From an uncultured beta proteobacterium (lineage in GTDB: Bacteria > Pseudomonadota > Gammaproteobacteria > Burkholderiales > SG8-39): a stretch of 64,000 nt of DNA. Positions 1 through 64,000 of the stretch are shown here, piece after piece. The notes under the pieces were generated by a model. It searched no databases and was not told where the DNA came from. It saw nothing but the letters and a program-made list of their open reading frames with translations. Position numbers and translations under genes: made by a program. The stretch lies in assembly GCA_903859155.1 (NCBI GenBank), contig CAIOLO010000019.1, forward strand, positions 74,472-138,471. The letters are read 5' to 3'. How positions within the stretch are numbered: position 1 is the stretch's first letter; every line of letters starts with the position of its first letter.

Positions 1-1
1 A

Positions 2-982
2 ATGACCCGCCGCACAATGCCATGGTGGCGCAAAGGGCTGGTGTTGTGCTCCATGCTTGCCGCCTCCGCATCTGCCGTGGCGCAGAGCTATCCCTCCAAA
101 CCGGTGCGTATCGTCGTCGGGTTTGCTGCGGGCGGTTCGGTGGATGTGCTGGCGCGCATCGTCGGGCAGAAGCTGGGCGAGATCTGGGGCCAGTCGGTGA
201 TCGTGGAAAACCGCGTCGGTGCCGGCGGCAACATCGCCACCGAAGTCGTGGCGAAATCAGCCGCCGACGGCTATACGCTGCTGCTGCACACATCTGCAAT
301 CGCGGTGAACGTCAGCCTGTACAAGAACCTGCCCTTCGATACGCAGAAGGACCTGACGCCAGTCATGACCGTCGGTTCGACCAACGGCGTTTTCCTGGTT
401 CCGTCGTCCGTGCCGGCCCAATCGATCAAGGAAATGATTGCGCTGGCAAAGACCCAGTCTGGCAAGGTTTCCTATGCCACCACGGGCAACGGGTCATCCG
501 GGCACCTGTTCATGGCGCTGTTCATGACCCTCGCCGGAGTGGAGGCCGTGCACGTTCCCTACAAGAACATTTCGCAGATGTATACCGATCTCATCTCCGG
601 CCGCATTCAGATGTCGATCAACACCCTGCCGGGCGCGATACCCCACATCAATTCCGGCAAACTGCGGGCCCTGGCGGTCACCGGCAGCAGACGCGCGGAA
701 CTGTACCCGGACCTGCCCACCATGCAGGAGGCGGGCGTGTCAGGCTACGAGGCAAGCACCTGGTATGGTGCTTTCGCGCCGGCGGGAACCCCTGGTGCGG
801 TGATATCCCGAGTTCACGGCGACATCCAGCGCCTGCTCGGAATGGCGGATGTCCGGCAGCGCTTCGCCGCTGCGGGCCTCGATCCCCAGGGCGATACGCC
901 AGAGCAGTTCGCGAAGTATTTCCGCAATGAAATTGCAAAGTGGGCCAATGTCATCAAGGCCACCGGCATGCAGGTGGATTGA
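2..982 (+). CDS. Bug/TctC-family tripartite tricarboxylate transporter periplasmic substrate-binding protein (copy 1 of 10)
   Basis: 326-aa ORF. Signal peptide ends 'ASAVAQ' and is followed by the family-typical 'YPSKPVRIVVGFAAGGSVD'. Length and motif pattern are shared with nine paralogs in the window. Confidence 0.85.
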   Translation: MTRRTMPWWRKGLVLCSMLAASASAVAQSYPSKPVRIVVGFAAGGSVDVLARIVGQKLGEIWGQSVIVENRVGAGGNIATEVVAKSAADGYTLLLHTSAIAVNVSLYKNLPFDTQKDLTPVMTVGSTNGVFLVPSSVPAQSIKEMIALAKTQSGKVSYATTGNGSSGHLFMALFMTLAGVEAVHVPYKNISQMYTDLISGRIQMSINTLPGAIPHINSGKLRALAVTGSRRAELYPDLPTMQEAGVSGYEASTWYGAFAPAGTPGAVISRVHGDIQRLLGMADVRQRFAAAGLDPQGDTPEQFAKYFRNEIAKWANVIKATGMQVD

Positions 983-1082
983 TCGCGGCGCTGTGCCGCG
1001 GTACAGGGTTATGCGCAGTGAGGTACCGGTGGCGCGCAGGTTCGCCTGTCGTTTCTCTCGTTAATCGTCAGTGGGGTCAGCG

Positions 1083-2114
1083 ATGAAAAAAATTTCGTTC
1101 GAAGAGCACTTCTTTACCAACAGCCATCTCGATGCCCTGCGCGCGCACAAGGGCTATCCGCGGCTCGAAAAATTCACCGACCAGAATGGCAACACCGCAG
1201 ATCGTTTGATGCGCATGCCCGGCAGCTTCCAGGACATGTCTGCGACCATCGTCGGCCGCCTCCTCGATTTGGGCGAAGGTCGCGTGGCGGCGATGGACGC
1301 GGCGGGCATCGACATGCAGGTGCTCAGCATGGCAGGGCCGGGAATTGAAGAACTGGACCTGCCAACCGGGCGGGCGCTGGCAAAAGACATCAATGACGAA
1401 CTGGCCGAAGCCATCGCGCGCCGGCCGGATCGATTCACCGGCCTTGCAACGCTGGCCTATGGCGACCCTGAAGGCGCTGCGGCCGAACTCGAACGCGCCG
1501 TAACCAAGCTCGGTTTGAAAGGGGGCAAGCTCAACTCGCACCTTGCCGGGGAGTATTTGGACCACCGCAAATACCGGGTGCTCTGGGAGACCGCCGAGCG
1601 GCTTGGGGTGCCGATGATGCTGCACCCTAAGGATCCGCCCGCCGGCGTACTGACCGCCCTGGCGGATTATCCGGGGCTTACGCAGGCGGCCTGGGGTTTC
1701 GCCTTCGACGCGGCCACGCACTCTCTGCGGCTCATCGCCAGCGGACTTTTCGATGCCTGTCCAAAGCTGAAGATCGTGCTCGGACACCTGGGCGAATCGA
1801 TTCCATTCTGGCTGTGGCGCATCGACAACCATTGGACCCGGTCGCCGATGACCGTCGCGCTGCAGCGCCGGCCGAGTGAATATTTCCTCGACAACTTTCT
1901 GGTCAGCACCAGCGGGATGTTTCACGACCCGCAGTTTCAGTGCGTCTACCAGACGCTCGGGGCGGACCGGATCATGTTTGCAGTGGACTACCCCTACGAG
2001 GCCATGGAGCAGGGCGCGCGCTTCATCGAAGGCATCGTCATCCCGGAGGGCGACAAGCGCAAGATCTGCAGCGGTAACGCGGAGAAATTGCTGGGCCTGA
2101 AGTCCGTTGAGTAG
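1083..2114 (+). CDS. Amidohydrolase-2 family non-oxidative decarboxylase-like protein (gamma-resorcylate / 2,3-dihydroxybenzoate decarboxylase, LigW-like)
   Basis: ORF 1071..2114; ATG at 1083 preferred. N-terminal 'KISFEEHF' metal-ligand motif, 'MLHP', 'LGHLGE' and 'FAVDYPY' match the ACMSD/gamma-RSD superfamily pattern as I remember it. Confidence 0.7.
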   Translation: MKKISFEEHFFTNSHLDALRAHKGYPRLEKFTDQNGNTADRLMRMPGSFQDMSATIVGRLLDLGEGRVAAMDAAGIDMQVLSMAGPGIEELDLPTGRALAKDINDELAEAIARRPDRFTGLATLAYGDPEGAAAELERAVTKLGLKGGKLNSHLAGEYLDHRKYRVLWETAERLGVPMMLHPKDPPAGVLTALADYPGLTQAAWGFAFDAATHSLRLIASGLFDACPKLKIVLGHLGESIPFWLWRIDNHWTRSPMTVALQRRPSEYFLDNFLVSTSGMFHDPQFQCVYQTLGADRIMFAVDYPYEAMEQGARFIEGIVIPEGDKRKICSGNAEKLLGLKSVE

Positions 2115-2178
2115 CAGCCCGCCCAGGGGCCGCTGATTTTCGGGATCAAGGCATATTTTTATTGATTGGAGATGAGAA

Positions 2179-3609
2179 ATGGCGTTCAAGGATTTGCGGG
2201 ACTTTGTCGCGCGGCTGGAAAAAGAAGGCGAACTGAAAACATTCAAGGAGGAAGTGGACTGGAACCTGGAAGCAGGTGCCATTACGCGCCGCGCCCTTGA
2301 GACCGGATTGCCGGCGCCGTTTTTCGAAAAGGTCACCGGCTATCCGCAGGGCTACCGGCTGACAAGCTCGGTGCTTGCCAACGTCAAGCGCATTGCGATC
2401 GCGATGGACATGAACGTGGAAACGCCGATGCGGGAACTCATCGAAGAGTATCTGCGCCGCCAGAAAAAGCCGATCAAGCCCGTGACGGTCAAGACCGGTG
2501 CGTGCAAGGAAAACATTCTTCTTGGCGACAAGGCCGACCTGCTGAAGTTTCCGGTGCCATTCATCCATGACGGCGACGGCGGCCGGTATCTGGGCACCTG
2601 GCACCTGACTGTCACCAAGGACCTGGACAGCGACTGGCAGAACTGGGGCATGTATCGCCACATGCTGCACGACAGCCACTCCTTCGGCGTGCTCGCGCCT
2701 TCACCGAAGCACCTGGGCATCATGGCCGACCAGAAGTACGGCGCCAAGAACATCGGCATGCCGGTGGCCGTGGTCATCGGTACCGAGCCGATCTGCACCT
2801 TCTGCGCCGCTACGCCGCTTCCCTACGGCGTCTCGGAGGTGGACGTGGCCGGCGGACTGCGCGGCCAACCGGTGGAGATGGTGAAGTGCGAAACCAGCGA
2901 CCTGATGGTGCCCGCCCATGCGGAGATAGTTGTCGAAGGCGAAATCATGCCCGGTGACAGCAAGGACGAGGGGCCCTTTGGCGAGTACACCGGCTATCGC
3001 TCCGGCGCGGCCAGCCCCAAACCGGTCATCCGCGTCAAGGCGATCACCCACCGCAACAACCCGATTTTCACTTTCTCCTGCCCCGGGGTTCCGCTGGACG
3101 ATTCGGCGTCGGTGTTCTCGGTCAACAAGAGCGCCCAGTTCCTCGACGAGCTGCGCTCCAAGGGCCTGCCGGTCACCGGAGCCTACCTGATCGTCGAAGG
3201 CGCGAGCCATGCGATCGCCGTGTCGGTGAAGAACGCCTACTACGGCATCGCCGGAGAAATTGCGCACGTCATCTGGAGCGCGCGCCACGGGCTTCTGACC
3301 CCGAGCGTGATCGTGGTGGAAGACGACGTCGATCCGTGCAACCTGCAGCAGGTGTTCCACGCGCTGATGACCAAGTGCCACCCCGGGCGCGGCATCAACA
3401 AGATCGATCATGCCACCGCCTGGCCGCTGATTCCCTGGCTGAGCGAGTACGAGCGCGAGCATCGCATCGGCGCACGCGTGTATTACGACTGCACCTGGCC
3501 GGTGGAATGGCCCCTCGCGGACCGGCCGGTACGCCAGTCATTCAGCGAGTGCTATTCGAAGGAAGTGCAGGAGAAGGCGCTGGCGAAGTGGCGCGCGCAG
3601 GGTTATTGA
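2179..3609 (+). CDS. UbiD-family (prFMN-dependent) decarboxylase, copy 1
   Basis: 476 aa. N-terminus 'FKDLRDFVARLEKEGEL', 'NWGMYR' Arg motif and 'EGPFGEYTGY' acid-base motif. Confidence 0.85.
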   Translation: MAFKDLRDFVARLEKEGELKTFKEEVDWNLEAGAITRRALETGLPAPFFEKVTGYPQGYRLTSSVLANVKRIAIAMDMNVETPMRELIEEYLRRQKKPIKPVTVKTGACKENILLGDKADLLKFPVPFIHDGDGGRYLGTWHLTVTKDLDSDWQNWGMYRHMLHDSHSFGVLAPSPKHLGIMADQKYGAKNIGMPVAVVIGTEPICTFCAATPLPYGVSEVDVAGGLRGQPVEMVKCETSDLMVPAHAEIVVEGEIMPGDSKDEGPFGEYTGYRSGAASPKPVIRVKAITHRNNPIFTFSCPGVPLDDSASVFSVNKSAQFLDELRSKGLPVTGAYLIVEGASHAIAVSVKNAYYGIAGEIAHVIWSARHGLLTPSVIVVEDDVDPCNLQQVFHALMTKCHPGRGINKIDHATAWPLIPWLSEYEREHRIGARVYYDCTWPVEWPLADRPVRQSFSECYSKEVQEKALAKWRAQGY

Positions 3610-3654
3610 TCACTTCATCAACCGCAAACGCGATTCGGGAGCGAAACCGGACGA

Positions 3655-3688
3655 TTTAAAACTCTCAGGACGCGGAACGTCGCGTCCT
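3655..3688 (-). terminator. Candidate intrinsic terminator for the minus-strand operon ending at 3688
   Basis: 8-bp stem AGGACGCG/CGCGTCCT (3667-3674 / 3681-3688). On the minus strand it is followed by GAGAGUUUUAAA. It sits between convergent genes. The U-tract is separated from the stem by 5 nt, so the call is only moderate. Confidence 0.4.
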
Positions 3689-4650
3689 CAATCGGCGACG
3701 AGCACGAACTTGCAACGCGCGCCGCGATGCAGTTCGCCGTAGGTTTCGACCCCTCGTACCAAGGGGCGTTCCTCCATGCCGCTCGGTGGCGTGAGCTGTC
3801 CGGCGTCGAACGCCGGCTGCAGGCGCGACAGGATTGCGGCGCAGTCGGTCGCGCTCAAGAGCAGTGAATTGATGCCGACGATGCTGCCCGCGCGCCGGTA
3901 CAGATCGCGCGTCGGCACGTTGACCATGCCGTCGCCGTGCGCGACGATGATGGCGACGCGCCCGTAGGGTGCCAGGACCGCAATGGCTTCGGCCAGGCAG
4001 GAGCCGGTGGTGTCGAACACCACGTCAAAGCCGCTGCCCAGGGTCGCTTTTGCGGAATTGGCGAGGCTTTCGCCCGGAGCCATCAGCACCGTCGGCACTC
4101 CCTGCGCCTGGAGCGCGGAGGCCTGGCCGGGTTTTCTTACCGCAGCGGTAACTTCGGCGCCCAGCCACCGGGCCAGGGTGAGCGCAGCGCTGCCGACGCC
4201 GCCGGCTGCGCCGATGACGAGCAGGCGGCACTCCTTGCCCACACCGCAGCGCTGGAGGGCGCTCCAGGCGGTCGTATAGGGCACCCCGCAAGCCGCCGCC
4301 TGGGAAAACGACAGTGACTCTGGTTTGAGTGCGACCCCGCCTGTCGGGGCGGTGATGAACTCCGCGTGGCTGCCGTTGCGGGTGAAGCCGAATTCCTTGC
4401 CGGTGCCCCACACGGCGCGGCCGGCGAACTCAGGCGGCCCCTCGATGACGATGCCGGAGAAATCCCTGCCGGGCGTGCGCGGCAGCGTGGTGTAGGGATG
4501 CTTGCCCAGGACATTGGATACATCGCTGGTGTTCAGCCCCGCAGCAGCGACGCGCACCAGCACTTCGTCTGTGCCTGCCTTCGGCCGCGGGCGCTCGATC
4601 AGTTCGAGCTCGGCGAGCGTACCCGTGACATTGAACTGCAGTGCCTTCAC
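3688..4650 (-). CDS. Zn-independent MDR-family NAD(P)H:quinone oxidoreductase-like protein
   Basis: 320 aa. GroES-like N-terminal domain ('EVLVRVAAAGLN') and Rossmann motif 'GAAGGVGSAA'. It is the last gene of the 8909->3688 operon. Confidence 0.7.
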   Translation of the reverse strand: MKALQFNVTGTLAELELIERPRPKAGTDEVLVRVAAAGLNTSDVSNVLGKHPYTTLPRTPGRDFSGIVIEGPPEFAGRAVWGTGKEFGFTRNGSHAEFITAPTGGVALKPESLSFSQAAACGVPYTTAWSALQRCGVGKECRLLVIGAAGGVGSAALTLARWLGAEVTAAVRKPGQASALQAQGVPTVLMAPGESLANSAKATLGSGFDVVFDTTGSCLAEAIAVLAPYGRVAIIVAHGDGMVNVPTRDLYRRAGSIVGINSLLLSATDCAAILSRLQPAFDAGQLTPPSGMEERPLVRGVETYGELHRGARCKFVLVAD

Positions 4651-4656
4651 TGCGGC

Positions 4657-4887
4657 CTACTTCTGCCGCCGCAGCGGGGGAATGGGGGGTTTGTCGCTCA
4701 TCTGGCGAATTCTCTCATCGTTGAGTTTGAAGTCGGGGTCATAGAGATCCGGCCGGATGACTTCTTCTTCCTCGGTACTGCGCCAGACGAAGAAGCAGCG
4801 CGGGCAGCGGTACAACTCCCAGGCGCCCTTTTCGGGCGACTCGAAGAACTGAAAGGCCGTGGCATCGTCGCAGCGGGGGCATATCAT
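4657..4887 (-). CDS. Hydroxyarylic acid decarboxylase small subunit D (BsdD/VdcD/ShdD family)
   Basis: 76 aa. 'CPRCD...GAWELYRCPRCFFVWRS...DPDFK' matches the four-Cys Zn-ribbon pattern of BsdD-type subunits. The start overlaps the stop of the C subunit (ATGA at 4884-4887). Confidence 0.8.
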   Translation of the reverse strand: MICPRCDDATAFQFFESPEKGAWELYRCPRCFFVWRSTEEEEVIRPDLYDPDFKLNDERIRQMSDKPPIPPLRRQK

Positions 4888-6296
4888 GGCTTGGCCATCC
4901 TTTTCTGGATCTCTTCTATCCAGAACGGCACGCCGGTGGGGATCACCACGCTGGCCGCGTCGGACAGGGGGATATCGGGATAGGCGGGTCTGGCGGCATC
5001 GATGATGATCTTGGTGCCCAGACCACGCACCAGGTGCGCCGGGTCGAGCGTCGAGGCGGGTGCGTTGGGAATGATCACCAGATCGCGTTCGGGCCGGAAA
5101 CGCACCGTCATCGCCCAGATCACCTGGTTGAGATCGAACGGATCGACATCTTCGTCAACGATGATGATGATCTTGGGATAGGTGACCCCGTGCGGCGTGG
5201 AGAGCAGCCTGCATCCGAGCGTCTTGGCGAAGCCGCCAAAGCGCATCTTCGCCGAGATGATGGTGCAATAGCCGTGCGTGTACATGGCGTTGACCGCCTC
5301 GACCTCGGCAAAGTCCGCCTTCATCTGCTTGTAGATGGTGGCGCAGGTGTTCAGGCCCTGCAGGTAGTCGATTTCGGTCCAGGGTTCGCCGGTGTAGAGA
5401 TTTTCGAAAATCAGCGTGTCGCGCCGCCGCGTGATGGTATCGACCTCGATTTCCACCTGCATCATGGAAGTGGAATAGGAGCCCGGATACTCGGCAAACG
5501 GCCCTTCGATAAAGCGCTTGCGCGGCGTGATGGCGCCTTCGATGACGATCTCGGCATGGGCCGGAACGTCGAGGTCGCCATGTTCGGAGGCGACCGTCTC
5601 CAGGGCCTCGCCGCGGATTGCGCCCATCATCGAGTATTCGTCCTCGTTGTACTTGAGCGGCGAGACGGCGACGAAAGGCACTGACGGGTCGTTCGAGATC
5701 GACACCGCGACGCGCAGCGGCTGATTGATCTCCTCGGCCTTGCGCAGGAATATCGCGAGGTCGTGCTGCGCCGAGATCTGGATGCCCAGGCGCTTGTGGT
5801 CTTTCACCTGCATGCGGTACATGCCGACGTTCTGGTTCGAAGGATCTTCGGGGTCGCGGGCGGCGACGCAGGCCTTGGACAGGTAAAACCCGCCGTCCAT
5901 GGGATTGACGCGGAACAGCGGCAGTTCCTTGAACAGGCTGAAGTCATCCTTGAGAATGACCTGCTTCACCGGCGCATTGGTGATGCGCTTCGGTTTCAAG
6001 GGGTAGCGGTCCCAGCGGCGCAGAATCTCGAAGAACTGCGCTTTCACCGGGGTGTGCTTGGGCATCTCCAGCGATAGCGCGTGATTCGCCCAGGAACCAT
6101 GCACGTTCATCGCAATCTGCTTGTCGGGATAACCGCGCAGCTTTTCAAACAGTATCGCCGGACCTGTGGCGGATTTGGTTGCAGCGCAGGCGATGGTGCG
6201 CACATCGGGTTCGAGGCTGACCTCTTCCTTGATGCGCAGCAGTTGTCCCTCTTCCTCGAGGCGGCGCAGGAAGTCTCTCAGGCTGTTGTAGGCCAT
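4884..6296 (-). CDS. Hydroxyarylic acid (4-hydroxybenzoate/vanillate/protocatechuate-type) decarboxylase subunit C, UbiD family, copy 2
   Basis: 470 aa. Near-colinear with Bacillus BsdC as I remember it ('MAYNSLRDFL..EEEGQLL', 'IAMNV.GSW.NHA', 'QNVGMYRMQVK', 'EGPFAEY', 'VNAMYTHG', 'VDEDVDPF'). Confidence 0.85.
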   Translation of the reverse strand: MAYNSLRDFLRRLEEEGQLLRIKEEVSLEPDVRTIACAATKSATGPAILFEKLRGYPDKQIAMNVHGSWANHALSLEMPKHTPVKAQFFEILRRWDRYPLKPKRITNAPVKQVILKDDFSLFKELPLFRVNPMDGGFYLSKACVAARDPEDPSNQNVGMYRMQVKDHKRLGIQISAQHDLAIFLRKAEEINQPLRVAVSISNDPSVPFVAVSPLKYNEDEYSMMGAIRGEALETVASEHGDLDVPAHAEIVIEGAITPRKRFIEGPFAEYPGSYSTSMMQVEIEVDTITRRRDTLIFENLYTGEPWTEIDYLQGLNTCATIYKQMKADFAEVEAVNAMYTHGYCTIISAKMRFGGFAKTLGCRLLSTPHGVTYPKIIIIVDEDVDPFDLNQVIWAMTVRFRPERDLVIIPNAPASTLDPAHLVRGLGTKIIIDAARPAYPDIPLSDAASVVIPTGVPFWIEEIQKRMAKP

Positions 6297-6297
6297 G

Positions 6298-6654
6298 TCA
6301 GATGGGGGTGAAAAGCGCGGCGTGCGGCCGGCTTTCCATCAGTTCTGCAAGCTTTTTGACGCTGCCGTAGTGGATGCAACTCGCCTGGCAATGCTTGACG
6401 CAGGACGGGGATTCCCCGTCGTTCGTCCGGGACTTGCACAGGTTGCAGTACATGGTGGGAAACGGCAGGTAATCGATGCGCAGGGACTTGTCGGGCCGCT
6501 CGGTGAGGAACTCGGTGAGTTTGAGGCCGCCGCGCCCTACCGGGTAATTATGTTCCTGCTTGCAGGCGATTTCGCAGGAATGGCAGCCGGTGCAGTATTC
6601 ATAATCGATCAGCAGGCCCATGCGTTTCACAGGTTTTTTGGCTGTGGCGTTCAT
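6298..6654 (-). CDS. Small 2x[4Fe-4S] ferredoxin-like subunit (mini DmsB-type)
   Basis: 118 aa. 'CTGCHSCEIAC' (CxxCxxCxxxC) plus 'CNLC..x11..CVKHCQASC'. ATGA overlap with the upstream Mo enzyme (6651-6654) and a 1-nt gap to the downstream UbiD gene. Confidence 0.7.
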   Translation of the reverse strand: MNATAKKPVKRMGLLIDYEYCTGCHSCEIACKQEHNYPVGRGGLKLTEFLTERPDKSLRIDYLPFPTMYCNLCKSRTNDGESPSCVKHCQASCIHYGSVKKLAELMESRPHAALFTPI

Positions 6655-8909
6655 ACGGTGGCTTCCTCATCCTTGACCTTGTAGACCTTGCACAACATCG
6701 TCTTGGTGGCCGCGCCGCCGAAGCCGGAAGTGCTCTGTTCGCCCATTGGGATGAGCTGGTTCACGTTGAGATCCCATACGCCGTAGAAATTGGGCGAGGT
6801 GCCGTCAGTCTCCGGCAGCCACCAGCCATGCAGGGCGTGGATCATCTGGCGGTGCATGGTCGGTGTGAGCCTGGCGCGGCGCTTGACCTTGCCGCGCACG
6901 CCTTCAATCCACACCATGTCGCCGTCCTTGATGCCCAGTGGCGCGGCGGTCTCGGGATGCATTTCCATTTCCGGAAAAGGCGACAGTTCGCGCAGCCAGG
7001 GAATCTGCCGGTGCTCGCTGTGGAAGAACGCGCTGTTGCGCCGGCCCGTGATCATGATCAGAGGGTATTTCTCCCAAATCTCGGGTGTGCTCAGCGGACT
7101 CTCGATGGGTTCGCGGTGATAGGGCAGCGGATCCAGGCCGTACTTCTCGTAGTTGGTGCAGTACAACTCGACCTTGCCGGTGTTGGTTCTGAAGCCGGGC
7201 TGGCCGTCGGGCCGCAACTGCCCCTTCTCATGGCGGCGGTATGGCACGGTGCCGGACTTGTGGTTCTTCGGCGCCATCGTCCAGGACTGCTCGGCAAGCT
7301 GCTCGAAAGTGAGACCCGTAGCCTTGAGCCGGAGTGTCATCAGCTCGCGCACGTTGGCCCAGGGGACGGCTTGGGGATTAAGGCGCTTGGCCAGTTCGAA
7401 GTTGATTTCCCAGTCGGAGCGGCACTCGCCGACTTGAATGACTTTCTGGATCGCGTTGATCGGCACGCCGGTGGTGAACACCGAATCCTTCTCCGGGAAA
7501 CTGCCCGCCGGAAGGATGATGTCGGCAATTGCCTGCGCCGTTGGCGTCATGAAGGTGTCGACCACCACGTTGAACTCGAGCTTGCGCACCGCTTCGTAGT
7601 GGCGCTTGGGGTCCTGGGCTGTGTTGGCGAGAAAATTGTTCGTCTGGCACCACAGGCCCTTGATCGGGTAAGGCTTCTGCGTTTCCATCTGCTCGAGCAC
7701 CATGTCCGAGAGGGCCCAGGCACGGAAGTTCTTGACCAGCGGAAAGCGGTCCGCGCCGATGCGTTTCTTGGTGAGGTTGGCAACGAACTCCTCGCCGTAG
7801 AGATCGATAACCTCCTGCGTCGAGTACGGGTAGATGGTGACCCCGAAAGGCGGGCGGGTGATGACGTTGCCGCCGGGGATGTCGATGTTGCCGGTAATGG
7901 CCCACAGGCAGTTGAGCGCGTGTATGGTGCTGGTCGCTTCGCGGTTGCTGTCAAGGGGCTGGCCGAAGCGCATCCCCGCCGGCTTGGCCGTGGCATACAT
8001 GCGCGCGGCCTTGACGATCTTTTCCGCCGGCACCCAGGTGATCGCGGCGGCCTTTTCCGGTGTGTATTCCTGCACGCGCTGCTTCAGTTCCTCGAAGCCG
8101 TGCGTCCACTTGGTGACGAACTCCTTGTCGTAGAGGTTCTCGTTGATGATGACGTTGAGCATGGCCAGCGCCAGCGCGCCGTCGGTGCCCGGGCGGATCT
8201 GCAGCCACAGCTCGGCGCGCGAGGCTTCCCAGGAGCACACCGGGTCGATGACGATGAGCTTGGTGCCGCGCTTCATCATGTCCACGGCCCAGTGGCCGGA
8301 GAAGTAATGGTCGGTGCAGCCGCTGCCCGCAAGATTGCGCGCCCAGGACACCAGCACCTCCGGTGCCTTCCATTCCGGATCGTCGTAGCGCTGCGGCGAG
8401 AACTGCGCGGCATCGGGGAAGGTGAAATCACCCATCACCATCGACATCGCCGCCAGGCGCGGCGTGAAACAGGAAATGCCCGACAGTCCGAACAGCGTCC
8501 AGTTCGGGCTGCCATAGGCATACGCCAGGAAAATGATGTAGCCGCCGGCGTCACGCCCGGTACCCTGCCCGAATACCATGGATTCAGGGCCGTATTTGTC
8601 GCGGATGGTGCGCATCTTGTCCTCGCAGGTATCGAGCGCCTCGTCCCAGGAGATGCGTGCCCACTTGCCTTCACCGCGCGCCCCGACCCGTTTCATCGGG
8701 TACTGCAGGCGATCCGGGTGATAGATGTACTGCGTGAGCGCCAGCGCTCGAGGGCACAAGCGTCCCTGCAAATAGGGATGATCCTCATCGCCCTCGCATT
8801 TGGTCAGCTTGCCATCCTTGATGGTCACTTTGACCCCGCAACCGCCGTGACAGCCCGGACCGGCGGACCAGGCCCCCATCCTGACAACGCGTTCGCCCAT
8901 TTCGCCCAT
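6651..8909 (-). CDS. Cytoplasmic molybdopterin (bis-MGD, DMSO reductase superfamily) enzyme, acetylene-hydratase-like
   Basis: The ORF runs to 9251, but ATG 8909 has the RBS GAGGGAGG 7 nt upstream and family homology starts there ('MGAWSAGPGCHGGCGVKV...LCPR' Fe-S domain). Other family features: 'LQYPMKRVG.RGEGKW.RISWDEAL', 'GTDGALALAMLNVIINENLYDKEFV', 'TPTAQ.ADIILP'. No twin-arginine signal. Confidence 0.8.
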   Translation of the reverse strand: MGEMGERVVRMGAWSAGPGCHGGCGVKVTIKDGKLTKCEGDEDHPYLQGRLCPRALALTQYIYHPDRLQYPMKRVGARGEGKWARISWDEALDTCEDKMRTIRDKYGPESMVFGQGTGRDAGGYIIFLAYAYGSPNWTLFGLSGISCFTPRLAAMSMVMGDFTFPDAAQFSPQRYDDPEWKAPEVLVSWARNLAGSGCTDHYFSGHWAVDMMKRGTKLIVIDPVCSWEASRAELWLQIRPGTDGALALAMLNVIINENLYDKEFVTKWTHGFEELKQRVQEYTPEKAAAITWVPAEKIVKAARMYATAKPAGMRFGQPLDSNREATSTIHALNCLWAITGNIDIPGGNVITRPPFGVTIYPYSTQEVIDLYGEEFVANLTKKRIGADRFPLVKNFRAWALSDMVLEQMETQKPYPIKGLWCQTNNFLANTAQDPKRHYEAVRKLEFNVVVDTFMTPTAQAIADIILPAGSFPEKDSVFTTGVPINAIQKVIQVGECRSDWEINFELAKRLNPQAVPWANVRELMTLRLKATGLTFEQLAEQSWTMAPKNHKSGTVPYRRHEKGQLRPDGQPGFRTNTGKVELYCTNYEKYGLDPLPYHREPIESPLSTPEIWEKYPLIMITGRRNSAFFHSEHRQIPWLRELSPFPEMEMHPETAAPLGIKDGDMVWIEGVRGKVKRRARLTPTMHRQMIHALHGWWLPETDGTSPNFYGVWDLNVNQLIPMGEQSTSGFGGAATKTMLCKVYKVKDEEATV

Positions 8910-8940
8910 AGCTTTGCCTCCCTCTGATATTGCCCTGCGG

Positions 8941-8960
8941 TTCGCCGCATCATCGGCGAA
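8941..8960. promoter_or_regulatory. Inverted repeat TTCGCCG-N6-CGGCGAA in a divergent intergenic region (candidate operator)
   Basis: Perfect 7-bp arms read directly. It lies about 30 bp upstream of the Mo-enzyme start codon, between divergent genes 8909(-) and 9060(+). Confidence 0.25.
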
Positions 8961-9059
8961 CAGGGGGCGGGCTACCTTGATCCATGTCAACGAAGCGGGA
9001 GGCGCCCGCGGCGCGGTGTGCGTACACTGTGGCGCTTGCCACAGGTGAGGACGAATACC

Positions 9060-9581
9060 ATGGGTGCAACCGGTCCCGGTGATGCATGGACTGTGCCCGC
9101 TCTGCGGGCCGAGATCGAGGCTTTTCTGGCCGCCTGGCACACGCTGGCGCTGGCCACCGTGGCCGAGGACGGCAGCGCGCATGCCGCGTCGCTGCTCTAT
9201 GCGCCGGATGGTTTGGGCCTGGTCTGGACATCGGATCCGCGCAGCCGGCACTCGCAGTATCTCGATGCGCGTCCCCGGGTTACGGCAACCGTTGCGCCGG
9301 ATTACAGCGACTTCGCAGCGATTCGCGGCCTGCAGATGGCAGGTGAGGCCGTCCGCCTTAGCGGCCCCATGGAAATGGCGCGCGCCGGTGCGTTGCTGAC
9401 GACACGCTATCTGTTTCTTGCGAAGCTCTCAGGCGCACCCGCGGTATTGCGCGCAGCCTGGGACAAGGCGAGCTTTTACCGTTTCAAGCCATCGCGCATC
9501 ACGCTGATCGACAATACCCGCGGGTTCGGGCACAAGGCGACTTTGCTGGTCGCCGCCGACGGTACCCTGGCCCTGGGGTAA
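9060..9581 (+). CDS. Pyridoxamine 5'-phosphate oxidase-family FMN-binding split-barrel protein
   Basis: ORF 9018..9581; ATG 9060 preferred. The pattern 'LATVAEDGSAHAASLLYA....LVWTSDPRSRHSQ' is typical of PNPOx-like small flavoproteins. Confidence 0.5.
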   Translation: MGATGPGDAWTVPALRAEIEAFLAAWHTLALATVAEDGSAHAASLLYAPDGLGLVWTSDPRSRHSQYLDARPRVTATVAPDYSDFAAIRGLQMAGEAVRLSGPMEMARAGALLTTRYLFLAKLSGAPAVLRAAWDKASFYRFKPSRITLIDNTRGFGHKATLLVAADGTLALG

Positions 9582-9624
9582 GTTGTCCTGGGCGGTCAGG
9601 CGTACCGATGCATTGCAACTGCCC

Positions 9625-10905
9625 TTAACCCGCTGCGCCCCCGCCGATTGCGGCCTTCGGCTTTTCCTTCAATGCGACCAGCAGAAACATCGCCAGTTGC
9701 AGCGCCACCAGCACGGCAAAGATCGCCTGGTAGCCCTCGGCCGCGTATCGTCCGTTGACCGCAGGCCACTGGTCTAGCGTCGCGCCGACGCTCCACTGGA
9801 ACAGGAACGCAAGTGAAAAGATCAGCAGGTTGGCGGCCGTATTGACCCGCCCGGCGAATTCCGGAGGAAACTGGCGCGAGAGCATGGCCAGCACCATCGG
9901 GCTGCCCGAACCCATTAAGAAATAAGCGAACCAGATCGGCGTTGCTTTGTCTCCGAGCAGCACGATGAGGGCAAACAGGATGGTGATGATGCCGCTCTGT
10001 ATTTTGTAGAGTGTCAGGGCGCGCACGCCGCGACGGATCAGCCGGTCGCAGATGGCTCCGCTCACGACCAATCCGGTTACCGCGGTGCCGGCATACCAGG
10101 TCATCAGTGCAAGTGCCTGCGGCCGCTGGTATCCGCCCACGTCGCGCAACCAGGGGCCGATCCACAGGCTTTGCAGGGCCCAATTGGTGCCGGCGATCAT
10201 CGCCATCAGCATCGACAGGCGCCAGAACGTGCCGTTTGCGGCAATTCTGCCGAATCCCGCCGCCAGTGCGGTGAGCGACTGTTCCGGGTCGGCGTCGCGG
10301 TGCTCGGGCACAACCAGGTAGAGCAGGGCCGAGGCAAATATCAGCAGCCCTGCAGCCACCGAGAAGACAACGCGCCAGGATACGTATTCCAGCGACCATC
10401 CCACCGGGCCGGCGGCCATGATCGCGCCCAGGCCGCCGAACGCCATCAGCAGGTTCAGTGACAGAGGCACGCGCGGCAAAGCGAACCATTGGGTGAACGC
10501 TTTCGCCGCCCCCATCAACCCCACCGCCAGTCCCAGTCCGATCAGCGCACGCCCTGTGGCGATGGCAATGAAGCTGCTGCCGATGGCATGCAGCGCGCAG
10601 CCCAGTGCCGCGAGCAGCAGCAGCGATGCATGCACCCGCCGCGATCCGTAGCGGTCCAGCAGGATGCCCGCCGGCAGTTGGGTAAGCGAGAAACCGACGA
10701 AAAAGACGCTGGTCAGCAGCCCCAGATCCGAGGCGCTCAGCACGAATTCCGCCGTCAGCTCCGGCACCAGGACGGCATTGATATTGCGCAGGGCATTGGA
10801 GAGAAAATAGCCCAGCGCATAGGGCAGCCAGATCGAAGCCACCAGCCGCGGCCCCTTCGCGCCTGCCGAGGGCGGTTGCGGCGGCCCATAGGCGGAGGAC
10901 TTCAT
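9625..10905 (-). CDS. MFS transporter
   Basis: 426 aa and hydrophobic throughout. The loop motif 'LPAGILLDRYGSRR' between TM2 and TM3 is typical of MFS proteins. It lies downstream of transhydroxylase-like pair 1 on the same strand. Confidence 0.8.
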   Translation of the reverse strand: MKSSAYGPPQPPSAGAKGPRLVASIWLPYALGYFLSNALRNINAVLVPELTAEFVLSASDLGLLTSVFFVGFSLTQLPAGILLDRYGSRRVHASLLLLAALGCALHAIGSSFIAIATGRALIGLGLAVGLMGAAKAFTQWFALPRVPLSLNLLMAFGGLGAIMAAGPVGWSLEYVSWRVVFSVAAGLLIFASALLYLVVPEHRDADPEQSLTALAAGFGRIAANGTFWRLSMLMAMIAGTNWALQSLWIGPWLRDVGGYQRPQALALMTWYAGTAVTGLVVSGAICDRLIRRGVRALTLYKIQSGIITILFALIVLLGDKATPIWFAYFLMGSGSPMVLAMLSRQFPPEFAGRVNTAANLLIFSLAFLFQWSVGATLDQWPAVNGRYAAEGYQAIFAVLVALQLAMFLLVALKEKPKAAIGGGAAG

Positions 10906-11044
10906 GCGGCGTGTCCGCCGTGCCGGCGCTGCGCTGCTTCAGGCGTCACCGCGGGCGCCGCTGGCATGGGCGGGCGGCCAGTTGCCGCAAACGCGCGATT
11001 CTGTCGCAGGCGGAAGTGGTCAAGCGGATGGCCCGCCCGGCAAT

Positions 11045-11908
11045 CTATGCCGCCTTCGCAGCTTTGGGTTCGAGCGCGATGGCACCCAGATGGCAGCTTT
11101 TTTTCAAAGCGAACTCCAGCGTTTTGCTGCTGAAACGCGGATCGCTCACCTCGATGCGGTAGCTGGCGCCGTCTGCATCCAGCCGGCGGAAACGGAAATC
11201 CCCGTAGGTGTCGCTCACCGTTTCGGCCAGCTTCTGCGTACCCTTCCACAGAACGATGTGAGCATCCGCGATGCATTCGATTGCCCCGTTGAGCATTCCT
11301 TCCAGTGTACCGCCGACGAAGGACTTGAAATAGCTGTCGAGGTTCTTGTAATACACGCGCGGCTTGTTGCCGAATTCGGGGTGAAGCACCTCGAGCTTCT
11401 CGTCGCGCACCATGCGCTGCATTTCCTCGTCTTCCAGATGCAATGTCTGGAAGGCATTGGTCGGACACACCTGCGAGGCGCGCGTCTGCGTCCACCCCTT
11501 GTCGAGCAGGTGCGCGTCGAACGGCCAGGTCTGCGGCAGCTGTTTTTCTTCGTTCCACCAGATCATGCCGTAGGGGCAGGACTTGACCAGTTCCGGGTGC
11601 CCCTTGGAGCGCACCGGGTCGAAAATCACGATGCCGTCGGCGCGCTTGCTGATCGCGCCCTCGGGTGCGCCCTTCATGCAGCTGGGTTCGTCGCAGTGGT
11701 TGCAGGTTACCGGCAGATAGGCCACCTCCACCATGGGATATTCGCCCTGTTCGCGCTGCCGGATCTCGATCCAGCGATGTCCCTGACGCGGCATCTCTTC
11801 GGCATAGCCGGGGAATGAATTGCCGCAGTACTCGTCGTGTACGGCGAGCGCGCAGTTGTTGCAGTTAAAGCACTTCGCTACGTCGATGAGCAGGTTCCAC
11901 TTTTTCAT
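11045..11908 (-). CDS. Pyrogallol hydroxytransferase/resorcinol hydroxylase-like small (beta, Fe-S) subunit, paralog 1
   Basis: True start is '[19 protein letters not shown]' at 11908, overlapping the alpha stop (ATGA). It has 'CNHCDEPSC', 'SCPYG' and a C-terminal carboxypeptidase-regulatory-like beta-sandwich ('YGDFRFRRL'). Only 8 canonical cluster cysteines are present. Confidence 0.8.
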
Positions 11909-14900
11909 GACGGCATCGCCTCCTTGGCTGCGGCTGCATTGGCCGCCACTTTTTCGCTGGTACCAGCGCGCGCGCCCAGGGCCGTCGAGCCGTCCCAGAG
12001 TTCCACCTCCACCAGGCAGGAATTGGGCGCCATCCCCAGCACCTTGCTGGCGATGGAGCGCTTGGGCGTGAGATTGTTGATGCAACCGCCGCGGTCGACC
12101 GAATTCCCCGGTTCGCCCAGAGGGTCGTACACCGCCGAGGAAGAGTAGGAGTGCGCCGTCCCTTGCCCCAGCCGGCTGGTTACATGCGCAGCGCACAGGA
12201 CCGCGCCGCGATCATTGTGCACTTTGACCAGGTCGTGGTGTTTGATGCCGCGCGCCCGGGCGTCCTGGGCGTTGATCCGCACCACCCAGTAGTAGTAGCC
12301 CTTCACCAGTACGCGGTGTTCGGCGATGTCGTTGGTCGAGCATTGCTTGCCGTCGGCGAAGGTGTGAAAACTGAAGCGCGAGTGCGGCGAGAGCAGTTGC
12401 AGCGGAAAACGCCCGAACAGCTCCTTGGTCTGCGGGCCTTCCCAGGACTGCAGGTATCTTACGATCGGCGGGCGCTCCGGATCGTTTGCATCGAAATGCT
12501 TGAGACTGGAGCACTCGAACTCGAACTTGCCGCTCTGGGTCTGCAGCCCCATCAGGAACTGCTTGCGGTAGTCGCCCGGCAGGGGAGAGGGCTCGGGCAC
12601 GTCCTTCTTGCGGCCCTCGTAGAACCAGCGCATCGCCACCGGGTCGCGCTTGCCCTCTTCGAGCGGCGGCACGACGTAATAGCCCTTTTTCAGGAACTCC
12701 TTCCACGAGATGACTTTGGGCAGATCGGAGGCGTCGAACACGCGCTTCACCCAGTCGAGCTCGTTCATGCCTTCGCAGAAATAAGTGCCCAGGCCCAGCC
12801 GGCTGCAGATCTCGGTGAAAATCCGGATGTCGGACTTCGATTCGCCCAGCGGCTCTATGCATTTGTGCTGCAGCATGATGACGCGGTGGTTCATCTGCGT
12901 CTGATAGTGCATCCCATAGCCGCCCGCGTGGGCCAGATCGCTGATGTCCCAGCGCTCGAACTGGGTGCAGGCGGGCAGCAGAACGTCGGCGAACTTCGCT
13001 TCGCCTTCGAACCAGATTGATTGATTTACGACGAACTCGAGCTTGTCGGTACGGTACATGTTCACGTAGCGGTTGGTCTCGGTCATGGTGCCGATGGACG
13101 CACCGCCGTACTTGTAGAGCATCTTGATGGGCGAATGGCCGGGCGCCGGATAGGAAAACTTCATGAACTGGCCTTCGATGGTGAAGCCGTTCCATGGATA
13201 GCCCTCGGCCTTGCCATCCATGATGGCCTCCGGAATGCGCAGGCGCGGCACTTTCTGCATCGAAGGGCCGTAGCTGGGCAGCTGCGGCATGCGCTGATAG
13301 AGGCTGACCGGGATGCCCGTGTTCTGGATGTCGCCCGACATACCGCCCTCGGCGTAGCCGGGGAAATAGAAGCGGATGTCGATAGGCCCGCCGTACTGCA
13401 GGTTGCCGTAGTTCACGCCGGGCTTGCCCATGCCCTGCATGCCCATGAGGCAGGCCAGCGCGCGAGCAAACTGGATGCCGTTGGCGGCGCGGCAGGCGCC
13501 GCCGTGCCCGTTGCCCGGGCCTCCGGCCGCGAGGTAGGTCTTTGTCTTGCCCCACTTGCGCGCAAGGGCTCGCACTTCCTTCGCCGGGACCCCCGTTTCC
13601 GCCTGTTGCCATTCAGGGGTTTTCGGCACACCGTCTTCCTTGCCCAGGACGTAGTCGCTCCAGACATCGAAGCCCACGCAGCGGTCGGCGACGAATTTCT
13701 TGTCGTACAGCCCCTCGGTCATCCAGACGTGCGCGATTGCCAGGGCGAGCGCGGTGTCGGTGCCGGGTTTGGGCGCCATCCATTTCCCGCCCAGCAGCGC
13801 CGCCGTGTGGTTGAAGTAGGGATCGATGTGCACCAGCTCGATGCCCAGGTCCTTGAGCCACTGCCTGCGGATGGTGGCCTCGAACCCGCCGTAAGCGCCA
13901 TTGGTGGCTTCCGGGTCGGACGACCAGAACACCATCATTTCGCATTCCTTCATGCAGTCTTCGATGGTGTTGTAGAACTCCACCTGCCCCAGGCGCATGC
14001 TGTAGCCGTAATGATGCGTGGCGCCCCAGTACCAGCCCTCCCAGCTGTCGGGGTTGTGCGCCACGCGCGAGGCGCCGATGGTGTTGAAGAACTTGTAGGC
14101 CGCGCTGATGTAGTAGCCGATGTTGCCCCACATGTGGTGCGAGCCGTGGTTGCCCAGGATGGCGCCCTGTCCATGCTCCGTCTTGACGCGGGTGATCTCG
14201 CCGGCGACGATGTCGAGGGCCTCTTCCCAGCTGATCCGCTCATACCCGGAGATGCCGCGATTCTGGGGGTTGCGTTCGCCTTTCGGATCGAAATCGACGC
14301 GTTTCATGGGGTAGAGCAGCCGGTCCGGCGAGTAGAGCGTCGATTTCACGCTGACGCCGTGGGGCGAAAGCGTGGTCTTGTGCGGAGGGGTGAAGCTCTT
14401 GCCGCGCGCCTTGATGGTCCACGCCGGGGCATCCTGGTCGGTGAATTCCATCGGTGTGGTGCGAATGACCTTGCCGTCCTTCACGTAGACGAACAAGGGG
14501 CCGCCATTGGTATTGGTGACATAGCGTTTGGTCCCGTCGCCCATGTCGATGCCGTACTCGACCTCCGGGTTCTGCATCAGCATCATGGTCTGGGTGAACC
14601 AGACGATCAGTTCGTCCGAGCCGTCGGCGCCGAACTGATAGTTCTTCATCGCCTCGATGCGCTCCAGTTGGTCCACCCAGGGCACGAACAGCCGCGCGCC
14701 GATCTTCGCCGAGGCGACGCTGATGGTGATGTCCGGTTTCGGGTGGAGGCCGCTCTCTGAGCTGACCCGCCCGTCATTGAAGGTGTAGTACCGGGCTATC
14801 GACTTATCCGCCGTCGCGATCTGGCAGGTGAAGTTCTTTTCCTTGAGCCTTTTTGCGAACTCGGGGAAGCGGCTCGCCTGGAAATTGAGCGCATGGGTCA

Positions 14901-14943
14901 TGCCGTACAGGATCACGGAAAACTTGGTGGCCGCGAGACTCAT
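11905..14943 (-). CDS. Pyrogallol hydroxytransferase/resorcinol hydroxylase-like large (alpha, Mo-bis-MGD) subunit, paralog 1, with an SCP2-like N-terminal extension
   Basis: ORF 11905..14958. ATG 14943 has the RBS AAGAGG. The core is colinear with paralogs 2 and 3 ('[34 protein letters not shown]', '[16 protein letters not shown]', 'VFWSSDPE'). The extra ~140 aa at the N-terminus is absent from paralog 3. Confidence 0.8.
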
Positions 14944-14994
14944 GGTCGCCTCTTTCATCTGGGTTGAGCATAGGTGAGGAACTGATGCGCGCGA

Positions 14995-15105
14995 ACTTTA
15001 TGGCAATATTGGCAAATTGTCAATATAAGACAATATTGCAATATTTTATGGGATAATAATTGGCATTAATGTATTTAAATTATCCATATTGGATAAAGAA
15101 ATCAA
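14995..15105. promoter_or_regulatory. AT-rich divergent promoter/operator region with repeated CAATATTG palindromes
   Basis: Lies between alpha-1 (minus) and the IclR gene (plus). Perfect CAATATTG at 15004-15011 and 15031-15038; CAATATT at 15039-15045; CAATATA at 15021-15027. Conspicuously A+T-rich in a GC-rich genome. Confidence 0.5.
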
Positions 15106-15873
15106 TTGAGCCGTTCGAAAATGCTCTCGATTCTGGATCTGTTTGACAAGGCTTCGCCGGCCTGGTCAGCGGATGCCATTTGTGCGCGCCTGGGCTGCTC
15201 AACCTCGAGCGGCTATCGCTACATCCGCGAGTTGTGCGCGGTTGGACTGCTGACCCGCATCTCGGGTGGGACCTATGTGCTGGGGCCGAGAATCGTGCAG
15301 CTGGAACTGGTCATGAGGGAAATCGATCCGGTGTCAAAAACCGGCCTGCCGCTCATCGCCGACCTGGTGCGCCAGACCGGCTGCGACGTGTTGCTGGCCA
15401 ATATGTACGGCGACCATATCGTCAATGTGCTGCACGAACGCGGCGCAGAACAGCTGCCCCTCAGCTATGAGCGCGGCCGCCCGCACCCCTTGTTTCGCGG
15501 CGCCATGTCGAAAGCCATCCTTGCGTTTCTGCCGCGCGCGCGCGCGCTGCGCCTGTACAACGCGCATGCGGCCCTGGCCGCAGAGAGCGGCATGGGCCAC
15601 AGCTGGCGCGAGTTCTGGCAGGCGCTGCAGCAGATCCGTAAGAAAGGCTTCAGCGAGAGCGACGGCGAGCTCGATGCGGGCGTGATCGGCATAGGCGCCC
15701 CGGTGCTCAACGGTGACGAAATCATGGGCAGCATCTCGATCGGCTGCTCGCGCGCCCGGCTGGCCTTGCTGAACAAGGCGAATCTGACCGAGTTGCTGCT
15801 GTCAACCGCAAGGCAGATCAGCCAGGAGGTGGAACGGATTTCGCATGCGGAGCCCACGCCAGGCGCGGTGTAG
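15106..15873 (+). CDS. IclR-family transcriptional regulator
   Basis: 255 aa (TTG 15106, or ATG 15121). N-terminal wHTH 'LSILDLF......SADAICARLGCSTSSGYRYIRELCAVGLL' and a C-terminal IclR effector domain ('GVIGIGAPV...GSISI'). Confidence 0.85.
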   Translation: MSRSKMLSILDLFDKASPAWSADAICARLGCSTSSGYRYIRELCAVGLLTRISGGTYVLGPRIVQLELVMREIDPVSKTGLPLIADLVRQTGCDVLLANMYGDHIVNVLHERGAEQLPLSYERGRPHPLFRGAMSKAILAFLPRARALRLYNAHAALAAESGMGHSWREFWQALQQIRKKGFSESDGELDAGVIGIGAPVLNGDEIMGSISIGCSRARLALLNKANLTELLLSTARQISQEVERISHAEPTPGAV

Positions 15874-16046
15874 TCGCTTGTCCGCCAAATGTCGACAAAT
15901 CTGGCGCAGAACCCGGGTGTATTCACATCCCGTGAATTTCATAAGTTGCGTTTTTGCAACTTCTGAAATTCATGGGAAAAGCGGATGCCAAAACAAGGCA
16001 AGCTGTTTGATTGCGGGTCATCCGCCCCAGGTGAATCCGGCGCAGT

Positions 16047-17003
16047 TCAGTCTGGCTGTATGCCCGCTTCCTTGATCGACTGCGCCCAAACCTTGCGCTG
16101 CGCCGTGAGGAAGGCAGCGAATGCCTCTGGCGTTGAACCTTCGGCATGGAAGCCGGTGCGATCGGAACCTTCGCGCACCTCCGCGCGCTTCAGGATGACA
16201 TTGAGCTCGCGTGCCAGCCGGTCAATGATGGGCTTGGGCAATTGCGCCGGTCCGAACAAGCCCACAAACGAGGTGATCGAAGCAGGCGGTATCCCGGCTT
16301 CTGCCGCGGTGGGAATATCCGGGGCGAGTGAACTGCGCTGGTCGAGCATCACGGCAAGTCCTCTGAGTTTGCCTTCCTTGACCAGCGGAAGCGCGGCGCC
16401 GCTGGAAAAATTGGCATGCACGCGACCGGTCATGAGTTCGGTGAAGGTCTGCACTTCGCTCTTGAAGGGTATCTGCACCATGTTGATGCCCGCCCCCTTG
16501 TTCAGTGCCTCGGCCAGAACGATGCCGCTGATATTGGCGCCTGCATAGTTGATCTTGCCGGCGTTGGTGCGCGCATAGGCGACGAAATCAGCGGCTGTCT
16601 TGACCGGCAGGTCCGGCGCGACCACCAGGAACACCGGGAATTTGGCCAGCAGCATGATCGAGGTGAGATCTTTCGATGGCTCGTAGGGCGGATTCTTGCG
16701 CAGCAGCGGCGCCGAGAGCACGGCGGTCGGTGTAGACAGGAACAGGGTGAGGCCGTCGGGCGGGGATTTGATCACCACGTCGGCGCCGATTGCCCCGTCG
16801 GCCCCCGGGCGATTGTCGATGATCACCGGCTGGCCCAGTTCCCTGGCCAGCGGCGGCGCGATCACGCGCGCGAAGTTGTCGCTGGAGGAGCCGCCCGGGA
16901 ACGGAATCACCATGCGGATGGGCTTGCTCGGATACTGCGCGGCTGCGCCGGCTGATAGCGCAGCCGCGCATATGACGAGGACGGATCGGGTTATTGCAAG
17001 CAT
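16047..17003 (-). CDS. Bug/TctC-family substrate-binding protein (copy 2)
   Basis: 318 aa. Signal peptide followed by 'QYPSKPIRMVIPFPGGSSSD'. Confidence 0.85.
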   Translation of the reverse strand: MLAITRSVLVICAAALSAGAAAQYPSKPIRMVIPFPGGSSSDNFARVIAPPLARELGQPVIIDNRPGADGAIGADVVIKSPPDGLTLFLSTPTAVLSAPLLRKNPPYEPSKDLTSIMLLAKFPVFLVVAPDLPVKTAADFVAYARTNAGKINYAGANISGIVLAEALNKGAGINMVQIPFKSEVQTFTELMTGRVHANFSSGAALPLVKEGKLRGLAVMLDQRSSLAPDIPTAAEAGIPPASITSFVGLFGPAQLPKPIIDRLARELNVILKRAEVREGSDRTGFHAEGSTPEAFAAFLTAQRKVWAQSIKEAGIQPD

Positions 17004-17231
17004 GTTTTGCCTTCCTGGAAAATGGGAACCGGCCGCAGCGGGGAACGCACCGTTATTTCGGGCGAGGCCGCGTCCGCGTTTGGACGGTTATAGTTAGCCG
17101 AATCGCACTTGCGTATCTTGATGCAGGTCAACACTTTTCGGAGGCGGACTTCACTTTTCCCGCCCGCCGCCGCTACCGGCGCGCTTTCCCGGTTAGCAAG
17201 CCGGGGGTGATCAGGCGCGCCACAAAGCGCG

Positions 17232-17765
17232 TCACGCGGCCAGCACCGACTTCAGGATAGCCTCGAACGCGTCGTCGGCGAGCTTGCGCAGTTCCGCGTC
17301 GGTGCGGTCCTGGATCGGGGGCGGGATGAACACCACCGCCGGCTCGAAGGCGAGCGTTTTGCACTGTGCCACGGCACCGTCTCGGAATAGTTCCGTCACC
17401 ACGCCCACGCTCACCACGCCGCGCGCCTCCAGGTCTGTGATGTCGTGCATACAGCACGACGTGCAGGACCCTCAATCGGCCAGGCCTTCGACAACGATAT
17501 CGCACTCCGCGGCGATGGTCTGCTTCAGCTCGGTCGGGGCTTCCCAGGAGAAATGCGGCTTGGCGTAGCGCTTCACCTTGACGCCGCGCTCTGTGAATAA
17601 TTCGTCCAGCCGGTCGAGGAATATCTCCCCCGGATCTTTTCTGATGTCCATGATGCCCACCGTGAGCCCTTCGAGTGATTGCGGCCGCTGCAGACGGTCG
17701 CGGAATTCGCGGTGCAGTTCGCTCGTCGGGTCGACCAGTACCAGATCCTGAAGTTCTTCGTTCAT
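17232..17765 (-). CDS. UGSC-motif selenoprotein (Sec encoded by in-frame TGA at 17472-17474); function unknown
   Basis: ORFs 17472..17819 and 17232..17450 are in the same frame. Read-through gives '...IVVEGLAD-U-GSCTSCCMHD...'. A SECIS-like hairpin begins just downstream. ATG 17765 has the RBS GGAAGGA. Confidence 0.7.
17432..17470 (-). other. Bacterial SECIS-like stem-loop
   Basis: Upper stem GUCGUGC/GCACGAC (17460-17454 / 17448-17442) with loop UGUAU. Lower stem GGUC(C)UG/CAGACC. The upper stem starts exactly 11 nt after the UGA. Confidence 0.65.
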
Positions 17766-17797
17766 GCGGTGATTTCCTTCCACTTGATAGCCGAAAA

Positions 17798-19255
17798 CTA
17801 TGGTTTTATTTCTGCCCAATCCATGCCGATGTCCAGGCTCAACCCGGCGATGACAGCCGCCATCATTCCCGCCTCGCCGCCCGCGGCCACGATGTTCAGT
17901 CCATCGGGCAGGAACTTCGGGATGGTGAGCGTGGGGTCGTCGAGCCGCGCGCGCTGCTCGGGCGTGATGCGGCGCAGCCCCTCGTCGTCGTCGTTGTAAC
18001 CGGGCATCAGCTCGCGCACCGGAATCTGCAGCCGCTCGAGAATCGCCGCCTTGAGCCGCTGCTTCGACCAGCCCGCCTCGCGAAAGTGGACGGTGTGCTC
18101 AGGCGCGATCAGCAGCAGCGCGGTGGAGTAGGTGATCTTCGGGTGGTGCACTACCCGCAGGCACTGCGCGTAGGTCGCCACCAGGCCTTCGGGTGTGCGC
18201 GAGCGGTGATCGTGCAGGCCCTGCACGCCATTGCCGGTGAAGATGTGCACCACGTTCTGATCGGGTCGGAAGCCGCGCTCGACCGCGAGCGATTCCCACG
18301 GGCTGCCCAGTTCATCCTCGGCGAAGCACATGGTGTACTTGCCCTGGTGCCCGATGGTGCAGCGGTCGATGCCCCCGGGGCCCGGCCGGCCGCCGCCGAC
18401 GTTGCGGATGATCAGTTGCAGCGCGCGCCCGATGGATGCATTCGCCCGGTTGGCCTGGCCCAGCACATTGCGTCCGGAGTTCATGCCGATCGCCCGGCTG
18501 ATCGGGCCGCTCACCACGATCATCGGCGTCGCGAAGGAAGTCGTGCACAGCACCCCATGCATGCCGAATTTCGGACCGCAGGCCGTCTCGATAGCCGCCA
18601 GCACCACCGGAAAGTATTCGGGTTTGCAGCCGGCCATGACGGCATTGACCGCCGCTTTTTCCACCGTGCATGCGGCGCGGTCCGGCGGAACGATGGCAAT
18701 CACTTCGTCGGGCCTGCGGCGCGTGCCCTTCAACATGCGCAGCACCCGCGCCTCCGTCGGCGGGGTGACCGGCAGGCCATCGGTCCAGCCGCGATCGAAC
18801 ATCGCCTCCATGGGATCGACGTGGGCCGGCACGTGCACGCGGCGCGAGACGATGCCGGTGTCGCCAAAGCGCGCGGCCAGTTCCTCGGCCATGCCCGGCT
18901 CGATGTTGATCGCGCCGCAGCCCGGGCGGTTCTCCGGGAGCTTGTCGCCCAGGCCTTTGACGCCGGTGATCGCCTGCCATTCGCCACGGTTCCAGCCGAT
19001 CACACGTTCGACCTCGCGGCCCTGCTCGAAGCGGATCAGCGTGGGGACGATCTCGATTTTCTGCCGGTAGGAAAACGCAAGCCCGCGGTCGTCGATGACT
19101 CCGGGCACGCCTTCGGGAAAGGCGGGATCGTCCTGGGTGTACACCGACAGCGGCCCACCCTTATCCGTCAACTCGCGCAATATCGGTTGCACCAGTTCGC
19201 AGGTGGGGCAGTCGCGCTTGACGACGGCGACCAGTCCATTGACGATTTCATTCAT
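17798..19255 (-). CDS. Thioredoxin-fold (CPTC) domain fused to a ~380-aa domain of unknown function
   Basis: The ORF extends to 19876, but the true start 'MNEIVNGLVAVVKRDCPTCELVQPIL' at 19255 overlaps the stop of the upstream FAD gene (ATGA). I do not recognise the C-terminal part. Confidence 0.6.
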   Translation of the reverse strand: MNEIVNGLVAVVKRDCPTCELVQPILRELTDKGGPLSVYTQDDPAFPEGVPGVIDDRGLAFSYRQKIEIVPTLIRFEQGREVERVIGWNRGEWQAITGVKGLGDKLPENRPGCGAINIEPGMAEELAARFGDTGIVSRRVHVPAHVDPMEAMFDRGWTDGLPVTPPTEARVLRMLKGTRRRPDEVIAIVPPDRAACTVEKAAVNAVMAGCKPEYFPVVLAAIETACGPKFGMHGVLCTTSFATPMIVVSGPISRAIGMNSGRNVLGQANRANASIGRALQLIIRNVGGGRPGPGGIDRCTIGHQGKYTMCFAEDELGSPWESLAVERGFRPDQNVVHIFTGNGVQGLHDHRSRTPEGLVATYAQCLRVVHHPKITYSTALLLIAPEHTVHFREAGWSKQRLKAAILERLQIPVRELMPGYNDDDEGLRRITPEQRARLDDPTLTIPKFLPDGLNIVAAGGEAGMMAAVIAGLSLDIGMDWAEIKP

Positions 19256-20619
19256 GCGGGGTCCTTGACAAGTTCTTCTCTGCCCAGATAGGCGCCATCG
19301 GTTTCCAGTTGCCGCTGCAGCTTGTTCACCTCGATCCGGCGGGGCTGGACGCCCGACTGCAACGCAAGGTGTGCGGCGGTACCCGCGGCCTGTCCCATGA
19401 CGAAGCAGGGGCCCGAGACCCGCGCCGAAGCCTGGCCGTCGTGCGTCATCGAGGCGCAGCGGCCGGCGACAAACAGGTTGTCCACATTCCTGGGTACGAT
19501 CATCCGGTAGGGCAGATGGTTGAAGCCGCGTGATTCGGGGATCTTCGGGAACTTGATGACGACGGTGTCCGCCACATGCGCCTCCACCGGCCAGCCGTTG
19601 ACACCGATGCTGTCCTCGAAGCTGGCGCACTCGAGGATGTCCCGCTCCGAGAGCATGTAATCGCCGACCACGCGCCGCGTTTCGCGGATGCCCAGTTGCG
19701 GAGCGATCTCGACGATGTAGGAATTCTCGAATCCGGGGGCCATGCGGCGTACGAACTCGAACACCTCCATGCACTGGCGGCGCCCCTCGACCTCGCCGTA
19801 ACTCAATTGCTCCGCGTCGATGCCGCTGACAGCCGAACCGTCGGGGTTCTTGATAAGCGTGGCATTGGCGCTCCACTCCATGGGATTCATCTGCGGCCTG
19901 AAGATTGCGCCGCGGCGCGGGAAGCGGCGTCCCTGCCGTTCGGCCTCCTCCATCAGCCTGGGGATCTCCTCCCGGGCATTGCGGGCCCTGACCGGATCGA
20001 CGTTGTTGATGCGGATTTTTGCCGATGGATAGTAGCCGCTGCCGGCGCCATCGCCGACTTCAAAGGGCGCCCCGGCCCACGCGGCGAGATCGCCGTCGCC
20101 CGAGCAGTCGATGAACATCCGCCCGCGGATGGCGCCACGCCCGGATTTGCTCTCGACCAGCAGCGCATCGATGCTGCGATCGGCACCCATGCACACGCCC
20201 ACGCCGAAAGCGTGAAACAGCACCTTGACGCGCGTGGCCGCCATCAACTGGTCGGCTACGACCTTGTAGGCCGAGATGTCATACAGCTGCGCATTGATCT
20301 TGCCGCCCAGTGACAGGTGCGGGGGATTGAGGCCACCGAGGCGATCGAGCCGCGCGAGGATTTCGTCGGCCAGGCCGTGCACGACCTGTTTGATTTCTCC
20401 GTGAACATTGGCATGCAGTCCGCAGAAATTGGAAATGCTTGCCGCCGTGCCGCCGCCGCCCAGAAATCCGTAACGCTCGACCAGCACGGTGGAACGTCCG
20501 CTTTTGCCGGCGGCCGCGGCGGCCGCAATCCCGGCCGGCCCGCCGCCGAGGACTACAACGTCGAATTCCCCCAATACCGGTGTCTGCCGGCCGGGCTCCG
20601 CAATCGTGCTGTTGACCAT
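19252..20619 (-). CDS. FAD-dependent oxidoreductase (GIDA/FAD_oxidored-like)
   Basis: Start 'MVNSTIAE' at 20619 with a GGAGG RBS. Dinucleotide motif 'DVVVLGGGPAGIAAAAAA' and 'ERYGFLGG'. Confidence 0.7.
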   Translation of the reverse strand: MVNSTIAEPGRQTPVLGEFDVVVLGGGPAGIAAAAAAGKSGRSTVLVERYGFLGGGGTAASISNFCGLHANVHGEIKQVVHGLADEILARLDRLGGLNPPHLSLGGKINAQLYDISAYKVVADQLMAATRVKVLFHAFGVGVCMGADRSIDALLVESKSGRGAIRGRMFIDCSGDGDLAAWAGAPFEVGDGAGSGYYPSAKIRINNVDPVRARNAREEIPRLMEEAERQGRRFPRRGAIFRPQMNPMEWSANATLIKNPDGSAVSGIDAEQLSYGEVEGRRQCMEVFEFVRRMAPGFENSYIVEIAPQLGIRETRRVVGDYMLSERDILECASFEDSIGVNGWPVEAHVADTVVIKFPKIPESRGFNHLPYRMIVPRNVDNLFVAGRCASMTHDGQASARVSGPCFVMGQAAGTAAHLALQSGVQPRRIEVNKLQRQLETDGAYLGREELVKDPA

Positions 20620-20660
20620 GTTGATGCCTCCGAGTGGCTTGTCTTCAGGGGGAGGTGCGC

Positions 20661-21629
20661 CTAGTCGGCCGTGATTCCCGCGGCTTTCACGACCTTTGCC
20701 CATTTTTCGAGTTCTGTGCGGATGAAGGCATCGAATTGCTCCGGCGAATTGCCGACCGACTCCAGGCCCAGCTCGGCCATGCGTGATTTGACTTCAGGCG
20801 CCTGCACCGTGGCGACGAACGCCGCATTGATCCGGTTGACGATGGCGCGAGGCGTCGCACTGGGCACCACTGTGCCGTTGATGCTGAGCACGCTGAATCC
20901 GGGCAGGAGTTCGCCGACCGTCGGAATGTTCGGCGCAATCGCGGCGCGCTGCGGACTGGCTGTCGCAATGGCCTTGAGCTTGCCCGACTTGATATAGGCC
21001 ATGGCCGAGTGCAGCGGGTCTATCATGATTTGAACGCGCCCGGCCATGACGTCGGGGTATGCCGGTCCGCTTCCCTTGTAGGGGATGTGGACCATGTCGA
21101 TGCCGGTGTTGATCTTCAGCAACTCCCCGGTGAGGTGCATGGAACTGCCGGCCCCGGCTGTCGCGTAGCTCAATTTGCCCGGCATCTTTTTCGCCAGGGC
21201 GATCAGCTCGGCAAGCGTGTTTGCCTCCAGCGCGTGGTTCGCAGTGATCACCACGTGCGAAATCGTATTCATGGTGACGCCCGACAGATCCTTGACCGTG
21301 TCGAAAGGCATGTCCGGGCGCACGCTCGGGTTGATGACATGGGGCATCGCCACCTGACCAATGGTGTAACCGTCGGGTGCGGACTTGGCGACATAATTGG
21401 TGCCCACGACCATGCCGGCACCGGGCTTGTATTCGAGGACGACCGGTTGTCCCCAGATCTCCTGCAGCTTTTGCGCGAGCAGGCGCGCCATCACGTCGGA
21501 CCCGCCGCCGGGCGCATTGGCCACCACGAGAGTGACCCGTTTGTTGGGAAAATCCTGCGCGTGCCCGAGAGGCACGAGCACCGTGCCAAGTATCAGTGCA
21601 GCGCAGATTGCTTTGCCGGGACAGGTCAT
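20661..21629 (-). CDS. Bug/TctC-family substrate-binding protein (copy 3)
   Basis: 322 aa. Signal peptide followed by 'DFPNKRVTLVVANAPGGGSD'. Confidence 0.85.
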   Translation of the reverse strand: MTCPGKAICAALILGTVLVPLGHAQDFPNKRVTLVVANAPGGGSDVMARLLAQKLQEIWGQPVVLEYKPGAGMVVGTNYVAKSAPDGYTIGQVAMPHVINPSVRPDMPFDTVKDLSGVTMNTISHVVITANHALEANTLAELIALAKKMPGKLSYATAGAGSSMHLTGELLKINTGIDMVHIPYKGSGPAYPDVMAGRVQIMIDPLHSAMAYIKSGKLKAIATASPQRAAIAPNIPTVGELLPGFSVLSINGTVVPSATPRAIVNRINAAFVATVQAPEVKSRMAELGLESVGNSPEQFDAFIRTELEKWAKVVKAAGITAD

Positions 21630-21753
21630 AATAGTCTCCTCGCGGTGCGGCCGATTCCGTCACCAGGGGGCGGAAGGCAGGTTGCAGTCTGCCACACCTG
21701 GCGACATGGCGTAGTTCAATGCCGGCGCGGCGAATAACCATTCTGGAGTGAAG

Positions 21754-22716
21754 ATGAATTTCAAACTATCGTTGCTATCGACAGCTATCGTAACGGCCAG
21801 CCTGCTGGCAGGCGGCGCGCTCGCGCAGGGCGTGTATCCCTCCAAGCCGGTGCGCTGGATCGTTCCTTTTCCGCCCGGCGGTCCGACCGACGTGGTGGCG
21901 CGCGTGGTGGGCCCCAAGCTCGGCGAGCGGCTGGGCCAGCCTGTCATCATCGAGAACCGCGCCGGCGCCGGTGGCAATGTCGGCAATGATGCGGTGGCGA
22001 AATCCGCCCCCGACGGCTACAACATCGCCTTCGTCATTCCGGGGCTGATCACCAATCCGTTCTTCATGAAGTCGAGCATGGATCCGGCCGAGTTGATCTC
22101 GATTACGCAATTGACGCGTGTGTCCCTGGTGATGCTGGCCAATCCGGGCGTGCCGGCAAACTCCACGCGCGAAGTGGTCGATCTGATCAGGGCGAAGCCG
22201 GGCACGGTGAGCTGCGGGTCATCGGGATCCTTGCCCACGGTGGGCTGCGCGCTGCTCCAGTCCTACGCGAAGAGCGACATGATCATGGTGAATTACAAGG
22301 GCAATGCGCCGGCCCTGACCGGCCTGATGGGCGGCGAGATCAACCTCCTGTTCGACGTGGTCAACACCGCGTTATCGCAAGTCAAGAGCGGGCGGGTGCG
22401 CGCCATCGCCTCGACCAATCCGAAGCGCGGCAGCCCGCCCTTTGCCGATCTTCCGGTGGTTGCCGAAACCATTCCCGGATTTGATCTGGTGAGCTGGCAG
22501 GCCGCCATGGTGGCCCGCGCCACGCCACGGCAGCTGGTACAGCGCCTCAATCGCGATTTTCTGGCGGTGCTCGACATGCCCGATGTGCGGCAGCGGATGA
22601 TCGATACCGGATTGGAGTCGGCAGGGAGCACTCCCGAGGCTTTCGACGAATTCCTGGCGCGCGAATACGCCAAGTACGGCCAGGTGCTCAAGGAAGCGGG
22701 CATCAAGCCCGAATGA
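21754..22716 (+). CDS. Bug/TctC-family substrate-binding protein (copy 4)
   Basis: ORF from GTG 21748; ATG 21754 is better spaced from the GGAG. 'VYPSKPVRWIVPFPPGGPTD'. Confidence 0.85.
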   Translation: MNFKLSLLSTAIVTASLLAGGALAQGVYPSKPVRWIVPFPPGGPTDVVARVVGPKLGERLGQPVIIENRAGAGGNVGNDAVAKSAPDGYNIAFVIPGLITNPFFMKSSMDPAELISITQLTRVSLVMLANPGVPANSTREVVDLIRAKPGTVSCGSSGSLPTVGCALLQSYAKSDMIMVNYKGNAPALTGLMGGEINLLFDVVNTALSQVKSGRVRAIASTNPKRGSPPFADLPVVAETIPGFDLVSWQAAMVARATPRQLVQRLNRDFLAVLDMPDVRQRMIDTGLESAGSTPEAFDEFLAREYAKYGQVLKEAGIKPE

Positions 22717-22746
22717 ACGAGCGGCGAATGTTCCGGAGGACGTGGA

Positions 22747-24285
22747 ATGAGTGACAGAAGTGGTGCGCCCGATTGCGAGCGGTTTCGCCTGAGGCGCTTT
22801 CTCGAACTGCTCGGCCCTGAGGAGTTGGAGCGGCGCGATGCGCCGGTCGAGCTTGCCGATGTTGCCGCGGCGCTGGAGGGCAATCCCAGGGCCGTTCTGT
22901 TTGCGAGCGCCGGGCCCGAAGGCGCACAGCTTTGCGCCAACGTGCTGGCAAGCCGCAGTCGCATGGCACGCGCCTTCGGCACCACGCGCGAGGGCCTGCT
23001 GCCCGAATTGCTGCGGCGGCTTAAGACGCCTCCCCGGATTGAGGAGGTTTCGCGCGATGCCGCGCCGGTGCAAAGCGTGGTGCTCGAGGGCGACGCTGCC
23101 GATCTGACGGCGCTGCCGGCGCATCTGCAGCACCGGCTCGACGGCGCGCCCTATATTTCGGCATCAGTGGATTACAGCATTGATCCGTCCACCGGCTGGA
23201 CCAATGTGGGCATACGGCGCCTGATGCTGCGCGGGCGCCGCAAGGCGGGCGTGGACTGCACCGTGCCCTCGGACCTGCGCGCCATCATGGAGGCGCACAC
23301 CCGGCGCGGCGAGCCGGTACCGATCGCCTTTGTCATCGGCTCGTATCCGACCGACTACGTCGCCGCCACCATGCGCATTCCCGTCGATGAACTGGGCCTG
23401 GTGGCCTCGCTGCGGGGGGCGCCTTTGCCGGTGGTCAAGTGCATCACCAGCGAAATCCGCGTGCCCGCGGATGCGGAGATGGTGCTCGAGGGTTTTATCG
23501 ACACCGTATCGCCGGTGGAACCCGAAGGGCCCTATGGTGAATTCCTCGGCTATTACGGCGAGGTGAAGCGCAACCCGTTTTTCCGCCTGACCGCGATCAC
23601 CCGCCGCAGGGACGCGCTGTTCCAGACGGCGACCATCAGCGGGCGCACGCTCGCGTGCACCGACACCGCGCAGCTGAATGCGCTGCGCGTCGAGGCCGTG
23701 GCCTGGTCGGCTCTCGAGACCGCGGTGCGCGGGGTCAAAGCCGTATATGCCACTGCGGCCAGCGGTGGCTCGTTTCACCTTCGCATCGCCATGACCCAGC
23801 ACGTGCCCGGCGAGGCGCGCAACGCCATCGCCGCAGTGATGGGCTGTCTTGCCAACGTCAAGCACGTGTTCGTCGTCGATCCGGACATCGACATCTATTC
23901 GGACCAGCAGGTCGAGTGGGCGATGGCCACGCGCTTCCAGGCCGACCGCGACCTGATGGTGCAAGCGGGCATGCGTTCGATGCCGCTGGACCCCTCGGTG
24001 GCCGGAGGACGTTCCTGGGCGAAGGCAGGTTTCGATCTGACGCTTCCGTTCATGCCGCTGGGGCAGGCGCGGCCGATCGCGTTGCGGGTTCCCGAACCGC
24101 CGCGTTACGAGGGTGCCCGCCATGCGTCGCTTGCCGCGGCGCTGGCCGAGGGACCCAAGTACTTCGAAGAACTGATGGCGGCCACCGGCAGCCGTGACGG
24201 CCGCGAAATCGTTCTCGCCCTGGAAATTCTGGAGGAGGGCGGCAGCGTGACGCGCGACGCCGAAGGCCGGTATTTCCGCCAATGA
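22747..24285 (+). CDS. Divergent UbiD-family decarboxylase-like protein, copy 3, with a C-terminal extension
   Basis: 512 aa. 'EGPYGEFLGYYG' is retained, but the 'G.YR' motif reads 'NVGIRR'. About 60 extra C-terminal residues. Confidence 0.7.
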   Translation: MSDRSGAPDCERFRLRRFLELLGPEELERRDAPVELADVAAALEGNPRAVLFASAGPEGAQLCANVLASRSRMARAFGTTREGLLPELLRRLKTPPRIEEVSRDAAPVQSVVLEGDAADLTALPAHLQHRLDGAPYISASVDYSIDPSTGWTNVGIRRLMLRGRRKAGVDCTVPSDLRAIMEAHTRRGEPVPIAFVIGSYPTDYVAATMRIPVDELGLVASLRGAPLPVVKCITSEIRVPADAEMVLEGFIDTVSPVEPEGPYGEFLGYYGEVKRNPFFRLTAITRRRDALFQTATISGRTLACTDTAQLNALRVEAVAWSALETAVRGVKAVYATAASGGSFHLRIAMTQHVPGEARNAIAAVMGCLANVKHVFVVDPDIDIYSDQQVEWAMATRFQADRDLMVQAGMRSMPLDPSVAGGRSWAKAGFDLTLPFMPLGQARPIALRVPEPPRYEGARHASLAAALAEGPKYFEELMAATGSRDGREIVLALEILEEGGSVTRDAEGRYFRQ

Positions 24286-25839
24286 CGAGCTACATCGGAC
24301 GATCGATTCCGCGCGTCGAGGACCTGCGCTTTATCACCGGGCGCGGCTGCTACAGCGACGATGTGTTCCTCGAGGGCCAGGCGTACTGCGCTTTCGTGCG
24401 TTCGCCGCACGCGCACGCGCGCATCGCGGGGATCGAGATCGCGGCGGCGGCGGAATCCCCCGGCGTATTCGCGGTGCTCACCGGCGCGGACTCCACCGCG
24501 GACGGACTGCTCGGCATGGCGCACCTGCCCAATCCCGCTGACGCCCTCGATGTGTCGCTGCGTGCCTTCACCGCATCGCCAACTGTCAGATCGAGCCGCG
24601 CGCGGCTGTCGGCGATTAGGACAAGGCAAGCGGACTGCACACGCTGATCTCGGGCAGGCCAGGGCGCTTTTTTGCACAAGATGACGCTCGCACGCGTTTT
24701 CAGTGTCGAGATGGAAAAAGTGCGCGTGATCTGCCCCGATGTCGGCGGCGGTTTCGGGCCGCGCACCAACATGTATCCGGAGCAGGTGGTGGTGCTGTGG
24801 GCGGCCAAGAGGCTCGGCAGGCCGGTCAAATGGACCGGCGATCGCAGCGAAGCGTTCGTCTCGGACTATCAGGGACGCGACGGTGCGATGCGCACCGCGT
24901 TTGCGCTCGATAGCGAGGGCCGCATCCTTGCCTACGACATGCAATGGTTGGGCAATGTCGGCGCGCACACGGTGTCGTTTGTGACCATGTCCAACGGGCG
25001 TCGCATGCTGCCCACGGTGTATCACGTCCCGATGGCGCATTTCCAGGTGCAGGCGGTGTTCACCAACAGCGTGCCGACCGCACCGTACCGCGGCGCGGGC
25101 AGGCCCGAGGCCACGCACATGATCGAGCGCCTGCTCGACATGGCGGCTGCGCGCCTCAATATCGACAGGGTGGATATCCGCAGGCGCAATCTGGTGGGAT
25201 TGGACAGGCTGCCGTATCGCTCGGTGTCAGGGCTCTTGTACGACAGCGGTGATTTCGCCGGCTACGTGGAGAGCGCGCCTTGCGGGCACGCTGCTGGTGC
25301 AGGGATGCGGCGAAGTGATCGAGCAGGGTCGTGCGGCCGCGGGCGCACTGCTGGAGGTGGCCTCGGGCGATATCGTCTATGCAGAGGGTGTCTACCGCGT
25401 CAACGGCACCGATCGTTCTCTCGGGCTTTTCGAGGTGGCGCGCGCGCTGCAGGCGGGCAAACCCGGCGCAGGCTCTCGCCAGTCGCTCGCCGCCACCTGC
25501 GATTTCAAAGGCCGCACGCCCGCCTATCCGGCGGGCTGCGCGGTCTGCGAACTTGAAATCGATGCGCAGACCGGCCAGGTGCTCTCGGGTTCCTTCCTCG
25601 ATTACGGCATCAGCCGTGCCGACGACCTGCCTTCTTTGCGCGTCGAACACGCCGAACATCCCACCGCGGGCAATCCGCTGCGGATCAAGGGAGGCGGCGA
25701 AGGCGGCATCGTTCCCGCAACCGCAGCGGTGCTCAACGCCCTGTGCGACGCGCTAGTGCGGGCGCGGGTGAACGATCTTCCGATGCCCGCGACTGCGGCG
25801 GCGGTGTGGCAGAAGACGCGTGGGATCGACACTCCCTAG
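24282..25839 (+). pseudogene. Decayed xanthine dehydrogenase/CO dehydrogenase-family molybdopterin (CoxL-like) large subunit
   Basis: Three fragments lie in different frames: 24282..24647, 24672..25556 and 25249..25839. They carry the N-terminal ('IGRSIPRVEDLRFITGRG'), middle ('VGGGFGPR','APYRGAGRPEA') and C-terminal ('IKGGGEGGIVPATAAVLNAL') family motifs. About 520 codons remain where about 770 are expected. Confidence 0.8.
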
Positions 25840-25866
25840 CACTGCGGTGCGGGCGGCACAGCACGC

Positions 25867-25894
25867 CCCGTGGCGCATCTTGCGCCGCCACGGG
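25867..25894. terminator. GC-rich hairpin between convergent genes (weak terminator candidate)
   Basis: CCCGTGGCG...CGCCACGGG arms with one bulge. No U-tract on either strand. Confidence 0.25.
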
Positions 25895-25977
25895 CATACC
25901 AGATCGGGATGTAAATTTTGCATTTAGTCAGGTGTAATGGTTATTTGTATTACATAATCTTTGAGATTATGGCGTTT

Positions 25978-26973
25978 CTATTCCGGCTGTATGCCGAGCG
26001 CCTTGACCGCCTGCTGGAAGCGCGGCACGTCGCGCTTGACGATTTCGTTCATCTCCTCGGGAGTGCTGCCAAAGGGTTCAAGGCCGGCTTCAATCAGGCG
26101 CTGCGCCGTTTCTTTGGAATTCACGATGCGATGGATTTCGCTGCTCAGCTTGGCGACGATGGGTTTGGGGGTGCCGGCCGGCAGCGCGAAGGCGAAAAAG
26201 GTGGGCGGCAGCAGGTCCTCGCCCAAGCCGGCCTCGAGCAGCGTCGGGACATTCGGCAATAGCGGCGAGCGCCGCGGTGAGCCGATGGCAATCGGCACCA
26301 GTTTTCCGGCGCGTATCTGTCCGATGACGCCGGCCGCCGACGAGGCCGTGACGCTCACCTCGCCGGCAAGCGCGCCGGTCACCGCCAGTGAGGCTCCCTT
26401 GTACGGGATATGCAACAGGTCGATGCCCATTTTCGCGTTGAGCGCCTCGAAACCGATCTGCGGAAAGCTGCCCGCGCCAAAGCTGCCGTAGGTGAGTTCG
26501 CGGGGTTTTGCCTTGGCCAGCGCGACCAGTTCTTTCAGGCTGGTGACCGGCACTTTGGGGTTCACCACGATCACATAGGGTCCCCACGCCGCAACGCCCA
26601 CGAAATCAAAACTGGTGAGCGAATCGTAGACCAGTTTCTTGTACAGGCTGGGGTTGACGCCCAGCGTGTCGCGGGCGGTCAGCAGCAGGGTGTAACCGTC
26701 GGGTGCCGAGCGCATCGCGGTCTCGGAACCGAGGATGCCGTTGGCGCCGGGACGATTCTCCACCACCACCGGCTGCGCAAACGTTTCGGACAATTTCTGT
26801 CCGACCGTACGCGCGGTCAGATCGGCGCCGGCGCCCGGTGCGAAGGGCACGATCAAGCGTATCGCGCGGCTGGGGTAGGCGTCCTGCGACTTCGCGGGGG
26901 CCTGCGCCTGGCAGGTGGCCGCCAGCAGCAGACCGGCTGTTATCGAGAATGCGTGAATACCGAGAATCTTCAT
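25978..26973 (-). CDS. Bug/TctC-family substrate-binding protein (copy 5)
   Basis: 331 aa. Signal peptide followed by 'AYPSRAIRLIVPFAPGAGAD'. Lies 49 bp downstream of UbiD copy 4. Confidence 0.85.
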   Translation of the reverse strand: MKILGIHAFSITAGLLLAATCQAQAPAKSQDAYPSRAIRLIVPFAPGAGADLTARTVGQKLSETFAQPVVVENRPGANGILGSETAMRSAPDGYTLLLTARDTLGVNPSLYKKLVYDSLTSFDFVGVAAWGPYVIVVNPKVPVTSLKELVALAKAKPRELTYGSFGAGSFPQIGFEALNAKMGIDLLHIPYKGASLAVTGALAGEVSVTASSAAGVIGQIRAGKLVPIAIGSPRRSPLLPNVPTLLEAGLGEDLLPPTFFAFALPAGTPKPIVAKLSSEIHRIVNSKETAQRLIEAGLEPFGSTPEEMNEIVKRDVPRFQQAVKALGIQPE

Positions 26974-27022
26974 GGCCGCTCCAAAATTTGAAAGCCGAGG
27001 TTGTGGCGCATTGCCGGATGCA

Positions 27023-28510
27023 CTAGATCAATCCGGCAAGCACTGTTTTCCATTTCTGCAGCGTTTTGTCCCGCAATTCGTTGCTCATCCTGGCCACCGG
27101 ATACCAATCCTCCTTCCAGGACAAATCCCTGCAGGCGTCGATGACCACCCGCGCCGAGGTGAGCATTTTCTTTTTTCCATCCTGCATTTTTTCGTCGGGA
27201 GGAATGGCCGGATTCACGCTGTTGGTGTGGCAGTGCGGGATGACATGCATCTGCCGGTCCAGGCGCGTGCGGGTCACCATCGCCCAGAGCACCTGGTCCA
27301 TGTTGGAGGGGTCGATGTCGTCGTCGACCACCACGGTGAAGGCGCCCATTTCGGCCGAATACTGCGAGGCGAGGATGCCCGCCTGCAGCGCGTGGCCGGA
27401 ATACAGTTGCTCCAGCGCAATCACATTGAACAGCCCGCCGCTGCCGCTGAAGTTCGACCACACGCCCTTGACGCCGGGCAGGCCGTATTCCTCCAGGCGG
27501 CGCCTGATGCCCACCGAATCGGCCATGGCCAGCATCAGGGTGAAGGTGTGCGGCGGCACCGAGGGCATGGAGCAGGTCAGTATCGGGTCGTTGCGATAAT
27601 GGATCGCCTTGACCCGGATGACCGGTTCGGGAACCGGTTTCAATCCGCGGTTGGCGTAGTAGCCGGACCACTCGCCGAACGGACCCTCGTCGGTTTCTTC
27701 GTTCGGATGGCATTCGCCCTCGATGACGATCTCCGCATGCGCGGGGAAGGGCAGGCCGCTGAAAGGCCCGTTGATCAGTTGCAGCGGCTCGCCGCTGATG
27801 CCGCCGGCCGCTTCGTATTCGGACATGCCCCAGGGCGTATCGGGCTGGCAGGCGAGCCACCACAGCACCGGATCCATGCCGATGACGATGGCAATGGGCA
27901 TCACCTGTCCCTTGGCAAAGTACTTGTTCGAGATGATGTTGCCGTGCTTGCCCGGCGTTGCGTGCAGCGCGAGCCGGTCTTTGCCCGCCACCATGACGCG
28001 GTAGGTGCCGACGTTGACCCAGCCGGTATCCGGGTCCTTCTGTATCACCGCATGCGCGGTGCCGATGTAGCGGCCGCCGTCCATCTCGTGAAAACGCGGC
28101 ACGGGAAATTTCAGCAGATCGATGTCGGCGCCGCTCACCGTGTTTTCCATGACCGGTCCGGTGGAAACAATTCGCGGTGCAAGCGGCCGGATCTCCTTCT
28201 GCCGGCGGTACCAGTTGTGATGCAGTTGCATCGGCGCGATCTCGTCTTCGGGCAGGCCGAGCGTTTTCGCCAGCCGCCAGGTCGAGGCGAGCATGCCGAA
28301 TGCCGTCCGGAAGCCGCGCGGAAAGCCGGGAATATCGTCGAACACCATCACCGGCTTCGGGTCCTTGGCCTCGCGATAGACCAGTTCCACGATGGCGCCC
28401 ATTTCCAGGTCCCAGTGAGCACCGCTCACGTGACGCAATTCGCCGTGGCTTTCCACCGCCGCCAGGTACTGTCGCAGGTCGAGAAAATTCGTCATTACTG
28501 TTTCATTCAT
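27023..28510 (-). CDS. UbiD-family (prFMN-dependent) decarboxylase, copy 4
   Basis: 495 aa. 'LRQYLAAVESHGEL', 'NVGTYRVMV' and 'EGPFGEWSGYY'. Confidence 0.85.
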   Translation of the reverse strand: MNETVMTNFLDLRQYLAAVESHGELRHVSGAHWDLEMGAIVELVYREAKDPKPVMVFDDIPGFPRGFRTAFGMLASTWRLAKTLGLPEDEIAPMQLHHNWYRRQKEIRPLAPRIVSTGPVMENTVSGADIDLLKFPVPRFHEMDGGRYIGTAHAVIQKDPDTGWVNVGTYRVMVAGKDRLALHATPGKHGNIISNKYFAKGQVMPIAIVIGMDPVLWWLACQPDTPWGMSEYEAAGGISGEPLQLINGPFSGLPFPAHAEIVIEGECHPNEETDEGPFGEWSGYYANRGLKPVPEPVIRVKAIHYRNDPILTCSMPSVPPHTFTLMLAMADSVGIRRRLEEYGLPGVKGVWSNFSGSGGLFNVIALEQLYSGHALQAGILASQYSAEMGAFTVVVDDDIDPSNMDQVLWAMVTRTRLDRQMHVIPHCHTNSVNPAIPPDEKMQDGKKKMLTSARVVIDACRDLSWKEDWYPVARMSNELRDKTLQKWKTVLAGLI

Positions 28511-28730
28511 GATTGTGTTGGCAGACCCGCAAAGTGGCGCACATGGACCGGCAACACATTGATCTACGTCAATCCGCTACGCTTATTTGAACGCCCGCCC
28601 GATGGGCCAGGCTGCGATCGATGCGCCTGACCGGAGCACCCCGTGTTTGTTATAGTTCGCGACCACGGCCCGCCGTCCGAATGACGTGTTTGCGTCCTTC
28701 CGCGAGACGCGGGTCAGCCAGGAAATCGAA

Positions 28731-29603
28731 ATGGAAAATCAGATCAGTTTTGAATCATCGGGAATCGCGCTGCGCGGCACGCTGCATGTGCCTGACGGGC
28801 CGGCGCTGTCGCGTCCGGGGTTGATTCTTTGTCACGGCTTTGGCGGCACCAGCAACGGCGCCGGCCATCCGGAGCTGGCGCGCCGGCTCGAGCAGGCCGG
28901 CTACGCGGTGCTGCGCTTCGATTTTCGCGGCTGCGGCGCCAGCGACGGCGAGCGCGGCCGGGTCATCTGCATGGAAGAGGTCGACGACGTGCGCACGGCG
29001 ATTGGCTTTCTGCAGGTGCAGGCGGGTATCGACCCGGCGAAGATCGGGCTGATAGGCGCGAGCCTGGGCGGTTCGGTGGTGTTGGTCGCGGCGGCGCAGG
29101 ACGAGCGCGTGCGCGTGTGCGCGGCCAATGGGTCCATCGGCAATGGCGAGCGGCGCTTCCGCTACCAGTACCGGGACGATGCGGACTGGAAAAAATTCCT
29201 CGGGCGGCTGGACCAAGCCAGACGCGTGCGGCGTGAAACCGGGCGCTCGGTGATGATCAACCGTTTCGAGATCGTGCAGATTCCACAGTACCTGCGCACC
29301 GGACTGCCGCCCGGGGCAAGCATGGATTTTCCGGCGGAGACCGCGATCAGCATGCTTGAATTTTCACCCGAGACCGTGGTGCGGCAGATCTCCCCGCGGC
29401 CGCTGCTGCTGGTGCATCCGCGCGGCGACGACGTGGTGCCGGCCTCGGAATCCGAACATCTGGCCGCGGCCGCGGGCGAACCTTGCGAATTGCACCTCAT
29501 TGACATCAACGATCATTTCGCGTCGGGGGATCCCGGGCTGCAAAAAATCACGCTCGACTGGCTCGCGCGCCACCTTCCCGCCCCGCTTGCCGCCGGAAAA
29601 TGA
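28731..29603 (+). CDS. Alpha/beta-fold hydrolase
   Basis: Start at 'MENQISFES'. 'LCHGFGG' oxyanion region and nucleophile elbow 'GASLGGS'. Confidence 0.7.
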   Translation: MENQISFESSGIALRGTLHVPDGPALSRPGLILCHGFGGTSNGAGHPELARRLEQAGYAVLRFDFRGCGASDGERGRVICMEEVDDVRTAIGFLQVQAGIDPAKIGLIGASLGGSVVLVAAAQDERVRVCAANGSIGNGERRFRYQYRDDADWKKFLGRLDQARRVRRETGRSVMINRFEIVQIPQYLRTGLPPGASMDFPAETAISMLEFSPETVVRQISPRPLLLVHPRGDDVVPASESEHLAAAAGEPCELHLIDINDHFASGDPGLQKITLDWLARHLPAPLAAGK

Positions 29604-29824
29604 AGCGGCGCAAAATCGCGTGAACTGCGGCGCCAGCTTGCTCTCGATGCGACATGTTTGACACAGGTCAATTGCCCAATTGCAGCGTCCTTTTACCCTG
29701 CCTTGTCCGCTGCCAGGACCCACGGGGCATTCCGGCCGCGAAGGCGAGGCGACCGAAGTCACGCCGCGGCGGGCTTCCCGGCAGTCAATTTTGTACGTGA
29801 ACATCCGATCTGGAAGGTGGTGAT

Positions 29825-30802
29825 ATGGATTTGATCAAGCAGGTGTGCACCGCGTTGGCTGCCGTGATGGCTTTTTTCATGGCCTCAGAACGTGTGGATG
29901 CACAGACCTGGCCGGTCAAACCGGTCACCGTGGTGGTTGCCACCACTCCAGGCTCGGGTCTGGACGTGATCACCCGATTCCTCAATGAGGGACTGCATGA
30001 GCGCCTGGGCCAGCCCTTCATCGTGGAGAACCGCGCGGGCGCCAACGGCGCCATTGGCGCGCAGGCGGTGGCGCGCGCCGCCCCCGACGGCTACACGCTG
30101 CTGGTGGGCACGGCTTCATCGCACGGCATCAACCCGTATTTCATCAAGGGCCTGGGCTACGATCCGGTGAAGGATTTCCAGCCGATCACGACGATTTTCG
30201 CCATCGGACTGGTGCTGGTGGTCAATCCGCAGACGACGCCGGTATCCACGCTGGCCGAACTGAGCGCCTACATGAAGGCGCGTCCGGGCAAGATCTCCTA
30301 TGCCAGCGGCAATGCATTCGGGCGCATCACGGCGGAGTGGTACAAGCAACGCGCGGATTTTGACGCATTGAATATTCCCTATCCGGGCGTGCCGCAGGCC
30401 CTCAACGACCTTCTGGGAGGCCGGGTGCACTTCCTGTTCGCCGATGCCACCGCCGGGCTGGCCGCCGCCGCCTCGGGGAAGGTGCGCGCCATCGCCGTCA
30501 CCAATCCGAAGCGTGTCGGCAGCGCGCCCACGGTGCCGACGATGGTGGAATCGGGCCTTGCCGAATTCGTCTCCTATTCCTGGGTCGGGCTTTTCTATCC
30601 GGCGAAGACCCCTATCGCCATCGCGCGGCGTTTGTCCGACGCCGCCAACGCGGTCATGACCAGTGAAAAGGGCAGCACCTACCTTGCCAAGATGGGCGCG
30701 GAGCCCTATCCGAGTTCGCCGGAAATGCTGGGCAGGTTTGTGGTGGAAGAACTCGATCGCTGGGGGAAGATCGCCGAGCGCGCCCGCATCCAGCCGGAAT
30801 GA
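29825..30802 (+). CDS. Bug/TctC-family substrate-binding protein (copy 6)
   Basis: 325 aa. 'WPVKPVTVVVATTPGSGLD'. Confidence 0.85.
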   Translation: MDLIKQVCTALAAVMAFFMASERVDAQTWPVKPVTVVVATTPGSGLDVITRFLNEGLHERLGQPFIVENRAGANGAIGAQAVARAAPDGYTLLVGTASSHGINPYFIKGLGYDPVKDFQPITTIFAIGLVLVVNPQTTPVSTLAELSAYMKARPGKISYASGNAFGRITAEWYKQRADFDALNIPYPGVPQALNDLLGGRVHFLFADATAGLAAAASGKVRAIAVTNPKRVGSAPTVPTMVESGLAEFVSYSWVGLFYPAKTPIAIARRLSDAANAVMTSEKGSTYLAKMGAEPYPSSPEMLGRFVVEELDRWGKIAERARIQPE

Positions 30803-30838
30803 CGCAGGTTCTGAAGTTCTTCGGCGTCTCCGGGCCTC

Positions 30839-32371
30839 ATGCTGACCGGTGAAATCCTTGCCGGCAACGCCCGGCGCTTTCCGCTGCGGACGGCCTGGTT
30901 CTTCCAGGGCGAATCCTGGACCTGGCGCCAGGTAAACGAGCGCGTCAACCGGCTCGCCAACGCGCTGCTCGCGTGCGGTCTCAAAGCGCAGGATCGCGTT
31001 GCATTTCTGGCGGAGAATTCGCACCGGCTCGCAGAAATCTATTTCGCCATCGCCAAGGCCGGCCTGATTGCGGTGCCGATCAATGCGCGTTCGGTGGCGC
31101 GTGAAATCGATTTTCTGCTCAAGGATGTGGAGGCGCGCGGCCTGCTCGTTTCAGCGGTGCTGGTCCCCCGGCTCAAGGGCATTGCGAGCGATCTTTCGCA
31201 GTATGCCGCGGTGATCGGAATGGGCGAAAATCATGGACTGTCATGCGACTACGAGACGCTGCTGGCCGGCGCCAGTGCCGCCGAGCCCGTTGCCGCGACA
31301 TCGGGCGATGCCATCCGCGCGATCAAATACACCAGCGGCACCACCGGGGCGCCCAAAGGCGTCATCAGCACCCATTACCAGTACCATCTGAGCACCCTCA
31401 ACTACCTTCTGCACAGCCCCTTCACCGAAGATGACCGCTGCCTGCTCGCGCTGCCGATGACTTCAGGCGTGGGCATACAGATGCTCACCGCGTATGCCTA
31501 CCGCACCTGCGTCACCACCATATTGTCGCGTTTCGACGCGGCCCAGGTGCTCGAAGCGATCGAACGCGAGAGGATTACCCGCCTGTATGTTGTGCCCACC
31601 ATGCTGGCCGCCATCACCGATGCGCAAAGCGCCGGGGCGCGCGACCTTTCGTCGCTGCGCATGATCGAATATGCCGGCGGGCCGGCGCCGCTCTCGCTGG
31701 TGCGCCGCGCCGCGGAAATGCTGCGCGCACCGCTCGCACAGACTTACGGATCGAGTGAGTCCGGCGGTCAACTGGCCTTTCTTCCTCCCCAGGACCACCA
31801 GCGGCTGCTTGCCGCCTCCGGCTCACGCCGCGCCAGCGAATCGCTTCCGTTCGGGCGCGAGATGCCCGGTTATCACATCCGCATCGTCGATGAACAGGGG
31901 CGCGATGTGGCAGAGGGCGAGAGCGGCGAGATGATCATCCGTTCGGAGTCGCTGATGTCCGGATACTGGAATCAGCCGGCCCAGACCGCCGATGCGATTC
32001 GCGACGGCTGGTTGTTTACCGGCGACCTGGTGAGCCGGGACGCCGAGGGCTGGCTCACGATTCTCGACCGCAAGCGCGATACCATCGCCTCGGGTGGATT
32101 CAAGGTCTACTCGGCGGAAGTCGAAGGCGTGCTTGGCGAGCACCCGGCGGTGCGCGAGGCCGCGGTCATCGGCGAAAAGGACGACTATTGGGGCGAGGTC
32201 ATCGTCGCATGCGTGGTGCTCCATGAGCACGCCGTCTGCGATGCGGAGGAACTGGCGCGGTTTTGCGAGCAGAATCTCTCCAGCTACAAGCGGCCGAAGC
32301 GCTATCGCTTCGTCGGCGACCTGCCCAAGACCAGCACCGGCAAGGTGCGCAAGGTGGAACTGAGGAGATGA
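30839..32371 (+). CDS. AMP-dependent acyl-CoA synthetase/ligase
   Basis: 510 aa. AMP-binding core 'YTSGTTGAPKG' and C-terminal 'GKVRK'. Confidence 0.85.
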   Translation: MLTGEILAGNARRFPLRTAWFFQGESWTWRQVNERVNRLANALLACGLKAQDRVAFLAENSHRLAEIYFAIAKAGLIAVPINARSVAREIDFLLKDVEARGLLVSAVLVPRLKGIASDLSQYAAVIGMGENHGLSCDYETLLAGASAAEPVAATSGDAIRAIKYTSGTTGAPKGVISTHYQYHLSTLNYLLHSPFTEDDRCLLALPMTSGVGIQMLTAYAYRTCVTTILSRFDAAQVLEAIERERITRLYVVPTMLAAITDAQSAGARDLSSLRMIEYAGGPAPLSLVRRAAEMLRAPLAQTYGSSESGGQLAFLPPQDHQRLLAASGSRRASESLPFGREMPGYHIRIVDEQGRDVAEGESGEMIIRSESLMSGYWNQPAQTADAIRDGWLFTGDLVSRDAEGWLTILDRKRDTIASGGFKVYSAEVEGVLGEHPAVREAAVIGEKDDYWGEVIVACVVLHEHAVCDAEELARFCEQNLSSYKRPKRYRFVGDLPKTSTGKVRKVELRR

Positions 32372-32444
32372 CGTTATGGAAACATTTATTAATTGCCTAG
32401 ACTGAGGTGATCCAAATTGTTTCCCCTGAATTGGGGGAGTTACG

Positions 32445-32465
32445 AGGGGGCGTAGCCCCCTTGTT
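32445..32465 (+). terminator. Candidate intrinsic terminator after the acyl-CoA ligase gene
   Basis: Stem AGGGGGC/GCCCCCT with loop GTA, followed by TGTT. Preceded by a second hairpin TCCCC-N6-GGGGA at 32422-32437. Confidence 0.5.
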
Positions 32466-32493
32466 CAGCAATAAAATGAGAGGAGCTTAACCC

Positions 32494-33378
32494 TTGGAAA
32501 GAAAAAGCAAGGTCAAATCGCTGCAGGAAGCATTTGCAGTGTTGAAGGACGGAATGTCCCTGTCGATGACCACGACCCACTACAACAGCACGCCTCTGGC
32601 GGCCATGCGCCAGATCGCCCGGCAAGGCGTCAAAAACCTGACCATCATGCCCACGCCGAGCGCGGGTATCGCCATCGATCTGTTGATCGCAGCCGGGTGT
32701 GTGGAGACTGTGTTCGCGTCCTACGTCGGCCTGGAGTTCCTCGGCCTTGCCCCCAATTTCCGTCGCGCGGTGCTGGAGAAGAAAGTCCGGTTGCGCGAAT
32801 CCGACGAGGCATCGCTGGTGATGGGTTACCGCGCCGGGGCCTCCGGGATTCCCTTCATGGCGATGCCCAAATACTACGAACTGACCGATCTGCCGCGCGC
32901 CAATCCGGAGAGTTTCAAGAAGATCATCGATCCTTACACGGGCGAGCCCTGTTATGCCGTGCCGGCATTGCAGCCTGACGTCGCGGTCATCCATGTGCAG
33001 GAGTGCGATCCCTATGGCAACGCGCGGCAGCTGGGCGGCAACCATATGGAAGGCATCATCGCCAAGGCGGCAAAGCACCTCATCATCACCACCGAGCAGG
33101 TGCGCCCGGTCGAGGAAACGCGCGCCCAGCCGACGCGCACCACCATCCCGGGCATCATAGTGAACTCGGTGGTGGAGCTGCCCTTTGGCGCCCATCCCGG
33201 CGCCTGCCCGGCGCGTTACAGCTATGACCGGGAGCATCTGGAAAAATATGCGGAGCTGGCCAGGGAGGGCCGCAGCGAAGAGTACTTGCGGGAGTTCGTC
33301 TTCGGCCCGAAGGACCATGGCGCCTATCTGGACATGATAGGTGCGGCCCGGTTGATGGCACTGCGCACAGAGTACTGA
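32494..33378 (+). CDS. Family-I CoA-transferase subunit A (glutaconate CoA-transferase GctA-like)
   Basis: 294 aa. TTG start 8 nt after GAGAGGAG. 'LKDGMSL......' N-terminus and the paired downstream B subunit fit the AtoD/GctA architecture. Confidence 0.7.
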   Translation: MERKSKVKSLQEAFAVLKDGMSLSMTTTHYNSTPLAAMRQIARQGVKNLTIMPTPSAGIAIDLLIAAGCVETVFASYVGLEFLGLAPNFRRAVLEKKVRLRESDEASLVMGYRAGASGIPFMAMPKYYELTDLPRANPESFKKIIDPYTGEPCYAVPALQPDVAVIHVQECDPYGNARQLGGNHMEGIIAKAAKHLIITTEQVRPVEETRAQPTRTTIPGIIVNSVVELPFGAHPGACPARYSYDREHLEKYAELAREGRSEEYLREFVFGPKDHGAYLDMIGAARLMALRTEY

Positions 33379-33390
33379 GGAGTGAAAACA

Positions 33391-34197
33391 ATGAATATGC
33401 AGCAAAAGAGCTCAGTGAGTAGCGATGACGTGGCGCCGGCGGAATTGATCGCCTGCGTGCTGGCGAGGCAACTCGAGGATGATGAAATCGCGGCGCTGGG
33501 CGCTGCATCGCAGCTGGCCATGGCGGCGGTGAAGCTGGCGCGCAGAATGCACGCGCCCAACCTGTCCTGGCTGTGCGGCGGTTCGGGCGCGATCAACTCG
33601 CAACTGCCGCTGCTGCTGGAGTCGGCGGCCGACCCGCGCAACCTGTTCGGCGCGGAGTACCGCTACAGCATGGAGGACGCCGTCGACCTGCAGATGCGCG
33701 GCCGGGTCGGCACCGTGTTCCTCGGCGGCATCCAGGTGGACAAGTTCGGCAACCTCAACATGGTTTGCGTGGGCGACTACGACAAGCCGAAGATGCGCGG
33801 CCCGGGCTCGGTGGGTCTGCCTTTCGCGGCCAGTTTTCGCCGCACCATCATTTATATCCAGCACCATGATCCGCGCGTGCTGGTCGACAAGGTCGATTTT
33901 GTCAGTGGGCCCGGCCATTCGCCTGAGCGCGCCAAATGGGCCGTTCCCACTTCACAAGGGCCTTTTCTGCTGGTGACGCCGCTCGCGGTGTTCGACTTCG
34001 ACACGCCGGACAAGCGCGCCAGGCTGGTGTCGGTGCATCCTGGCGTGAGCGTCGATGAGGTGCTCGCCAAGACCGGCTTCAAACCGGTGCTGGCGGACTC
34101 GGTCGCCGAAACGCAATCACCGGGCGCGGAGGAGTTGCGCATCCTGCGCGAGGAGATCGACATCAACGGCGTGCTGCGCCGGCTGATTCCGCATTGA
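33391..34197 (+). CDS. Family-I CoA-transferase subunit B (GctB-like)
   Basis: ORF from GTG 33382; ATG 33391 preferred. Size (~268 aa) and the adjacent A subunit fit; 'GGIQVDKFGNLN' is typical of beta subunits. Confidence 0.65.
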   Translation: MNMQQKSSVSSDDVAPAELIACVLARQLEDDEIAALGAASQLAMAAVKLARRMHAPNLSWLCGGSGAINSQLPLLLESAADPRNLFGAEYRYSMEDAVDLQMRGRVGTVFLGGIQVDKFGNLNMVCVGDYDKPKMRGPGSVGLPFAASFRRTIIYIQHHDPRVLVDKVDFVSGPGHSPERAKWAVPTSQGPFLLVTPLAVFDFDTPDKRARLVSVHPGVSVDEVLAKTGFKPVLADSVAETQSPGAEELRILREEIDINGVLRRLIPH

Positions 34198-34206
34198 GGC
34201 GAAGAC

Positions 34207-35379
34207 ATGATACGCAGCAGCGAGCGGATTTTGACCACGCACGCGGGTGCATTGCCGCGCAGCGAGGATCTGCGCCAGGGCGTGTTTGCCCGCGCCGCGG
34301 GCGAACCGCATGATCAGGCGGAACTCGCGCAGAAACTCAAGCGCGAAGTTGCCGCAGTGGTGCGCAAGCAGGCCGATTGCGGCGTGGACATCGTCAACGA
34401 CGGCGAGTTCGGCAAGACCACCTTCACCACCTATGTTCGGGAGCGTCTGAGCGGCTTCGAGGTGCGCCAGTTCAAGCCGGGTGATCCGCCGCCGCTGTTC
34501 ATCGCCAGCCGCGAATTGAAAAAATTTCCCGAATATTTCACCGGAGGCCGTGGCTTCAGCGCTTTCGCCGGCACCGGGACAGGCAAGCCGCGCATGATCT
34601 GCGTCGCGCCGCTGCAATACATCGGGCAGGCGGCGCTCGAGGAGGACCTCGCCAATTTCCGCGCCGCGCTGGATGGTGTCAGCGTACAGGGCGCGTTCCT
34701 GCCGGCGAACACTCCCGGGACCATCGAGCACTGGCTGCACAACGCCCATTATCCGGGCGAGGAGGCGTTTCTTCAGGCGATAGCCGAGGTGATGCGGGTG
34801 GAATACCGGGCCATTGTCGAGGCCGGCTTCACGCTGCAGATCGACGACCCGGACCTGCCTGATGCCTGGCAGATGTACCCCGATATGAGCCTCGCCGACT
34901 ATCGCCGTTATGCCACGCTCAGGGTGGAGGCGCTGAATTACGCCTTGCAGGATATCCCGCGGGAGAAGATCCGGTTGCACGTGTGCTGGGGCAGCTTCCA
35001 CGGGCCGCACCAGTTCGACATTCCGCTCAAGGACATCGTCGACATCGTCTTTCGCGTGCGCGCGGGCAGCTACTCGATCGAGGCTTCCAATCCCTGCCAC
35101 GAGCACGAATGGCAGGTATTCGAGACGGCAAAGATCCCCGAGGGCGCCGTGCTGATTCCCGGTGTCATCGGGCACTGCAGCGATTTCATCGAGCATCCTG
35201 AACTGGTGGCACAGCGCCTGGTGCGCTACGCCAATCTGGTGGGCCGCGAAAACGTGGTGGCGGGCACCGATTGCGGCCTGGGGCCGCGGGTCGGGCACGC
35301 GAATATCGCCTGGGCCAAGCTCGAGGCGATGGCCGAAGGGGCGCGCATCGCCACCCGGCAGTTGTGGGGTGGGCGTTGA
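34207..35379 (+). CDS. Cobalamin-independent methionine synthase C-terminal-domain (MetE-like, Meth_synt_2 / URO-D fold) Zn protein
   Basis: 390 aa. Candidate Zn ligands 'HVCWG' (His-x-Cys), 'IEASNP' Glu and 'GTDCGLGPR' Cys, in MetE-like order. Confidence 0.65.
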   Translation: MIRSSERILTTHAGALPRSEDLRQGVFARAAGEPHDQAELAQKLKREVAAVVRKQADCGVDIVNDGEFGKTTFTTYVRERLSGFEVRQFKPGDPPPLFIASRELKKFPEYFTGGRGFSAFAGTGTGKPRMICVAPLQYIGQAALEEDLANFRAALDGVSVQGAFLPANTPGTIEHWLHNAHYPGEEAFLQAIAEVMRVEYRAIVEAGFTLQIDDPDLPDAWQMYPDMSLADYRRYATLRVEALNYALQDIPREKIRLHVCWGSFHGPHQFDIPLKDIVDIVFRVRAGSYSIEASNPCHEHEWQVFETAKIPEGAVLIPGVIGHCSDFIEHPELVAQRLVRYANLVGRENVVAGTDCGLGPRVGHANIAWAKLEAMAEGARIATRQLWGGR

Positions 35380-35407
35380 AGATAAGTCGTTCAATGGAGG
35401 AGGCGAA

Positions 35408-36376
35408 ATGAATACGATCCTGAAACTTGTTGCGGCAGGCGTGATGCTCTCTGCGGCTTGCGCGTTTGCGCAGGAATGGCCCGCAGCCAGGCCGATCCGG
35501 TTCCTCAATCCGAATGCCGCCGGCGGTCTGGGCGAGTTGGTTACCCGTTTCATTGCGCCTGTTGTGGAGCCGCGGCTGGGCCAGCGGCTGATCGTCGAGA
35601 GCAAACCGGGAGCAGACGGCGCCATCGGCGCGACGGAAATCGCCCGCGCCGCCCCCGACGGCTATAACTTTCTGATTGCGCCCACCAACGTCTACGTCGT
35701 CATACCCCACATCCGCAAGAGCGTCCCTTACGAACCTATCGACGGCTTTGCTCATGTCAGCATGATCGTCGACGCGCCGCTGATCGCGGTTGTCAACAAT
35801 GCGCTGCCGGTGAAAACACTCAGGGAACTGGCCGCCTACATCCGTGCCAATCCGGGCAAGCTCAATGTCGGTTCGCCGGGCGCGGGATCGCCGGCCCATA
35901 TCCTCGGTGAGTTCTTCGGCAAGATGAACGGCGGCATGACGCATGTGCCGTATAAGGGAGCGCAACCGGTCGGGCTTGCACTCCAGACCAACGAGGTGCA
36001 GGTGTTGTTCCCGACCGTTGCCGCCATCCAGGCGCAGTTAAAGGGCACCAGCGTTCGCGTGATCGGCTCCCTCACTCGAGCGCGCATGCCCGAGTTTCCC
36101 GAGGCGCCTACCGCCGTGGAATCCGGGTTTTCAGAGCTTGGAGAAGCCGGTAACTGGTGGGGTCTCTCGGCGCCCAAGGGAACCGATGCGCGCATCATCG
36201 ATCGCATGGCCATGGAAATCCGCAATGCCCTTGCGGACCCCTCGGTCAAAAAACGCTTCGCCGACGTGGGCATGGTGACCATCGGTTCCACTCCCGCAGA
36301 ATTCGCTCAATTCATCCGTTCCGAGTCGGCACGCTGGAAGGGCATTGTCGAACGCACCGGCATCACGCCCGATTGA
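35408..36376 (+). CDS. Bug/TctC-family substrate-binding protein (copy 7)
   Basis: True start 'MNTILKLVAAG' after a GGAGGAGG RBS. 'WPAARPIRFLNPNAAGG'. Confidence 0.8.
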   Translation: MNTILKLVAAGVMLSAACAFAQEWPAARPIRFLNPNAAGGLGELVTRFIAPVVEPRLGQRLIVESKPGADGAIGATEIARAAPDGYNFLIAPTNVYVVIPHIRKSVPYEPIDGFAHVSMIVDAPLIAVVNNALPVKTLRELAAYIRANPGKLNVGSPGAGSPAHILGEFFGKMNGGMTHVPYKGAQPVGLALQTNEVQVLFPTVAAIQAQLKGTSVRVIGSLTRARMPEFPEAPTAVESGFSELGEAGNWWGLSAPKGTDARIIDRMAMEIRNALADPSVKKRFADVGMVTIGSTPAEFAQFIRSESARWKGIVERTGITPD

Positions 36377-36467
36377 AATCTTTACCGGAAAGTGTCGCGG
36401 GCCAGTTGCGTCGGGCGTGGCAACTACGGCGACGATCACAGTAGCCATTACAGCGGCGATTACAGCA

Positions 36468-37280
36468 ATGAATACAACGCCGAATCCCGGCAAGGTCGTG
36501 CTGATTACCGGCGCTTCAAAAGGGTTGGGGCGAGTCATGGCCCTGGGGCTTGCCGCAGCCGGCGCCAATGTCGCTATAACCGCCAGGCCCGGCAGCGAGG
36601 CCGCACTTGCTGGCGTCGTCGATGCCGCAGTTGCGGCAGGATCGGGGGGGCGCGTGGCGGCATTTATCGGGGATATCACCGACCCTGCGGCATGCGCGTC
36701 CATCGTCGCTAAAACCCTGGAGCGATTCGGTGCTCTGCATGTTTTGTTCAACAACGCCGCGCTGGGCATGGGTGAAGTCGGCCCGCATGTCTCGAAAAAC
36801 ATTCCCTTCTACGAGGTTCCTGTCGACACCTGGCACAGGATTGTCGACACCAATGTCAACGGAACCTTTCACATGGCGTTGGCCGTAGTGCCGCTGCTGC
36901 TCAAGCAGAAGTGGGGTCGCATCATCAATCTGTCGACGGGCATGCGCACCATGGTGCACTCCGGGTTTTCTCCCTACGGGCCGTCCAAGGCCGCCGTGGA
37001 GTCGATGACCGCAATCTGGGCGCAGGATCTTGCCGGCAGCGGCGTCAGCGTCAACGCGCTGCTGCCGGGTTGGGCATCGGATACCGGCATGGTTCTGCCA
37101 GAGGATTATCCGGATCGCTCCCGCCTGGTGCCGCCAGCGGCGATGGTGCCGCCGGCCGTGTGGCTCGCATCCGGGGATTCGGATGGCGTGACCGGGATGC
37201 GCATCCTTGCCAGGGACTGGAATGCAGCGCTGCCGCCGGCAGAGGCGTACCGGGGAGCTTCTGCCAAGGCGGCGTGGTGA
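36468..37280 (+). CDS. Short-chain dehydrogenase/reductase (SDR)
   Basis: Start at 'MNTTPNPGKVVLITGASKGLG' (TGxxxGxG). Catalytic 'YGPSK'. Confidence 0.8.
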   Translation: MNTTPNPGKVVLITGASKGLGRVMALGLAAAGANVAITARPGSEAALAGVVDAAVAAGSGGRVAAFIGDITDPAACASIVAKTLERFGALHVLFNNAALGMGEVGPHVSKNIPFYEVPVDTWHRIVDTNVNGTFHMALAVVPLLLKQKWGRIINLSTGMRTMVHSGFSPYGPSKAAVESMTAIWAQDLAGSGVSVNALLPGWASDTGMVLPEDYPDRSRLVPPAAMVPPAVWLASGDSDGVTGMRILARDWNAALPPAEAYRGASAKAAW

Positions 37281-37314
37281 GAGGCGTTGTTGCTATTGCA
37301 TCGCTTTGCGTAAA

Positions 37315-37554
37315 TCAGAGAAATACGGCCGACGAAACCTTGAAGCGCCTGGCCAATGCTTTCACCTGGCGGGTGTTGAGTTCGCGTTTGCCGTTCAGGA
37401 CTGCGGAGACGACGCCTTGCCCGCCCAATTCCACAGTAAGATCAGATTGCTTTAGTCCGTGCTCCCGCATCAGGTACGCAAGGACCGACGCAGGCGGTGC
37501 TTCCCGCAGCGCATGATGCTCTGATTCGGGATCATGTCTCGGTATTGGCGGCAT
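37315..37554 (-). CDS. HigA/XRE-type HTH antitoxin-like remnant (C-terminal two-thirds only; possibly non-functional)
   Basis: 'LAYLMREHGLKQSDLTVELGGQGVVSAVLNGKRELNTRQVKALARRFKVSSAVFL' matches the HTH half of COG5499-type antitoxins. The N-terminal domain is missing, the 5' end overlaps the nitrilase 3' end, and no toxin gene is adjacent. Confidence 0.35.
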   Translation of the reverse strand: MPPIPRHDPESEHHALREAPPASVLAYLMREHGLKQSDLTVELGGQGVVSAVLNGKRELNTRQVKALARRFKVSSAVFL

Positions 37555-38551
37555 GATTATCGGGATCTTCGGCGTCAGGCGCCGTCCGCCCTGGCTGTCG
37601 TATGCCCTGCCCATGCGCTTCGCGATTGACCTTCAAGGAAAACACATCGAAGCGCTGATAGTGCCCGGTCACGTCTTGAAGGATCCTGCCGCGCGCCACC
37701 TGTTCGAAATCCAGATCGGCATAGAGAATGGTCTCGCCTTCGTCCTGCGGCCCCGCGATGTAATCCCCCATGGGGTTGAGGATGCCCGAATGGCCTCCCT
37801 GCCCGAAGAAGCGGGCGCGGGCGCTGGCGTCCAGTTCCAGCACGTCCTTCATCGCCTCGGTCCATACCGCTGCGGATGAGATGACAAATATGCGCCCCTC
37901 GAAAGCGTAGTAGCGCATGCGTATGTCGATGCTGTGGGCCAGTTGTTCCATGCCGCGGATGCCAAAGGCAGGCCAGCTGGCCACGTGCAGGACTTCCCCA
38001 TCCAATAGCAGAGAGGTGCGCGCCAGGCTGTTGATGTTTTCGCCGCAGATCAGACCCGACAGGCCGCCAAACGGCGTGTCGTAGGTGGCAAGCGTGCTGC
38101 CATCGCCGGCGCTGTGAATCAGGCGTTCGCCGGCAGTCGGTTGCAGCTTGCGGTGTTTGCCGAGGACGGTTCCATCCGGCCCGAAAATGATCTGGGTGTT
38201 GTACAGGGTGGCGAAACTGCCGGCGTCCTTTTCGGCACAACCCATCACCACATAGGCCTTGGCGCGCTTTGCCGCTATTCCCAAGGCGTCGGTGGCGGGG
38301 CCGGGGACGACTATCGCGTTTTTGAAAAGCTCGACGTTGAAGCGTGCGCAGATCGGATCGTTGATCCGGTAGAAGTCATACCAGTAGGGATGGGCCGGGA
38401 TATAGCCCTCGGGGAAACCGATGACCCGTGCGCCGGCGTCACCGGCTTCTTCAATGAGGCGACAAGCCTTGGCGACTGTCGCCTCCCGATCCAGCAGCAC
38501 CGGTGCTGCCTGTACCGCGGCGGCCTTGATCTTTGCGAATGTATCGCCCAT
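37532..38551 (-). CDS. Nitrilase / carbon-nitrogen hydrolase family protein
   Basis: 339 aa. Glu-Lys-Cys triad context 'GFPEG', 'HRKLQPT' and 'LICGEN'. Confidence 0.8.
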   Translation of the reverse strand: MGDTFAKIKAAAVQAAPVLLDREATVAKACRLIEEAGDAGARVIGFPEGYIPAHPYWYDFYRINDPICARFNVELFKNAIVVPGPATDALGIAAKRAKAYVVMGCAEKDAGSFATLYNTQIIFGPDGTVLGKHRKLQPTAGERLIHSAGDGSTLATYDTPFGGLSGLICGENINSLARTSLLLDGEVLHVASWPAFGIRGMEQLAHSIDIRMRYYAFEGRIFVISSAAVWTEAMKDVLELDASARARFFGQGGHSGILNPMGDYIAGPQDEGETILYADLDFEQVARGRILQDVTGHYQRFDVFSLKVNREAHGQGIRQPGRTAPDAEDPDNHAANTET

Positions 38552-38577
38552 GGAACACCTCCCGGGCAGACTATGCC

Positions 38578-39564
38578 TTAAACCGGCAGGCGCAGCAGCT
38601 TCCTTGCATTGCCCTCAAAAATCATTTTCTTTTCCGCATCCGAAATGTTCATGTCTTTCACCGCCTGTATGGTGCGCTTGGTGCCGTAATCGCCCATCTG
38701 CGCGTCAAACGGCGAATCGGTGCCAAACAGCATCTTTTCCGCACCGTAGAATTCGTGGGCGCACATCAGCGCCGAGGTGTTGCCGATCAGCGCGGTGTCG
38801 GTATAGAACCTGCGGAAGTAATCGACCGGCATTTCGGTGAGGCCGACGGTGAATTTGGTCTTGTTGCGCATTTCGGACTGGTTGTAATGATTGGTGATCC
38901 GTTCGCCGAAATACGGGACCATCGCACCGCAGTGGTGGATGATGATTTTCAGTTTCGGATATTTTTCCATGATGCCGCTGAACACCAGGCGCGTCATGGC
39001 GTAGGTCGATTCCACCATCAGGCCCCAGGTGTGCCAGATCAGGTACTTGGATTCGGTCTCGTCCGGATAGTCAGGCACATTGGGATTCCTGTGCGGGTGA
39101 AACCAGATCGGCAGGTTCAGTTCGCACATTTTCTGGTAGATGGGCAGGAACTCCGGCCGGTCCACCGGTTTGCCGTTGATGGGAGTGCGCAGCAGGATGC
39201 CTCGCAGTTTCAGGTCATTGACCGCCCGGTCTATTTCCCGCAGTGACGCGTCGATGTCGCTGGTGGGCAGAACCGCCACGGCGCCCGCGAAGCGCCAGGG
39301 ATAGCGGTCGACCAGTTCGGCCAGTTCGTCATTGGTTCGTCTGGCGAGGTCGACCGCCCCCGCGGGGCCGGCCAGTTCGTCCGGGGTGGCCCCCGGCACG
39401 GTCAGCACCTGAATCAGTTCCGGATACCGGTCCATGAAGCGGAAGCGCTCATCGAGGTTATACAAACACACATTGGTCTGCAGTTCCTTGATTGTCTTTT
39501 GCTTCTCGAACATCAGTTCTTTGAGCTTGGGCGGGATGAGATGGCAGTAGATGTCGATCATCAT
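38578..39564 (-). CDS. Amidohydrolase-2 family (ACMSD/LigW-like decarboxylase-type) protein
   Basis: True start 'MMIDIYCHLIP' with an AAGGAG RBS. 'WFHPH', 'IIHHCG' and 'FGTDSPF'. Confidence 0.65.
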   Translation of the reverse strand: MMIDIYCHLIPPKLKELMFEKQKTIKELQTNVCLYNLDERFRFMDRYPELIQVLTVPGATPDELAGPAGAVDLARRTNDELAELVDRYPWRFAGAVAVLPTSDIDASLREIDRAVNDLKLRGILLRTPINGKPVDRPEFLPIYQKMCELNLPIWFHPHRNPNVPDYPDETESKYLIWHTWGLMVESTYAMTRLVFSGIMEKYPKLKIIIHHCGAMVPYFGERITNHYNQSEMRNKTKFTVGLTEMPVDYFRRFYTDTALIGNTSALMCAHEFYGAEKMLFGTDSPFDAQMGDYGTKRTIQAVKDMNISDAEKKMIFEGNARKLLRLPV

Positions 39565-39730
39565 GGTCGTGCTCCTTGAAGGCGTGATTGCTTGTATCTT
39601 TTGTGGCAATGCGCTTGCTTGTCCGTCGCTTGCTTGTCCGACGCTAGCGGACACGCGACCGCAGCCCATGCTTCGCCGCCTGACGCGGTCAATGCGCCGC
39701 AGAAGCGGGCCGCAGTTATGCTAGAAACGG

Positions 39731-40708
39731 CTACTCACCCTTGATGTTTGCCGCCCTGGCGACCGCGGTCCAACGGGCGATGTCCTCGGCAATGAATTTG
39801 GCAAACTGATCCGGCTGGCTGGCCGACAAGGCCAGACCAAGGGCGTTCAGGCGCTCGCGTGCATCCGGTTCTGCAATGCCTTTGGCAACTTCATCGCGCA
39901 GTCGTTGCACGATCGGTCGCGGTGTCGCCGCCGGAAGAAACAGACCCATGAAGATGGTAACCACCATGTCGGGCACGCCGGCTTCAGCCATGGTCGGGAC
40001 GTCCGGCCAGAACGGATGGCGCGTTGCCGAGGTGACCGCAAGTCCGCGGATCTTGCCCGATTTGATCAGTCCGATTGCCGGGGGCGGATCGGCAAAAGCA
40101 ATGGTGATTTCACCGGTCATGGCCGCGGTGGTGAAGTCCGAGCTGCTCTTGTACGGGATATGCTCGAAATGGGTTCCGGTTTTCAGGTTGAACAGTTCGG
40201 AGGTCAACTGGAAGGTGGCTGCGGTCGATCCGTAGTTGACCTGGGTCGGCCGCGCCTTGGCGTATTGCACCAGTTCCGCGACGTTGCGAGCCGGCAGCGA
40301 TGAACTCACCACCAGAATCAAGGGGTAGGAACCGATCATGGTGACCGGCGCCAGATCCTTCAGAGGGGAATAGGGCATTTTCTCGAAAATCGCCGGGCTG
40401 ATGGATATCGGTCCGCTCGGTCCCATCAGTATGGTGTAGCCATCCGGTGCGGCATCGACCGCCAGCTTTGCGCCGATGAATCCGTTGTTCCCCGGGCGAT
40501 TCTCCGCGATCACCGGTTGTCCGAAAGTTTGTGCCAGTTTTCCCGCAACCACGCGTCCGACCACGTCGTTGCCGCCGCCCGCGGCGAACGGGATGATCAT
40601 GCGCATGGGCTTGCCCGGGTAGCCGCGCAGCACGTCGGTCTGCGCCTGGGATGCCGCGCAGCCCAGCAGCAGAATCAGAAAGCTTGTCAAACGAATCGGG
40701 AATCGCAT
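39731..40708 (-). CDS. Bug/TctC-family substrate-binding protein (copy 8)
   Basis: True start 'MRFPIRLTSF' with an AAGGAGGGA RBS. 'YPGKPMRMIIPFAAGGGND'. Confidence 0.85.
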   Translation of the reverse strand: MRFPIRLTSFLILLLGCAASQAQTDVLRGYPGKPMRMIIPFAAGGGNDVVGRVVAGKLAQTFGQPVIAENRPGNNGFIGAKLAVDAAPDGYTILMGPSGPISISPAIFEKMPYSPLKDLAPVTMIGSYPLILVVSSSLPARNVAELVQYAKARPTQVNYGSTAATFQLTSELFNLKTGTHFEHIPYKSSSDFTTAAMTGEITIAFADPPPAIGLIKSGKIRGLAVTSATRHPFWPDVPTMAEAGVPDMVVTIFMGLFLPAATPRPIVQRLRDEVAKGIAEPDARERLNALGLALSASQPDQFAKFIAEDIARWTAVARAANIKGE

Positions 40709-40968
40709 GGTCCCTCCTTGCTTACGGATGGTTTGGTTGAATTGGCCTGCGCACGACAGGGCACAGCGGATATGCGACTGTCTGGGACAGTCGCGCTTAC
40801 GCTGCATTGGCGAATGATGGGCGCAAGCGGCGCGCAGGCATTGATCTTGGTCAAAGGCACGGAAATCGCCTTGCAGTGAATGCGAAGCTCGCGTGCGAGT
40901 GCGATACGTTTTTCTGAAACAGGCCCGCATTCACTGCTGCCGAATCTGCGGCGACCAGTCCTGCTAAT

Positions 40969-42636
40969 TCAGGCAATCCGGTGCCACTGCCCATCCATCT
41001 CGCTGGCGCGTCCGTCTGCCTTTAGCTTGATGAGATGCGCATGCAGCGAGCGTATCGCCACCGGATGCATCCGGCTCGGGACGTCCTTGTAGACGGTCGG
41101 CAACAAGCCATCCAGCGTCGCTGGCCCGAGTTCGCGCAACGCCTTGAGCACCTTGTTTTCCCGTTCCATGCGGTGCAGCAGGAGTCGCTCGAGCATTTCC
41201 TGCGGCTTGTCCATGAGAAAGCCGTGTCCCGGCGCCAGATAGGCAATATCTTCCTGCTGCAGCAGGCGCAGCGACGCAAAGTAGGCCGCCATGTCGCCCT
41301 GGGGCGGGCTGATCACGACGGTCGATCCCTGCATGATGTGGTCGCCCGTGAACAGCAGTTTTTCGTCCTCCAGCAGGTAGCAAAGGTGGTTGGATGCGTG
41401 TCCCGGTGTGTTAATGACCCGCAGGGTGCAACCTGCCACGCTGATGCGATCGCCATGGGCGAGCACCCGGTCGGGCCGAAAACTCTGGTCATAGCGGGCA
41501 TCGTCCGGCGAGGGCAGACCGAGCAGTTGCGCGCCGGTTTTTTGCCTTAGCAGGTCGGCCGCAGGCGAGTGGTCCATGTGGGTGTGGGTGACCAGGATCC
41601 AGCGAATGCGCCCCTTTGTTTCCTCAAGCAGCACCTGCACGTGGCCGTCGTTCGGCGGCCCGGGATCGATCAATGCAATATCGTCGCCCGCTCCCAGCAG
41701 GTAGGTGTTCGTTCCGGGGCCGGTCATGAATCCGGGATTGGGCGCGGTAATGCGCCGCACCTTGGCGGAGAGCCGTGTGACCACCCCGGGCAGTATTTCG
41801 TAGGCAATGTTCCCGGCGTTCTCCGGATCGAGTTTGCCGACTTCGGCATAGGCAAAATCGCCGGCGAAAAGCAGGCGCGGGCCGTCGCGGCCGCTGGCAG
41901 AGCGTGGCGACATCCACGGCGTGGGGCGCGGCGCGCGCGCGTATGCCATCGCGGCGCCTGCGCTATCGAAACCGGCGAGCATCTCCAGTGATTTGAAGGT
42001 GGGGAAGATGAGCTCGATTTCACCGGCGCGGTAACGCGCCAGCGCCTCAGCGGGGCGGATCCAGATATTGCTCACGGTTTCGCCGTCGTCATGCGAGGGG
42101 CTCTGGGCGTCAGGGGCCACGGCAATGAAAAAGCGCGTGTCATAGCGGCGCGGACGCCCCGCCCCGGTTATCCAGTGATCCCAATAGGCCATGCGATCGG
42201 TGGCCAGGCGCAGATTGTGGGTCCGGCACAGGTCGGCAAAAAGGGTCTCGCCGGCATTCAGCCGCTTGCGCAAGTCGGCATAGCGGCTGCCGCTGTCGGT
42301 GTTGTCGAGATCCAGGAGTGCGTCATGTTCATCATAGGCAAGCAGCAGGCCCGCCTCTTCGAAGCACTCGCGAAGTGCCGCGATCCAGTAGGCAATTCCG
42401 CCGCGCTCCAGATTGATCAGGCGGCTGGCGGTCGCGTCGGAAATGCCGACACAGCGTGAGACGAGGGATTCGTCCTGGTCGGATGGGTCAAGCACGCCGC
42501 CGGGAAAGACGAAAGCGCCGCCGCCTACCGCCGCGTCCATGCCGCGCTGCATCAGCAATACTTCGATTCCCTGCGCCGCGTCCCGCACGAGAATCAAGGT
42601 TGCGGCAGGCCTTGGGATAAGCACTGTCTTGGCCAT
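40969..42636 (-). CDS. NUDIX hydrolase - MBL-fold metallo-hydrolase fusion protein
   Basis: 555 aa. N-terminal Nudix box '...LRECFEEAGLL' and C-terminal 'LVTHTHMDH' (HxHxDH). Confidence 0.75.
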   Translation of the reverse strand: MAKTVLIPRPAATLILVRDAAQGIEVLLMQRGMDAAVGGGAFVFPGGVLDPSDQDESLVSRCVGISDATASRLINLERGGIAYWIAALRECFEEAGLLLAYDEHDALLDLDNTDSGSRYADLRKRLNAGETLFADLCRTHNLRLATDRMAYWDHWITGAGRPRRYDTRFFIAVAPDAQSPSHDDGETVSNIWIRPAEALARYRAGEIELIFPTFKSLEMLAGFDSAGAAMAYARAPRPTPWMSPRSASGRDGPRLLFAGDFAYAEVGKLDPENAGNIAYEILPGVVTRLSAKVRRITAPNPGFMTGPGTNTYLLGAGDDIALIDPGPPNDGHVQVLLEETKGRIRWILVTHTHMDHSPAADLLRQKTGAQLLGLPSPDDARYDQSFRPDRVLAHGDRISVAGCTLRVINTPGHASNHLCYLLEDEKLLFTGDHIMQGSTVVISPPQGDMAAYFASLRLLQQEDIAYLAPGHGFLMDKPQEMLERLLLHRMERENKVLKALRELGPATLDGLLPTVYKDVPSRMHPVAIRSLHAHLIKLKADGRASEMDGQWHRIA

Positions 42637-42740
42637 TTAACACCACCCGCTGAGGCGCCGATTATGCGAAGTCGGCTATCGCCTGGTACGCGGAGAATAA
42701 CATCCCGGATGCATTTCCCGCGGCGCCCCTGCCGGAAAAT

Positions 42741-43589
42741 TCAGGCTGGTTCGAGCCGGATTTCTCCCAGCCAGCGGCTGTTGCCCACTTCAATGTCCAG
42801 AACCTGTTCGCGGTAACCCGGCGCCGTTATTCTGATGCGCAGGTCGGTCGAACGCGGGATCAGGTCGTCGAAGCGGAAGTCGCCGAAGTCGTCGCTGGAG
42901 GCCTCGGCGACGCGCTCGGTGCCTCGCGTGAGGGTTACGCTGGCGCCGACCACACAGTCTTCGATGCCGTTCTTCGTGACGGTCAGTGTGCCGGCGACAA
43001 AGGCGCGCATGTAGCGGTAAAGGTTGCGCATGTGAACGCGGCTCTTGGTCATGCTGCCCGGTTCGATGTGTTCGAGTTTCTCGTCGGCAATGATGCGCTG
43101 CATTTCTTCGTCTTCGACTTTAAGCGAGCGCAGCGCGCCGGTCGGGCAGGACTGTACCGGGCGGGGTTCGGTCCAGCCCGCGTCGAGCAGATGCGAATCG
43201 AAGGTCCAGTGCTGCGGCAGCTGCAATTCCTCGTTCCAGTATGCCGCCCGGAAAGGGCAGGCTTCGACGATGGCCTTCTGGCCTTTGGCGCGCTCGGGAT
43301 GAAACTGCACCAGTCCGTCGGGGCGCTTGGTGATGGCGCCGTTCTTGGCCGCCTGCATGCAGGGCGCGTCGTCGCAGTGCTGGCAGCTGTGGAACAGGTT
43401 GGTCACGTCGACCGCTGGAAACTGGCCGCGCTCGCGCGCGCGGATCTGCACCCAGCCGGGGCCGTGGCGCGGCATTTCCGCGGTGTATCCGGCATGGGTA
43501 TTGCCGACGTATTCGTCCTTGACCGCCATCTCGCAGTTGCGGCAACCGGTGCACAGTGCGACATCGAAAATCAGGTTCCATTTTTTCAT
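42741..43589 (-). CDS. Pyrogallol hydroxytransferase/resorcinol hydroxylase-like small (beta) subunit, paralog 2
   Basis: 282 aa. 'MKKWNLIFDVALCTGCRNC', 'CQHCDDAPC', 'ACPFRA' and a C-terminal 'FGDFRFDDL' beta-sandwich. ATGA overlap with the alpha stop. Confidence 0.8.
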   Translation of the reverse strand: MKKWNLIFDVALCTGCRNCEMAVKDEYVGNTHAGYTAEMPRHGPGWVQIRARERGQFPAVDVTNLFHSCQHCDDAPCMQAAKNGAITKRPDGLVQFHPERAKGQKAIVEACPFRAAYWNEELQLPQHWTFDSHLLDAGWTEPRPVQSCPTGALRSLKVEDEEMQRIIADEKLEHIEPGSMTKSRVHMRNLYRYMRAFVAGTLTVTKNGIEDCVVGASVTLTRGTERVAEASSDDFGDFRFDDLIPRSTDLRIRITAPGYREQVLDIEVGNSRWLGEIRLEPA

Positions 43590-46500
43590 GCTCGGTTCTC
43601 CCTTGGCGCGCTCGCCGCAGACTTGGTGGCCAGATATTTCGCGTGCATGTCATCCGCGCCATCCCAGGGTTCCACCTCCACCAGGCAATTGCTGTTGCCC
43701 ATGGCGTCGCCCTTTTCAAACTGACTCTTTTTGGGCGTGATCAGGTTGAGCATGCCGCCACGGTCTGGCGATTTGCCGGGTTCGCCCAGGGGTTCGTAGG
43801 TTGCCGAGGATTCATAGCCGTGCACCACGCCGGGTCGCGCGCACTCGGTGAGCCGCGCCGCGCAGATCACCGAGCCCAGTTCGTTGAAAACACGCACCAG
43901 CATGCCCTCCTCGATGCCGCGCTTCTCCGCATCCGAGGGATGCAGTCGCATGATCAGGTAATAGTGCCCGTCTATCAGCAGGCGGTGGTCGGCAATGTCG
44001 TTCAAGAAGCTGTCCTTGCGGTCGCCCTGGGTGTGGAAGGTGAAGCGCGGATGCGGTGTCAGCATCTGCAGCGGATAGCGGCTGGCGCGTTCGGTCTCGA
44101 TGCTTTCGCTGGAGCGCCGGTATTTGAGGATCGGGGGGCGCTCCTGGTCATTGGCGTCAAAGCGCTTGAGGGTTTCGCAATCGAATTCGAATTTGCCCGA
44201 GGGCGTCTGCATGCCCTCGAGGTAGTTCTCCTTGTATTCCGAGGGCAGGGGGTGCGGCTCGGGAAGATCCTTCTTGCGCCCTTCGTAGAACCAGCGGTAG
44301 GCGGTCTTGGCGCGCAGCCGTTCCGAGGGCGCCGGCACCACGTAATAGCCCTTGTGAAGGAACTCCTTCCAGGACATGCGTGCCGATACATCCGAGGCGA
44401 GGAACATGCGCTGCACCCAGTCGAGCTCGCTCATGCCTTCGGAGAAATAGACGCCCAGGCCCAGCTTGTGGCCCAGTTCACGGAAGATGGTGTAATCGGA
44501 CTTGGATTCGCCCAGCGGTTCGATGACCTTGTGCTGCATGGTGATGACCCGATGGTTCAACTGCACCTGGCAGTTGGTCATGAAGCCCGAGACATTGCTC
44601 CATTCGCTGATGTCCCAGCGCTCGAAGTTGGTGCAGGCGGGCAGGATGACGTCGGCGAACTTGGCCTCGCCTTCGAACCAGATCGACTGGTTGACCACGA
44701 ATTCGAGTTTGTCCGACTGGTACATGTCGATGTAGCGCTTGCTGTCGGGCATGGTGCCGATGTTCGAGCCGCCATAGCGGTAGAACATCTTGACTGGAGA
44801 GTGTGCCGGCGCCGGGTAGCGGATTTTGAAGAACTGGCCTTCGATGGAGCGCGAGTCGCGCGGATAGCCCTCGGCGTGGCCCTCCAGGATCGCCTCGGGC
44901 AGCTTGGTTCGCGGGACGCCCTGCAGGTGCGTGTTGACGCTGGGGAAGTGCGGCATGCGCTGGTACAGGGAGATCGACGAAGCGGTGAAGTTGATGTCGC
45001 CCGACATGCCGCCTTCGCCGTAGCCGGGGAAGTAGAACGAGGTATCGATCGGTGTTCCCCACTGCAAATTGCCAAAATTGACACCGGGACGCCCCAGGCC
45101 CTGCATGGCTGTAAGGCACACCATGGCGCGCGACCATTCGACGCCGGTCGGTCCGCGGCAGGCGCCGCCCCAGCCGGTTCCCAGGCCGCCCGCACCGAGG
45201 TAGGTGCGCTTCTTGCCCCAGGCGCGCGCCAGCGCACGCACTTCGCGTGCGGCTACGCCGGTTTCGGCGAATTGCCATTCGGGCGTCTTGGCCACGCCAT
45301 CGGAGACACCGTTAATGTAGTCTTTCCAGACGTCGAAGCCGACGGTGCGCTTTTCAACGAAGCTCTTGTCGTAAAGCCCTTCGGCGATCCACACCCAGGC
45401 AATGGCCAGCGCCAGCGCCGCGTCGGTGCCCGGCCGCGGTGCGATCCACTTGCCGTCCATGAACGAGGCGGAGGCGTTGCGGTAGGGTTCGATATGTACT
45501 GTGGGTATGCCAAGCCGCTTGAGCCAGCTGCGCCGCAGCGAGCCTTCGTAGCCGGCGTAGATGCCGCTGGTTGCTTCCGGGTCGCTGGACCAGAACACCA
45601 CCATTTCCGCCTCTTTGAGCAGATCTTCGACGGTGCCGTAGGGTTCGGCACAACCCAGGCGCATGCTGTTGCCCCAGTGGTGCATGGCGCCCCAGTACCA
45701 GCCTTCCCAGCTGTCAGGATTGTGGTTGACCCGCGTCGCGCCGACGGCGTTGATGAAGCGATAGAGAGCCGAGGTCCAGTAGCCGATGTTGCCCCACTGA
45801 TGGTGGGACGGATGATTGAATAGGATGCCTCCCGGGCCGTGCTTGGACTTGACGCGTTTGATTTCGTTGGCCACCAGGTCAAGTGCCTCGTCCCAGCTGA
45901 TGCGCACATATCCGGATTTGCCGCGGTTCTCCGGGTGGCGCTCCCCTTTCGGGTCGAAATCGACGCGCTTCATCGGGTAGAGCATCCGGTCGGGCGAGTA
46001 AATCATCGATTTGGTTGCCAGGCCGTGCACGGCGATGGTGGTTTTGCGCGGCGGGGTGAAACTCTGGCCGCGCGCCTCGATGGTCCAGGGTTGGGCATCG
46101 GTGGTGTCGAAATCGATGGGGGTGATGCGAACGACCTTTCCATCCTTCACATAGACAAAGCACGGGCCGCCGTTGGTCATGCTGACATAGCGGCGTTCGC
46201 CATTGCTGGCGGGGATGCCGAAGGTCCATCCCAGGCGTCGCGTGCCGAGCATCGCCTGGGTGAAGTGGTACACCAGTTCATCCGGGCCGTCGACGCGCAG
46301 CATGAAGGACTTCGCCGCTTCCACCTGTGCCTGCCAGTCGATGGGGGGCATCATCAGCTTAACCGCCGCCTTCGCGGTTTCGTAGGAAAGCGTGATGTCC
46401 GGGTTCGGATGAAGCCCGGCACCGGAGCGCACGCGTCCGCCCCTGAGTTCGAACCACCTGCCGCTGTCCGAATCAATGAGGCGGATCTGCGCGATCACAT

Positions 46501-46600
46501 CGTACACGGCCAGTTGTGCGCGGTACTCGGGGTTGCGCCAGATGCCGAAGCGCATCAGCGCGTAAAGCCCGGTCAGCATGGTGCAGAATAATGCGTTCAC
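43586..46600 (-). CDS. Pyrogallol hydroxytransferase/resorcinol hydroxylase-like large (alpha) subunit, paralog 2, with an SCP2-like N-terminal extension
   Basis: 1004 aa (GTG 46600, GGAG RBS). Colinear with paralog 1, including the ~135-aa N-terminal extension ('GLHPNPDITLS...DGPDELVYHFTQAM'). Confidence 0.8.
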   Translation of the reverse strand: MNALFCTMLTGLYALMRFGIWRNPEYRAQLAVYDVIAQIRLIDSDSGRWFELRGGRVRSGAGLHPNPDITLSYETAKAAVKLMMPPIDWQAQVEAAKSFMLRVDGPDELVYHFTQAMLGTRRLGWTFGIPASNGERRYVSMTNGGPCFVYVKDGKVVRITPIDFDTTDAQPWTIEARGQSFTPPRKTTIAVHGLATKSMIYSPDRMLYPMKRVDFDPKGERHPENRGKSGYVRISWDEALDLVANEIKRVKSKHGPGGILFNHPSHHQWGNIGYWTSALYRFINAVGATRVNHNPDSWEGWYWGAMHHWGNSMRLGCAEPYGTVEDLLKEAEMVVFWSSDPEATSGIYAGYEGSLRRSWLKRLGIPTVHIEPYRNASASFMDGKWIAPRPGTDAALALAIAWVWIAEGLYDKSFVEKRTVGFDVWKDYINGVSDGVAKTPEWQFAETGVAAREVRALARAWGKKRTYLGAGGLGTGWGGACRGPTGVEWSRAMVCLTAMQGLGRPGVNFGNLQWGTPIDTSFYFPGYGEGGMSGDINFTASSISLYQRMPHFPSVNTHLQGVPRTKLPEAILEGHAEGYPRDSRSIEGQFFKIRYPAPAHSPVKMFYRYGGSNIGTMPDSKRYIDMYQSDKLEFVVNQSIWFEGEAKFADVILPACTNFERWDISEWSNVSGFMTNCQVQLNHRVITMQHKVIEPLGESKSDYTIFRELGHKLGLGVYFSEGMSELDWVQRMFLASDVSARMSWKEFLHKGYYVVPAPSERLRAKTAYRWFYEGRKKDLPEPHPLPSEYKENYLEGMQTPSGKFEFDCETLKRFDANDQERPPILKYRRSSESIETERASRYPLQMLTPHPRFTFHTQGDRKDSFLNDIADHRLLIDGHYYLIMRLHPSDAEKRGIEEGMLVRVFNELGSVICAARLTECARPGVVHGYESSATYEPLGEPGKSPDRGGMLNLITPKKSQFEKGDAMGNSNCLVEVEPWDGADDMHAKYLATKSAASAPRENRA

Positions 46601-46695
46601 GGCGGTGACTCCTGTTCCAGGGTGATATTCCTGCCATTAAACGGAAAGCGGTTCATGGCAGTGTCGGTGTAACTCGGCGTCCGCGTGCAGCGAAT

Positions 46696-47994
46696 CTATT
46701 TCATCGTTTCCGGCAGCCACAGCGCAATCTGCGGAAAAAACATCAGCAGGATGGTGGTGGCCAGGATGGCGAACATCAGCACGCTGGTGCCCTTGTACAC
46801 GCTGGTCAGGGGAACTTTGCCGGCAGCGCTTACGACGAACGCGATCATTCCCACGGGTGGGAACACCAGCCCCATCGATACCATCAGCATGGAGATGACG
46901 CCGAACCAGACCGCGTCGAAACCCAGAGAAGTGATCAAGGGGAACGTCAGTTGAAGGGTGAGCAGCAGCAGCGGGATTTCGTCCATGAACATGCTGATGA
47001 TGAAATACGCCACTACGATCGCGATAATCACCACCCAGCGGTTGAGGTTCATTGCGGCCACCACTTCCACGGCGTGCTGCGGAATGCGGCTGAGCGCCAT
47101 GAAATAGCCGAAGATGGTCGCGCCGATCAGGATAAGAAAGATCATGGCGGAGGTGGCGAGCGTGTCCTTCACCGCTTTCAGCGCGCTATCGAGGTTCAAT
47201 CTGCCGGTGACGAAGCCGATCAAACCGGCGGCAAAAGCGCCGATGGCCCCGGTCTCGGTCGGCGTGGCGACACCCGAATAGAGCAGGCCTATCACCACCA
47301 GGATCAGCAGCAGGCTTGGCCACACGCGCCAGGTTGATGCCCATTTTTCACTGGAGGACACCTTGGGTGTGCGCGGCGCATCCTGCGGTCTGAGTACCGC
47401 CCACCCGTAAATGATCACTGCAAGCAGAATGCCCACGACGATGCCCGGGATGATGCCGGCGATCAGCAGTTTGCCGATCGAGGTCTGAGTCGCGACGGCG
47501 TAGATCACCATCGCGATGCTGGGGGGGATCAGTATGTCGAGGGTTGCCCCGACGCCGATGGCGCCGGCGGCCAGCGCGTCGGAATAGCCGTGGCGCCGCA
47601 TCTCTGGCATGGCGATCTGTGACATGGCCGAAGCTGCCGCGGTACTCGCGCCAGACATGGCGCCGAAGATGCCGCAGGCGAATACCGTGGCGATGGCCAG
47701 GCCGCCGCGTATCGGCGACATCCAGCTTGCCGCCGCCGCATACAGGTCGCGGGCGAGGCCGCCACCGGCAGACAGGTAGGCCATCAGTATGAACGTCGGA
47801 ATCGTCGACAGCGAATAGTCGGCAACGCTGCTGAAAGGGGTCATGCTGACAATGCCCATCACCCGGGTGATGTCACCGCTGACAAGGAAGATGCCCAGCA
47901 TGCCGGAGACGGCAAGCGATACCGCTATGGGCACGCCGAACAGCATCAACGCCAGCAGCAGTATGAAGGGCATAAGGGCCATGGTGTTGCTCAC
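46696..47994 (-). CDS. TRAP transporter large permease (DctM family)
   Basis: 432 aa and highly hydrophobic. Follows the small permease with a 4-nt overlap (GTGA). Confidence 0.85.
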   Translation of the reverse strand: MSNTMALMPFILLLALMLFGVPIAVSLAVSGMLGIFLVSGDITRVMGIVSMTPFSSVADYSLSTIPTFILMAYLSAGGGLARDLYAAAASWMSPIRGGLAIATVFACGIFGAMSGASTAAASAMSQIAMPEMRRHGYSDALAAGAIGVGATLDILIPPSIAMVIYAVATQTSIGKLLIAGIIPGIVVGILLAVIIYGWAVLRPQDAPRTPKVSSSEKWASTWRVWPSLLLILVVIGLLYSGVATPTETGAIGAFAAGLIGFVTGRLNLDSALKAVKDTLATSAMIFLILIGATIFGYFMALSRIPQHAVEVVAAMNLNRWVVIIAIVVAYFIISMFMDEIPLLLLTLQLTFPLITSLGFDAVWFGVISMLMVSMGLVFPPVGMIAFVVSAAGKVPLTSVYKGTSVLMFAILATTILLMFFPQIALWLPETMK

Positions 47995-48497
47995 AAGGCG
48001 GCCTCTTCAGACTGGAACATGGGAGTCTCGCCGCTGTAGGCGTGGCGCAGGTCGATGAGCATCAGCAAACTGAGAAAACCAAGGCCCAGCGGCGCCAGCC
48101 AGTAGCCGGGAGCGAGCAGCCAGGGCAGGGTCGACAGTGTGGTGGCGTCGGCGGTGACCCGCATTGATTGCTGCGCCGTGGCATAGACCAGCAGCGCACA
48201 GAAGGCGAGCGACAACCCCTGCGCGAGCACATAGGTCCACGCCTTCACGGCGTCGGGCAGCATGTCCACGCAAAACGTGACACGAATGAATGCGCCGCCG
48301 CGGTAGGCCGCCGCGAAGCCTGGAAAGATCGCGGCTGCCATCAGGTACTTCTCGGTGATTTCGTAGGCGCCGGCAATGGGACTGTTGAGGAGATAGCGGC
48401 TCGCCGCATCCACCGTGCCCAGGCAGGTCATGGCGACAACCGCCACGACCCCCAGGTATGTCAGTCCGGTTTCAAAACGTTCGAGCCACTTGGTCAC
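47991..48497 (-). CDS. TRAP transporter small permease (DctQ family)
   Basis: 168 aa with four hydrophobic segments. Positioned between the P and M components. Confidence 0.75.
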   Translation of the reverse strand: MTKWLERFETGLTYLGVVAVVAMTCLGTVDAASRYLLNSPIAGAYEITEKYLMAAAIFPGFAAAYRGGAFIRVTFCVDMLPDAVKAWTYVLAQGLSLAFCALLVYATAQQSMRVTADATTLSTLPWLLAPGYWLAPLGLGFLSLLMLIDLRHAYSGETPMFQSEEAAL

Positions 48498-48503
48498 GCG
48501 TTT

Positions 48504-49541
48504 CTACCGCTGTTTGAGCAGTTCGAGCGCCGTATCGAGAATCTGTTGCGCCTCGGGCCGACCTTTGCTCTTCTGGGTATTCACCCATTCGCTCCACAGC
48601 GGGTCGCCCGCCACTTTGCGCCAGCGTGCCAGTTCATCGGGCGGCAGGGTGTAGCTGTCCATGGGGTGCTTGCCCTTCTTGATAAGCTCCAGCACCGCGC
48701 CCTCGGCCTCATCGAACCACTGCTTGCCGAATTCCTTGGAACCTTCCAGCCCGCTCACGCTCATGAGGCTGTCGCGGACTTCCTTGGGCAGGCTGTCCCA
48801 TTTCGGTTTGTTGGCGCACATGGAGAAATACACCGCCGAGAGCGGCACGCGTGTGTAGTATTTCAGCACTTCGTAGAGGCGGAAGCCGTGCAGCGCCTCC
48901 CAGGGTGCGGCCATGCCGTCGATGGTGCCTTTGTCCAGGGCCAGGTAGTTGTCTGGCATCGGAACGGCTGTCGGTACGGCGCCCAGCGCGCGCATCTGCG
49001 CGGTGGGTGGTCCGCCGGTCACGCGGATCTTCATGCCCTTCAGGTCCTCGATCGTTTTGACCTGTTTCTTGGTGGTGACCAGCATGTAGGGATTGCTGGT
49101 CCAGAGCATCAGGATCTGCGCATCCTTGTATTCGCGTTGGATTGAGGGAAACTTCTCGTACAGTTTCCAAAGCACTTCGCTGCCTTTTTCGGCAGTGTTA
49201 TAGGGCAGGAATGGCAGGGTGATCACGTCTGACAGCGGTGTCATCTCCGGCCAGTAACCGTGGAAGCACCAGCCGAAGTCGGCGACGCCGCTCTTGACTG
49301 CGTTCCACATGTCGGGGCCCTTGGCGAGCGTCTGGGTCGGGTAGACGTCGAACTTCACCCGTCCCTTGGTCGCCGCTTCGGCTTTTTTCACCCAGCCCAA
49401 CATGGCATGCTGGTGGCCCCAGGACGTGGGCGGGTTCTGGTCGGCGATGGTGAGTTTGATCGCCTGGGCGACCGATGCCTGAGGCGCGCACAGCGCTGCG
49501 GCGGAGACTGCTAGGATTGCTAGTGCATTGCGCGTGACCAT
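48504..49541 (-). CDS. TRAP transporter substrate-binding protein (DctP family)
   Basis: 345 aa with a signal peptide and a GGAGGA RBS. First gene of the P-Q-M order. Confidence 0.8.
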   Translation of the reverse strand: MVTRNALAILAVSAAALCAPQASVAQAIKLTIADQNPPTSWGHQHAMLGWVKKAEAATKGRVKFDVYPTQTLAKGPDMWNAVKSGVADFGWCFHGYWPEMTPLSDVITLPFLPYNTAEKGSEVLWKLYEKFPSIQREYKDAQILMLWTSNPYMLVTTKKQVKTIEDLKGMKIRVTGGPPTAQMRALGAVPTAVPMPDNYLALDKGTIDGMAAPWEALHGFRLYEVLKYYTRVPLSAVYFSMCANKPKWDSLPKEVRDSLMSVSGLEGSKEFGKQWFDEAEGAVLELIKKGKHPMDSYTLPPDELARWRKVAGDPLWSEWVNTQKSKGRPEAQQILDTALELLKQR

Positions 49542-49876
49542 CTCGTCCTCCTCTGGGCATAAGATTCGGCGATGCTAGAAGAACGCCCCGCCAAGTGATT
49601 TGACCTGAGTCAACAAATATCGGGATAGACTCCGGATGGCCTGAAAGGCGTTGCCCGCTGATATTTTTCGAGTCGCGTCGGGAGTCCGGTGCTGGTGTTC
49701 CGGAACGGCCCAGCGTCGCGGCAAAGCCTCAGGGCTCCGGGCGTGATTCTGCGTCGTGCCGGCGTGACAACAAGCCAGGCTGCGTTCCGAAATGCCGTGA
49801 CCGGCACCCGCTTGATCCAGGTCAAAGCCGCCTGGCGGGGGCAGGCGCACTCTCGGGGGCAGGAGGGTTTACCATC

Positions 49877-51577
49877 ATGCCGGTCCAATACCCGACGCAG
49901 CTCGAGGAAGCTCGTCTGCCGCGCGGCGCGTTGCCCGATATCCGCTTTACGCTCGCCGCCTGCCAGTTTCCGGACACGCTGAATGTCGCCGATCACCTGC
50001 TCGAGCGCAATCTGTCGATTGCGCAGGCCGGGCGCAGCGCATTTTTCTGCGGCGCGCGCGCCATTACCTATGCCCAACTGAACGAATCGGTAAATCGCAT
50101 CGGCAGCGCGCTGCGCGGCCTCGATATCGGCCCCGGCGATCGCGTGGTGCTGCGTCTGCCCAATTCGATCGAGTTTGCGGTGTGTGCCCTGGCGCTGCAC
50201 CGGTTGGGCGCGGTGGTGGTGCCCACCAACGTGCTGCTGCGCGAGCCGATAGTCACCCATATAGTCAACCGCACCGCGGCAAAAGCGATCATCGTTCACC
50301 ATGAATTCCTCGACGCCGTGGAGCGCGGGCGTGCCGCGCAACCGGCACTTCAGTGGTGCATCGTGGCCGGTGGCGGGCCGTTGCCGGCGGGCGGCGCCGC
50401 TACCCTTTCCTACGAGCGTCTGCTCGAATCCGGCAGCCCCTCGCTGTCGAGCGCTGCGGTGCGGCGCGATGCGCTCGCCGCGATTTTTTTTACCTCAGGC
50501 ACCACCGGTTTGCCCAAAGGCTGCATGCATCTTGCCGGCACGCTGCTCGCCGGTGCGCATGCCGGCTTGGCCATGTATGACACCATCCGGCCGGACGACG
50601 TGGTCAGCGGCACGCCGCCGCTCGCCTTCACCTTCGGCTACGGTCATGTGATGCTGCTGCCGTTGCTGGCCGGGGTGCCGGGGGCGTTCATCGAGGGGCG
50701 CGCAACGCCGCAGAACGTGTTCCGCACCATCGAGCAGCACCGCGTGACGCTGTTTCACAGTGTTCCCTCGGCTTATATTCAGATGCTGGGCGCTGCAGAG
50801 GATGCCAACCGCCACGACTTGTCGTCGCTGCGCGCCACGCTCGCCGCCGGCGCGCCTACTCCACCGACAGTGTTTCGCTCCTGGCAGGAGCGCTTTGGCA
50901 CGCCCATCGCCAACGCCATGGGATCGAGCGAGTCGTTCGTGAGCATATTCAGCCGCTCGATGGCAGATCCGCCGCCGGGTGCCATGGGTCTGCCCCTGCC
51001 CGGGTGGGAGGTGCGTGTGCTGGACGAAAGCGGCCGCGACGCGGCGCCCGGCGTCATCGGCCGCCTTGCGGTTCGCGGACCGGCCGGTACGCTCTACTGG
51101 TGCGATCCGGAAAAGCAGGCCGAAGCGGTTATTGATGGCTGGAGCCTGACCGGTGATCTGGTGCGGCAGGATGGTGATGGCTGCTACTGGCACGAATGCC
51201 GCAACGATGACGTGATCAAGAGTCGCGGCTACCGCATTTCTCCCGGGGAGGTCGAGGACGCGTTGCTCGCGCACGCGGCGGTGCTGGAGCCGGCCGTGGT
51301 TGGCGCACCCGATGCGGTGCACGGCCAGAAAGTCAAGGCATTCATCACGCTGCACGGCGGTTACCAGGCTTCGGCTGCGCTGGCCGAGGAATTGCGCAGC
51401 TTTGCGCGCGAACGTCTTGCGCCCTACCAGGTGCCGGCCGAAATCGAATTCATCGACGCAATGCCCAAGACCGAGACCGGCAAGATCCTGCGCCGCGAAT
51501 TGCGCGACCGCACCCGCAGCGAGACCTCGATGCGCGAAGCCGTCCTGCAAACCCCGGTTGCTGCGGAGAATTCATGA
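49877..51577 (+). CDS. Aryl-CoA (benzoate-CoA ligase-like) AMP-dependent ligase
   Basis: 566 aa. 'FFTSGTTGLPKG' and C-terminal 'TETGKILRRELR'. The N-terminal region resembles benzoate/aminobenzoate-CoA ligases. The stop overlaps the next start (ATGA at 51574-51577). Confidence 0.75.
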   Translation: MPVQYPTQLEEARLPRGALPDIRFTLAACQFPDTLNVADHLLERNLSIAQAGRSAFFCGARAITYAQLNESVNRIGSALRGLDIGPGDRVVLRLPNSIEFAVCALALHRLGAVVVPTNVLLREPIVTHIVNRTAAKAIIVHHEFLDAVERGRAAQPALQWCIVAGGGPLPAGGAATLSYERLLESGSPSLSSAAVRRDALAAIFFTSGTTGLPKGCMHLAGTLLAGAHAGLAMYDTIRPDDVVSGTPPLAFTFGYGHVMLLPLLAGVPGAFIEGRATPQNVFRTIEQHRVTLFHSVPSAYIQMLGAAEDANRHDLSSLRATLAAGAPTPPTVFRSWQERFGTPIANAMGSSESFVSIFSRSMADPPPGAMGLPLPGWEVRVLDESGRDAAPGVIGRLAVRGPAGTLYWCDPEKQAEAVIDGWSLTGDLVRQDGDGCYWHECRNDDVIKSRGYRISPGEVEDALLAHAAVLEPAVVGAPDAVHGQKVKAFITLHGGYQASAALAEELRSFARERLAPYQVPAEIEFIDAMPKTETGKILRRELRDRTRSETSMREAVLQTPVAAENS

Positions 51578-52458
51578 GCCTGCCGCAATTCACCCACCTG
51601 CGTCCTGCGGACTTGCGCGAAGCCTCGGCCATGCTGCTCGAGCTGCCCGGTGAATCCCGGGTGCTGGCAGGCGGCACCGACATGCTTGTAAAGATGAAGC
51701 TGCGCCGGCAGGTGCCGCGCTACCTGATCAACTTGAAGAAGATCGCGGGACTGGAAGGGTTGCGCGACGAGCCCGGCGGCGGGCTGAGCATAGGCCCGCT
51801 CACCACCCTCGAGGCCTTGAAAACCTCGGTCGTGGTGCGGAAAAAATATCCGCTGTTGCACGACGCCGTCGCGCGCATGGGAACGCTGGAGATCCGCAAC
51901 TGCGGCACGGTGGGCGGCAACCTGTGCAATGCCTCGCCTGCCGCCGAGACCGTTCCGGCGCTGCTGCTGCTCGGGGCGACTCTCCACCTGGTGAGCCGCG
52001 ACACGCAGCGCAGCGTGGCGCTTGAAGCGTTCATCCAGGGGCCGGGCCGCACGCAGCTGGCGCGCGGCGAATTGCTCGCCACCATCCACGTTCCGGAGCC
52101 TGTACAGGGCAGTTTCGGCGCCTACGAAAAGCACAGCCTGCGGCGCATGGATCTCGCGGTTGTCGGCGCCGCCGTCCTCCTCGGCACGGAGGGTCCGCTA
52201 TGCCGCTGGGCGAAGATCGCGCTGAGTGCCGTCGGTCCGACTGCTCTGCGCGCGCACCATGCCGAGTCGCTGCTTGCGGGCCGCGAGGTGGACGAGGCGT
52301 GCATGCAGTCGGCTGCGCGCGCCGCCGCCGCCGAGGTTCAGCCGCAGGCGGATCTTCACGGCACCGTCGAACAGAAGCGCGAGATGGCCGCGGCGCTCAC
52401 CGCACGAGTCATCGCGCGCGCGCTAGAGCGCGCCGGTTTGCACCCGGGGAGGGCCTGA
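51574..52458 (+). CDS. CoxM/XdhB-like FAD-binding subunit of the xanthine oxidase/CO dehydrogenase family
   Basis: 294 aa. 'LAGGTDMLVKMK', 'CGTVGGNLCNASPAAE' and a CO_deh_flav_C-like tail. Confidence 0.8.
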   Translation: MSLPQFTHLRPADLREASAMLLELPGESRVLAGGTDMLVKMKLRRQVPRYLINLKKIAGLEGLRDEPGGGLSIGPLTTLEALKTSVVVRKKYPLLHDAVARMGTLEIRNCGTVGGNLCNASPAAETVPALLLLGATLHLVSRDTQRSVALEAFIQGPGRTQLARGELLATIHVPEPVQGSFGAYEKHSLRRMDLAVVGAAVLLGTEGPLCRWAKIALSAVGPTALRAHHAESLLAGREVDEACMQSAARAAAAEVQPQADLHGTVEQKREMAAALTARVIARALERAGLHPGRA

Positions 52459-52459
52459 T

Positions 52460-54895
52460 ATGGCCTGGCGCACGCACACGGCCGAACGCCCGGATGCCCC
52501 GGCGAAGCAGCGCGTCCAGATCACGGTCAACGGCCGGCGCCACCGGTTCACACTCGATCCGGGCACCACGCTCATAGAAGTCCTGCGCGACAAGCTGAAG
52601 TTCACCAATACCAAGGAAGGCTGCGGCGTGGGCGAATGCGGCACCTGCGCGGTGGTCATGAACGGCCGCGCGGTTAATTCCTGCCTGGTGCTGGCGCTCG
52701 ATGCGGACGGCGCGGACATCGTCACGCTCGAGGGCATGGCCACTTCGCTCGGACCACAGCCGGCGCAGGAATCGTTTGTCGACCAGGAGGCGCTGCATGC
52801 GCGCGTCGATGGCGGCGCGCCCGCGGAACGTCGCGAAACGCTGACCTTCTGCCACATTTGTGCGGGCCGCTGCGCGGTGCGCGTCACTTCGGCCGACGGT
52901 GTCATCGTCGACATGGCGCCCGAAACCGAGAGCGGCCTGCCCAATGAGCAGTGCGTGGTGCGCAAGGGCCGCATGTCCATCCCAGAAATCCACAGCCACC
53001 GCGACCGGCTGCTGTATCCGCAGAAGCGCATCGGCGAGCGCGGCGAAGGCAAGTGGCAGCGCATCTCCTGGGACGAGGCGCTCGATACCATCGCCGAGCG
53101 CTTTCGTGAGGTCAAGGAACAGCACGGTCCGGAGTATGTCGTCATGGGGCTGGGCGAGCCCAAGGGCATGGAGTTCGCCTTCGGCCAGCGCTTTGCCTCG
53201 GTGTTCGGCACGCCCAATGTCATCACGCCGGCATGGATGTGCGGCATCAGCTTCGGCCTGGCACAGGCCTACACGTTTGGCAAGGGCGCGGTGCCCGAGG
53301 AGGAGCACGATCCGGCGCTCATCGTGTGCTGGGGCATCAACCCTAATCACACCAGCGGCAGCCTGCGGCGCCAGACCTTCAGCCGCGACATGAAGGCGGG
53401 CGCGAAGCTCGTCACCATCGATCCCAAAAAGACCGACATGGCGGCGCTTGCCGATCTGTGGATCAAGCCGCGCCCGGGCGCCGATGGCGCGCTGGCGCTG
53501 GGGGTGCTCAAAGTCATCGTCGAGGAGCGCCTCTACGACAAGGCTTTCGTGGAGCGCTGGACCGTCGGATTCGCGGAACTGGAGGCGGAACTGCGCACCT
53601 TCACGCTGGAGGAGGTCGAGCGCATCACCTGGGTGCCCCGCGAGCAGGTGCGCAAATTTGCGCGCCTGTTTGGCGAATTGCGTCCGGCGTGCGTGCAATG
53701 GGGCAACGCGCTCGACCAGGGTTTGAACGGCTTCCAGTTGCACCGCACCATTTCGATCATCGTCGCCATCACCGGCAATCTCAACGTGCCCGGCGGCCTG
53801 GTATTTGTCGACTCGCGCCACAACCATGTTCGGCCGGGCAAGTTCTACATCCCTTCGCGGGAACTCAGAAATTCCGAGCGCGCCATCGGCGCGCGGGAGT
53901 ATCCGCTGTCGATCCGCTCGGCGGTGCTGCCTTCGCGACTGTTCGTCAAGGCGATGCTCGAGGGCGTTCCCTACCGGCCGAAGGCTGCGCTGTTCATCCT
54001 CACCAATCCGGTGGTCAGCTATCCGGGGTCGCAGAATGCCGTTGCCGCGCTCAAGAAGCTGGAATTCATCGCCGTGGCGGAGATTTTCATGACGCCGACG
54101 GCGGCGCTCGCAGACATCGTGCTGCCGGCGGCCACCGGCATGGAGCATGACGAGATCGGCTACTGGCCGGGCTGGTACGGAGAAGTGCGCGCGCATCCGA
54201 AAATTGTCGAGCCGCCGGGAGAGTGCCGCGGCGACACCGACATGTTGAATGACCTGGCGGGGCGATTGGGCCTGAAGCACTTCTGGAAAAAGGACGAAGA
54301 CGCGCTCGACGAGTGGCTCGGGCCGAGCGGCCTCAGCTTCGAGGACCTGAAGCGCCGCCGCACCCTGCTGCCGAAAATCAGCTATGGCTGGTCGGATTTT
54401 TCCACGCCGTCGGGCAAGGTCGAGATCCTTGCCGAACGGCTCACCGAGCACGGCGTCGCCACGCTGCCGCGCTGGCGCGATTTGTGCCAGTTGCCGGTCA
54501 TTCCCGCGGAGTACCCGCTGTTGATGACCAACGGCAAGGAAGAAGTGTTCATGAACACCGGCTTCAAGAACATCGGCGCACTGCGCGCGATGAAGCCCGA
54601 ACCAGTGGTGCAGATGAACCCGCAGACCGCACGCGCAGCCGGCCTGGCTGACGGCGACATGGTGAACATCGAGAGCAAGAGCGGCTGCATCCGGCAGCGC
54701 CTTCAGTTCGAGGCCAGCCTCGACCCGCGCGTGGTGATCGCCTCGTTCGGCTGGTGGTTCCCCGAGGACCGCGACGATAAATTCGGCTGGGACCGGGCCA
54801 ACATCAACATGCTCACCTGCGACGAAGGTCCGTACGACCCGGTATCCGGATGCATGGTGTTGAAAGGCGTTCCCTGCCGAGTGACACGGGCCTGA
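52460..54895 (+). CDS. Fusion protein: CoxS-type plant-like [2Fe-2S] domain + [4Fe-4S] domain + bis-MGD molybdopterin catalytic domain (acetylene-hydratase-like)
   Basis: 811 aa. C55-x4-C60-x2-C63-x11-C75 ('GCGVGECGTCAV...NSC'). The second CoxS cluster motif (QCGFCTPG) is absent. C131-x2-C134-x3-C138-x26-C165 follows. After that it is colinear with the 6651..8909 enzyme ('LLYPQKRIGERGEGKWQRISWDEAL','GADGALALGVLKVIVEERLYDKAFV','TPTAALADIVLP'). Confidence 0.8.
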   Translation: MAWRTHTAERPDAPAKQRVQITVNGRRHRFTLDPGTTLIEVLRDKLKFTNTKEGCGVGECGTCAVVMNGRAVNSCLVLALDADGADIVTLEGMATSLGPQPAQESFVDQEALHARVDGGAPAERRETLTFCHICAGRCAVRVTSADGVIVDMAPETESGLPNEQCVVRKGRMSIPEIHSHRDRLLYPQKRIGERGEGKWQRISWDEALDTIAERFREVKEQHGPEYVVMGLGEPKGMEFAFGQRFASVFGTPNVITPAWMCGISFGLAQAYTFGKGAVPEEEHDPALIVCWGINPNHTSGSLRRQTFSRDMKAGAKLVTIDPKKTDMAALADLWIKPRPGADGALALGVLKVIVEERLYDKAFVERWTVGFAELEAELRTFTLEEVERITWVPREQVRKFARLFGELRPACVQWGNALDQGLNGFQLHRTISIIVAITGNLNVPGGLVFVDSRHNHVRPGKFYIPSRELRNSERAIGAREYPLSIRSAVLPSRLFVKAMLEGVPYRPKAALFILTNPVVSYPGSQNAVAALKKLEFIAVAEIFMTPTAALADIVLPAATGMEHDEIGYWPGWYGEVRAHPKIVEPPGECRGDTDMLNDLAGRLGLKHFWKKDEDALDEWLGPSGLSFEDLKRRRTLLPKISYGWSDFSTPSGKVEILAERLTEHGVATLPRWRDLCQLPVIPAEYPLLMTNGKEEVFMNTGFKNIGALRAMKPEPVVQMNPQTARAAGLADGDMVNIESKSGCIRQRLQFEASLDPRVVIASFGWWFPEDRDDKFGWDRANINMLTCDEGPYDPVSGCMVLKGVPCRVTRA

Positions 54896-54920
54896 ATCGG
54901 CGCGCATCGCTCCGGAGGCG

Positions 54921-56204
54921 CTACTCCCGGCGCATCAGCGTCAGGGCCGGCAGTTCGTCTTCGACCACGTAGCCGAAGCGCTGCCGGAAATCCGCCGGGG
55001 ACAGGCCCGCGGCCTGCGCCAGCCGGGCGAGCTTCTGCGGATTGTCGAAATCGTCGCGCCGCAACCGCACCATGTAGCGCCGGGCGATCGCATAACGCGT
55101 TGAACCGATATCGACGGTGCGCACCCGCGTCCTTCCGGTTGCGGGGTCGAGCATGCTCGAGAACGGCACCGGCACGAATTGCCCGCCCTGCAAAGTAACC
55201 ATGGCGTTCGCGCCGCCTTCGATGAGAAATTTAGCCGCGCAGTAACCGAGGTCGCGCGTGTACTCGATATCGTAGGGTATCGGGTCCGCGCAGCGCAGTT
55301 CGTAGCCGATGTCTTTGGCGGTGATGGTGATCTTGAGGCCGAGGCCGGTGACGCGGTCCTGCACCACTTTTTTGATTCCGCGTCCCAGGTCGATCTCGGA
55401 GATGCGGATGTGGTCGTGCTCGTCGCGTTCGATGGCCCCCAGGCGATCGAGTTCCGCTTCGGGAATGCTCTCGGCCAGGCCCTCGGCGAGGATCGCCACG
55501 CCGTCGACGCGGCCCCCGGAGGCGCGCTTGACGATCGCGCCGGTCAGAATGTCGGCGATCTTGTCCAGGGTTGCCTTGCCGCCGGCAAACTCCTCCGGGA
55601 TGACCGCAAGCGTGGCCCCCGAGGCCTTGGCGATGCCCAGGGCGAGGTGGCCCGCCTTGCGGCCCATGGCGACGACAAAATACCAGCGACCCGCGGACTG
55701 CGCATCGACCATCAGGTTCTTCACCAGTGCGACACCCAGGTGCCGCGCTGTCTGGAATCCGAAGGTGTCGATGTGGGAGGGAAGCGCAAGATCGTTGTCG
55801 ATGGTCTTGGGCACATGCACCACGCGCAGCGCGGCTGCGGCCCGTTCGGCGACTTTCATCGCCGCGAAGGCCGTGTCGTCCCCGCCGATGGTGATCAGTT
55901 GTCCCACGCCGAGTTCGTGCAGGGACTTCACCACCTGATCCAGATGCCCGGATTGCTTGGTCGGATTCGCCCTTGATGTGCCCAGGCAGGTTCCGCCGAG
56001 GAAATGAATGCGGCTCACTTCGTCGATGTCCAGGCTGCGCGCGCAATCCAGCCGGCCCTGCATGAGTTCGGAGAATCCGTTGCGTATGCCAAGGACCTCG
56101 ATGCCCTGGAGCCGGGCGCGGATGGTGGCCGCGCTGATCACACTGTTGATTCCGGGCGCCGGTCCGCCGCCTACCAGGATCGCGAGCTTCTGGGGATTTG
56201 TCAT
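54921..56204 (-). CDS. 6-phosphofructokinase, probably PPi-dependent
   Basis: 427 aa. 'GGGPAPGIN', 'IGGDDT' (Asp rather than Gly), 'PKTIDND' (Lys rather than Gly) and 'MGRKAG'. Confidence 0.75.
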   Translation of the reverse strand: MTNPQKLAILVGGGPAPGINSVISAATIRARLQGIEVLGIRNGFSELMQGRLDCARSLDIDEVSRIHFLGGTCLGTSRANPTKQSGHLDQVVKSLHELGVGQLITIGGDDTAFAAMKVAERAAAALRVVHVPKTIDNDLALPSHIDTFGFQTARHLGVALVKNLMVDAQSAGRWYFVVAMGRKAGHLALGIAKASGATLAVIPEEFAGGKATLDKIADILTGAIVKRASGGRVDGVAILAEGLAESIPEAELDRLGAIERDEHDHIRISEIDLGRGIKKVVQDRVTGLGLKITITAKDIGYELRCADPIPYDIEYTRDLGYCAAKFLIEGGANAMVTLQGGQFVPVPFSSMLDPATGRTRVRTVDIGSTRYAIARRYMVRLRRDDFDNPQKLARLAQAAGLSPADFRQRFGYVVEDELPALTLMRRE

Positions 56205-56431
56205 GCCTTGCCTCCAAATGTTGTATGGGTTCGACCATTCCTTCGCATGTCAGGTCAGGAGCGGTGCCGCCAGTGGCCGTTCCTTGGTACGCAGCTTCTT
56301 GCAAGACCTCGTGCCGTGATTGCGCACCAATCGGTATTTGGGTAGATTGACGCGTCCTGCTGCCGCTCCGTTCATCTCCGATCGCTTCACCGTACATATG
56401 GAAACATTATCTGGTGGCGCACCGCAAGTCT

Positions 56432-56453
56432 TGCAACTCAAATGCAACTCAAA
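56432..56453. repeat. Perfect 11-bp tandem duplication TGCAACTCAAA x2
   Basis: Read directly in the 427-bp divergent intergenic region between the pfk-like gene and Bug copy 9. Confidence 0.6.
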
Positions 56454-56631
56454 TGGTGGGGCTTTTATTCCCCAGTATAAATGTAGCCTTGCTTAGAATT
56501 TTCTGTCCGCTATTGCGTTGCTGAGGTAATGAATAATGGGCGCGGAGTCAAATCAGTACAATGCGCTGCTTTAGCGCTGGTTTCACCGGGCATGCCGCAC
56601 TCTTGCCAGGTACACACGAGGAATCCTTCTC

Positions 56632-57609
56632 ATGAAGCGGGCGTTGTTCATTCTGTTCGGAGCCGGCATGGCGTTTTGCGTCATGTCACCGCTTCCCGTG
56701 CTGTCGCAGGCTTATCCGACCAAACCGGTGCGGGTGGTCGTTCCCTATCCTCCTGGCGGCGCACCGGACCTTGTGACCAGGCTTATTGCGCAGAAAATCA
56801 GTGTTCCGCTGGGGCAGTCCGTGGTGGTGGAGAATCGCGCTGGCGCCAGCAGCATCATCGGTGCTGAAAATGTCGCGCGCTCGGCCCCGGATGGCTACTC
56901 CATATTGCTTGGGACCACCACCACGCATGTGACCAACATGCTGTTGATAAAAAAACTTCCCTACGATGCATTCAAGGACTTTACGCCCATCAGTGCGGTC
57001 CTGGAGCCGATTACGAGTCTGGTGGTGCATCCGTCCCTTCCCGCGAATTCCGTGCTGGAACTCATCGAATATGCCAGGCGCAATCCGGGAAAGATTTCCT
57101 ACAGCAGCACCGGCGTCGGGTCAGTATTCCACCTGGCGGGCGAAATTTTCAATCTGGTTACCGGGGTGGATATGGTCCATGTGCCCTACAAGGGGGCGGT
57201 GCCCGCGCTCGTGGACAATATCGCCGGTCGCATCGATGTCAGCTATGCGGCCTTGGGAAATGTATTGCCGCATGTGCGCGCCGGAAAATTGAAGATGCTC
57301 GCTGTGCTGGAGGGCACGCGCGTCGCCAGTTTGCCCGAGGTGCCGACGGTGAAGGAATCCGTCCCAAGCTTCGAGAAGCCCTCCGGCTGGTACGCTTTTT
57401 TCGGGCCCGCCGGGCTGCCCCTGCCGATCGTCTCCCGGCTTAATGCGGAGATCGTGAAGGTTCTCCATACGCCGGATGTTCGCTCCGGACTTGAGGCAAA
57501 TGCACAGCTTGTTATCGCTAGCAGCCCCGCAGAGTTGGCTGCACTGATGAAAAGAACCTACGAAACCTTTGTCAAAGCAATAGAGGTGGCCGGTCTCAAA
57601 CCGGAATAG
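56632..57609 (+). CDS. Bug/TctC-family substrate-binding protein (copy 9)
   Basis: 325 aa. 'AYPTKPVRVVVPYPPGGAPD'. Confidence 0.85.
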   Translation: MKRALFILFGAGMAFCVMSPLPVLSQAYPTKPVRVVVPYPPGGAPDLVTRLIAQKISVPLGQSVVVENRAGASSIIGAENVARSAPDGYSILLGTTTTHVTNMLLIKKLPYDAFKDFTPISAVLEPITSLVVHPSLPANSVLELIEYARRNPGKISYSSTGVGSVFHLAGEIFNLVTGVDMVHVPYKGAVPALVDNIAGRIDVSYAALGNVLPHVRAGKLKMLAVLEGTRVASLPEVPTVKESVPSFEKPSGWYAFFGPAGLPLPIVSRLNAEIVKVLHTPDVRSGLEANAQLVIASSPAELAALMKRTYETFVKAIEVAGLKPE

Positions 57610-57684
57610 CCGCCTGCCTCCCGGCGCTACTGAGGCGCCGCTCAATTAGCGATCCCTATAGTCAACAGTGAAAGGAATCATCCC

Positions 57685-58512
57685 ATGTCAGCGAGTTTGC
57701 CGGCCGGTTGGCCAAAAGATCGTCCCATGGCAGTTTGCATCAACATCCCCCTCGAGTGGCAGGACGAGGGCGTGTCTCCCGGCGTTACGCCCATGGGCAA
57801 TCCGATCAAACCCGGCTATGTGGATACGGCTGCGCTGCAGTGGGCAGAGTACGCCTTGAAAAAAGGCATCTACAAGATGCTCGACGTTGCCGAGGGGTGT
57901 GGTGTCAAAGTGACCTGCGCCGCCAGCGGGGTCATCACCGAGAAGTACCCGGAGGCGATACAGCGTGTCCATCGGGGTGGACACGAACTCCAGGCGCATG
58001 CCTGGGTTCAGAATCAGTTGCCGGCTTACATGTCGCGCGAGGAAGAAGACGCCAATATCAAGAAATGCATTGCCGGTTTCGAAAAGTGCATCGGCACTCG
58101 CCCGATCGGCTTCGGCACCCCGCGCGGCACCGTCAGCCCGAACACGGTCGAGTTGCTTGTCCGCAACGGCTTCAAGTACTTCAACGACGACATGAGCACA
58201 GACATGCCTTACTTGCAGCAGACGCCCTGGGGGGCGTTTGTGGTGGTGCCCTATGGAATGGAAATCAACGATCTTCCCTTTCACATGCGCCACGGCAATC
58301 CGCTTCATGGGATGACCGATATGGTTGCCGATATGATCAAGGGCTACCCGGAAATCGGGTCTCCCCCGACCTTGATGGATATCGTATTTCACGCCCAGGT
58401 TTGCGGCCGCGTCACCGGCTTGATCCAATTCAAGCGTGTGCTCGAGATGGTGCGCAAGGTTGACTGGATGTGGGTCACGACGCGCGGGGAAGTAGCCAAA
58501 CTGATGATGTAG
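57685..58512 (+). CDS. Polysaccharide deacetylase (NodB-homology / PuuE-like) family protein
   Basis: 275 aa. 'GGHELQAHAW' His pair and an overall PuuE-like pattern. Recognition is moderate only. Confidence 0.55.
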   Translation: MSASLPAGWPKDRPMAVCINIPLEWQDEGVSPGVTPMGNPIKPGYVDTAALQWAEYALKKGIYKMLDVAEGCGVKVTCAASGVITEKYPEAIQRVHRGGHELQAHAWVQNQLPAYMSREEEDANIKKCIAGFEKCIGTRPIGFGTPRGTVSPNTVELLVRNGFKYFNDDMSTDMPYLQQTPWGAFVVVPYGMEINDLPFHMRHGNPLHGMTDMVADMIKGYPEIGSPPTLMDIVFHAQVCGRVTGLIQFKRVLEMVRKVDWMWVTTRGEVAKLMM

Positions 58513-58608
58513 CCTGCTGCAATTGCGCGGCACGCTGCCGCGCTTCCATGGCGCTATTGGCGCCGGGTCGCAACGACTGTTTTACCAACCTTAGCGGGAA
58601 TCGTATCC

Positions 58609-59154
58609 ATGACACGCCTTGCGCCTTTGCCGAGGAACACAATGAACCAGGATCAGGCCGCGGTGTTCGATGACATCGTGGCCAAAGGGGGGAGGCTGGG
58701 AGGGCCTTACGAGGCCTATATTAGGATCCCGCGGTTCATGCGCCTGAATCAACAGATGGGCGACTATCTGCGCAGCACTTCTCTCACGCCGCGTCTTCGC
58801 CTGCTTGCGGCGCTGCTGGTCATCAGGCACTGGGGGGCGCGTTTCGCTTGGGCGACCAACGCCAAGGAAGCCATAGGCGCGGGGTTGGGGCAACAAATTG
58901 TCGATGCCATAAATCACAAGGTGCGACCGGTGATGGAAAATGCCACCGACCAGCTTGTCTGCGACCTGTTGACAGAACTGCTCGACAAGAAAAAAATCGG
59001 TGACGAGGTCTACTGGCAAGCGGCCGGTGCCCTCGGTGAAACCGTACTGACCGACTTGGTTGTCACAGTCGGGTTCTACGGAATGGTCTGTGCCACCCTG
59101 GTAAGCTTTGACATTGACCCGCCGGCAAACGCCGAACAGTGTCTGATAACCTGA
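58609..59154 (+). CDS. Carboxymuconolactone decarboxylase (AhpD-like) family protein
   Basis: 181 aa all-helical pattern with 'LLVIRHWGARFAW..H' typical of CMD-family proteins. Confidence 0.6.
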   Translation: MTRLAPLPRNTMNQDQAAVFDDIVAKGGRLGGPYEAYIRIPRFMRLNQQMGDYLRSTSLTPRLRLLAALLVIRHWGARFAWATNAKEAIGAGLGQQIVDAINHKVRPVMENATDQLVCDLLTELLDKKKIGDEVYWQAAGALGETVLTDLVVTVGFYGMVCATLVSFDIDPPANAEQCLIT

Positions 59155-59185
59155 CTGCTGTCGGGGCAGCAGGGGTAACGCGGCG

Positions 59186-60178
59186 CTAATCCAGCTTCAT
59201 CCCGATGCTTCGAATATCCCTGTCGTATCGCTCCGCCTCTGTTTCCATCAGGCGTCGAAATTCGGCAGGCGACTTTTCCGAGGACACGTAGTCGTTTCTT
59301 TGATAAAAGGTTTTCATGTCCGGCTCGCGCAATGCGGCGACAAGCGAGCGATTCAATCTGTCGACAATAGCCGCTGACACGCCCGCATGAGTGACAAAAC
59401 CTACCCACGAATCGGTAACGAAGCCCGGCGGCCCCCCCGCTTCCTCAACGGTTGGTACGTCCGGCGCATTGGGTGAGCGTGTCCTGGCTCCCACGGCAAT
59501 AATCTTCAACTCTCCGGCGGCCGCCAGCGGGCTTACCGCCAACAGGTCGGCATTTATCAGGTGAATCTGCCCGGTTCGCAGCGCGGTAATGGCGTCCACC
59601 TGAGCCTTGTAGGGTATGTAGGCGAGATCAAGGGACAATTGTTTCTTGAACATCTCGACCCCGAGCCGCTGGCCAAGCGAAACAACCGCCAGGCCATAAT
59701 TGAATTTGCCAGGATTGGCCTTTGCTACTTTGATCAGTTCGGCAACCGAACTGAAGGGCCCACCCGCCTTTACCGCTAGAAAAAAATTGTTCGAGAAGGC
59801 CAGCGCGACCGGCTCGAAATCTTTCCTGTAGTCGTACGGGAGGGGGCCGGCGAGGCTATCGAGGGCGCCGAGAATCGGATTGATCACCAGCAAAGAGTGT
59901 CCGTCTGCAGGCAATGCTTTGAACGCCTGAACGCCGATGACCCCGTTTGCGCCGGGTCTGTTTTCGACGACGACTTGCCGGCCCCAGGCAGTACTAAGTT
60001 TTTGTGCAAACATGCGGGATACGATGTCCATGCCGCCACCCTGGCCGGTGGTGACCACGATTCGCACCAGTCGGTTGGGGAAATCCTGCGCAAAGCAGGC
60101 GGAGGAGGTCCCCAAGATGCCAAGCGCAACCGGGACCAGGCATGCGAGCAATGCGCGATACGAGGTTTTAAGTGCCAT
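59186..60178 (-). CDS. Bug/TctC-family substrate-binding protein (copy 10)
   Basis: True start 'MALKTSYRALLA'. 'DFPNRLVRIVVTTGQGGGMD'. Confidence 0.85.
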   Translation of the reverse strand: MALKTSYRALLACLVPVALGILGTSSACFAQDFPNRLVRIVVTTGQGGGMDIVSRMFAQKLSTAWGRQVVVENRPGANGVIGVQAFKALPADGHSLLVINPILGALDSLAGPLPYDYRKDFEPVALAFSNNFFLAVKAGGPFSSVAELIKVAKANPGKFNYGLAVVSLGQRLGVEMFKKQLSLDLAYIPYKAQVDAITALRTGQIHLINADLLAVSPLAAAGELKIIAVGARTRSPNAPDVPTVEEAGGPPGFVTDSWVGFVTHAGVSAAIVDRLNRSLVAALREPDMKTFYQRNDYVSSEKSPAEFRRLMETEAERYDRDIRSIGMKLD

Positions 60179-60495
60179 GTTTCTGCCTTTCCTTTTTTGA
60201 TGCGAACCTGGCGCGCAAGAACCCGCGCTCAAGCTCGAGCGAAACCAAGCGTGTTGCCGATCTTAAAAAAACCTGCGCCGCTTTCAAATGAAATGAATGC
60301 TTTTTTCAATATTTTCAGTTGCGCTGCCGCGCCACCTCTGCAACGGGGTGCTTCTTACTTGCCTGATGATTGAAAGGCCTTTCGGTTGCATTAAGCGCTC
60401 GGACAGCGTTGGACATTTGATGCAGATCAAATAGGTGGTGGCCCCTTTAAATGCATAGTTGTCCTTTGAGTCGGTTGGGCCGGGCAAGACCCGGC

Positions 60496-60509
60496 TCGCG
60501 CATGCGCGA
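60496..60509. promoter_or_regulatory. Perfect 14-bp palindrome TCGCGCATGCGCGA upstream of transhydroxylase-like pair 3 (candidate operator)
   Basis: Read directly, 35 bp upstream of GTG 60544. Further palindromes in the same intergenic region are GAAAGGCCTTTC (60372-60383) and TTTGAT-N4-ATCAAA (60416-60431). Confidence 0.3.
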
Positions 60510-60543
60510 CAGGCTTGCGGACCAGTGAAAAGGGAAAATATCC

Positions 60544-63141
60544 GTGGAACAAACCGTGAACGCCGGGACCCGATATTCAACATCGGACGAACAAAGGTTC
60601 GTCAACTGCACGCTCAGCGGGCCGGTGGAGGTGTATGTGAAGGCCGGGCGCATCGTGCGCATCGTTCCCCTCACCTATGGTCAGGACGATGCCGCGGCCT
60701 GGACCATGGAAGCGCGCGGACAGACTTTCACCCGTCCGACCAAGGCGTCGGTTTCCTGCTGGGTGCAGGGATCGAAGCAATATGTCTATACCAAGCAGCG
60801 TCTGCTCACACCGCTCAAGCGCGTCGACTTCGATCCGGATGGCAAACGCAACCCGCAGAACCGCGGCATATCGGGCTATGAGCCGATCAGCTGGGACGAC
60901 GCGCTGGGGATCGTCTCCAAGGAAATCATCCGGCTCAAGCGCGAGCATGGCCCCTCATCTATCGCCGTGACCGGCTCCTCGCACGACTCCTGGGGCAACA
61001 TCGGCTACCGCATGAGCGCGCTGGACCGCTTCTGGAATCTGGTGGGATGCACCTGGATAGACCACAACCCTGAAAGCTGGGAGGGGTTTTTCTGGGGTGC
61101 CATCCACCAGTGGGGCTTTTACTGGCGGCTCGGCCAGCCACCGGCCTACGATCTGTTGCACGATACCTTCCAGAACACCGACATGATCGTGTTCTGGAGC
61201 TCGGATCCGACCACCACTTCCGGCGATTACGCCTGGAACGAGACCGATACCTGGCGCTTCCACATGAAGAAGCTGGGGATCAAGTTCGTGTTCATCGACC
61301 CCTACTGCAACTTCACCGCGGTGATCGGCGCGGACAAATGGCTTTCCCCGAAGCCCGGCACGGATACCGCCCTGGCGCTGGCGATCGCATTCATCTGGAT
61401 GACCGAGCACCGTTACGACCAGGACTACGTCAGGACCCACACCGAAGGGTTCGACAAATGGAAGGCCTATGTGCTGGGCGAGGACGATGGCGTGCCCAAG
61501 ACGCCGCAATGGGCCGAGCAGATATCGGGCGTCGATGCCCGGGACATTATCGCGCTGGCCCGCGAATGGGCCGGCAAGAGGACCACCTTGGCCGCCGGCG
61601 GACGCTCAGGGATGGGGCACGCCGGACGCGCCGCCTACGGCCACGAATGGGCGCGCATGATGGTGCTGTTGGTGGCCATGCAGGGTCTGGGCAAGCCCGG
61701 GGTCAATATGTATTCCACCACCGGCGGTGCGCCGGCGGACTGGAGTTTTTACTTCCCCGGCTATGCCGACGGCGGCATCAGCGGTGGCAGTTCCGGCCCC
61801 CGGGAACTCGGGCCGCGCGGCTTTCCCGACAAGGCGGTCCACGGCACCGTCCGCCAGCGGGTCAATCGCTCGGTGTTTCCCGAGGCGGTGATGAATCCCC
61901 CGGTGAGCTGGACCGGCGTGTACGGCTTCTACGGCCAGAGTACCGAGCAGCAGTTCATGAAATGCACCTTCCCGTTCGAAGGCTACTCGCCCATCAAGAT
62001 GCTGTTTCGCCAGGGTTCTTCGTATATCGGCACCATGATGAACACCAATCGCTGGGTGAACATGTACCGGCATCCGAACCTGGAGTTCACGGTCAACCAG
62101 ACCATTTTCAACGAGCCCGAGGCGCGCTTCTCCGACATCGTGTTTCCGGTGTGCACCAACTTCGAGCGCGTCGACATCGGCGAATGGGCAAGGATCTCCG
62201 GCTACTCGCGCCACTTGAACCCGGTGAACGCGCGCGTGATCGTGCTGCAGCAAAAGTGCATCGAACCGCTGGGCGAATCGAAATCCGATTACAAGATCTT
62301 CTCGCTGCTGGCCGAACGGCTGGGAATCAAGCAGCAATTCACCGAGGGCAGGGACGAACTGCAGTGGGCGCACCGCATGTATGAGGTGAGCGACCTGCCC
62401 AAGGTCATGACCTGGGAGGAGTTCCAGAAGAAGGGCTACTACGTTGTCCCGGTGCCCAAGGACTACAAATACAAGCCGGCCTTCCGCGCCTATTACGAGG
62501 GCCGGGCCAAGGAGAACGACGAGTGGGGCCCGAGCCTGCAGGACCAGCCGGTCAACGAAGGCAAGGGGATGGCGACGCCAAGCGGAAAAATCGAATTCGA
62601 ATCGCAGAGCCTGAAGCGCTTCGATCCGAACGACCCGGAGCGGCCGCTGGTGCCGCACTACATTCCCTCATGGGAAGGGCACACCACCACCGAACTGCTC
62701 GGCAAATATCCGTTGCAGCTGATCACGCCGCACCCGCGTTTTACCTTCCATTCGCAATTCGACGGCAAGGATCTGTGGAACGACGAGATCCCGCATCAGC
62801 GGCGCACCAAGGATGGCTATCGCTACTGGGTGATCCGCCTGCATCCCAAAGACGCCGAGGAGCGCGGTCTAAAGGACGGCGATCTGGTGAAAGTCTTCAA
62901 TGACCGGGGCACGGTCATCCTGATTGTCACGGTGACATTGCGCATGATGGCCGGGGTGGTGCATTCCTACAGTTCCGGCGGCGGCTACGATCCCATGGGG
63001 GAACCGGGCAATCCCAAGACGCCGGACAAGGGCGGCACCATCAACCAGCTGACTTCTTCGCGCTTCAATTCCAAACATGCCTCGGGAATGGGGCCGGGGT
63101 CGTGCCTGGTCGAAGTGCAGAAATGGGAAGGGGCGCACTGA
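60544..63141 (+). CDS. Pyrogallol hydroxytransferase/resorcinol hydroxylase-like large (alpha) subunit, paralog 3 (no N-terminal extension)
   Basis: 865 aa (GTG start). Colinear with paralogs 1 and 2 from their residues ~140 onward ('[34 protein letters not shown]','HNPESWEGFFWGAIHQWG','VFWSSDP'). The length is close to the 875-aa Pelobacter enzyme as I recall it. Confidence 0.8.
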   Translation: MEQTVNAGTRYSTSDEQRFVNCTLSGPVEVYVKAGRIVRIVPLTYGQDDAAAWTMEARGQTFTRPTKASVSCWVQGSKQYVYTKQRLLTPLKRVDFDPDGKRNPQNRGISGYEPISWDDALGIVSKEIIRLKREHGPSSIAVTGSSHDSWGNIGYRMSALDRFWNLVGCTWIDHNPESWEGFFWGAIHQWGFYWRLGQPPAYDLLHDTFQNTDMIVFWSSDPTTTSGDYAWNETDTWRFHMKKLGIKFVFIDPYCNFTAVIGADKWLSPKPGTDTALALAIAFIWMTEHRYDQDYVRTHTEGFDKWKAYVLGEDDGVPKTPQWAEQISGVDARDIIALAREWAGKRTTLAAGGRSGMGHAGRAAYGHEWARMMVLLVAMQGLGKPGVNMYSTTGGAPADWSFYFPGYADGGISGGSSGPRELGPRGFPDKAVHGTVRQRVNRSVFPEAVMNPPVSWTGVYGFYGQSTEQQFMKCTFPFEGYSPIKMLFRQGSSYIGTMMNTNRWVNMYRHPNLEFTVNQTIFNEPEARFSDIVFPVCTNFERVDIGEWARISGYSRHLNPVNARVIVLQQKCIEPLGESKSDYKIFSLLAERLGIKQQFTEGRDELQWAHRMYEVSDLPKVMTWEEFQKKGYYVVPVPKDYKYKPAFRAYYEGRAKENDEWGPSLQDQPVNEGKGMATPSGKIEFESQSLKRFDPNDPERPLVPHYIPSWEGHTTTELLGKYPLQLITPHPRFTFHSQFDGKDLWNDEIPHQRRTKDGYRYWVIRLHPKDAEERGLKDGDLVKVFNDRGTVILIVTVTLRMMAGVVHSYSSGGGYDPMGEPGNPKTPDKGGTINQLTSSRFNSKHASGMGPGSCLVEVQKWEGAH

Positions 63142-63142
63142 C

Positions 63143-63979
63143 ATGGCACGCTATGGAATGGTGGTGAACCTGGACCGCTGCGTCGGCTGTTACAACTGCC
63201 AGATCGCCTGCAAGGACGAGCATGTGGGCAATGATTTCCTGCCGGTGGCCAAATCCCAGCCGGCCTTCGGCCAGTTCTGGATGGCCATCCAGGAAGTCGA
63301 GCGGGTGGTTTCGCCCTCGCATATCCGCGTCAATTACACCCCGGTGTTCTGCCAGCAGTGCCGCGATGCGCCCTGCATCAGCGCGGCAAAGGACGGCGCG
63401 GTCTATCGCCGCGGCGACGGCATCGTGATCATCGATCCGGTCAAGGCGGTCGGGCAGAAGCAGCTGGCGGCCTCTTGTCCCTACGGGGTGATTTTCTGGA
63501 ACGAGGAGCAGCAGCTCGCGCAGAAATGCACCTTCTGCGCGCACCTGCTCGATGACGGCTGGAAGGAACCGCGCTGCGTGCAGACCTGTCCGGCGGGCTG
63601 CCTGAACTTCGGCGATCTGGATGACCCGGCAAGTCCCGCGGCAAAACTGCTGGAGGAAACCCGGGCCGAAACCTGGCATCCGGAGTTCAAGGCGAAGCCT
63701 AATGTCTATTACGCCGGTTTGCCCAAGCCCATGCTCTCGGGGAGGGTGCTGCTCGCGGACAAGAACGAATGGGCCGAGAACGTCAGCGTCACGCTGACCG
63801 ACAAAGCGGGCTTAAAGCGGGATTGCATAACCGACGCGTTCGGGGATTTCGCCTTCGACGGCCTGGAACAGAAGACCTATACGCTGAAACTGGAGGCCCC
63901 CGGTTATGCGGGGCAGAGCAACGAGATCGCGGTGAATCCCGACATCAGTTACCTTGGGAACATCGTGTTGCGCAGGTAG
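63143..63979 (+). CDS. Pyrogallol hydroxytransferase/resorcinol hydroxylase-like small (beta) subunit, paralog 3 (three-cluster type)
   Basis: True start 'MARYGMVVNLDRCVGCYNCQIAC', 1 nt after the alpha stop. 'CQQCRDAPC', 'SCPYG', 'CTFCAHLLDDGWKEPRCVQTCP' and a C-terminal 'FGDFAFDGL' beta-sandwich. Confidence 0.8.
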   Translation: MARYGMVVNLDRCVGCYNCQIACKDEHVGNDFLPVAKSQPAFGQFWMAIQEVERVVSPSHIRVNYTPVFCQQCRDAPCISAAKDGAVYRRGDGIVIIDPVKAVGQKQLAASCPYGVIFWNEEQQLAQKCTFCAHLLDDGWKEPRCVQTCPAGCLNFGDLDDPASPAAKLLEETRAETWHPEFKAKPNVYYAGLPKPMLSGRVLLADKNEWAENVSVTLTDKAGLKRDCITDAFGDFAFDGLEQKTYTLKLEAPGYAGQSNEIAVNPDISYLGNIVLRR

Positions 63980-64000
63980 ATGATCGCAATGAATGCCGGA

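Follow-up and report, generated by a model that had tools for sequence, protein, structure and literature searches.

The window, by which we mean the whole 64,000-nucleotide stretch of DNA analyzed here, contains a conserved unit of two genes that encode a selenoprotein of the UGSC family and a 485-amino-acid partner protein. The partner of this subfamily has a thioredoxin (Trx)-fold domain with a CPTC motif. The UGSC protein and the ~340-amino-acid domain that follows the Trx fold behave as a single unit in inheritance and duplication, and fusions of the two are frequent. The conserved unit is therefore two genes and not the four-gene operon that an initial annotation of this region had proposed. 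The two products may well form a two-protein selenoenzyme, and we infer that its chemistry is that of a thioredoxin-fed selenol/thiol reductase and that its substrates are small organic acids.

The four minus-strand open reading frames named in the initial annotation are present as described. The first gene of the co-directional run (positions 20661 to 21629) encodes a periplasmic solute-binding protein of the Bug/TctC family (PF03401, E = 8.6e-71) with a signal peptide (hydrophobic leader ...LVPLGHAQ). It is followed by an FAD-dependent oxidoreductase (positions 19252 to 20619) that matches PF12831 over its full length (E = 9e-113). The FAD gene overlaps the gene of the 485-amino-acid protein (positions 17798 to 19255) in an ATGA at positions 19252 to 19255, and a 32-nucleotide gap (positions 17766 to 17797) separates the latter from the UGSC gene; both details agree with the initial annotation. 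The 485-amino-acid protein, which begins with ...VKRDCPTCE... and belongs to no Pfam family, consists of the Trx-fold domain (positions 18956 to 19255, with CPTC at residues 16 to 19 and the cis-Pro motif VPT) and the partner domain of ~345 amino acids (positions 17801 to 18835), to which no fold or family could be assigned. The UGSC protein has 177 amino acids (positions 17232 to 17765; PF24696, E = 4.4e-33). A second Bug/TctC binding protein (PF03401, E = 1.5e-52) is encoded on the same strand 228 nucleotides downstream of it, at positions 16047 to 17003, and a possible local regulator of the IclR family (IclR_C, E = 4e-20, and HTH_IclR) lies on the plus strand at positions 15106 to 15873. 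A paralog of this regulator is found near the second Trx-type module of this genome, on contig C34. A search of the window against Rfam gave no matches.

Comparison of 80 related loci upheld the neighborhood proposed at the outset for the Trx-fused gene and the UGSC gene but not for the FAD and Bug genes. The Trx-fused gene is directly followed by the UGSC gene in 78 of the 80 loci, which come from at least eight phyla, and 76 of these pairs have a TGA at the Sec position. The same coupling is seen among paralogs. The genome studied here has 11 copies of UGSC and 11 of the partner domain, each copy of one adjoining or fused to a copy of the other, and in 8 of the 11 the two are fused in frame. 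Three relatives have 34 UGSC and 35 partner genes, 19 and 20, and 7 and 7, respectively, and in the relative G030, UGSC is directly adjacent to 18 of 20 partner genes. Furthermore, the distance matrices of UGSC and partner are correlated (Mantel r = 0.885, p = 2e-4). The paralogs within a genome (11 to 34 each) have diverged to 20 to 35% identity. The neighbor clustering of the 80 loci includes spurious antisense open reading frames and supports only the absence of a widely recurring third gene: none recurs in more than 12 of the 80 loci, and therefore, the context yields no pathway. The genes that neighbor the modules vary and encode a sulfatase, a GMC oxidoreductase, an aldolase, a dehydratase, and aromatic-ring enzymes.

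The N-terminal thioredoxin fold with a CxxC motif, already recognized in the initial annotation, was borne out by structure comparison, by profile search, and by the CPTC and VPT motifs. In the AlphaFold2 (AF2) model of the 485-amino-acid protein, the pLDDT is about 90 over the Trx domain, and Foldseek matched the full-length model to thioredoxins only, with a target-normalized TM score of 0.6 to 0.65 and a probability of 1.0, all matches being confined to the N-terminal domain. Likewise, a profile search of the PDB sequences with the partner alignment returned thioredoxins at E = 5e-5; beyond thioredoxins, the searches with the partner and the UGSC alignments gave noise only. The domain is a Trx-fold domain and not a canonical thioredoxin, as it scored 16 bits with TIGR01068 against an equivalog cut-off of 96.8.

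The remainder of the 485-amino-acid protein is a widespread domain, as a profile search found 7,724 cluster representatives, and its motifs are W-T-D-G-L-P-x-x-P-P-T, TVEK, AVMAGC-x-PEY, NGP, ANA-x-IGRA, and E-x-E. Its invariant residues are D, T, N, R, N, E, and E, and no cysteine is invariant. At an E value of up to 10, Pfam offered no family for the domain, and for both protein families it returned UGSC and Trx-like matches only; the profile search of the PDB gave no sequence relative of the domain. Since the full-length model had matched only thioredoxins, the partner domain was modeled alone (pLDDT 85, pTM 0.87). The best PDB folds for this model reached TM scores of 0.24 to 0.27, with class I fumarate hydratase and cyanuric acid hydrolase at the top of the list (E = 1e-3, probability 0.72). 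Homology to these enzymes was rejected, with a TM score of at most 0.27 and an rmsd of 18 Å, and hhalign gave a probability of 0.1% for the partner and FumA of Escherichia coli. Hence, neither Foldseek nor Pfam gave a convincing match to a well-characterized unrelated enzyme, the outcome that the initial annotation had named as speaking against its proposal. The lack of any fold match leaves the catalytic role of the partner domain a matter of guesswork.

In the mechanism that we favor, the partner domain would bind the substrate and supply acid/base residues, for which the invariant Asp, Thr, Asn, Arg, and two Glu are candidates and cysteines are not. The putative conserved pocket is lined by D159, T178, T197, N259, R277, N285, E313, and E315. 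The invariant U-x-x-C of UGSC would attack or reduce the bound substrate, and a Se-S bond would be formed. This bond would then be re-reduced by the fused Trx domain, which could be fed by the cellular thioredoxin reductase with NADPH. In paralogs that lack the Trx domain, re-reduction may be carried out by a dedicated flavoprotein similar to thioredoxin reductase (TrxR) or by free thioredoxin. The genome has many old paralogs that lie beside differing binding proteins and catabolic enzymes, and therefore, an enzyme family for different small organic acids is suggested, whose members would be reductases or reductive bond-cleaving enzymes. That the U-x-x-C motif could also serve non-reductive chemistry counts against the reductase reading.

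The alternative that survives best is a redox-neutral one, which we regard as unlikely. Here, Sec would be a nucleophile on the partner, in an isomerase, lyase, hydrolase, or group transfer reaction, or the pair would handle sulfur or selenium, and the Trx domain would only keep Sec and Cys reduced. Consistent with such a role, the partner has neither a redox cofactor motif nor an invariant cysteine, and its weak fold matches are hydro-lyases and ring-opening hydrolases, but these matches, with TM scores of 0.27 or less, are unreliable. A function in selenium handling would also fit the position of one module of this genome beside selA and the tRNA-Sec gene, and selA adjoins the pair in 6 of the 80 loci. 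However, the invariant cysteine at the third position after Sec is a hallmark of Se-S redox couples, and the fusion to a Trx domain together with dedicated TrxR-like neighbors suggests a stoichiometric input of electrons. Such flavoproteins, which have a CxxC motif, adjoin 2 of the 9 modules without a Trx domain in this genome and one module in G030, and they were found at none of the 80 Trx-type loci; this rarity weighs against the reductase reading.

Less likely still is a role of the pair in stress or detoxification, be it peroxidase-like, a reductase of electrophiles or metalloids, or a protein-disulfide repair system, and not a catabolic enzyme. Trx-like selenoproteins of aquatic bacteria are mostly assumed to be antioxidants (PMC2398784), the Trx-type pair is often isolated among unrelated genes, and the Trx-type subfamily is 50 to 60% identical across phyla, all of which speaks for this reading. 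In contrast, the 11 to 34 old and diverged paralogs per genome, and the Bug proteins and catabolic enzymes that adjoin them, indicate many substrates. Moreover, the reduction of peroxides needs no partner of 340 amino acids with a polar invariant pocket.

We hold the reading of the initial annotation to be more doubtful again: a four-gene relay in which electrons pass from NAD(P)H via the FAD flavoprotein and the CxxC module to Sec, and the Bug protein supplies the substrate. In favor of such a relay, the genes run in one direction with little space between them, the FAD gene ends within the ATGA in which the Trx-fused gene starts, the minus strand has no terminator-like site, and flavoproteins are neighbors of other modules as well. 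Nevertheless, the FAD gene is a local addition outside the conserved module. Its ortholog is missing from all 80 loci, is not found upstream of orthologs that are 80 to 83% identical, and is absent from all 20 modules of G030, and the same-genus orthologs (69 to 71% identity) are flanked by Bug genes and have neither UGSC nor a partner gene in their vicinity. The protein itself belongs to PF12831 and not to the pyridine-nucleotide disulfide reductases. It has no CxxC motif and is therefore not a donor of the thioredoxin reductase type; as a candidate low-Mr thioredoxin reductase it was rejected (TIGR01292, 25 bits; cut-off 343). A literature search on PF12831 returned nothing useful. Of the parts that had been proposed for a thiol/selenol relay, the CxxC-containing Trx module and the Sec/Cys protein stand as a pair, whereas the flavoprotein drops out as a link.

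The Bug genes call for a similar judgment. A Bug gene lies within 150 nucleotides at 6 of the 10 module loci of this genome, compared to 18% of random segments, and is found at only 4 of the 80 related loci. The genome holds 373 Bug/TctC open reading frames, and adjacency is therefore weak evidence. Bug proteins are thus enriched beside the modules of this genome, yet they are outside the core. In the two-protein selenoenzyme that we propose, the Bug protein and the translationally coupled PF12831 flavoenzyme would not be part of the electron relay; they are probably local helpers in the import and the pre- or post-processing of the substrate of this particular paralog.

The UGSC gene is, judged by its sequence, a true selenoprotein gene in which UGA is read as Sec. 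The in-frame TGA (positions 17472 to 17474, minus strand) falls into the motif U98-G-S-C101-T-S-C104-C105, matching the U-G-S-C-x2-C-C of the initial annotation. The protein belongs to PF24696 with 115.2 bits (cut-off 25), and with Cys substituted for Sec it scored 122.2 bits with NF041046, just below the cut-off of 125. U and C101 were invariant in an alignment of 13 diverse family members. Eleven nucleotides after the UGA, a predicted SECIS hairpin (GUCGUGC-UGUAU-GCACGAC, positions 17442 to 17460, minus strand) has a stem of 7 bp, and only 1 of 500 shuffled sequences (0.2%) folded equally well. Over 74 distinct orthologous sequences from across phyla, the hairpin is 96.9% paired, with compensatory changes at 3 of the 7 pairs, a result reached by none of 500 shuffles. 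RNAalifold gave no consensus for the ungapped alignment of the 11 paralogous SECIS regions because loop lengths differ among the paralogs; the element was tested instead by folding each sequence and by the orthologue alignment, and the per-sequence folds placed a hairpin of differing stem sequence in the same register in 10 of the 11. The genome also encodes tRNA-Sec (60 bits), SelB (364 bits), SelD (428 bits), and SelA (E = 2e-161). That the TGA is a real stop, and the halves separate small open reading frames or a pseudogene, is hardly credible: gene callers do split UGSC at the TGA and the NF041046 score is 3 bits short, but a single Pfam domain runs across the TGA, the codon is kept at the same position in all 11 paralogs and 76 of 78 orthologs (with Cys in the other two), the SECIS element is conserved with covariation, and the Sec machinery is complete.

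If the proposal is taken further, UGSC and its partner would represent an unrecognized and very widespread class of Sec-dependent enzymes with a catalytic domain that has no solved relative, and in some Burkholderiales the class would have radiated into paralogs of differing substrate specificity, 11 to 34 per genome, for the reductive transformation of imported organic acids in aerobic heterotrophs. We put this forward tentatively. If true, the selenoproteomes of aerobic heterotrophs would come near the largest known, the 39 selenoprotein genes of Syntrophobacter (PMC5029168). The copy numbers of 11 here and 19 and 34 in relatives would also revise the picture of selenoprotein-rich bacteria as predominantly anaerobic. 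Through its obligate pairing with a domain of ~7,700 clusters, UGSC would change from a "Trx-like selenoprotein" to half of a defined two-component enzyme, open to expression, reconstitution, and screening. This genome and its relatives, with their many diverged copies, are a useful starting material, and since the adjoining binding protein and catabolic genes differ from copy to copy, concrete substrate guesses can be made.

The UGSC family (PF24696, NF041046) was described by Zhang and Gladyshev in 2007 and 2008 (PMC1976440, PMC2398784) and has been without an assigned function since 2007 (PMC2398784, PMC13188914). Among cultured bacteria, Hyphomonas neptunium is reported to carry UGSC (PMC1976440). 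The earlier statement that no function is known for this combination thus holds for UGSC itself, but the combination is not wholly new, as a "UGSC/Unknown_1" fusion was reported in 2008 (PMC2398784), and the 8 fused paralogs of this genome are very probably of that type. The 177-amino-acid protein shares with the published family the U-G-S-C motif, the length, and the use of Sec. Unlike the published stand-alone Trx-like protein, of which 33 genes were counted in 26 organisms, or about 1.3 per genome (PMC5029168), it is half of an obligate pair, its partner occurs in a Trx-fused form, and there are 11 to 34 copies per genome.

Three groups of known enzymes invite comparison. Class I (Fe-S) fumarate hydratases and the cyclic amide hydrolases of the Toblerone fold have small carboxylates or cyclic amides as substrates, but class I fumarate hydratase has three cluster-binding cysteines, whereas the partner has no conserved cysteine for a cluster, and a relationship is not credible. 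Methionine sulfoxide reductases and peroxiredoxins with a fused Trx domain resemble the 485-amino-acid protein in combining a built-in reductant domain (here the first 100 residues, with CxxC and cis-Pro) with a catalytic domain. In contrast to such fusion enzymes, the Trx domain is far below the equivalog cut-off for thioredoxin and is fused to an unassigned domain.

The third group is the selenoprotein B-type reductases of Stickland fermentation, GrdB with GrdE in glycine, sarcosine, and betaine reductase and PrdB with PrdA in D-proline reductase. In these systems, a U-x-x-C selenoprotein cooperates with a distinct subunit that binds the substrate, a thiol resolves the selenoether or Se-S intermediate, and thioredoxin or dithiols supply the electrons. 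A relation in sequence is not seen: none of 13 UGSC members matched PF07355 (GRDB) at an E value of up to 10, there is no recognizable pyruvoyl-type proprotein, and the partner belongs to no family. No GRDB gene was found in 301 genomes of the phylum, and unlike the Stickland fermenters, the hosts of the UGSC pair belong for the most part to aerobic lineages from freshwater, soil, and marine habitats. By analogy, the logic that we propose for UGSC and its partner would nevertheless be the same as that of the Stickland selenoprotein B-type reductases.

Our data confirm the four minus-strand genes of the initial annotation at their positions: a Bug/TctC solute-binding protein (20661-21629; PF03401, E = 8.6e-71), a full-length PF12831 FAD-dependent oxidoreductase (19252-20619; E = 9e-113), a 485-aa protein (17798-19255), for which Pfam and NCBIfam gave a faint thioredoxin signal and otherwise no family, and a UGSC-family protein (17232-17765; PF24696, E = 4.4e-33, with TGA read as Sec). 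With the same reading, the UGSC protein scores 122 bits against NF041046, below the cut-off of 125. The ATGA overlap between the FAD gene and the gene of the 485-aa protein, the 32-nt gap before the UGSC gene and the motif U-G-S-C-T-S-C-C were found as described. The UGSC gene is a selenoprotein gene, as had been claimed: it has an in-frame TGA (17472-17474, minus strand) and a conserved hairpin, and the genome encodes the Sec machinery (tRNA-Sec, selB, selD, and selA). The 7-bp hairpin (GUCGUGC-UGUAU-GCACGAC; 17442-17460, minus strand) begins 11 nt past the Sec codon, and 1 of 500 shuffles (0.2%) folded as well. Among orthologs from many phyla (74 distinct sequences), pairing was retained at 96.9%, with compensatory double changes at 3 of the 7 pairs and frequent G-C to G-U changes; none of 500 shuffles matched this level of conservation, and the flanking synonymous sites vary freely. 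Furthermore, a hairpin occupies the same register in 10 of the 11 UGSC paralogs of the genome, with differing stem sequences and, in several, a classical GGUC loop.

UGSC belongs together with a partner domain, which makes up the last ~340 residues of the 485-aa protein. The source genome (~5.26 Mb, 61% G+C; a groundwater Betaproteobacteria MAG is represented in its protein cluster) has 11 UGSC genes with one in-frame TGA apiece and 11 partner paralogs. The pairing is obligate: UGSC adjoins a partner paralog in 11/11 cases, and in eight of these both lie in a single reading frame, giving a fusion selenoprotein. A thioredoxin (Trx) domain fused to the partner, followed by a separate UGSC gene, occurs only in the window and once on contig C34. 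The distance matrices of UGSC and partner are closely correlated (Mantel r = 0.885, p = 2e-4) and most paralog pairs share only 20 to 35% identity; hence, the module was duplicated as a unit, long ago.

The initial annotation had suggested testing whether the neighborhood of FAD gene, Trx fusion and UGSC is conserved; the latter two hold together. A scan at one genome per species gave 595 relatives of the Trx-partner protein, and the best 80 were taken for locus comparison; they come from Alpha-, Beta-, Gamma-, and Deltaproteobacteria, Myxococcota, Chloroflexota, Actinomycetota, Acidobacteriota, Spirochaetes, and candidate phyla. A UGSC gene directly follows on the same strand in 78/80 loci, with a median of 33 nt between the matched regions, and its Sec position is TGA in 76 and Cys in 2 of the 78. 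The two loci without an adjacent UGSC gene (L089 and L091) belong to sponge-associated Acidimicrobiia (Candidatus Poriferisodalis); in these only exceptions, the Trx-partner protein has a Gly-rich insertion near its C terminus. In relatives of the same family or order, UGSC and partner copy numbers agree (34/35, 19/20, 7/7, and 2/2). The related Burkholderiales genome G030 has 20 partner genes, of which 18 directly adjoin UGSC, in either order, and two carry a Trx domain.

The FAD and Bug genes are outside this conserved core, and their proposed membership in one relay unit with the Trx fusion and UGSC was not upheld. An FAD-protein ortholog was found in 0 of the best 80 loci and 0 of the 20 G030 modules, nor does the FAD gene lie upstream of Trx-partner orthologs with 80% and 83% identity, the former being preceded by xanthine-dehydrogenase-type genes. 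In three genomes of the same genus, FAD-protein orthologs (69 to 71% identity) are flanked by Bug genes, and neither UGSC nor partner genes lie close by. A thioredoxin-reductase-type function of the FAD protein was rejected, since its sequence has no CxxC motif and family scoring was against it. Bug genes occur in only 4/80 loci. In the source genome, a Bug gene lies within 150 nt of 6/10 module loci versus 18% of random segments (binomial p ~0.004); in this 5.26-Mb genome, which has 373 Bug-like ORFs (E < 1e-20), orphan TTT binding proteins are extremely expanded.

Other neighbors in the source genome vary by module: sulfatase, arylsulfotransferase-like protein, GMC oxidoreductase, class II aldolase, dihydroxy-acid dehydratase, hydrolase, SelO, and cupin and flavin hydroxylases. 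The SelO protein adenylyltransferase gene (contig C116, 15104-16711; PF02696, E = 7e-127) is the next gene downstream of a UGSC-partner fusion; as SelO is itself a selenoprotein in animals, the arrangement could reflect either chance or a redox connection. No third gene recurs in more than 12/80 loci. A 300-aa TrxR-like flavoprotein with CxxC follows Trx-less modules twice in the source genome (C108 and C10) and once in G030, and was found in 0 of the best 80 Trx-type loci. On contig C9, a fusion gene (76204-77907) precedes a Bug gene, selA (73757-75223), a TPP enzyme gene, and tRNA-Sec (71133-71221), and selA adjoins the Trx-partner/UGSC pair in 6/80 loci of other genomes; therefore, UGSC is possibly among the main Sec consumers of these organisms. 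The surroundings of the four genes (11905-14958, minus strand, and 21748-25556, plus strand) hold a pyrogallol-hydroxytransferase-like molybdoenzyme, a divergent Bug gene, a UbiD-family decarboxylase (22747-24285, plus strand), and apparently split xanthine-dehydrogenase-family pieces in two ORFs (24282-25556, plus strand), which suggests aromatic or heterocyclic acid catabolism.

Residues 1 to 100 of the 485-aa protein superpose on thioredoxins in the AlphaFold2 model (target-normalized TM 0.6 to 0.65), in agreement with the N-terminal thioredoxin fold noted initially. The remainder had been called unassignable, and indeed no credible relative emerged: Pfam gave nothing up to E = 10, PDB sequences no relative, and the partner-alone model (pTM 0.87, versus 0.78 for the full-length protein; pLDDT 85) matched only class I fumarate hydratases and cyanuric acid hydrolases, at TM ≤0.27. 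Kinship with class I fumarate hydratases was rejected, as hhalign against FumA was also negative, and no known fold is assigned. The invariant polar residues of the domain are D159, T178, N259, R277, N285, E313, and E315, with T197 nearly invariant; it has no invariant Cys. A profile of the 11 paralogs retrieved 7,724 cluster representatives at 50% identity (2,422 at E ≤1e-30), whose lengths fit stand-alone (~350 aa), Trx- or UGSC-fused (~420 to 580 aa), and tandem (~710 to 740 aa) forms. The tandem forms, seen in metagenome representatives P0122, P0123, P0125 to P0127, and P0143 (710 to 740 aa), suggest that a dimer or pseudo-dimer of the domain may be the working form. Trx-type partners have an extra conserved Cys in the interdomain linker L-P-x-x-R-P-G-C-G-S/A (18900-18960, residues ~100 to 118), and in the UGSC subfamily paired with them a third Cys is conserved (U-G-S-C-T-S-C); these two Cys may be additional relay residues or form a metal site.

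U-x-x-C is invariant in the UGSC family members aligned. In our model, NADPH would supply electrons via TrxR to the CxxC-containing Trx domain, or else to free thioredoxin, which would pass them on to the UGSC Se-S bond; the selenolate would then act on a small molecule bound to the partner domain. The old paralogs stand beside differing binding proteins and catabolic genes, which argues for many substrates, probably organic acids; in this window, the best reading of the Bug protein and of the PF12831 enzyme, whose gene is translationally coupled, is that they were added for a specific substrate. Alternatively, the pair may catalyze a redox-neutral reaction or may serve a stress function.

UGSC entered the literature in 2007/2008 as an abundant selenoprotein with no known function, and one sentence of that work mentions a 'UGSC/Unknown_1' fusion (PMC1976440, PMC2398784), and is still uncharacterized in a 2026 review (PMC13188914). 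Our search of the UGSC literature found no mention of UGSC being almost always paired with the partner, of the Trx-fused form, of how large the partner family is, or of genomes with 11 to 34 copies. A 2016 survey counted 33 UGSC genes in 26 organisms, and its largest bacterial selenoproteome had 39 selenoprotein genes (PMC5029168); the UGSC genes of two related Burkholderiales genomes (34 in G013 and 19 in G030, nearly all with in-frame TGA and matched by partner counts) come close to that number. Although sequence search detected no homology of UGSC to the clostridial selenoprotein B reductases, the proposed relay would follow the same logic.

Follow-up and report, generated by a model that had tools for sequence, protein, structure and literature searches.

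A conserved, predicted two-protein molybdenum/tungsten enzyme that couples xanthine-oxidase-type flavin and iron–sulfur modules to a DMSO-reductase-type catalytic subunit

[quoted passage not shown] The question is raised by two neighbouring genes in the 64,000-nucleotide stretch of DNA analysed here (the window), which the original prediction read as a CoxM-type FAD subunit followed by a fusion of a CoxS-type ferredoxin domain to a molybdopterin oxidoreductase. Both open reading frames are as described, the fusion ATG (52460) beginning one nucleotide beyond the FAD gene TGA (which ends at 52458), with GGAGG 8 nt upstream of that ATG; the stop codon of a preceding ligase gene overlaps the FAD gene start as ATGA (Table 1).

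Table 1. Coordinates, within the window, of the three-gene module, the parts of the fusion protein and other features discussed in the text
Feature	Position	Strand	Basis
Other bis-MGD enzyme	6651..9251	-	ORF
TRAP transporter (DctM 46696-47994, DctQ 47991-48497, DctP 48504-49541), divergent from the module	46696..49541	-	Pfam
Aryl-CoA ligase, AMP-forming, benzoate-CoA-ligase-like; first gene of the module	49877..51577	+	Pfam, TIGR02262, PDB
CoxM/CutM-type FAD subunit, 294 aa	51574..52458	+	Pfam, PDB matches
Fusion protein, 811 aa: CoxS-type [2Fe-2S] domain, linker, FS0 [4Fe-4S], acetylene-hydratase-like Mo/W-bis-MGD body	52460..54895	+	
Plant-ferredoxin-type [2Fe-2S] domain, aa ~16-96, Cys55/60/63/75	52505..52747	+	Fer2, NCBIfam, PDB matches
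Linker, aa ~97-125	52748..52834	+	Alignment, Cys positions, AF2 pLDDT
FS0 [4Fe-4S] domain, aa ~126-180, Cys131/134/138/165, invariant Lys169	52835..52999	+	Alignment with acetylene hydratase; invariance
bis-MGD-binding body	53006..54871	+	Pfam, PDB sequence search, Foldseek
Cys261 codon, presumed Mo/W ligand	53240..53242	+	Alignment with acetylene hydratase W-ligand Cys; invariance

The description of the FAD subunit as a standard CoxM type is borne out by its Pfam domains (FAD_binding_5, 150 bits; CO_deh_flav_C, 72 bits) and by PDB searches, in which CutM (1ffv_C, 3.2e-42) and CoxM (1n5w_C) match it end to end, and HcrB and PaoB match its N-terminal ~120 aa only. It contains just four cysteines (110, 118, 210 and 243), and neither these nor the PDB alignments reveal an Fe-S insert of the HcrB/PaoB type. 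The N-terminus of the fusion is indeed CoxS-like: residues ~15–113 align with residues ~2–107 of XO-family small subunits in both NCBIfam (glyceraldehyde dehydrogenase gamma, 97 bits; XdhC; PaoA) and PDB searches (5y6q_A, 4zoh_C, PaoA, CutS and CoxS), and Pfam places Fer2 at residues 21–75. [quoted passage not shown] The sequence had been predicted to switch where the second, helical [2Fe-2S] domain of CoxS would begin, and the alignment places the break at the start of the CoxS QCGFC motif; the linker, which is ~25 aa long and variable in sequence, has lost the cysteines but retains 'HPxQExF' from the helix that opens the helical domain. No cysteine and no second [2Fe-2S] motif occurs between positions 75 and 131, and a Pfam search of the fusion protein did not find Fer2_2.

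Beyond the linker, the predicted order of FS0 motif and molybdopterin body is upheld by alignment of all four FS0 cysteines with the cluster cysteines of acetylene hydratase and by Pfam matches to Molybdopterin (residues 183–601, 155 bits) and Molydop_binding (687–804, 71 bits); Molybdop_Fe4S4 (127–157) scores weakly, at 17.4 bits against a cutoff of 22.7. The four cysteines of each cluster motif lie at the positions originally given and, together with Cys261, are invariant in an alignment of 100 sequences (mean column identity 65%). The AF2 model of the fusion is confident overall (pLDDT 85, pTM 0.88), but pLDDT falls below 50 at residues 97–118, and with the linker thus poorly defined the placement of Fer2 relative to FS0 is only tentative. 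The body is colinear, as proposed, with the other bis-MGD enzyme of the window (33% identity over residues 134–785, E = 2e-97), whose location on the minus strand the original prediction did not mention.

Acetylene hydratase (2e7z) is the best match of the body by PDB sequence search (6.5e-88) and by Foldseek (TM 0.86, rmsd 2.8 Å), and Cys261 aligns with its W-ligand cysteine ('YMCIGN' versus 'WMCGIS'). However, Ala, Cys or Pro occupies the position of the acetylene hydratase catalytic residue Asp13, four sister genes, found in three MAGs, have an in-frame TGA (selenocysteine) at the Cys261 codon, and unfused sister enzymes pair instead with an HdrD-like Fe-S protein. The sister enzymes indicate that the catalytic subunit is redox-active and that its electron modules have been swapped; together with the loss of Asp13 they argue for redox chemistry rather than hydration. 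Among characterised enzymes, acetylene hydratase is most closely related to the bis-MGD catechol dehydroxylases (PMC7028382).

The fusion and its gene pairing recur in other genomes. More than 100 full-length fused homologues (52–91% identity) were recovered, all of them from MAGs, which span at least eight phyla and include Betaproteobacteria, Actinomycetota, Chloroflexota, Thermincola, Desulfobacterota, Alphaproteobacteria and Binatia; syntrophic or fermentative lineages (Syntrophorhabdales, Syntrophobacterales, Dehalococcoidia, Thermincola) are represented, and at least 120 clusters cover 86–100% of the fusion. The best 80 GTDB species representatives contained ~45 fused loci. The FAD gene lies directly upstream in 38 loci (L022 and L029 have no adjacent FAD gene), and the sequences of FAD subunit and fusion diverge in parallel (r = 0.90). 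A search of 1.84 billion 50% representatives gave 17 matches at E <= 1e-30 and, among the 150 matches listed, no second fused lineage; judged from these sequences, the fused family is a single tight clade.

Domain identities, cofactor-ligand conservation, strict gene pairing and co-evolution are thus direct observations, and the comparisons confirm a conserved, uncharacterised gene pair predicted to encode a two-protein Mo/W enzyme in which an XO-type flavin module and first Fe-S module are joined to a DMSOR-type catalytic subunit. The wire FAD -> [2Fe-2S] -> [4Fe-4S] -> Mo/W is our inference from which domains are present and how strictly the genes are paired, and the direction of electron flow along it is likewise a prediction. 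As originally noted, the window holds no intact CoxL-type partner, its sole CoxL-type sequence being a decayed gene (24282-25839) split over three frames. Full-text literature searches found no paper on this architecture, in keeping with the earlier statement that no characterised enzyme has this composition, and in recent papers the XO-type and the DMSOR-type dehydroxylases form separate classes. The logic FAD/FMN -> [2Fe-2S] -> [4Fe-4S] -> bis-MGD is itself known from NADH-dependent assimilatory nitrate reductases and NAD-dependent formate dehydrogenases, but the flavin and ferredoxin modules of those enzymes are unrelated to the ones found here; the novelty lies in XO-family modules serving a bis-MGD enzyme, not in the abstract wire.

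A first indication of the substrate comes from the ligase (Pfam AMP-binding and AMP-binding_C), whose nearest structures are anthranilate-CoA ligase (4wv3, 3.8e-87) and benzoate-CoA ligase (2v7b, 8e-76). It scores 343.9 bits against TIGR02262 (the benzoate-CoA ligase family; cutoff 375), a cutoff that orthologous ligases of other fused loci exceed. In 22–30 loci a ligase gene precedes the FAD gene, and the divergence of the ligase follows that of the MGD body closely (r = 0.96). The membership of these ligases in the benzoate-CoA ligase family and the absence of a signal peptide from the fusion, which starts with its ferredoxin domain, support an aryl-CoA substrate. Most likely, the enzyme would act on aromatic acyl-CoA compounds in the oxygen-free breakdown of phenolics.

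Accommodating these features, the three co-transcribed genes would form a cytoplasmic pathway module, in which the ligase would convert an imported aromatic carboxylate to its CoA thioester and the two-subunit Mo- or W-bis-MGD oxidoreductase would then convert that aryl-CoA, electrons passing from the FAD of the CoxM-type subunit through the plant-type [2Fe-2S] and FS0 [4Fe-4S] clusters to Mo/W on Cys261. We tentatively assign to this ligase and wired enzyme the reductive removal of a substituent from the aryl-CoA ring, an assignment that we put a little short of an even chance. The model reaction would yield benzoyl-CoA from 4-hydroxybenzoyl-CoA (dehydroxylation) or from a similar hydroxy- or amino-benzoyl-CoA, with reducing equivalents entering at FAD, probably from NAD(P)H. 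Such an enzyme would be a functional analogue of 4-HBCR in which a bis-MGD subunit akin to acetylene hydratase and the catechol dehydroxylases takes the place of both the XO-type MCD subunit and the helical [2Fe-2S] domain.

Several lines of evidence point to this aryl-CoA reductase. In loci of Gaiellales and other Actinomycetota the module stands beside phenylphosphate-synthase-like genes (PPDK_N, 320 aa, and PEP-utilizers, 562 aa), a UbiD gene (457 bits against a cutoff of 469 for phenylphosphate carboxylase beta) and benzoyl-CoA-reductase-like genes (HGD-D x2 and BcrAD_BadFG); these loci correspond to the anaerobic phenol pathway with the fused enzyme in the position of 4-HBCR, which makes removal of a ring substituent the most likely reaction. 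Of 43 fused loci, 19 have UbiD (de)carboxylase genes at a distance of up to 10 kb. Together with the Actinomycetota loci and the catechol dehydroxylase kinship, these genes support a dehydroxylase role, for which UcdCFO provides a precedent: this XO-type dehydroxylase has a plain CoxM-like FAD subunit and is driven by NAD(P)H (PMC11760930). The syntrophic and fermentative hosts also fit a reductive step better than an oxidative one.

Against the reductase, the FAD subunit finds its best matches in CutM, CoxM and QorM, components of enzymes that work oxidatively and pass electrons to respiratory acceptors; it lacks the [4Fe-4S] insert that serves 4-HBCR in its inverted, ferredoxin-driven electron flow, and neither it nor the Fer2 domain is specifically closest to its 4-HBCR counterpart (HcrB and HcrC, respectively). 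We also weighed against it the origin of all homologues from MAGs, L022 and L029, the linker confidence, the immediate surroundings of the module in the window, which hold a TRAP transporter only and no pps, ppc or bcr gene, and the flanking genes, which vary by lineage (enoyl-CoA hydratase, BKACE, aldolase, Amidohydro_2, thiolase, 3HCDH), so that the substrate may differ between subclades or be heteroaromatic.

The main rival runs the same wire oxidatively, as a water-dependent aryl- or heteroaryl-CoA hydroxylase (dehydrogenase) modelled on 2-furoyl-CoA dehydrogenase or nicotinate dehydrogenase, with electrons flowing from substrate through Mo/W, FS0 and [2Fe-2S] to FAD and on to NAD+, a quinone or another acceptor. 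It would account for the hydroxylase-like FAD subunit and the missing HcrB-type insert, and in the HMF/furoate pathway (HmfABCDE/HmfFG), too, UbiD and a CoA ligase occur with a Mo enzyme that has FAD and 2Fe-2S subunits. The enoyl-CoA hydratase, Amidohydro_2, BKACE and aldolase of some loci could process a hydroxylated, ring-opened product, and the resorcinol-hydroxylase/transhydroxylase-like Mo enzymes of the host suggest an oxidative anaerobic strategy. However, the syntrophs and fermenters carrying the family offer no obvious acceptor, the phenylphosphate-synthase-like, phenylphosphate-carboxylase-like and benzoyl-CoA-reductase-like neighbours sit poorly with hydroxylation, and the characterised enzymes nearest to the clade of the body are reductive dehydroxylases and a hydratase rather than hydroxylases; we therefore consider an oxidative role possible but unlikely.

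Improbable, in our estimation, is a redox Mo/W enzyme with the same wire whose substrate is not the ligase's CoA ester but a free phenolic acid, inorganic oxyanion, aldehyde or other small molecule, the ligase being a mere pathway neighbour. Two fused loci and Thermincola do lack a ligase immediately upstream, and assimilatory nitrate reductases share a broadly similar wire, but the NasC score is weak (197 bits against a cutoff of 1100), and FDH, Nas and Psr models likewise score far below their own cutoffs. The co-divergence of ligase and Mo body and their translational coupling in the window also count against it, as does the presence of a ligase upstream even in the unfused, selenocysteine-containing sisters.

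An origin of the fusion in errors of sequencing, assembly or gene calling, or in pseudogene decay, is effectively refuted by the independent full-length homologues, the fused loci, the nine invariant cysteines and the confident AF2 model, the one split homologue (P0089; a 139-aa Fer2 ORF and a 705-aa MGD ORF) lying on a contig riddled with frameshifts in which the ligase is also broken, into three ORFs.

Two observations concern the surroundings of the module. The host of the window encodes several resorcinol-hydroxylase/transhydroxylase-like Mo enzymes. From its position, the divergent TRAP transporter is likely to be the uptake system for the carboxylate substrate, and a sister locus (L048) also has a TRAP system alongside its ligase and Mo enzyme.

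The two ORFs of the original prediction, a CoxM/CutM-type FAD subunit gene and a second gene 52460..54895, were found precisely as claimed, as were the domain switch and cysteine positions in the second product, an 811-aa fusion protein with a CoxS-type [2Fe-2S] domain, a linker and a bis-MGD body preceded by that enzyme's own N-terminal [4Fe-4S] domain (FS0). The TGA of the FAD subunit gene leaves a single base before the ATG of the fusion gene, a GGAGG is situated 8 nt upstream of this ATG, and an aryl-CoA ligase gene shares an ATGA overlap with the FAD gene start codon, completing a three-gene module. Promoter and terminator scans of the operon gave results at chance level. A phosphofructokinase-family gene converges on the operon end, 25 nt from the fusion stop, with no evident functional link.

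Coordinates of the module, of other genes in the window and of genes in related loci (window positions, except where preceded by the number of a GTDB locus)
Feature	Position	Strand	Remark
Aryl-CoA ligase gene	49877..51577	+	
FAD subunit gene	51574..52458	+	294 aa
Fusion gene	52460..54895	+	811 aa
Phosphofructokinase-family gene	54921-56204	-	
Second FS0-containing bis-MGD enzyme	6651-9251	-	between UbiD gene and MFS transporter
Decayed CoxL-type gene	24282-25839	+	directly downstream of UbiD gene
UbiD-family (de)carboxylase gene	2179-3609	+	
UbiD-family (de)carboxylase gene	4884-6296	-	
UbiD-family (de)carboxylase gene	22747-24285	+	
UbiD-family (de)carboxylase gene	27023-28510	-	
Transhydroxylase-like large subunit	11905-14958	-	
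Transhydroxylase-like large subunit	43586-46600	-	
Beta subunit	42741-43589	-	beside 43586-46600
Transhydroxylase-like large subunit	60544-63141	+	
Beta subunit	63077-63979	+	beside 60544-63141
TctC/Bug genes	2-982, 16047-17003, 20661-21629, 21748-22716, 25978-26973		
TctC/Bug genes	29825-30802, 35162-36376, 39731-40930, 56632-57609, 59186-60232		
TGA-bearing sister gene	L048:9995-12112		body 45-46% identical to that of fusion
TGA-bearing sister gene	L048:12121-14295		body 45-46% identical to that of fusion
TGA-bearing sister gene	L049:2342-4441		body 45-46% identical to that of fusion
TGA-bearing sister gene	L050:9977-12112		body 45-46% identical to that of fusion
HdrD/GlcF-like protein	L048:8656-9939		Fer4 dicluster and two CCG domains; upstream of TGA-bearing genes
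HdrD/GlcF-like protein	L050:8621-9904		Fer4 dicluster and two CCG domains; upstream of TGA-bearing gene
Ligase gene and fusion gene directly behind it	L022:125-3842		FAD subunit gene missing between
Ligase gene and fusion gene directly behind it	L029:3638-7585		FAD subunit gene missing between
CoxL-type gene	L003:3117-5420		directly upstream of ligase-FAD-fusion module

Pfam assigned FAD_binding_5 (150.4 bits) and CO_deh_flav_C (71.6 bits) to the FAD subunit and, in the fusion, Fer2 (residues 21-75), Molybdopterin (PF00384, residues 183-601, 155.2 bits against a cutoff of 24) and Molydop_binding (PF01568, residues 687-804, 71.3 bits against 26.8); Molybdop_Fe4S4 was sub-threshold at residues 127-157 (17.4 bits against 22.7), and the scan returned no match to Fer2_2. 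NCBIfam and PDB searches pair residues ~15-113 of the fusion with residues ~2-107 of xanthine oxidase (XO)-family small subunits (glyceraldehyde dehydrogenase gamma, 97 bits; XdhC, 89 bits; also PaoA, CutS and CoxS), an assignment that rules out a NuoG/FdsA-type ferredoxin domain. The cysteines within residues 1-180 are 55, 60, 63 and 75, then 131, 134, 138 and 165, with none between 75 and 131, and a second [2Fe-2S] site is thus absent from the fusion. A 'P-x-Q-E-x-F' motif retained in the alignment is what is left of the first helix in the second CoxS domain, and is followed by a variable linker and then by FS0, so that the swap lies at the start of the helical domain, where it had been predicted.

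The FAD subunit aligns end to end with CutM, CoxM and QorM (1ffv_C, 3.2e-42) and, with its two Pfam domains, is a standard XO/CODH medium FAD subunit, as had been proposed. With HcrB and PaoB, both bearing a [4Fe-4S] insert, its match is confined to the first ~120 residues (1rm6_B, residues 5-120; TIGR03195, 104.8 bits against a cutoff of 404.55), and its just four cysteines are scattered, which together rule out an HcrB/PaoB-like Fe-S cluster. [quoted passage not shown] On this placement, the fusion would retain the FAD-facing half of the small subunit, its own FS0 replacing the half that faces the cofactor, and we infer, as the natural reading, that electrons would pass from FAD to the [2Fe-2S] cluster, then to the [4Fe-4S] cluster and on to Mo/W. 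The linker between Fer2 and FS0 is of low confidence in the AF2 monomer model, and Fer2 may or may not dock on FS0. As originally stated, no intact CoxL-type catalytic subunit (Ald_Xan_dh_C, MoCoBD_1, MoCoBD_2) is present in or next to the operon or elsewhere in the window, the sole copy being a decayed gene. This comprises three ORF fragments in different frames, with partial matches to the same three domains.

The catalytic subunit is, as judged from its motifs, a member of the Mo/W-bis-MGD (DMSO reductase) superfamily, for which the cofactor is predicted: the FS0 C-x2-C-x3-C-x(n)-C motif is present, and the metal-ligand position is filled by C261. The closest solved relative of residues 130-803 by sequence search is acetylene hydratase (2e7z, E = 6.5e-88), whose four FS0 cysteines and W-ligand cysteine align with C131, C134, C138, C165 and C261. 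An AF2 model of the fusion (pLDDT 85.4, pTM 0.88; segments 1-12, 52-59 and 97-118 of low confidence) can be superposed on 2e7z with a TM of 0.86 and an rmsd of 2.8 A at 28% structure-based identity (Foldseek). The FS0 stretch reads CHICAG in the fusion versus CQSCDI in acetylene hydratase, and the residue right after the second FS0 cysteine, catalytic Asp13 in the hydratase, corresponds to Ala in the window protein and to Ala, Cys or Pro in the family as a whole. The window contains a second FS0-containing bis-MGD enzyme, originally given as 6651..8909, that is 33% identical to the fusion body and colinear with it, as had been proposed (residues 134-785, E = 2e-97); it is a genuine paralog, located on the minus strand. 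Its longest ORF has ~125 residues before the FS0 motif, and the start codon is uncertain.

A search of 5.8 billion proteins yielded at least 120 homolog clusters at 52-91% identity, nearly all full-length with identical Pfam architecture, and these >100 full-length homologs rule out a frameshift or assembly artefact. On the contig of the single seemingly split homolog the ligase, too, is in pieces (three ORFs), so that the split is itself attributable to frameshifts. Relatives are encoded on 200 GTDB species-representative stretches, the best 80 of which derive from MAGs throughout, ruling out a cultured host among those 80. Probing the loci with the window's own proteins separated two tiers among the best: about 45 fused loci, with the MGD body at least 50% identical, and about 40 unfused loci at 38-48% identity, in which the alignment begins at query residue ~129 and the surroundings are free of Fer2 and FAD genes. 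Among the fused loci, 38 have the FAD gene immediately upstream of the fusion and 22 have a CoA ligase ahead of the FAD gene (30 counting ligases anywhere in the locus); the same fusion and gene pair thus recur in other genomes. Divergence of both partners tracks that of the MGD body (FAD subunit, r = 0.90; ligase, r = 0.96), and the eight cluster cysteines and C261 are invariant in a 100-sequence alignment. With regard to domains, ligands, gene pairing and co-evolution, the original interpretation is supported. Two fused loci lack the FAD subunit gene between ligase and fusion; the MAG of one of these (L029) also has two copies with an FAD gene (L019, L024), and the FAD subunit might therefore be shared.

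The first 260 residues of the fusion were further compared with 1.84 billion 50%-identity representatives by exhaustive HMMER search. Only 17 matches reached E <= 1e-30, several of them junction-spanning fragments, and no second, distant fused lineage was present among the 150 matches listed, the remainder of which cover the CoxS-like part or the MGD part and never both, bar fragments of the clade's own members. We conclude that the fusion constitutes one tight clade, spread over at least eight phyla.

A sister clade of unfused enzymes, from Syntrophales, Acidobacteriota and Desulfobacterota MAGs (L045-L052), shares with the fusion a body at 45-48% identity and an identical FS0 motif, and shares with its module an upstream CoA ligase and a TRAP transporter, but is without the Fer2 domain and FAD subunit, having an HdrD/GlcF-like protein upstream instead. 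Four of its genes, from three MAGs, contain an in-frame TGA at the exact position of C261 ('TPGNYUGVP' versus 'TPAWMCGIS' in the fusion), which we predict to encode a selenocysteine ligand to Mo/W. Starting 13 nt past the TGA is a conserved hairpin of 7 bp, the loop of which is GGUG; in a SECIS test of these genes this hairpin was present, the overall folding energy was no better than that of shuffles, and covariation was absent. Selenocysteine at this position would independently mark the metal ligand, and suggests that the clade does redox chemistry. In these loci the CoA ligase, a TetR regulator and the HdrD/GlcF-like protein stand ahead of the predicted selenoprotein genes and the TRAP transporter follows; an OYE-like Oxidored_FMN plus Pyr_redox_2 protein is also found after them. 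The HdrD-like and CoxM/Fer2 partners indicate that a like catalytic subunit may work with no fewer than two unrelated electron-transfer modules.

As to substrate, the ligase is nearest to anthranilate-CoA and benzoate-CoA ligases; the window protein falls slightly below the TIGR02262 cutoff, which counterparts from two other subclades exceed. Within the window, a divergent TRAP transporter is all that adjoins the module as a clue to function. Of 43 fused loci, 19 have UbiD-family genes no more than 10 kb away, and in one Desulfobacterales MAG an MFS transporter, the ligase, the FAD subunit, the fusion and UbiD are encoded in a compact operon. The flanks of the module in Gaiellales and other Actinomycetota encode two proteins laid out as in phenylphosphate synthase, one of PPDK_N type (320 aa) and one of PEP-utilizers type (562 aa), and a UbiD protein that reaches 457 bits where the phenylphosphate carboxylase beta model has its cutoff at 469; on one such contig there are also two HGD-D genes and one BcrAD_BadFG gene, which are of the kind found in class-I benzoyl-CoA reductases or dehydratases. 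By gene content, the Actinomycetota layout is that of the canonical anaerobic phenol route, with the hybrid enzyme at the position expected of 4-HBCR, a context that makes reductive dehydroxylation of 4-hydroxybenzoyl-CoA a candidate activity. Complete XO-type operons stand a few kb from the hybrid in three loci (L007, L014, L020), and in a Chloroflexi MAG a CoxL-type gene, its own CoxS and CoxM not adjacent, directly precedes the module.

These data make a reductive aryl-CoA dehydroxylase (or deaminase) a plausible, if tentative, assignment for the putative function. The same chain might instead run oxidatively, as in a hydroxylase of aryl- or heteroaryl-CoA; this alternative, the main rival, agrees with the likeness of the FAD subunit to those of oxidative enzymes, with the absence from it of an HcrB-type cluster and with downstream genes that differ by lineage (enoyl-CoA hydratase, BKACE, aldolase, Amidohydro_2, thiolase plus 3HCDH). 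We regard the hydroxylase as less likely, and favour the reductive direction because of the ligase, UbiD and phenol-route context and of published dehydroxylase parallels: among characterised enzymes, the nearest relatives of acetylene hydratase are bis-MGD catechol dehydroxylases (PMC7028382), and in UcdCFO a plain CoxM-like FAD subunit and 2Fe-2S clusters drive phenol dehydroxylation from NAD(P)H (PMC11760930).

Of the characterised systems, 4-HBCR (HcrABC of Thauera aromatica, XO family, PDB 1rm6) resembles the hybrid, as predicted here, in its cytoplasmic location, in an aryl-CoA substrate supplied by a benzoate-CoA-ligase-family enzyme, and in an electron chain that includes a CoxS-type [2Fe-2S] domain of plant-ferredoxin kind beside a CoxM-type FAD subunit; its genes adjoin those for phenylphosphate synthase/carboxylase and benzoyl-CoA reductase, a setting like that of the module in the Actinomycetota loci. 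Whilst 4-HBCR has a CoxL-type MCD catalytic subunit, that of the hybrid is of bis-MGD type with FS0, the helical second [2Fe-2S] domain is missing, and neither HcrC nor HcrB is the closest homolog of the shared modules; lacking the HcrB insert, the hybrid is not a 4-HBCR. The urolithin C dehydroxylase UcdCFO/UcdhABC (Enterocloster, XO family) likewise relies on an FAD subunit of plain CoxM-like kind together with a 2Fe-2S subunit to route NAD(P)H electrons to the Mo site for phenol dehydroxylation (PMC11760930; bioRxiv 2025.01.17.632430), but its catalytic subunit is of the MCD CoxL type, with two [2Fe-2S] clusters, no FS0 and a substrate that is not a CoA ester. The gut catechol dehydroxylases (Dadh, Cldh, Hcdh, Dodh) are bis-MGD enzymes that share with the fusion acetylene hydratase as closest characterised relative; as described, they are set apart by a [4Fe-4S] partner subunit with or without a membrane anchor, by the Tat export of many members and by substrates that are free catechols rather than CoA esters, whereas the hybrid is partnered by a CoxM-type FAD subunit, with no Fer4 partner in the operon. 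Acetylene hydratase itself (Pelobacter acetylenicus) shares the FS0 cysteines, the cysteine metal ligand and a cytoplasmic location with the fusion but works as a monomer, catalyses hydration without redox chemistry and has neither an FAD nor a [2Fe-2S] partner; the missing catalytic Asp and the redox partners of the hybrid rule out this function. The alpha subunits of NAD-dependent formate dehydrogenases (FdsA/FdhA; 6tg9, 7vw6) and NuoG also fuse an N-terminal plant-type [2Fe-2S] domain to a bis-MGD subunit and exchange electrons with a flavoprotein, but their ferredoxin domain belongs to another type, several further [4Fe-4S] domains come after it, and the flavoprotein is an FMN-containing NuoF-type rather than an FAD-containing CoxM-type protein. 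Foldseek aligned ~970 columns of the fusion and formate dehydrogenase alpha, including the N-terminal domain, at an rmsd of only ~12 A, indicating a different domain arrangement; TIGR01591 scored 293.7 bits against a cutoff of 666, over residues 129-767 only. Since Pfam found no additional [4Fe-4S] domains ahead of FS0 and the ferredoxin domain matches XO-family small subunits, the fusion is not of this kind. Without CoxL and Fer2_2, neither is the hybrid an XO-family holoenzyme.

The catalytic subunits of molybdoenzyme superfamilies are paired with characteristic electron-transfer partners, and the order flavin, [2Fe-2S], [4Fe-4S], bis-MGD already exists in NADH-nitrate reductases and NAD-dependent formate dehydrogenases. 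The novelty lies in the recruitment of XO-family modules: by its domain content, the hybrid is a bis-MGD superfamily member with a novel partner set, breaking the pairing rule in that an XO-family FAD subunit and FAD-proximal [2Fe-2S] domain would be coupled to a bis-MGD enzyme through its FS0. A full-text literature search found no description of this architecture, a 2026 benzene paper concerning an unrelated flavoprotein, and current papers treat XO-type and DMSO reductase-type phenol dehydroxylases as distinct classes. If the proposed wiring works, it would illustrate the modularity of redox chains and offer a natural design to drive bis-MGD chemistry from a soluble flavin site. That the hybrid is the first recognised cross between the two superfamilies to act as an NAD(P)H-linked Mo-/W-bis-MGD dehydroxylase or deaminase of hydroxybenzoyl-CoA type, replacing 4-HBCR in the anaerobic phenol/hydroxybenzoate funnel, is conceivable, though we hold it to be less likely than not. 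If true, many uncultured Actinomycetota, Chloroflexota, Desulfobacterota and Proteobacteria would possess a 4-HBCR substitute and, taken with the selenocysteine- and HdrD-linked sister clade, one aryl-CoA-processing catalytic subunit would have been fitted with no fewer than two unrelated modules for electron input. To our knowledge, no enzymes are firmly assigned to the dehydroxylation or deamination of gentisyl-, salicylyl- or 4-aminobenzoyl-CoA, and the substrate of the hybrid could match one of these activities. The family is widespread in MAGs from soil, groundwater, oxygen-minimum zones and anaerobic digesters, and this spread and the linkage to aryl-CoA ligase and UbiD genes suggest that it may provide a missing step in the anaerobic degradation of phenolics or aromatic acids by uncultured organisms.

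Elsewhere in the window, four UbiD-family genes within 64 kb represent an unusually high density, consistent with a catabolic island for aromatic acids or phenolics. Three bis-MGD large subunits resemble pyrogallol transhydroxylase or resorcinol hydroxylase, with an AhtL-like first domain, and two of these are adjoined by beta subunits containing Fer4_11 and CarboxypepD_reg domains. Ten genes for TctC/Bug-family periplasmic binding proteins, typical of Burkholderiales, are distributed across the window, in agreement with the closest homologs being Betaproteobacteria/Burkholderiales MAGs.

Follow-up and report, generated by a model that had tools for sequence, protein, structure and literature searches.

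A gene for an AMP-forming CoA ligase, a gene for an FAD subunit and a gene for a fusion protein that joins a [2Fe-2S] domain to a bis-MGD domain lie side by side in the DNA of an uncultured beta proteobacterium, and both their arrangement and its recurrence in other genomes support their being one operon unit. The stretch analysed, 64,000 nucleotides long, is referred to here as the window. We consider that this operon may well serve a single oxygen-free pathway for a ring-substituted aromatic acid, in which the molybdoenzyme most likely acts on an aryl-CoA, and we put the chance of this reading at a little over one half (about 0.55). An interpretation of this kind had been proposed in a sequence-only reading of the same DNA, by analogy with 4-hydroxybenzoyl-CoA reductase; taken as a whole, it is partly supported.

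Results

Gene layout of the unit

The features discussed below are listed in Table 1. Reading of the open reading frames showed that the limits previously given for the ligase gene (49877-51577) are exact, as is the overlap with the FAD gene, in which the ATGA at 51574-51577 contains both the TGA of the former and the ATG of the latter. The 1-nt gap described between the FAD gene and the fusion gene is also exact: the first ends at 52458, position 52459 is a single T, and the ATG of the second is at 52460. Each of the three genes is preceded by a Shine-Dalgarno-like sequence, and no terminator-like site was found at the ligase/FAD or the FAD/fusion junction (the region contains 4 in total, against 4.0 expected). 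The description of a tight three-gene unit is borne out, and the order ligase-FAD-fusion recurs across phyla, as set out below. The sequencing runs that contain the window DNA are all lake-water DNA metagenomes.

Table 1. Position of the unit, its upstream signals and the divergent transporter genes in the window.
Feature	Position	Strand	Basis or remark
dctP-dctQ-dctM TRAP transporter genes	46696..49541	-	Pfam DctP, DctQ, DctM
FNR/CRP-type palindrome TTGACCTGAGTCAA (TTGAC-CTGA-GTCAA)	49600..49613		sequence
FNR/CRP-type box TTGATCCAGGTCAA (TTGAT-CCAG-GTCAA)	49812..49825		starts 65 bp before ligase ATG
Shine-Dalgarno-like AGGAGGG	49861..49867	+	9 nt before ligase ATG; direct sequence reading
AMP-forming aryl-acid CoA ligase gene	49877..51577	+	566 aa; Pfam, alignments, clade tree
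CoxM/XdhB-type FAD subunit gene	51574..52458	+	294 aa; PF00941 and PF03450
Fusion gene, [2Fe-2S]/bis-MGD	52460..54895	+	811 aa; Fer2, Molybdopterin and Molydop_binding

The intergenic region

The unit had been linked to a TRAP transporter operon, from which it is indeed divergent across 335 bp (49542-49876), but this neighbourhood is not conserved. Four loci with orthologues of the ligase (L081-L084) carry, instead of the TRAP operon, an unrelated ligase-like gene upstream on the other strand, and no TRAP gene adjoins the unit in the loci that encode the fused enzyme. As to what the transporter might carry, the names of the solved structures nearest to the TRAP binding protein and to a nearby TctC protein are not informative about a substrate; the matches of the TctC protein are terephthalate-binding proteins and a glutamate-binding Bug protein.

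The window contains 8 copies of the motif TTGAY-N4-RTCAA, where 0.13 would be expected (60-fold), and none of 100 shuffles reached 8. The palindrome TTGAC-N4-GTCAA that had been noted in the intergenic region is present, but at 49600-49613, 1 nt away from the 49599-49612 first given. It starts 59 bp upstream of the first base of the dctP start codon (49541) and 277 bp from the ligase ATG, and it was not found upstream of the orthologous ligase genes of L081-L084; from its placement, it more likely serves the divergent dctP/TRAP promoter. A second box, absent from the sequence-only reading, matches 9 of the 10 bases of the FNR/CRP consensus TTGAT-N4-ATCAA. All 14 bases of this box are identical upstream of the ligase orthologues of L081 (88% identical to the window ligase) and of L082, L083 and L084 (65%), in each case starting 65-76 bp before the start codon, and its flanks and the upstream gene differ. 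The box is thus a likely candidate for the activator site of the ligase operon promoter. Among the window proteins that were scanned with Pfam, which comprise part of the ORFs, there was no match to the CRP/FNR family.

The ligase and its clade

The ligase consists of an AMP-binding domain (PF00501, 1.3e-76) and an AMP-binding_C domain (PF13193, 5.3e-21), and its P-loop FTSGTTGLPKG and C-terminal KTETGKILRR, which includes the catalytic Lys, align with those of solved ligases. It had been called benzoate-CoA-ligase-like, and its neighbourhood among the aryl-CoA ligases agrees with that name: its best solved relatives are the anthranilate-CoA ligase 4wv3 (3.8e-87) and the benzoate-CoA ligase 2v7b (8.3e-76), and it retains the aryl-pocket motif F-[AT]-[FY]-G as F251-T-F-G254, the form found in AuaEII (4wv3), the motif being F-A-Y-G in BadA and BCL_M. 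The name does not hold at the level of the family model, however, because the score of 343.9 bits on TIGR02262 (benzoate-CoA ligase) misses the cut-off of 375.25 by 31 bits. The top NCBIfam match, also under its cut-off, is a generic 'long-chain-fatty-acid-CoA ligase' subfamily model (355 bits). The fold and the ANL core motifs are common to the window ligase and to BadA (4eat), BCL_M (2v7b) and AuaEII, but the window ligase has about 30 extra N-terminal and about 20 extra C-terminal residues, and the S-A-G-E motif of the solved aryl-CoA ligases is A-G-A-P.

A His-Ile pair is common to 4wv3, 2v7b and 4eat; mutagenesis of BadA is said to have placed this pair, within G-S-T-E-x-x-H-I-F, in the lining of the benzoate pocket. 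In the window ligase it is Val355-Ser356 (G-S-S-E-S-F-V-S-I-F), and it is replaced, mostly by smaller residues, in all the other fusion-linked ligases too. The replacement suggests that the substrate of the window ligase differs from benzoate and is probably larger or more polar. Sequence comparison supports the placement of the window ligase in a clade without characterised members ('type A'; about 35 clusters of sequences, each of metagenomic origin) beside the benzoate, 4-hydroxybenzoate and 2-aminobenzoate CoA ligases. We rejected its assignment as a plain 4-hydroxybenzoate or 2-aminobenzoate ligase because the genome has a separate, hcr-linked ligase and because the clade does not have the L-H-I-F that is kept by proteins automatically named 2-aminobenzoate ligase.

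The FAD subunit and the fusion protein

The FAD subunit scores 194.8 bits on the XdhB model and 104.8 bits on the HcrB model TIGR03195, the cut-off of which is 404.55; it is shorter than the HcrB of its own genome (294 versus 326 aa) and is without the extra [4Fe-4S] insertion of HcrB. The fusion protein begins with a xanthine-dehydrogenase-type [2Fe-2S] domain (about residues 15-113) that matches CoxS/PaoA-type small subunits, and contact between an FAD and a [2Fe-2S] subunit is a textbook pairing. After a linker comes a bis-MGD catalytic domain (PF00384 and PF01568), which is related to acetylene hydratase and has a [4Fe-4S] motif of its own. A TAT signal was sought at the N-terminus and is absent, which indicates a cytoplasmic protein. 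The best solved relative is acetylene hydratase (2e7z; 6.5e-88, 298.8 bits), and the next scores 187. In the alignment, the [4Fe-4S] cysteines and the metal-ligand Cys141 of acetylene hydratase (M-C-G versus M-C-I-G) are kept, and Asp13 (C-Q-S-C-D), which is essential for hydration, is Ala in the fusion protein (C-H-I-C-A).

Precedents for a molybdenum enzyme acting on the acyl-CoA product of a dedicated ligase, by oxidation or hydroxylation, are PadBCD (phenylacetyl-CoA:acceptor oxidoreductase) and HmfABC (2-furoyl-CoA dehydrogenase, with the ligase HmfD). PadBCD is a membrane-bound, type II member of the bis-MGD family without FAD, and HmfABC belongs purely to the xanthine-oxidase family; to our knowledge, neither combines both cofactor families. 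The catechol dehydroxylases of Eggerthella and Gordonibacter (among them Dadh, Cldh and Dodh) are, like the fusion protein, bis-MGD enzymes; their nearest characterised relative is acetylene hydratase, the best solved relative of the fusion protein, and they remove a ring hydroxyl reductively, as we propose for the fusion enzyme (PMC7028382). They are set apart from it, by description, in acting on free catechols and in having no known link to a CoA ligase or to FAD/[2Fe-2S]. In the urolithin C 9-dehydroxylase of Enterocloster, an FAD subunit of standard length and a [2Fe-2S] subunit feed a Mo centre at which a ring hydroxyl is removed reductively, but, unlike the window unit, this enzyme has three subunits, a catalytic subunit of the xanthine-oxidase family, a free substrate and no ligase (PMC13753352). 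In the literature on the gene combination, we found no description of the fusion enzyme, the ligase clade or the unit: two papers on benzene degradation have acetylene hydratase in their reference lists only, and no FAD/[2Fe-2S]/bis-MGD architecture appears in a review of the DMSO-reductase superfamily.

Conservation of the unit across phyla

Synteny was compared among 17 genome loci that encode the full fused enzyme (51-61% identity). The order ligase-FAD-fusion is present in 11 of them, and L005 has ligase-fusion without an FAD gene, which brings the loci with the ligase in first place to 12. In three others the sequence is too short for a decision; an AMP-binding gene of PaaK size lies 3.5 kb downstream in L008, and no ligase was found within reach in L002. 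The conserved unit spans several (at least 8) bacterial phyla, with hosts labelled Actinomycetota, Chloroflexota, Syntrophorhabdales and other Deltaproteobacteria, Rhodospirillaceae, Betaproteobacteria, Verrucomicrobiia and Binatia.

The same association is seen from the side of the ligase, the context of which was read by a metagenome scan and tblastn. Every relative with at least 45% identity over the aligned part and with readable downstream DNA (L081-L085, L146, L050, L003, L017, L001, L012 and G020 (L163)) precedes an FAD gene, followed by the fusion gene where the contig reaches, and neither gene was found after the 35-40% relatives in about 45 loci. The genes around the unit differ among the loci with a type-A ligase. 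Two ligase lineages precede the FAD/fusion pair, and a quick maximum-likelihood tree (IQ-TREE; supports 98 and 100) does not place them as sisters; in this tree the long-branch distant ligases are unreliable and served as outgroup only. The two ligases tested from the second lineage, type B (L004 and L015), pass TIGR02262, with 415 and 405 bits against 375.25, and have the same aryl-CoA ligases as the window ligase as their best solved relatives. The pocket residues of the ligase co-vary with the subclade of the enzyme, an observation that is neutral as to the order of the steps, because either order would yield such co-variation.

UbiD-family (de)carboxylase genes occur in 9 of the 17 fused-enzyme loci. 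Those from Actinomycetota reach 439-444 bits on the phenylphosphate carboxylase beta model (cut-off 469), and one Chloroflexota locus also has proteins of Amidohydro_2, a Pfam family that includes aromatic-acid decarboxylases. The UbiD genes near different loci are not clearly orthologous, and because the genome of the window has about 19 UbiD paralogues, part of this linkage may just reflect aromatic islands. The identification of the HAD protein beside UbiD in Actinomycetota as a phenylphosphate carboxylase delta subunit was unsupported, its match being a generic HAD one. In L002, the FAD and fusion genes are accompanied by two UbiD genes and transporters, with 3-hydroxyacyl-CoA dehydrogenase and thiolase genes directly downstream.

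Might the ligase adjoin the molybdoenzyme genes only incidentally, while serving some other function? The island in the window is dense in ligases, UbiD genes and molybdoenzymes, including many transhydroxylase-like genes, and chance neighbours are therefore common. We nevertheless regard such an accident as very improbable. First, the ligase and FAD genes share the ATGA overlap. Second, 12 of the 17 fused-enzyme loci, from several phyla, keep the order, and in 11 of these the FAD gene lies in between. Third, every readable type-A ligase precedes the FAD gene (and the fusion gene where the contig reaches) in surroundings that differ.

In a second alternative, the substrate of the ligase is a non-aromatic acid (alicyclic, alkenoic or alkynoic), and the acetylene-hydratase-like domain hydrates or oxidises the resulting unsaturated acyl-CoA. 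This would suit the generic fatty-acid-CoA ligase model as the top NCBIfam match, the 31 bits by which TIGR02262 is missed, the hydratase of a C-C triple bond as the closest solved catalytic domain, and the dehydrogenase and thiolase genes next to the unit in L002. However, the best solved relatives of the ligase are aryl-CoA ligases and its F-T-F-G is kept, the type-B partners that were tested score over the benzoate-CoA-ligase cut-off, the neighbours include Amidohydro_2 and phenylphosphate-carboxylase-like UbiD proteins, and the Asp13 on which acetylene hydratase depends is Ala in the fusion protein. A non-aromatic substrate thus appears improbable to us, and we infer that the acid is aromatic.

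A parallel hcr operon in the same genome

Contig C107 of the same genome carries a ligase-hcrC-hcrA-hcrB operon, in which all three Hcr models are matched over their cut-offs (HcrA, 1169 bits). At this locus (L161), the stop of the ligase ORF (end at 2996) overlaps the start of hcrC (2993); this ligase and the window ligase are each the closest in-genome paralogue of the other (37-39% identity), and the hcr-linked ligase too falls under the TIGR02262 cut-off (358.8 bits versus 375.25). BcrC and Oah of the benzoyl-CoA pathway are encoded near the operon, and ligase-hcrC-hcrA is also found in two genomes of the same family, at loci that end inside hcrA. With a ligase-hcrCAB operon in the very same genome, the same overlap and the closest paralogous ligase, the analogy drawn in the sequence-only reading is apt. 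The substrate of 4-hydroxybenzoyl-CoA reductase is a thioester.

The HcrCAB enzyme (Thauera aromatica type; 1RM6) resembles the window unit in its coupled ligase, its CoxM-type FAD subunit and its CoxS-type [2Fe-2S] module, and both would be cytoplasmic and part of an anaerobic aromatic pathway. The catalytic subunit, in contrast, is of the bis-MGD type (DMSO-reductase family) in the window unit and of the xanthine-oxidase family in HcrA. Of the two [2Fe-2S] domains of HcrCAB, the window enzyme has only the first, the [4Fe-4S] of the bis-MGD domain replacing the second. The gene orders also differ, being ligase-FAD-FeS/Mo in the window and ligase-FeS-Mo-FAD in the hcr operon.

Discussion

How might the products of this operon work together? 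In the pathway that we propose, an FNR/CRP-type regulator probably activates the operon through the conserved box at 49812-49825, and the ligase would convert an aromatic acid into its CoA thioester at the expense of ATP. The FAD subunit and the fusion protein would form a soluble cytoplasmic enzyme, through which electrons would pass from FAD to the [2Fe-2S] cluster, the [4Fe-4S] cluster and finally the Mo/W-bis-MGD centre, and which most likely acts on the aryl-CoA product of the ligase. The reaction that we favour is a reductive dehydroxylation of the ring, with NAD(P)H as the putative donor, which would make the enzyme a bis-MGD counterpart of 4-hydroxybenzoyl-CoA reductase, with dihydroxybenzoyl-CoA, for example, as its substrate; the alternative is the reverse direction, a water-dependent hydroxylation. 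The product would enter the benzoyl-CoA pathway, which is encoded on another contig.

In the xanthine-oxidase family, FAD/[2Fe-2S] modules mostly belong to oxidative hydroxylases, and the island of the unit is also rich in transhydroxylase-like genes; both points count against the reductive direction. On the reductive side, the acetylene-hydratase clade has no known redox enzymes other than the catechol dehydroxylases, which are reductive (PMC7028382), CoxM-type FAD and [2Fe-2S] subunits supply the electrons for reductive dehydroxylation at the Mo centre of urolithin 9-dehydroxylase (PMC13753352), and anaerobes are reported to degrade protocatechuate via protocatechuyl-CoA and its reductive dehydroxylation (PMC4585845).

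The order of the two steps also has to be considered. Gene order does not fix reaction order, a point that counts against placing the thioester first. The molybdoenzyme might dehydroxylate or hydroxylate the free acid, and the ligase might then activate the product for the benzoyl-CoA pathway. This would agree with the characterised dehydroxylases of the acetylene-hydratase clade, whose substrates are free catechols and which do not require an electron-withdrawing thioester (PMC7028382), and with L002, where the FAD and fusion genes occur with two UbiD genes and transporters and without a ligase; moreover, conserved synteny proves a shared pathway, not the order of its steps. Against it stand the position of the ligase as the first, translationally coupled gene in 12 loci (11 with the FAD gene in between) and the hcr operon of the same genome, in which this arrangement goes with a thioester substrate. 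We consider action on the free acid possible, if unlikely, and prefer the order in which the thioester is formed first and serves as the substrate of the molybdoenzyme.

We further speculate, more tentatively still and with considerable doubt, that the operon encodes the missing reductive dehydroxylase of dihydroxybenzoyl-CoA, which would convert protocatechuyl-CoA into 3-hydroxybenzoyl-CoA or gentisyl-CoA into benzoyl-CoA. If so, it would represent a new class of aryl-CoA dehydroxylase, in which a bis-MGD domain like that of the catechol dehydroxylases replaces the xanthine-oxidase-type subunit and the FAD/[2Fe-2S] input is kept, and the dedicated ligase clade would be that of a dihydroxybenzoate-CoA ligase.

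Anaerobic bacteria channel most aromatic compounds into benzoyl-CoA, and 4-hydroxybenzoyl-CoA reductase is the only enzyme known to us that takes a hydroxyl group off the ring of an aryl-CoA. Dehydroxylation of protocatechuyl-CoA and of gentisyl-CoA was reportedly observed in anaerobes by Gorny, Schink and Philipp (for dihydroxybenzoyl-CoA, in cell extracts only), and we know of no gene dedicated to these activities. A concrete candidate is provided by the conserved association between the dedicated aryl-CoA ligase and the hybrid FAD/[2Fe-2S]/bis-MGD enzyme. Because the ligase is a simple soluble enzyme, its substrate range should be measurable in a day, and the result would name the substrate of the more difficult molybdoenzyme. 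As the unit further shows, a catalytic subunit from the DMSO-reductase family can be combined, by grafting, with electron-transfer modules that belong to the xanthine-oxidase family. This hybrid Mo or W enzyme, of which we found no earlier description, probably represents a new step in the oxygen-free breakdown of aromatic compounds.

Arrangement and conservation of the three-gene unit

The three ORFs lie at exactly the positions reported in the sequence-only reading, and re-reading of the DNA confirmed both the ATGA in which the ligase gene overlaps the FAD-subunit gene and the 1-nt gap between the latter and the gene for the [2Fe-2S]/bis-MGD fusion protein. A purine-rich Shine-Dalgarno-like sequence precedes every one of the three start codons, and a consensus scan detected no terminator-like site at either gene junction (four in the region, against 4.0 expected). 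By Pfam, the first protein comprises AMP-binding and AMP-binding_C, the second FAD_binding_5 and CO_deh_flav_C, and the third Fer2, Molybdopterin and Molydop_binding; the divergent TRAP genes described earlier were also recovered. On the other side, a gene for a PPi-dependent phosphofructokinase (NF041103, 623.6 bits, over the cut-off) converges on the fusion gene across a gap of only 25 bp without a recognisable terminator.

Coordinates of the features discussed (window positions unless a contig is named)
Feature	Position	Strand	Remarks
Ligase ORF	49877-51577	+	566 aa; TGA stop inside ATGA at 51574-51577
FAD-subunit gene	51574-52458	+	ATG within ATGA 51574-51577; overlaps ligase stop
Fusion gene	52460-54895	+	one T between FAD-subunit gene end and start
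DctP, DctQ, DctM genes	from 49541	-	divergent from unit; Pfam
Phosphofructokinase gene	54921-56204		converges on fusion gene
TTGAY-N4-RTCAA boxes	8977-8990, 17118-17131, 28559-28572, 29658-29671, 40841-40854, 49600-49613, 49812-49825, 60417-60430
Xanthine-oxidase-family fragments	24282-25556		partial MoCoBD_1
Ligase-hcrC-hcrA-hcrB cluster	L161 (C107:8500-19500)		curated models exceeded

To what extent is this arrangement shared? In a scan of one genome per species, in which a locus was counted if it encoded the fused protein in full, [2Fe-2S] domain and all, we found 17 such loci, with 51-61% identity. The order ligase-FAD-fusion occurs on one strand in 11 of the 17, and a twelfth locus, L005, has a ligase gene followed about 200 bp later by the fusion gene (L005 1-3845). 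Because no FAD-subunit gene lies between these two, the L005 enzyme must rely on a flavoprotein encoded at another site or on a different partner. The hosts of the ligase-linked loci are labelled Actinomycetota, Chloroflexota, Syntrophorhabdales, other Deltaproteobacteria, Rhodospirillaceae, Betaproteobacteria, Verrucomicrobiia and Binatia. At three of the 17 loci the upstream DNA is too short for the presence of a ligase to be judged; L008 has no ligase upstream and a PaaK-sized AMP-binding gene 3.5 kb downstream; and L002, from a Thermincola genome bin, is the only one of the 17 that shows no ligase within the reach of the locus. In L002 (1-12519), two UbiD genes, an NMT1-type ABC system and an MFS transporter precede the FAD and fusion genes, and 3-hydroxyacyl-CoA dehydrogenase and thiolase genes follow them.

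Approached from the ligase side, six metagenome loci (L081-L085 and L146) carry ligases 65-95% identical to that of the window, each followed by the FAD gene and then, where the contig extends that far, by the fusion gene; neither gene follows the ligase at any of about 45 metagenome loci with 35-40% identical ligases. A same-family genome, G020, likewise has a 58% identical ligase followed by both genes. The proposal of a tight three-gene unit was thus borne out, and we have little doubt that the operon is real and conserved. Because the ligase orthologue was found in none of five same-genus genomes (60-97% complete) and in only one of the 24 same-family genomes searched, the unit is an accessory trait. 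The window DNA was found in lake-water metagenomes only.

Probable regulatory boxes

The sequence TTGAY-N4-RTCAA occurs eight times in the 64-kb window, against 0.13 expected by chance. Seven of these boxes lie between called genes; the eighth, at 8977, is inside the longest ORF at 6651-9251, ahead of the part that is homologous to the acetylene-hydratase-like family. Downstream of the intergenic boxes are the operons of the ligase unit and the TRAP system, and others for a transhydroxylase-like pair, a UbiD gene, TctC binding proteins and the neighbours of an acetylene-hydratase-like enzyme. TTGAT-N4-ATCAA is the FNR-type consensus. The box ahead of the ligase gene, which begins 65 bp before the ATG, agrees with this consensus at 9 of 10 positions, and all 14 bases are the same before the orthologous ligase genes of L081, L082, L083 and L084; there the flanks differ in sequence, and the gene that runs the other way upstream is ligase-like, not TRAP. 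The whole island looks like one predicted FNR/CRP-type regulon.

The palindrome TTGAC-N4-GTCAA that had been noted between the TRAP and ligase genes is present, one base away from the position first given. Counted from the first base of the dctP start codon, it begins 59 bp upstream; the orthologous ligase promoters of L081-L084 lack it. We assigned it to the TRAP operon. The suggested link between the TRAP transporter and the unit did not hold up: it is conserved in none of the related loci that we inspected (the fused loci and L081-L084).

Two ligase lineages

The best solved relatives of the window ligase are the anthranilate-CoA ligase AuaEII (4wv3, 3.8e-87) and the benzoate-CoA ligase of Burkholderia (2v7b, 8.3e-76), followed by an acetyl-CoA synthetase (9g79) and then BadA of Rhodopseudomonas. 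The protein scores 343.9 bits on the NCBIfam benzoate-CoA-ligase model, and because the cut-off is 375.25, this curated threshold places it outside that family; it is likewise under the cut-off of a generic fatty-acid-CoA ligase subfamily model (355 bits). The description "benzoate-CoA-ligase-like" is therefore apt in that the nearest solved structures are mostly aryl-CoA ligases, but not as a family assignment. In residue-by-residue alignments, the ANL core motifs are complete, and the pocket motif F-T-F-G is that of AuaEII; benzoate-CoA ligases have F-A-Y-G at this site, and the acetyl-CoA synthetase 9g79 has nothing comparable. A His-Ile pair common to 4wv3, 2v7b and 4eat is replaced by Val-Ser. 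Smaller residues at this pair reportedly widened the pocket of BadA mutants for substituted benzoates, and the replacement is a lead towards a pocket that may be similarly enlarged. We consider it likely that the ligase acts on an aromatic acid.

In a large protein database, about 35 sequence clusters, all metagenomic, are at least 45% identical to the window ligase, and the few that are named are labelled Burkholderiales or Chloroflexi; below these, identity falls to 43% or less, among proteins automatically named 2-aminobenzoate-CoA or benzoate-CoA ligase. In a quick maximum-likelihood tree, the close relatives form one clade (support 98), which we call type A. Type-A ligases share a clade signature, G-A-P in place of the S-A-G-E of the benzoate and 2-aminobenzoate CoA ligase group.

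In Syntrophorhabdales, Betaproteobacteria, Rhodospirillaceae, Verrucomicrobiia and Binatia, the enzyme pair is preceded by ligases that share only 28-33% identity with the window ligase and have a different pocket motif (K-L-F-F-H-Y). In the same tree they make up a clade of their own (support 100), and type A is not its sister. The two members scanned, from L004 and L015, exceed the benzoate-CoA-ligase cut-off (415 and 405 bits), and the best solved relatives of the L004 ligase are those of the window ligase. Two aryl-CoA-ligase-like lineages, and possibly a third type in L008, are therefore coupled to the same enzyme pair, and we regard this as the best argument that the pathway of the enzyme involves an aromatic acid and its CoA ester. 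We put the probability that the hybrid enzyme uses the thioester made by the ligase at roughly 50-55%; the main rival, that the enzyme works on the free acid and ligation comes afterwards, seems to us unlikely.

The hybrid molybdoenzyme

An enzyme acting on CoA esters must be cytoplasmic. Because the fusion protein lacks a TAT signal and opens directly with the [2Fe-2S] domain, the hybrid enzyme is predicted to be cytoplasmic. Its catalytic domain is nearest to acetylene hydratase (2e7z, 6.5e-88; 299 bits, against 187 for the next solved relative), and in the alignment it retains the cysteines of the cluster and the one that binds the metal. Asp13, essential in acetylene hydratase, is replaced by Ala. 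The fusion protein is thus not itself an enzyme of that kind.

The FAD subunit, ordinary in length, does not match HcrB. Reductive catechol dehydroxylases are the sole redox enzymes known in the acetylene-hydratase clade (PMC7028382), and in urolithin 9-dehydroxylase, a FAD subunit also of ordinary length and [2Fe-2S] centres pass electrons to the Mo centre, and a ring hydroxyl is removed reductively (PMC13753352). This known clade activity and this mode of electron input, neither of which is proof, make reductive dehydroxylation plausible for the hybrid enzyme, and we lean towards reduction over hydroxylation as the direction. A literature search for the gene combination found no publication on a ligase-FAD-fusion unit.

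UbiD-family (de)carboxylase genes occur at nine of the 17 fused loci. Around the unit in four Actinomycetota loci (L001, L012, L003 and L017) are a HAD gene, a gene for a 231-aa protein with no family match, and a PpcB-like UbiD gene, the orientation being inverted in L017 and the second gene not called in L003. With 439-444 bits, the two UbiD copies scanned from these loci stay under the cut-off of the phenylphosphate carboxylase beta model (469), and the HAD protein does not match the delta subunit model. These clusters, L017 apart, also show a Peripla_BP_6 binding protein, and those of L001 and L012 extend further, to a vinylphenol-reductase-like flavoprotein, a double-cubane/HGD-D-like protein and another unknown protein. 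One Chloroflexota locus has three UbiD and two Amidohydro_2 genes immediately past the fusion gene. Such neighbours fit hydroxylated aromatic acids made from phenols by carboxylation, the principle on which the phenol, catechol and hydroquinone pathways work; the UbiD genes of different fused loci are not clearly orthologous, and the genome of the window alone has about 19 UbiD paralogues.

A parallel hcr operon in the same genome

Besides the UbiD paralogues, the unusual expansion of aromatic-acid enzymes in this 5.3-Mb genome takes in about 20 ANL ligases and seven acetylene-hydratase-like bis-MGD genes, only one of which is fused to Fer2; the xanthine-oxidase-family large-subunit model has 34 matches. 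Fragments of one such large subunit lie right after a UbiD gene in the window; the whole-genome search gave split matches there, one with an internal TGA, and the gene is probably decayed.

The analogy with 4-hydroxybenzoyl-CoA reductase, drawn earlier from the sequence, has a counterpart within the organism. The closest in-genome paralogue of the window ligase (37-39% identity) lies on contig C107 and is followed by genes for the gamma (260.9 bits, cut-off 257.8), alpha (1169, cut-off 995) and beta (418.5, cut-off 404.6) subunits of that enzyme. As in the window, the ligase stop overlaps the start of the next gene (in L161, the ligase ORF ends at 2996 and hcrC starts at 2993). Ligase-hcrC-hcrA also occurs in two same-family genomes, whose loci end inside hcrA. 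Close to the C107 cluster there are also more UbiD genes and a 2,3-dihydroxybenzoate-AMP-ligase-like gene (see also C107:23957-27013). Benzoyl-CoA reductase subunit C (BcrC) and Oah, the hydrolase that opens the ring, are encoded on the same contig and likewise exceed their cut-offs, so that C107 carries a canonical cluster of the anaerobic benzoyl-CoA pathway. With all these models exceeded, the organism is predicted already to convert 4-hydroxybenzoyl-CoA with the canonical enzyme and to have a complete route onward from the product. The unit in the window is a second system on the hcr plan, presumably for a different substituted acid.
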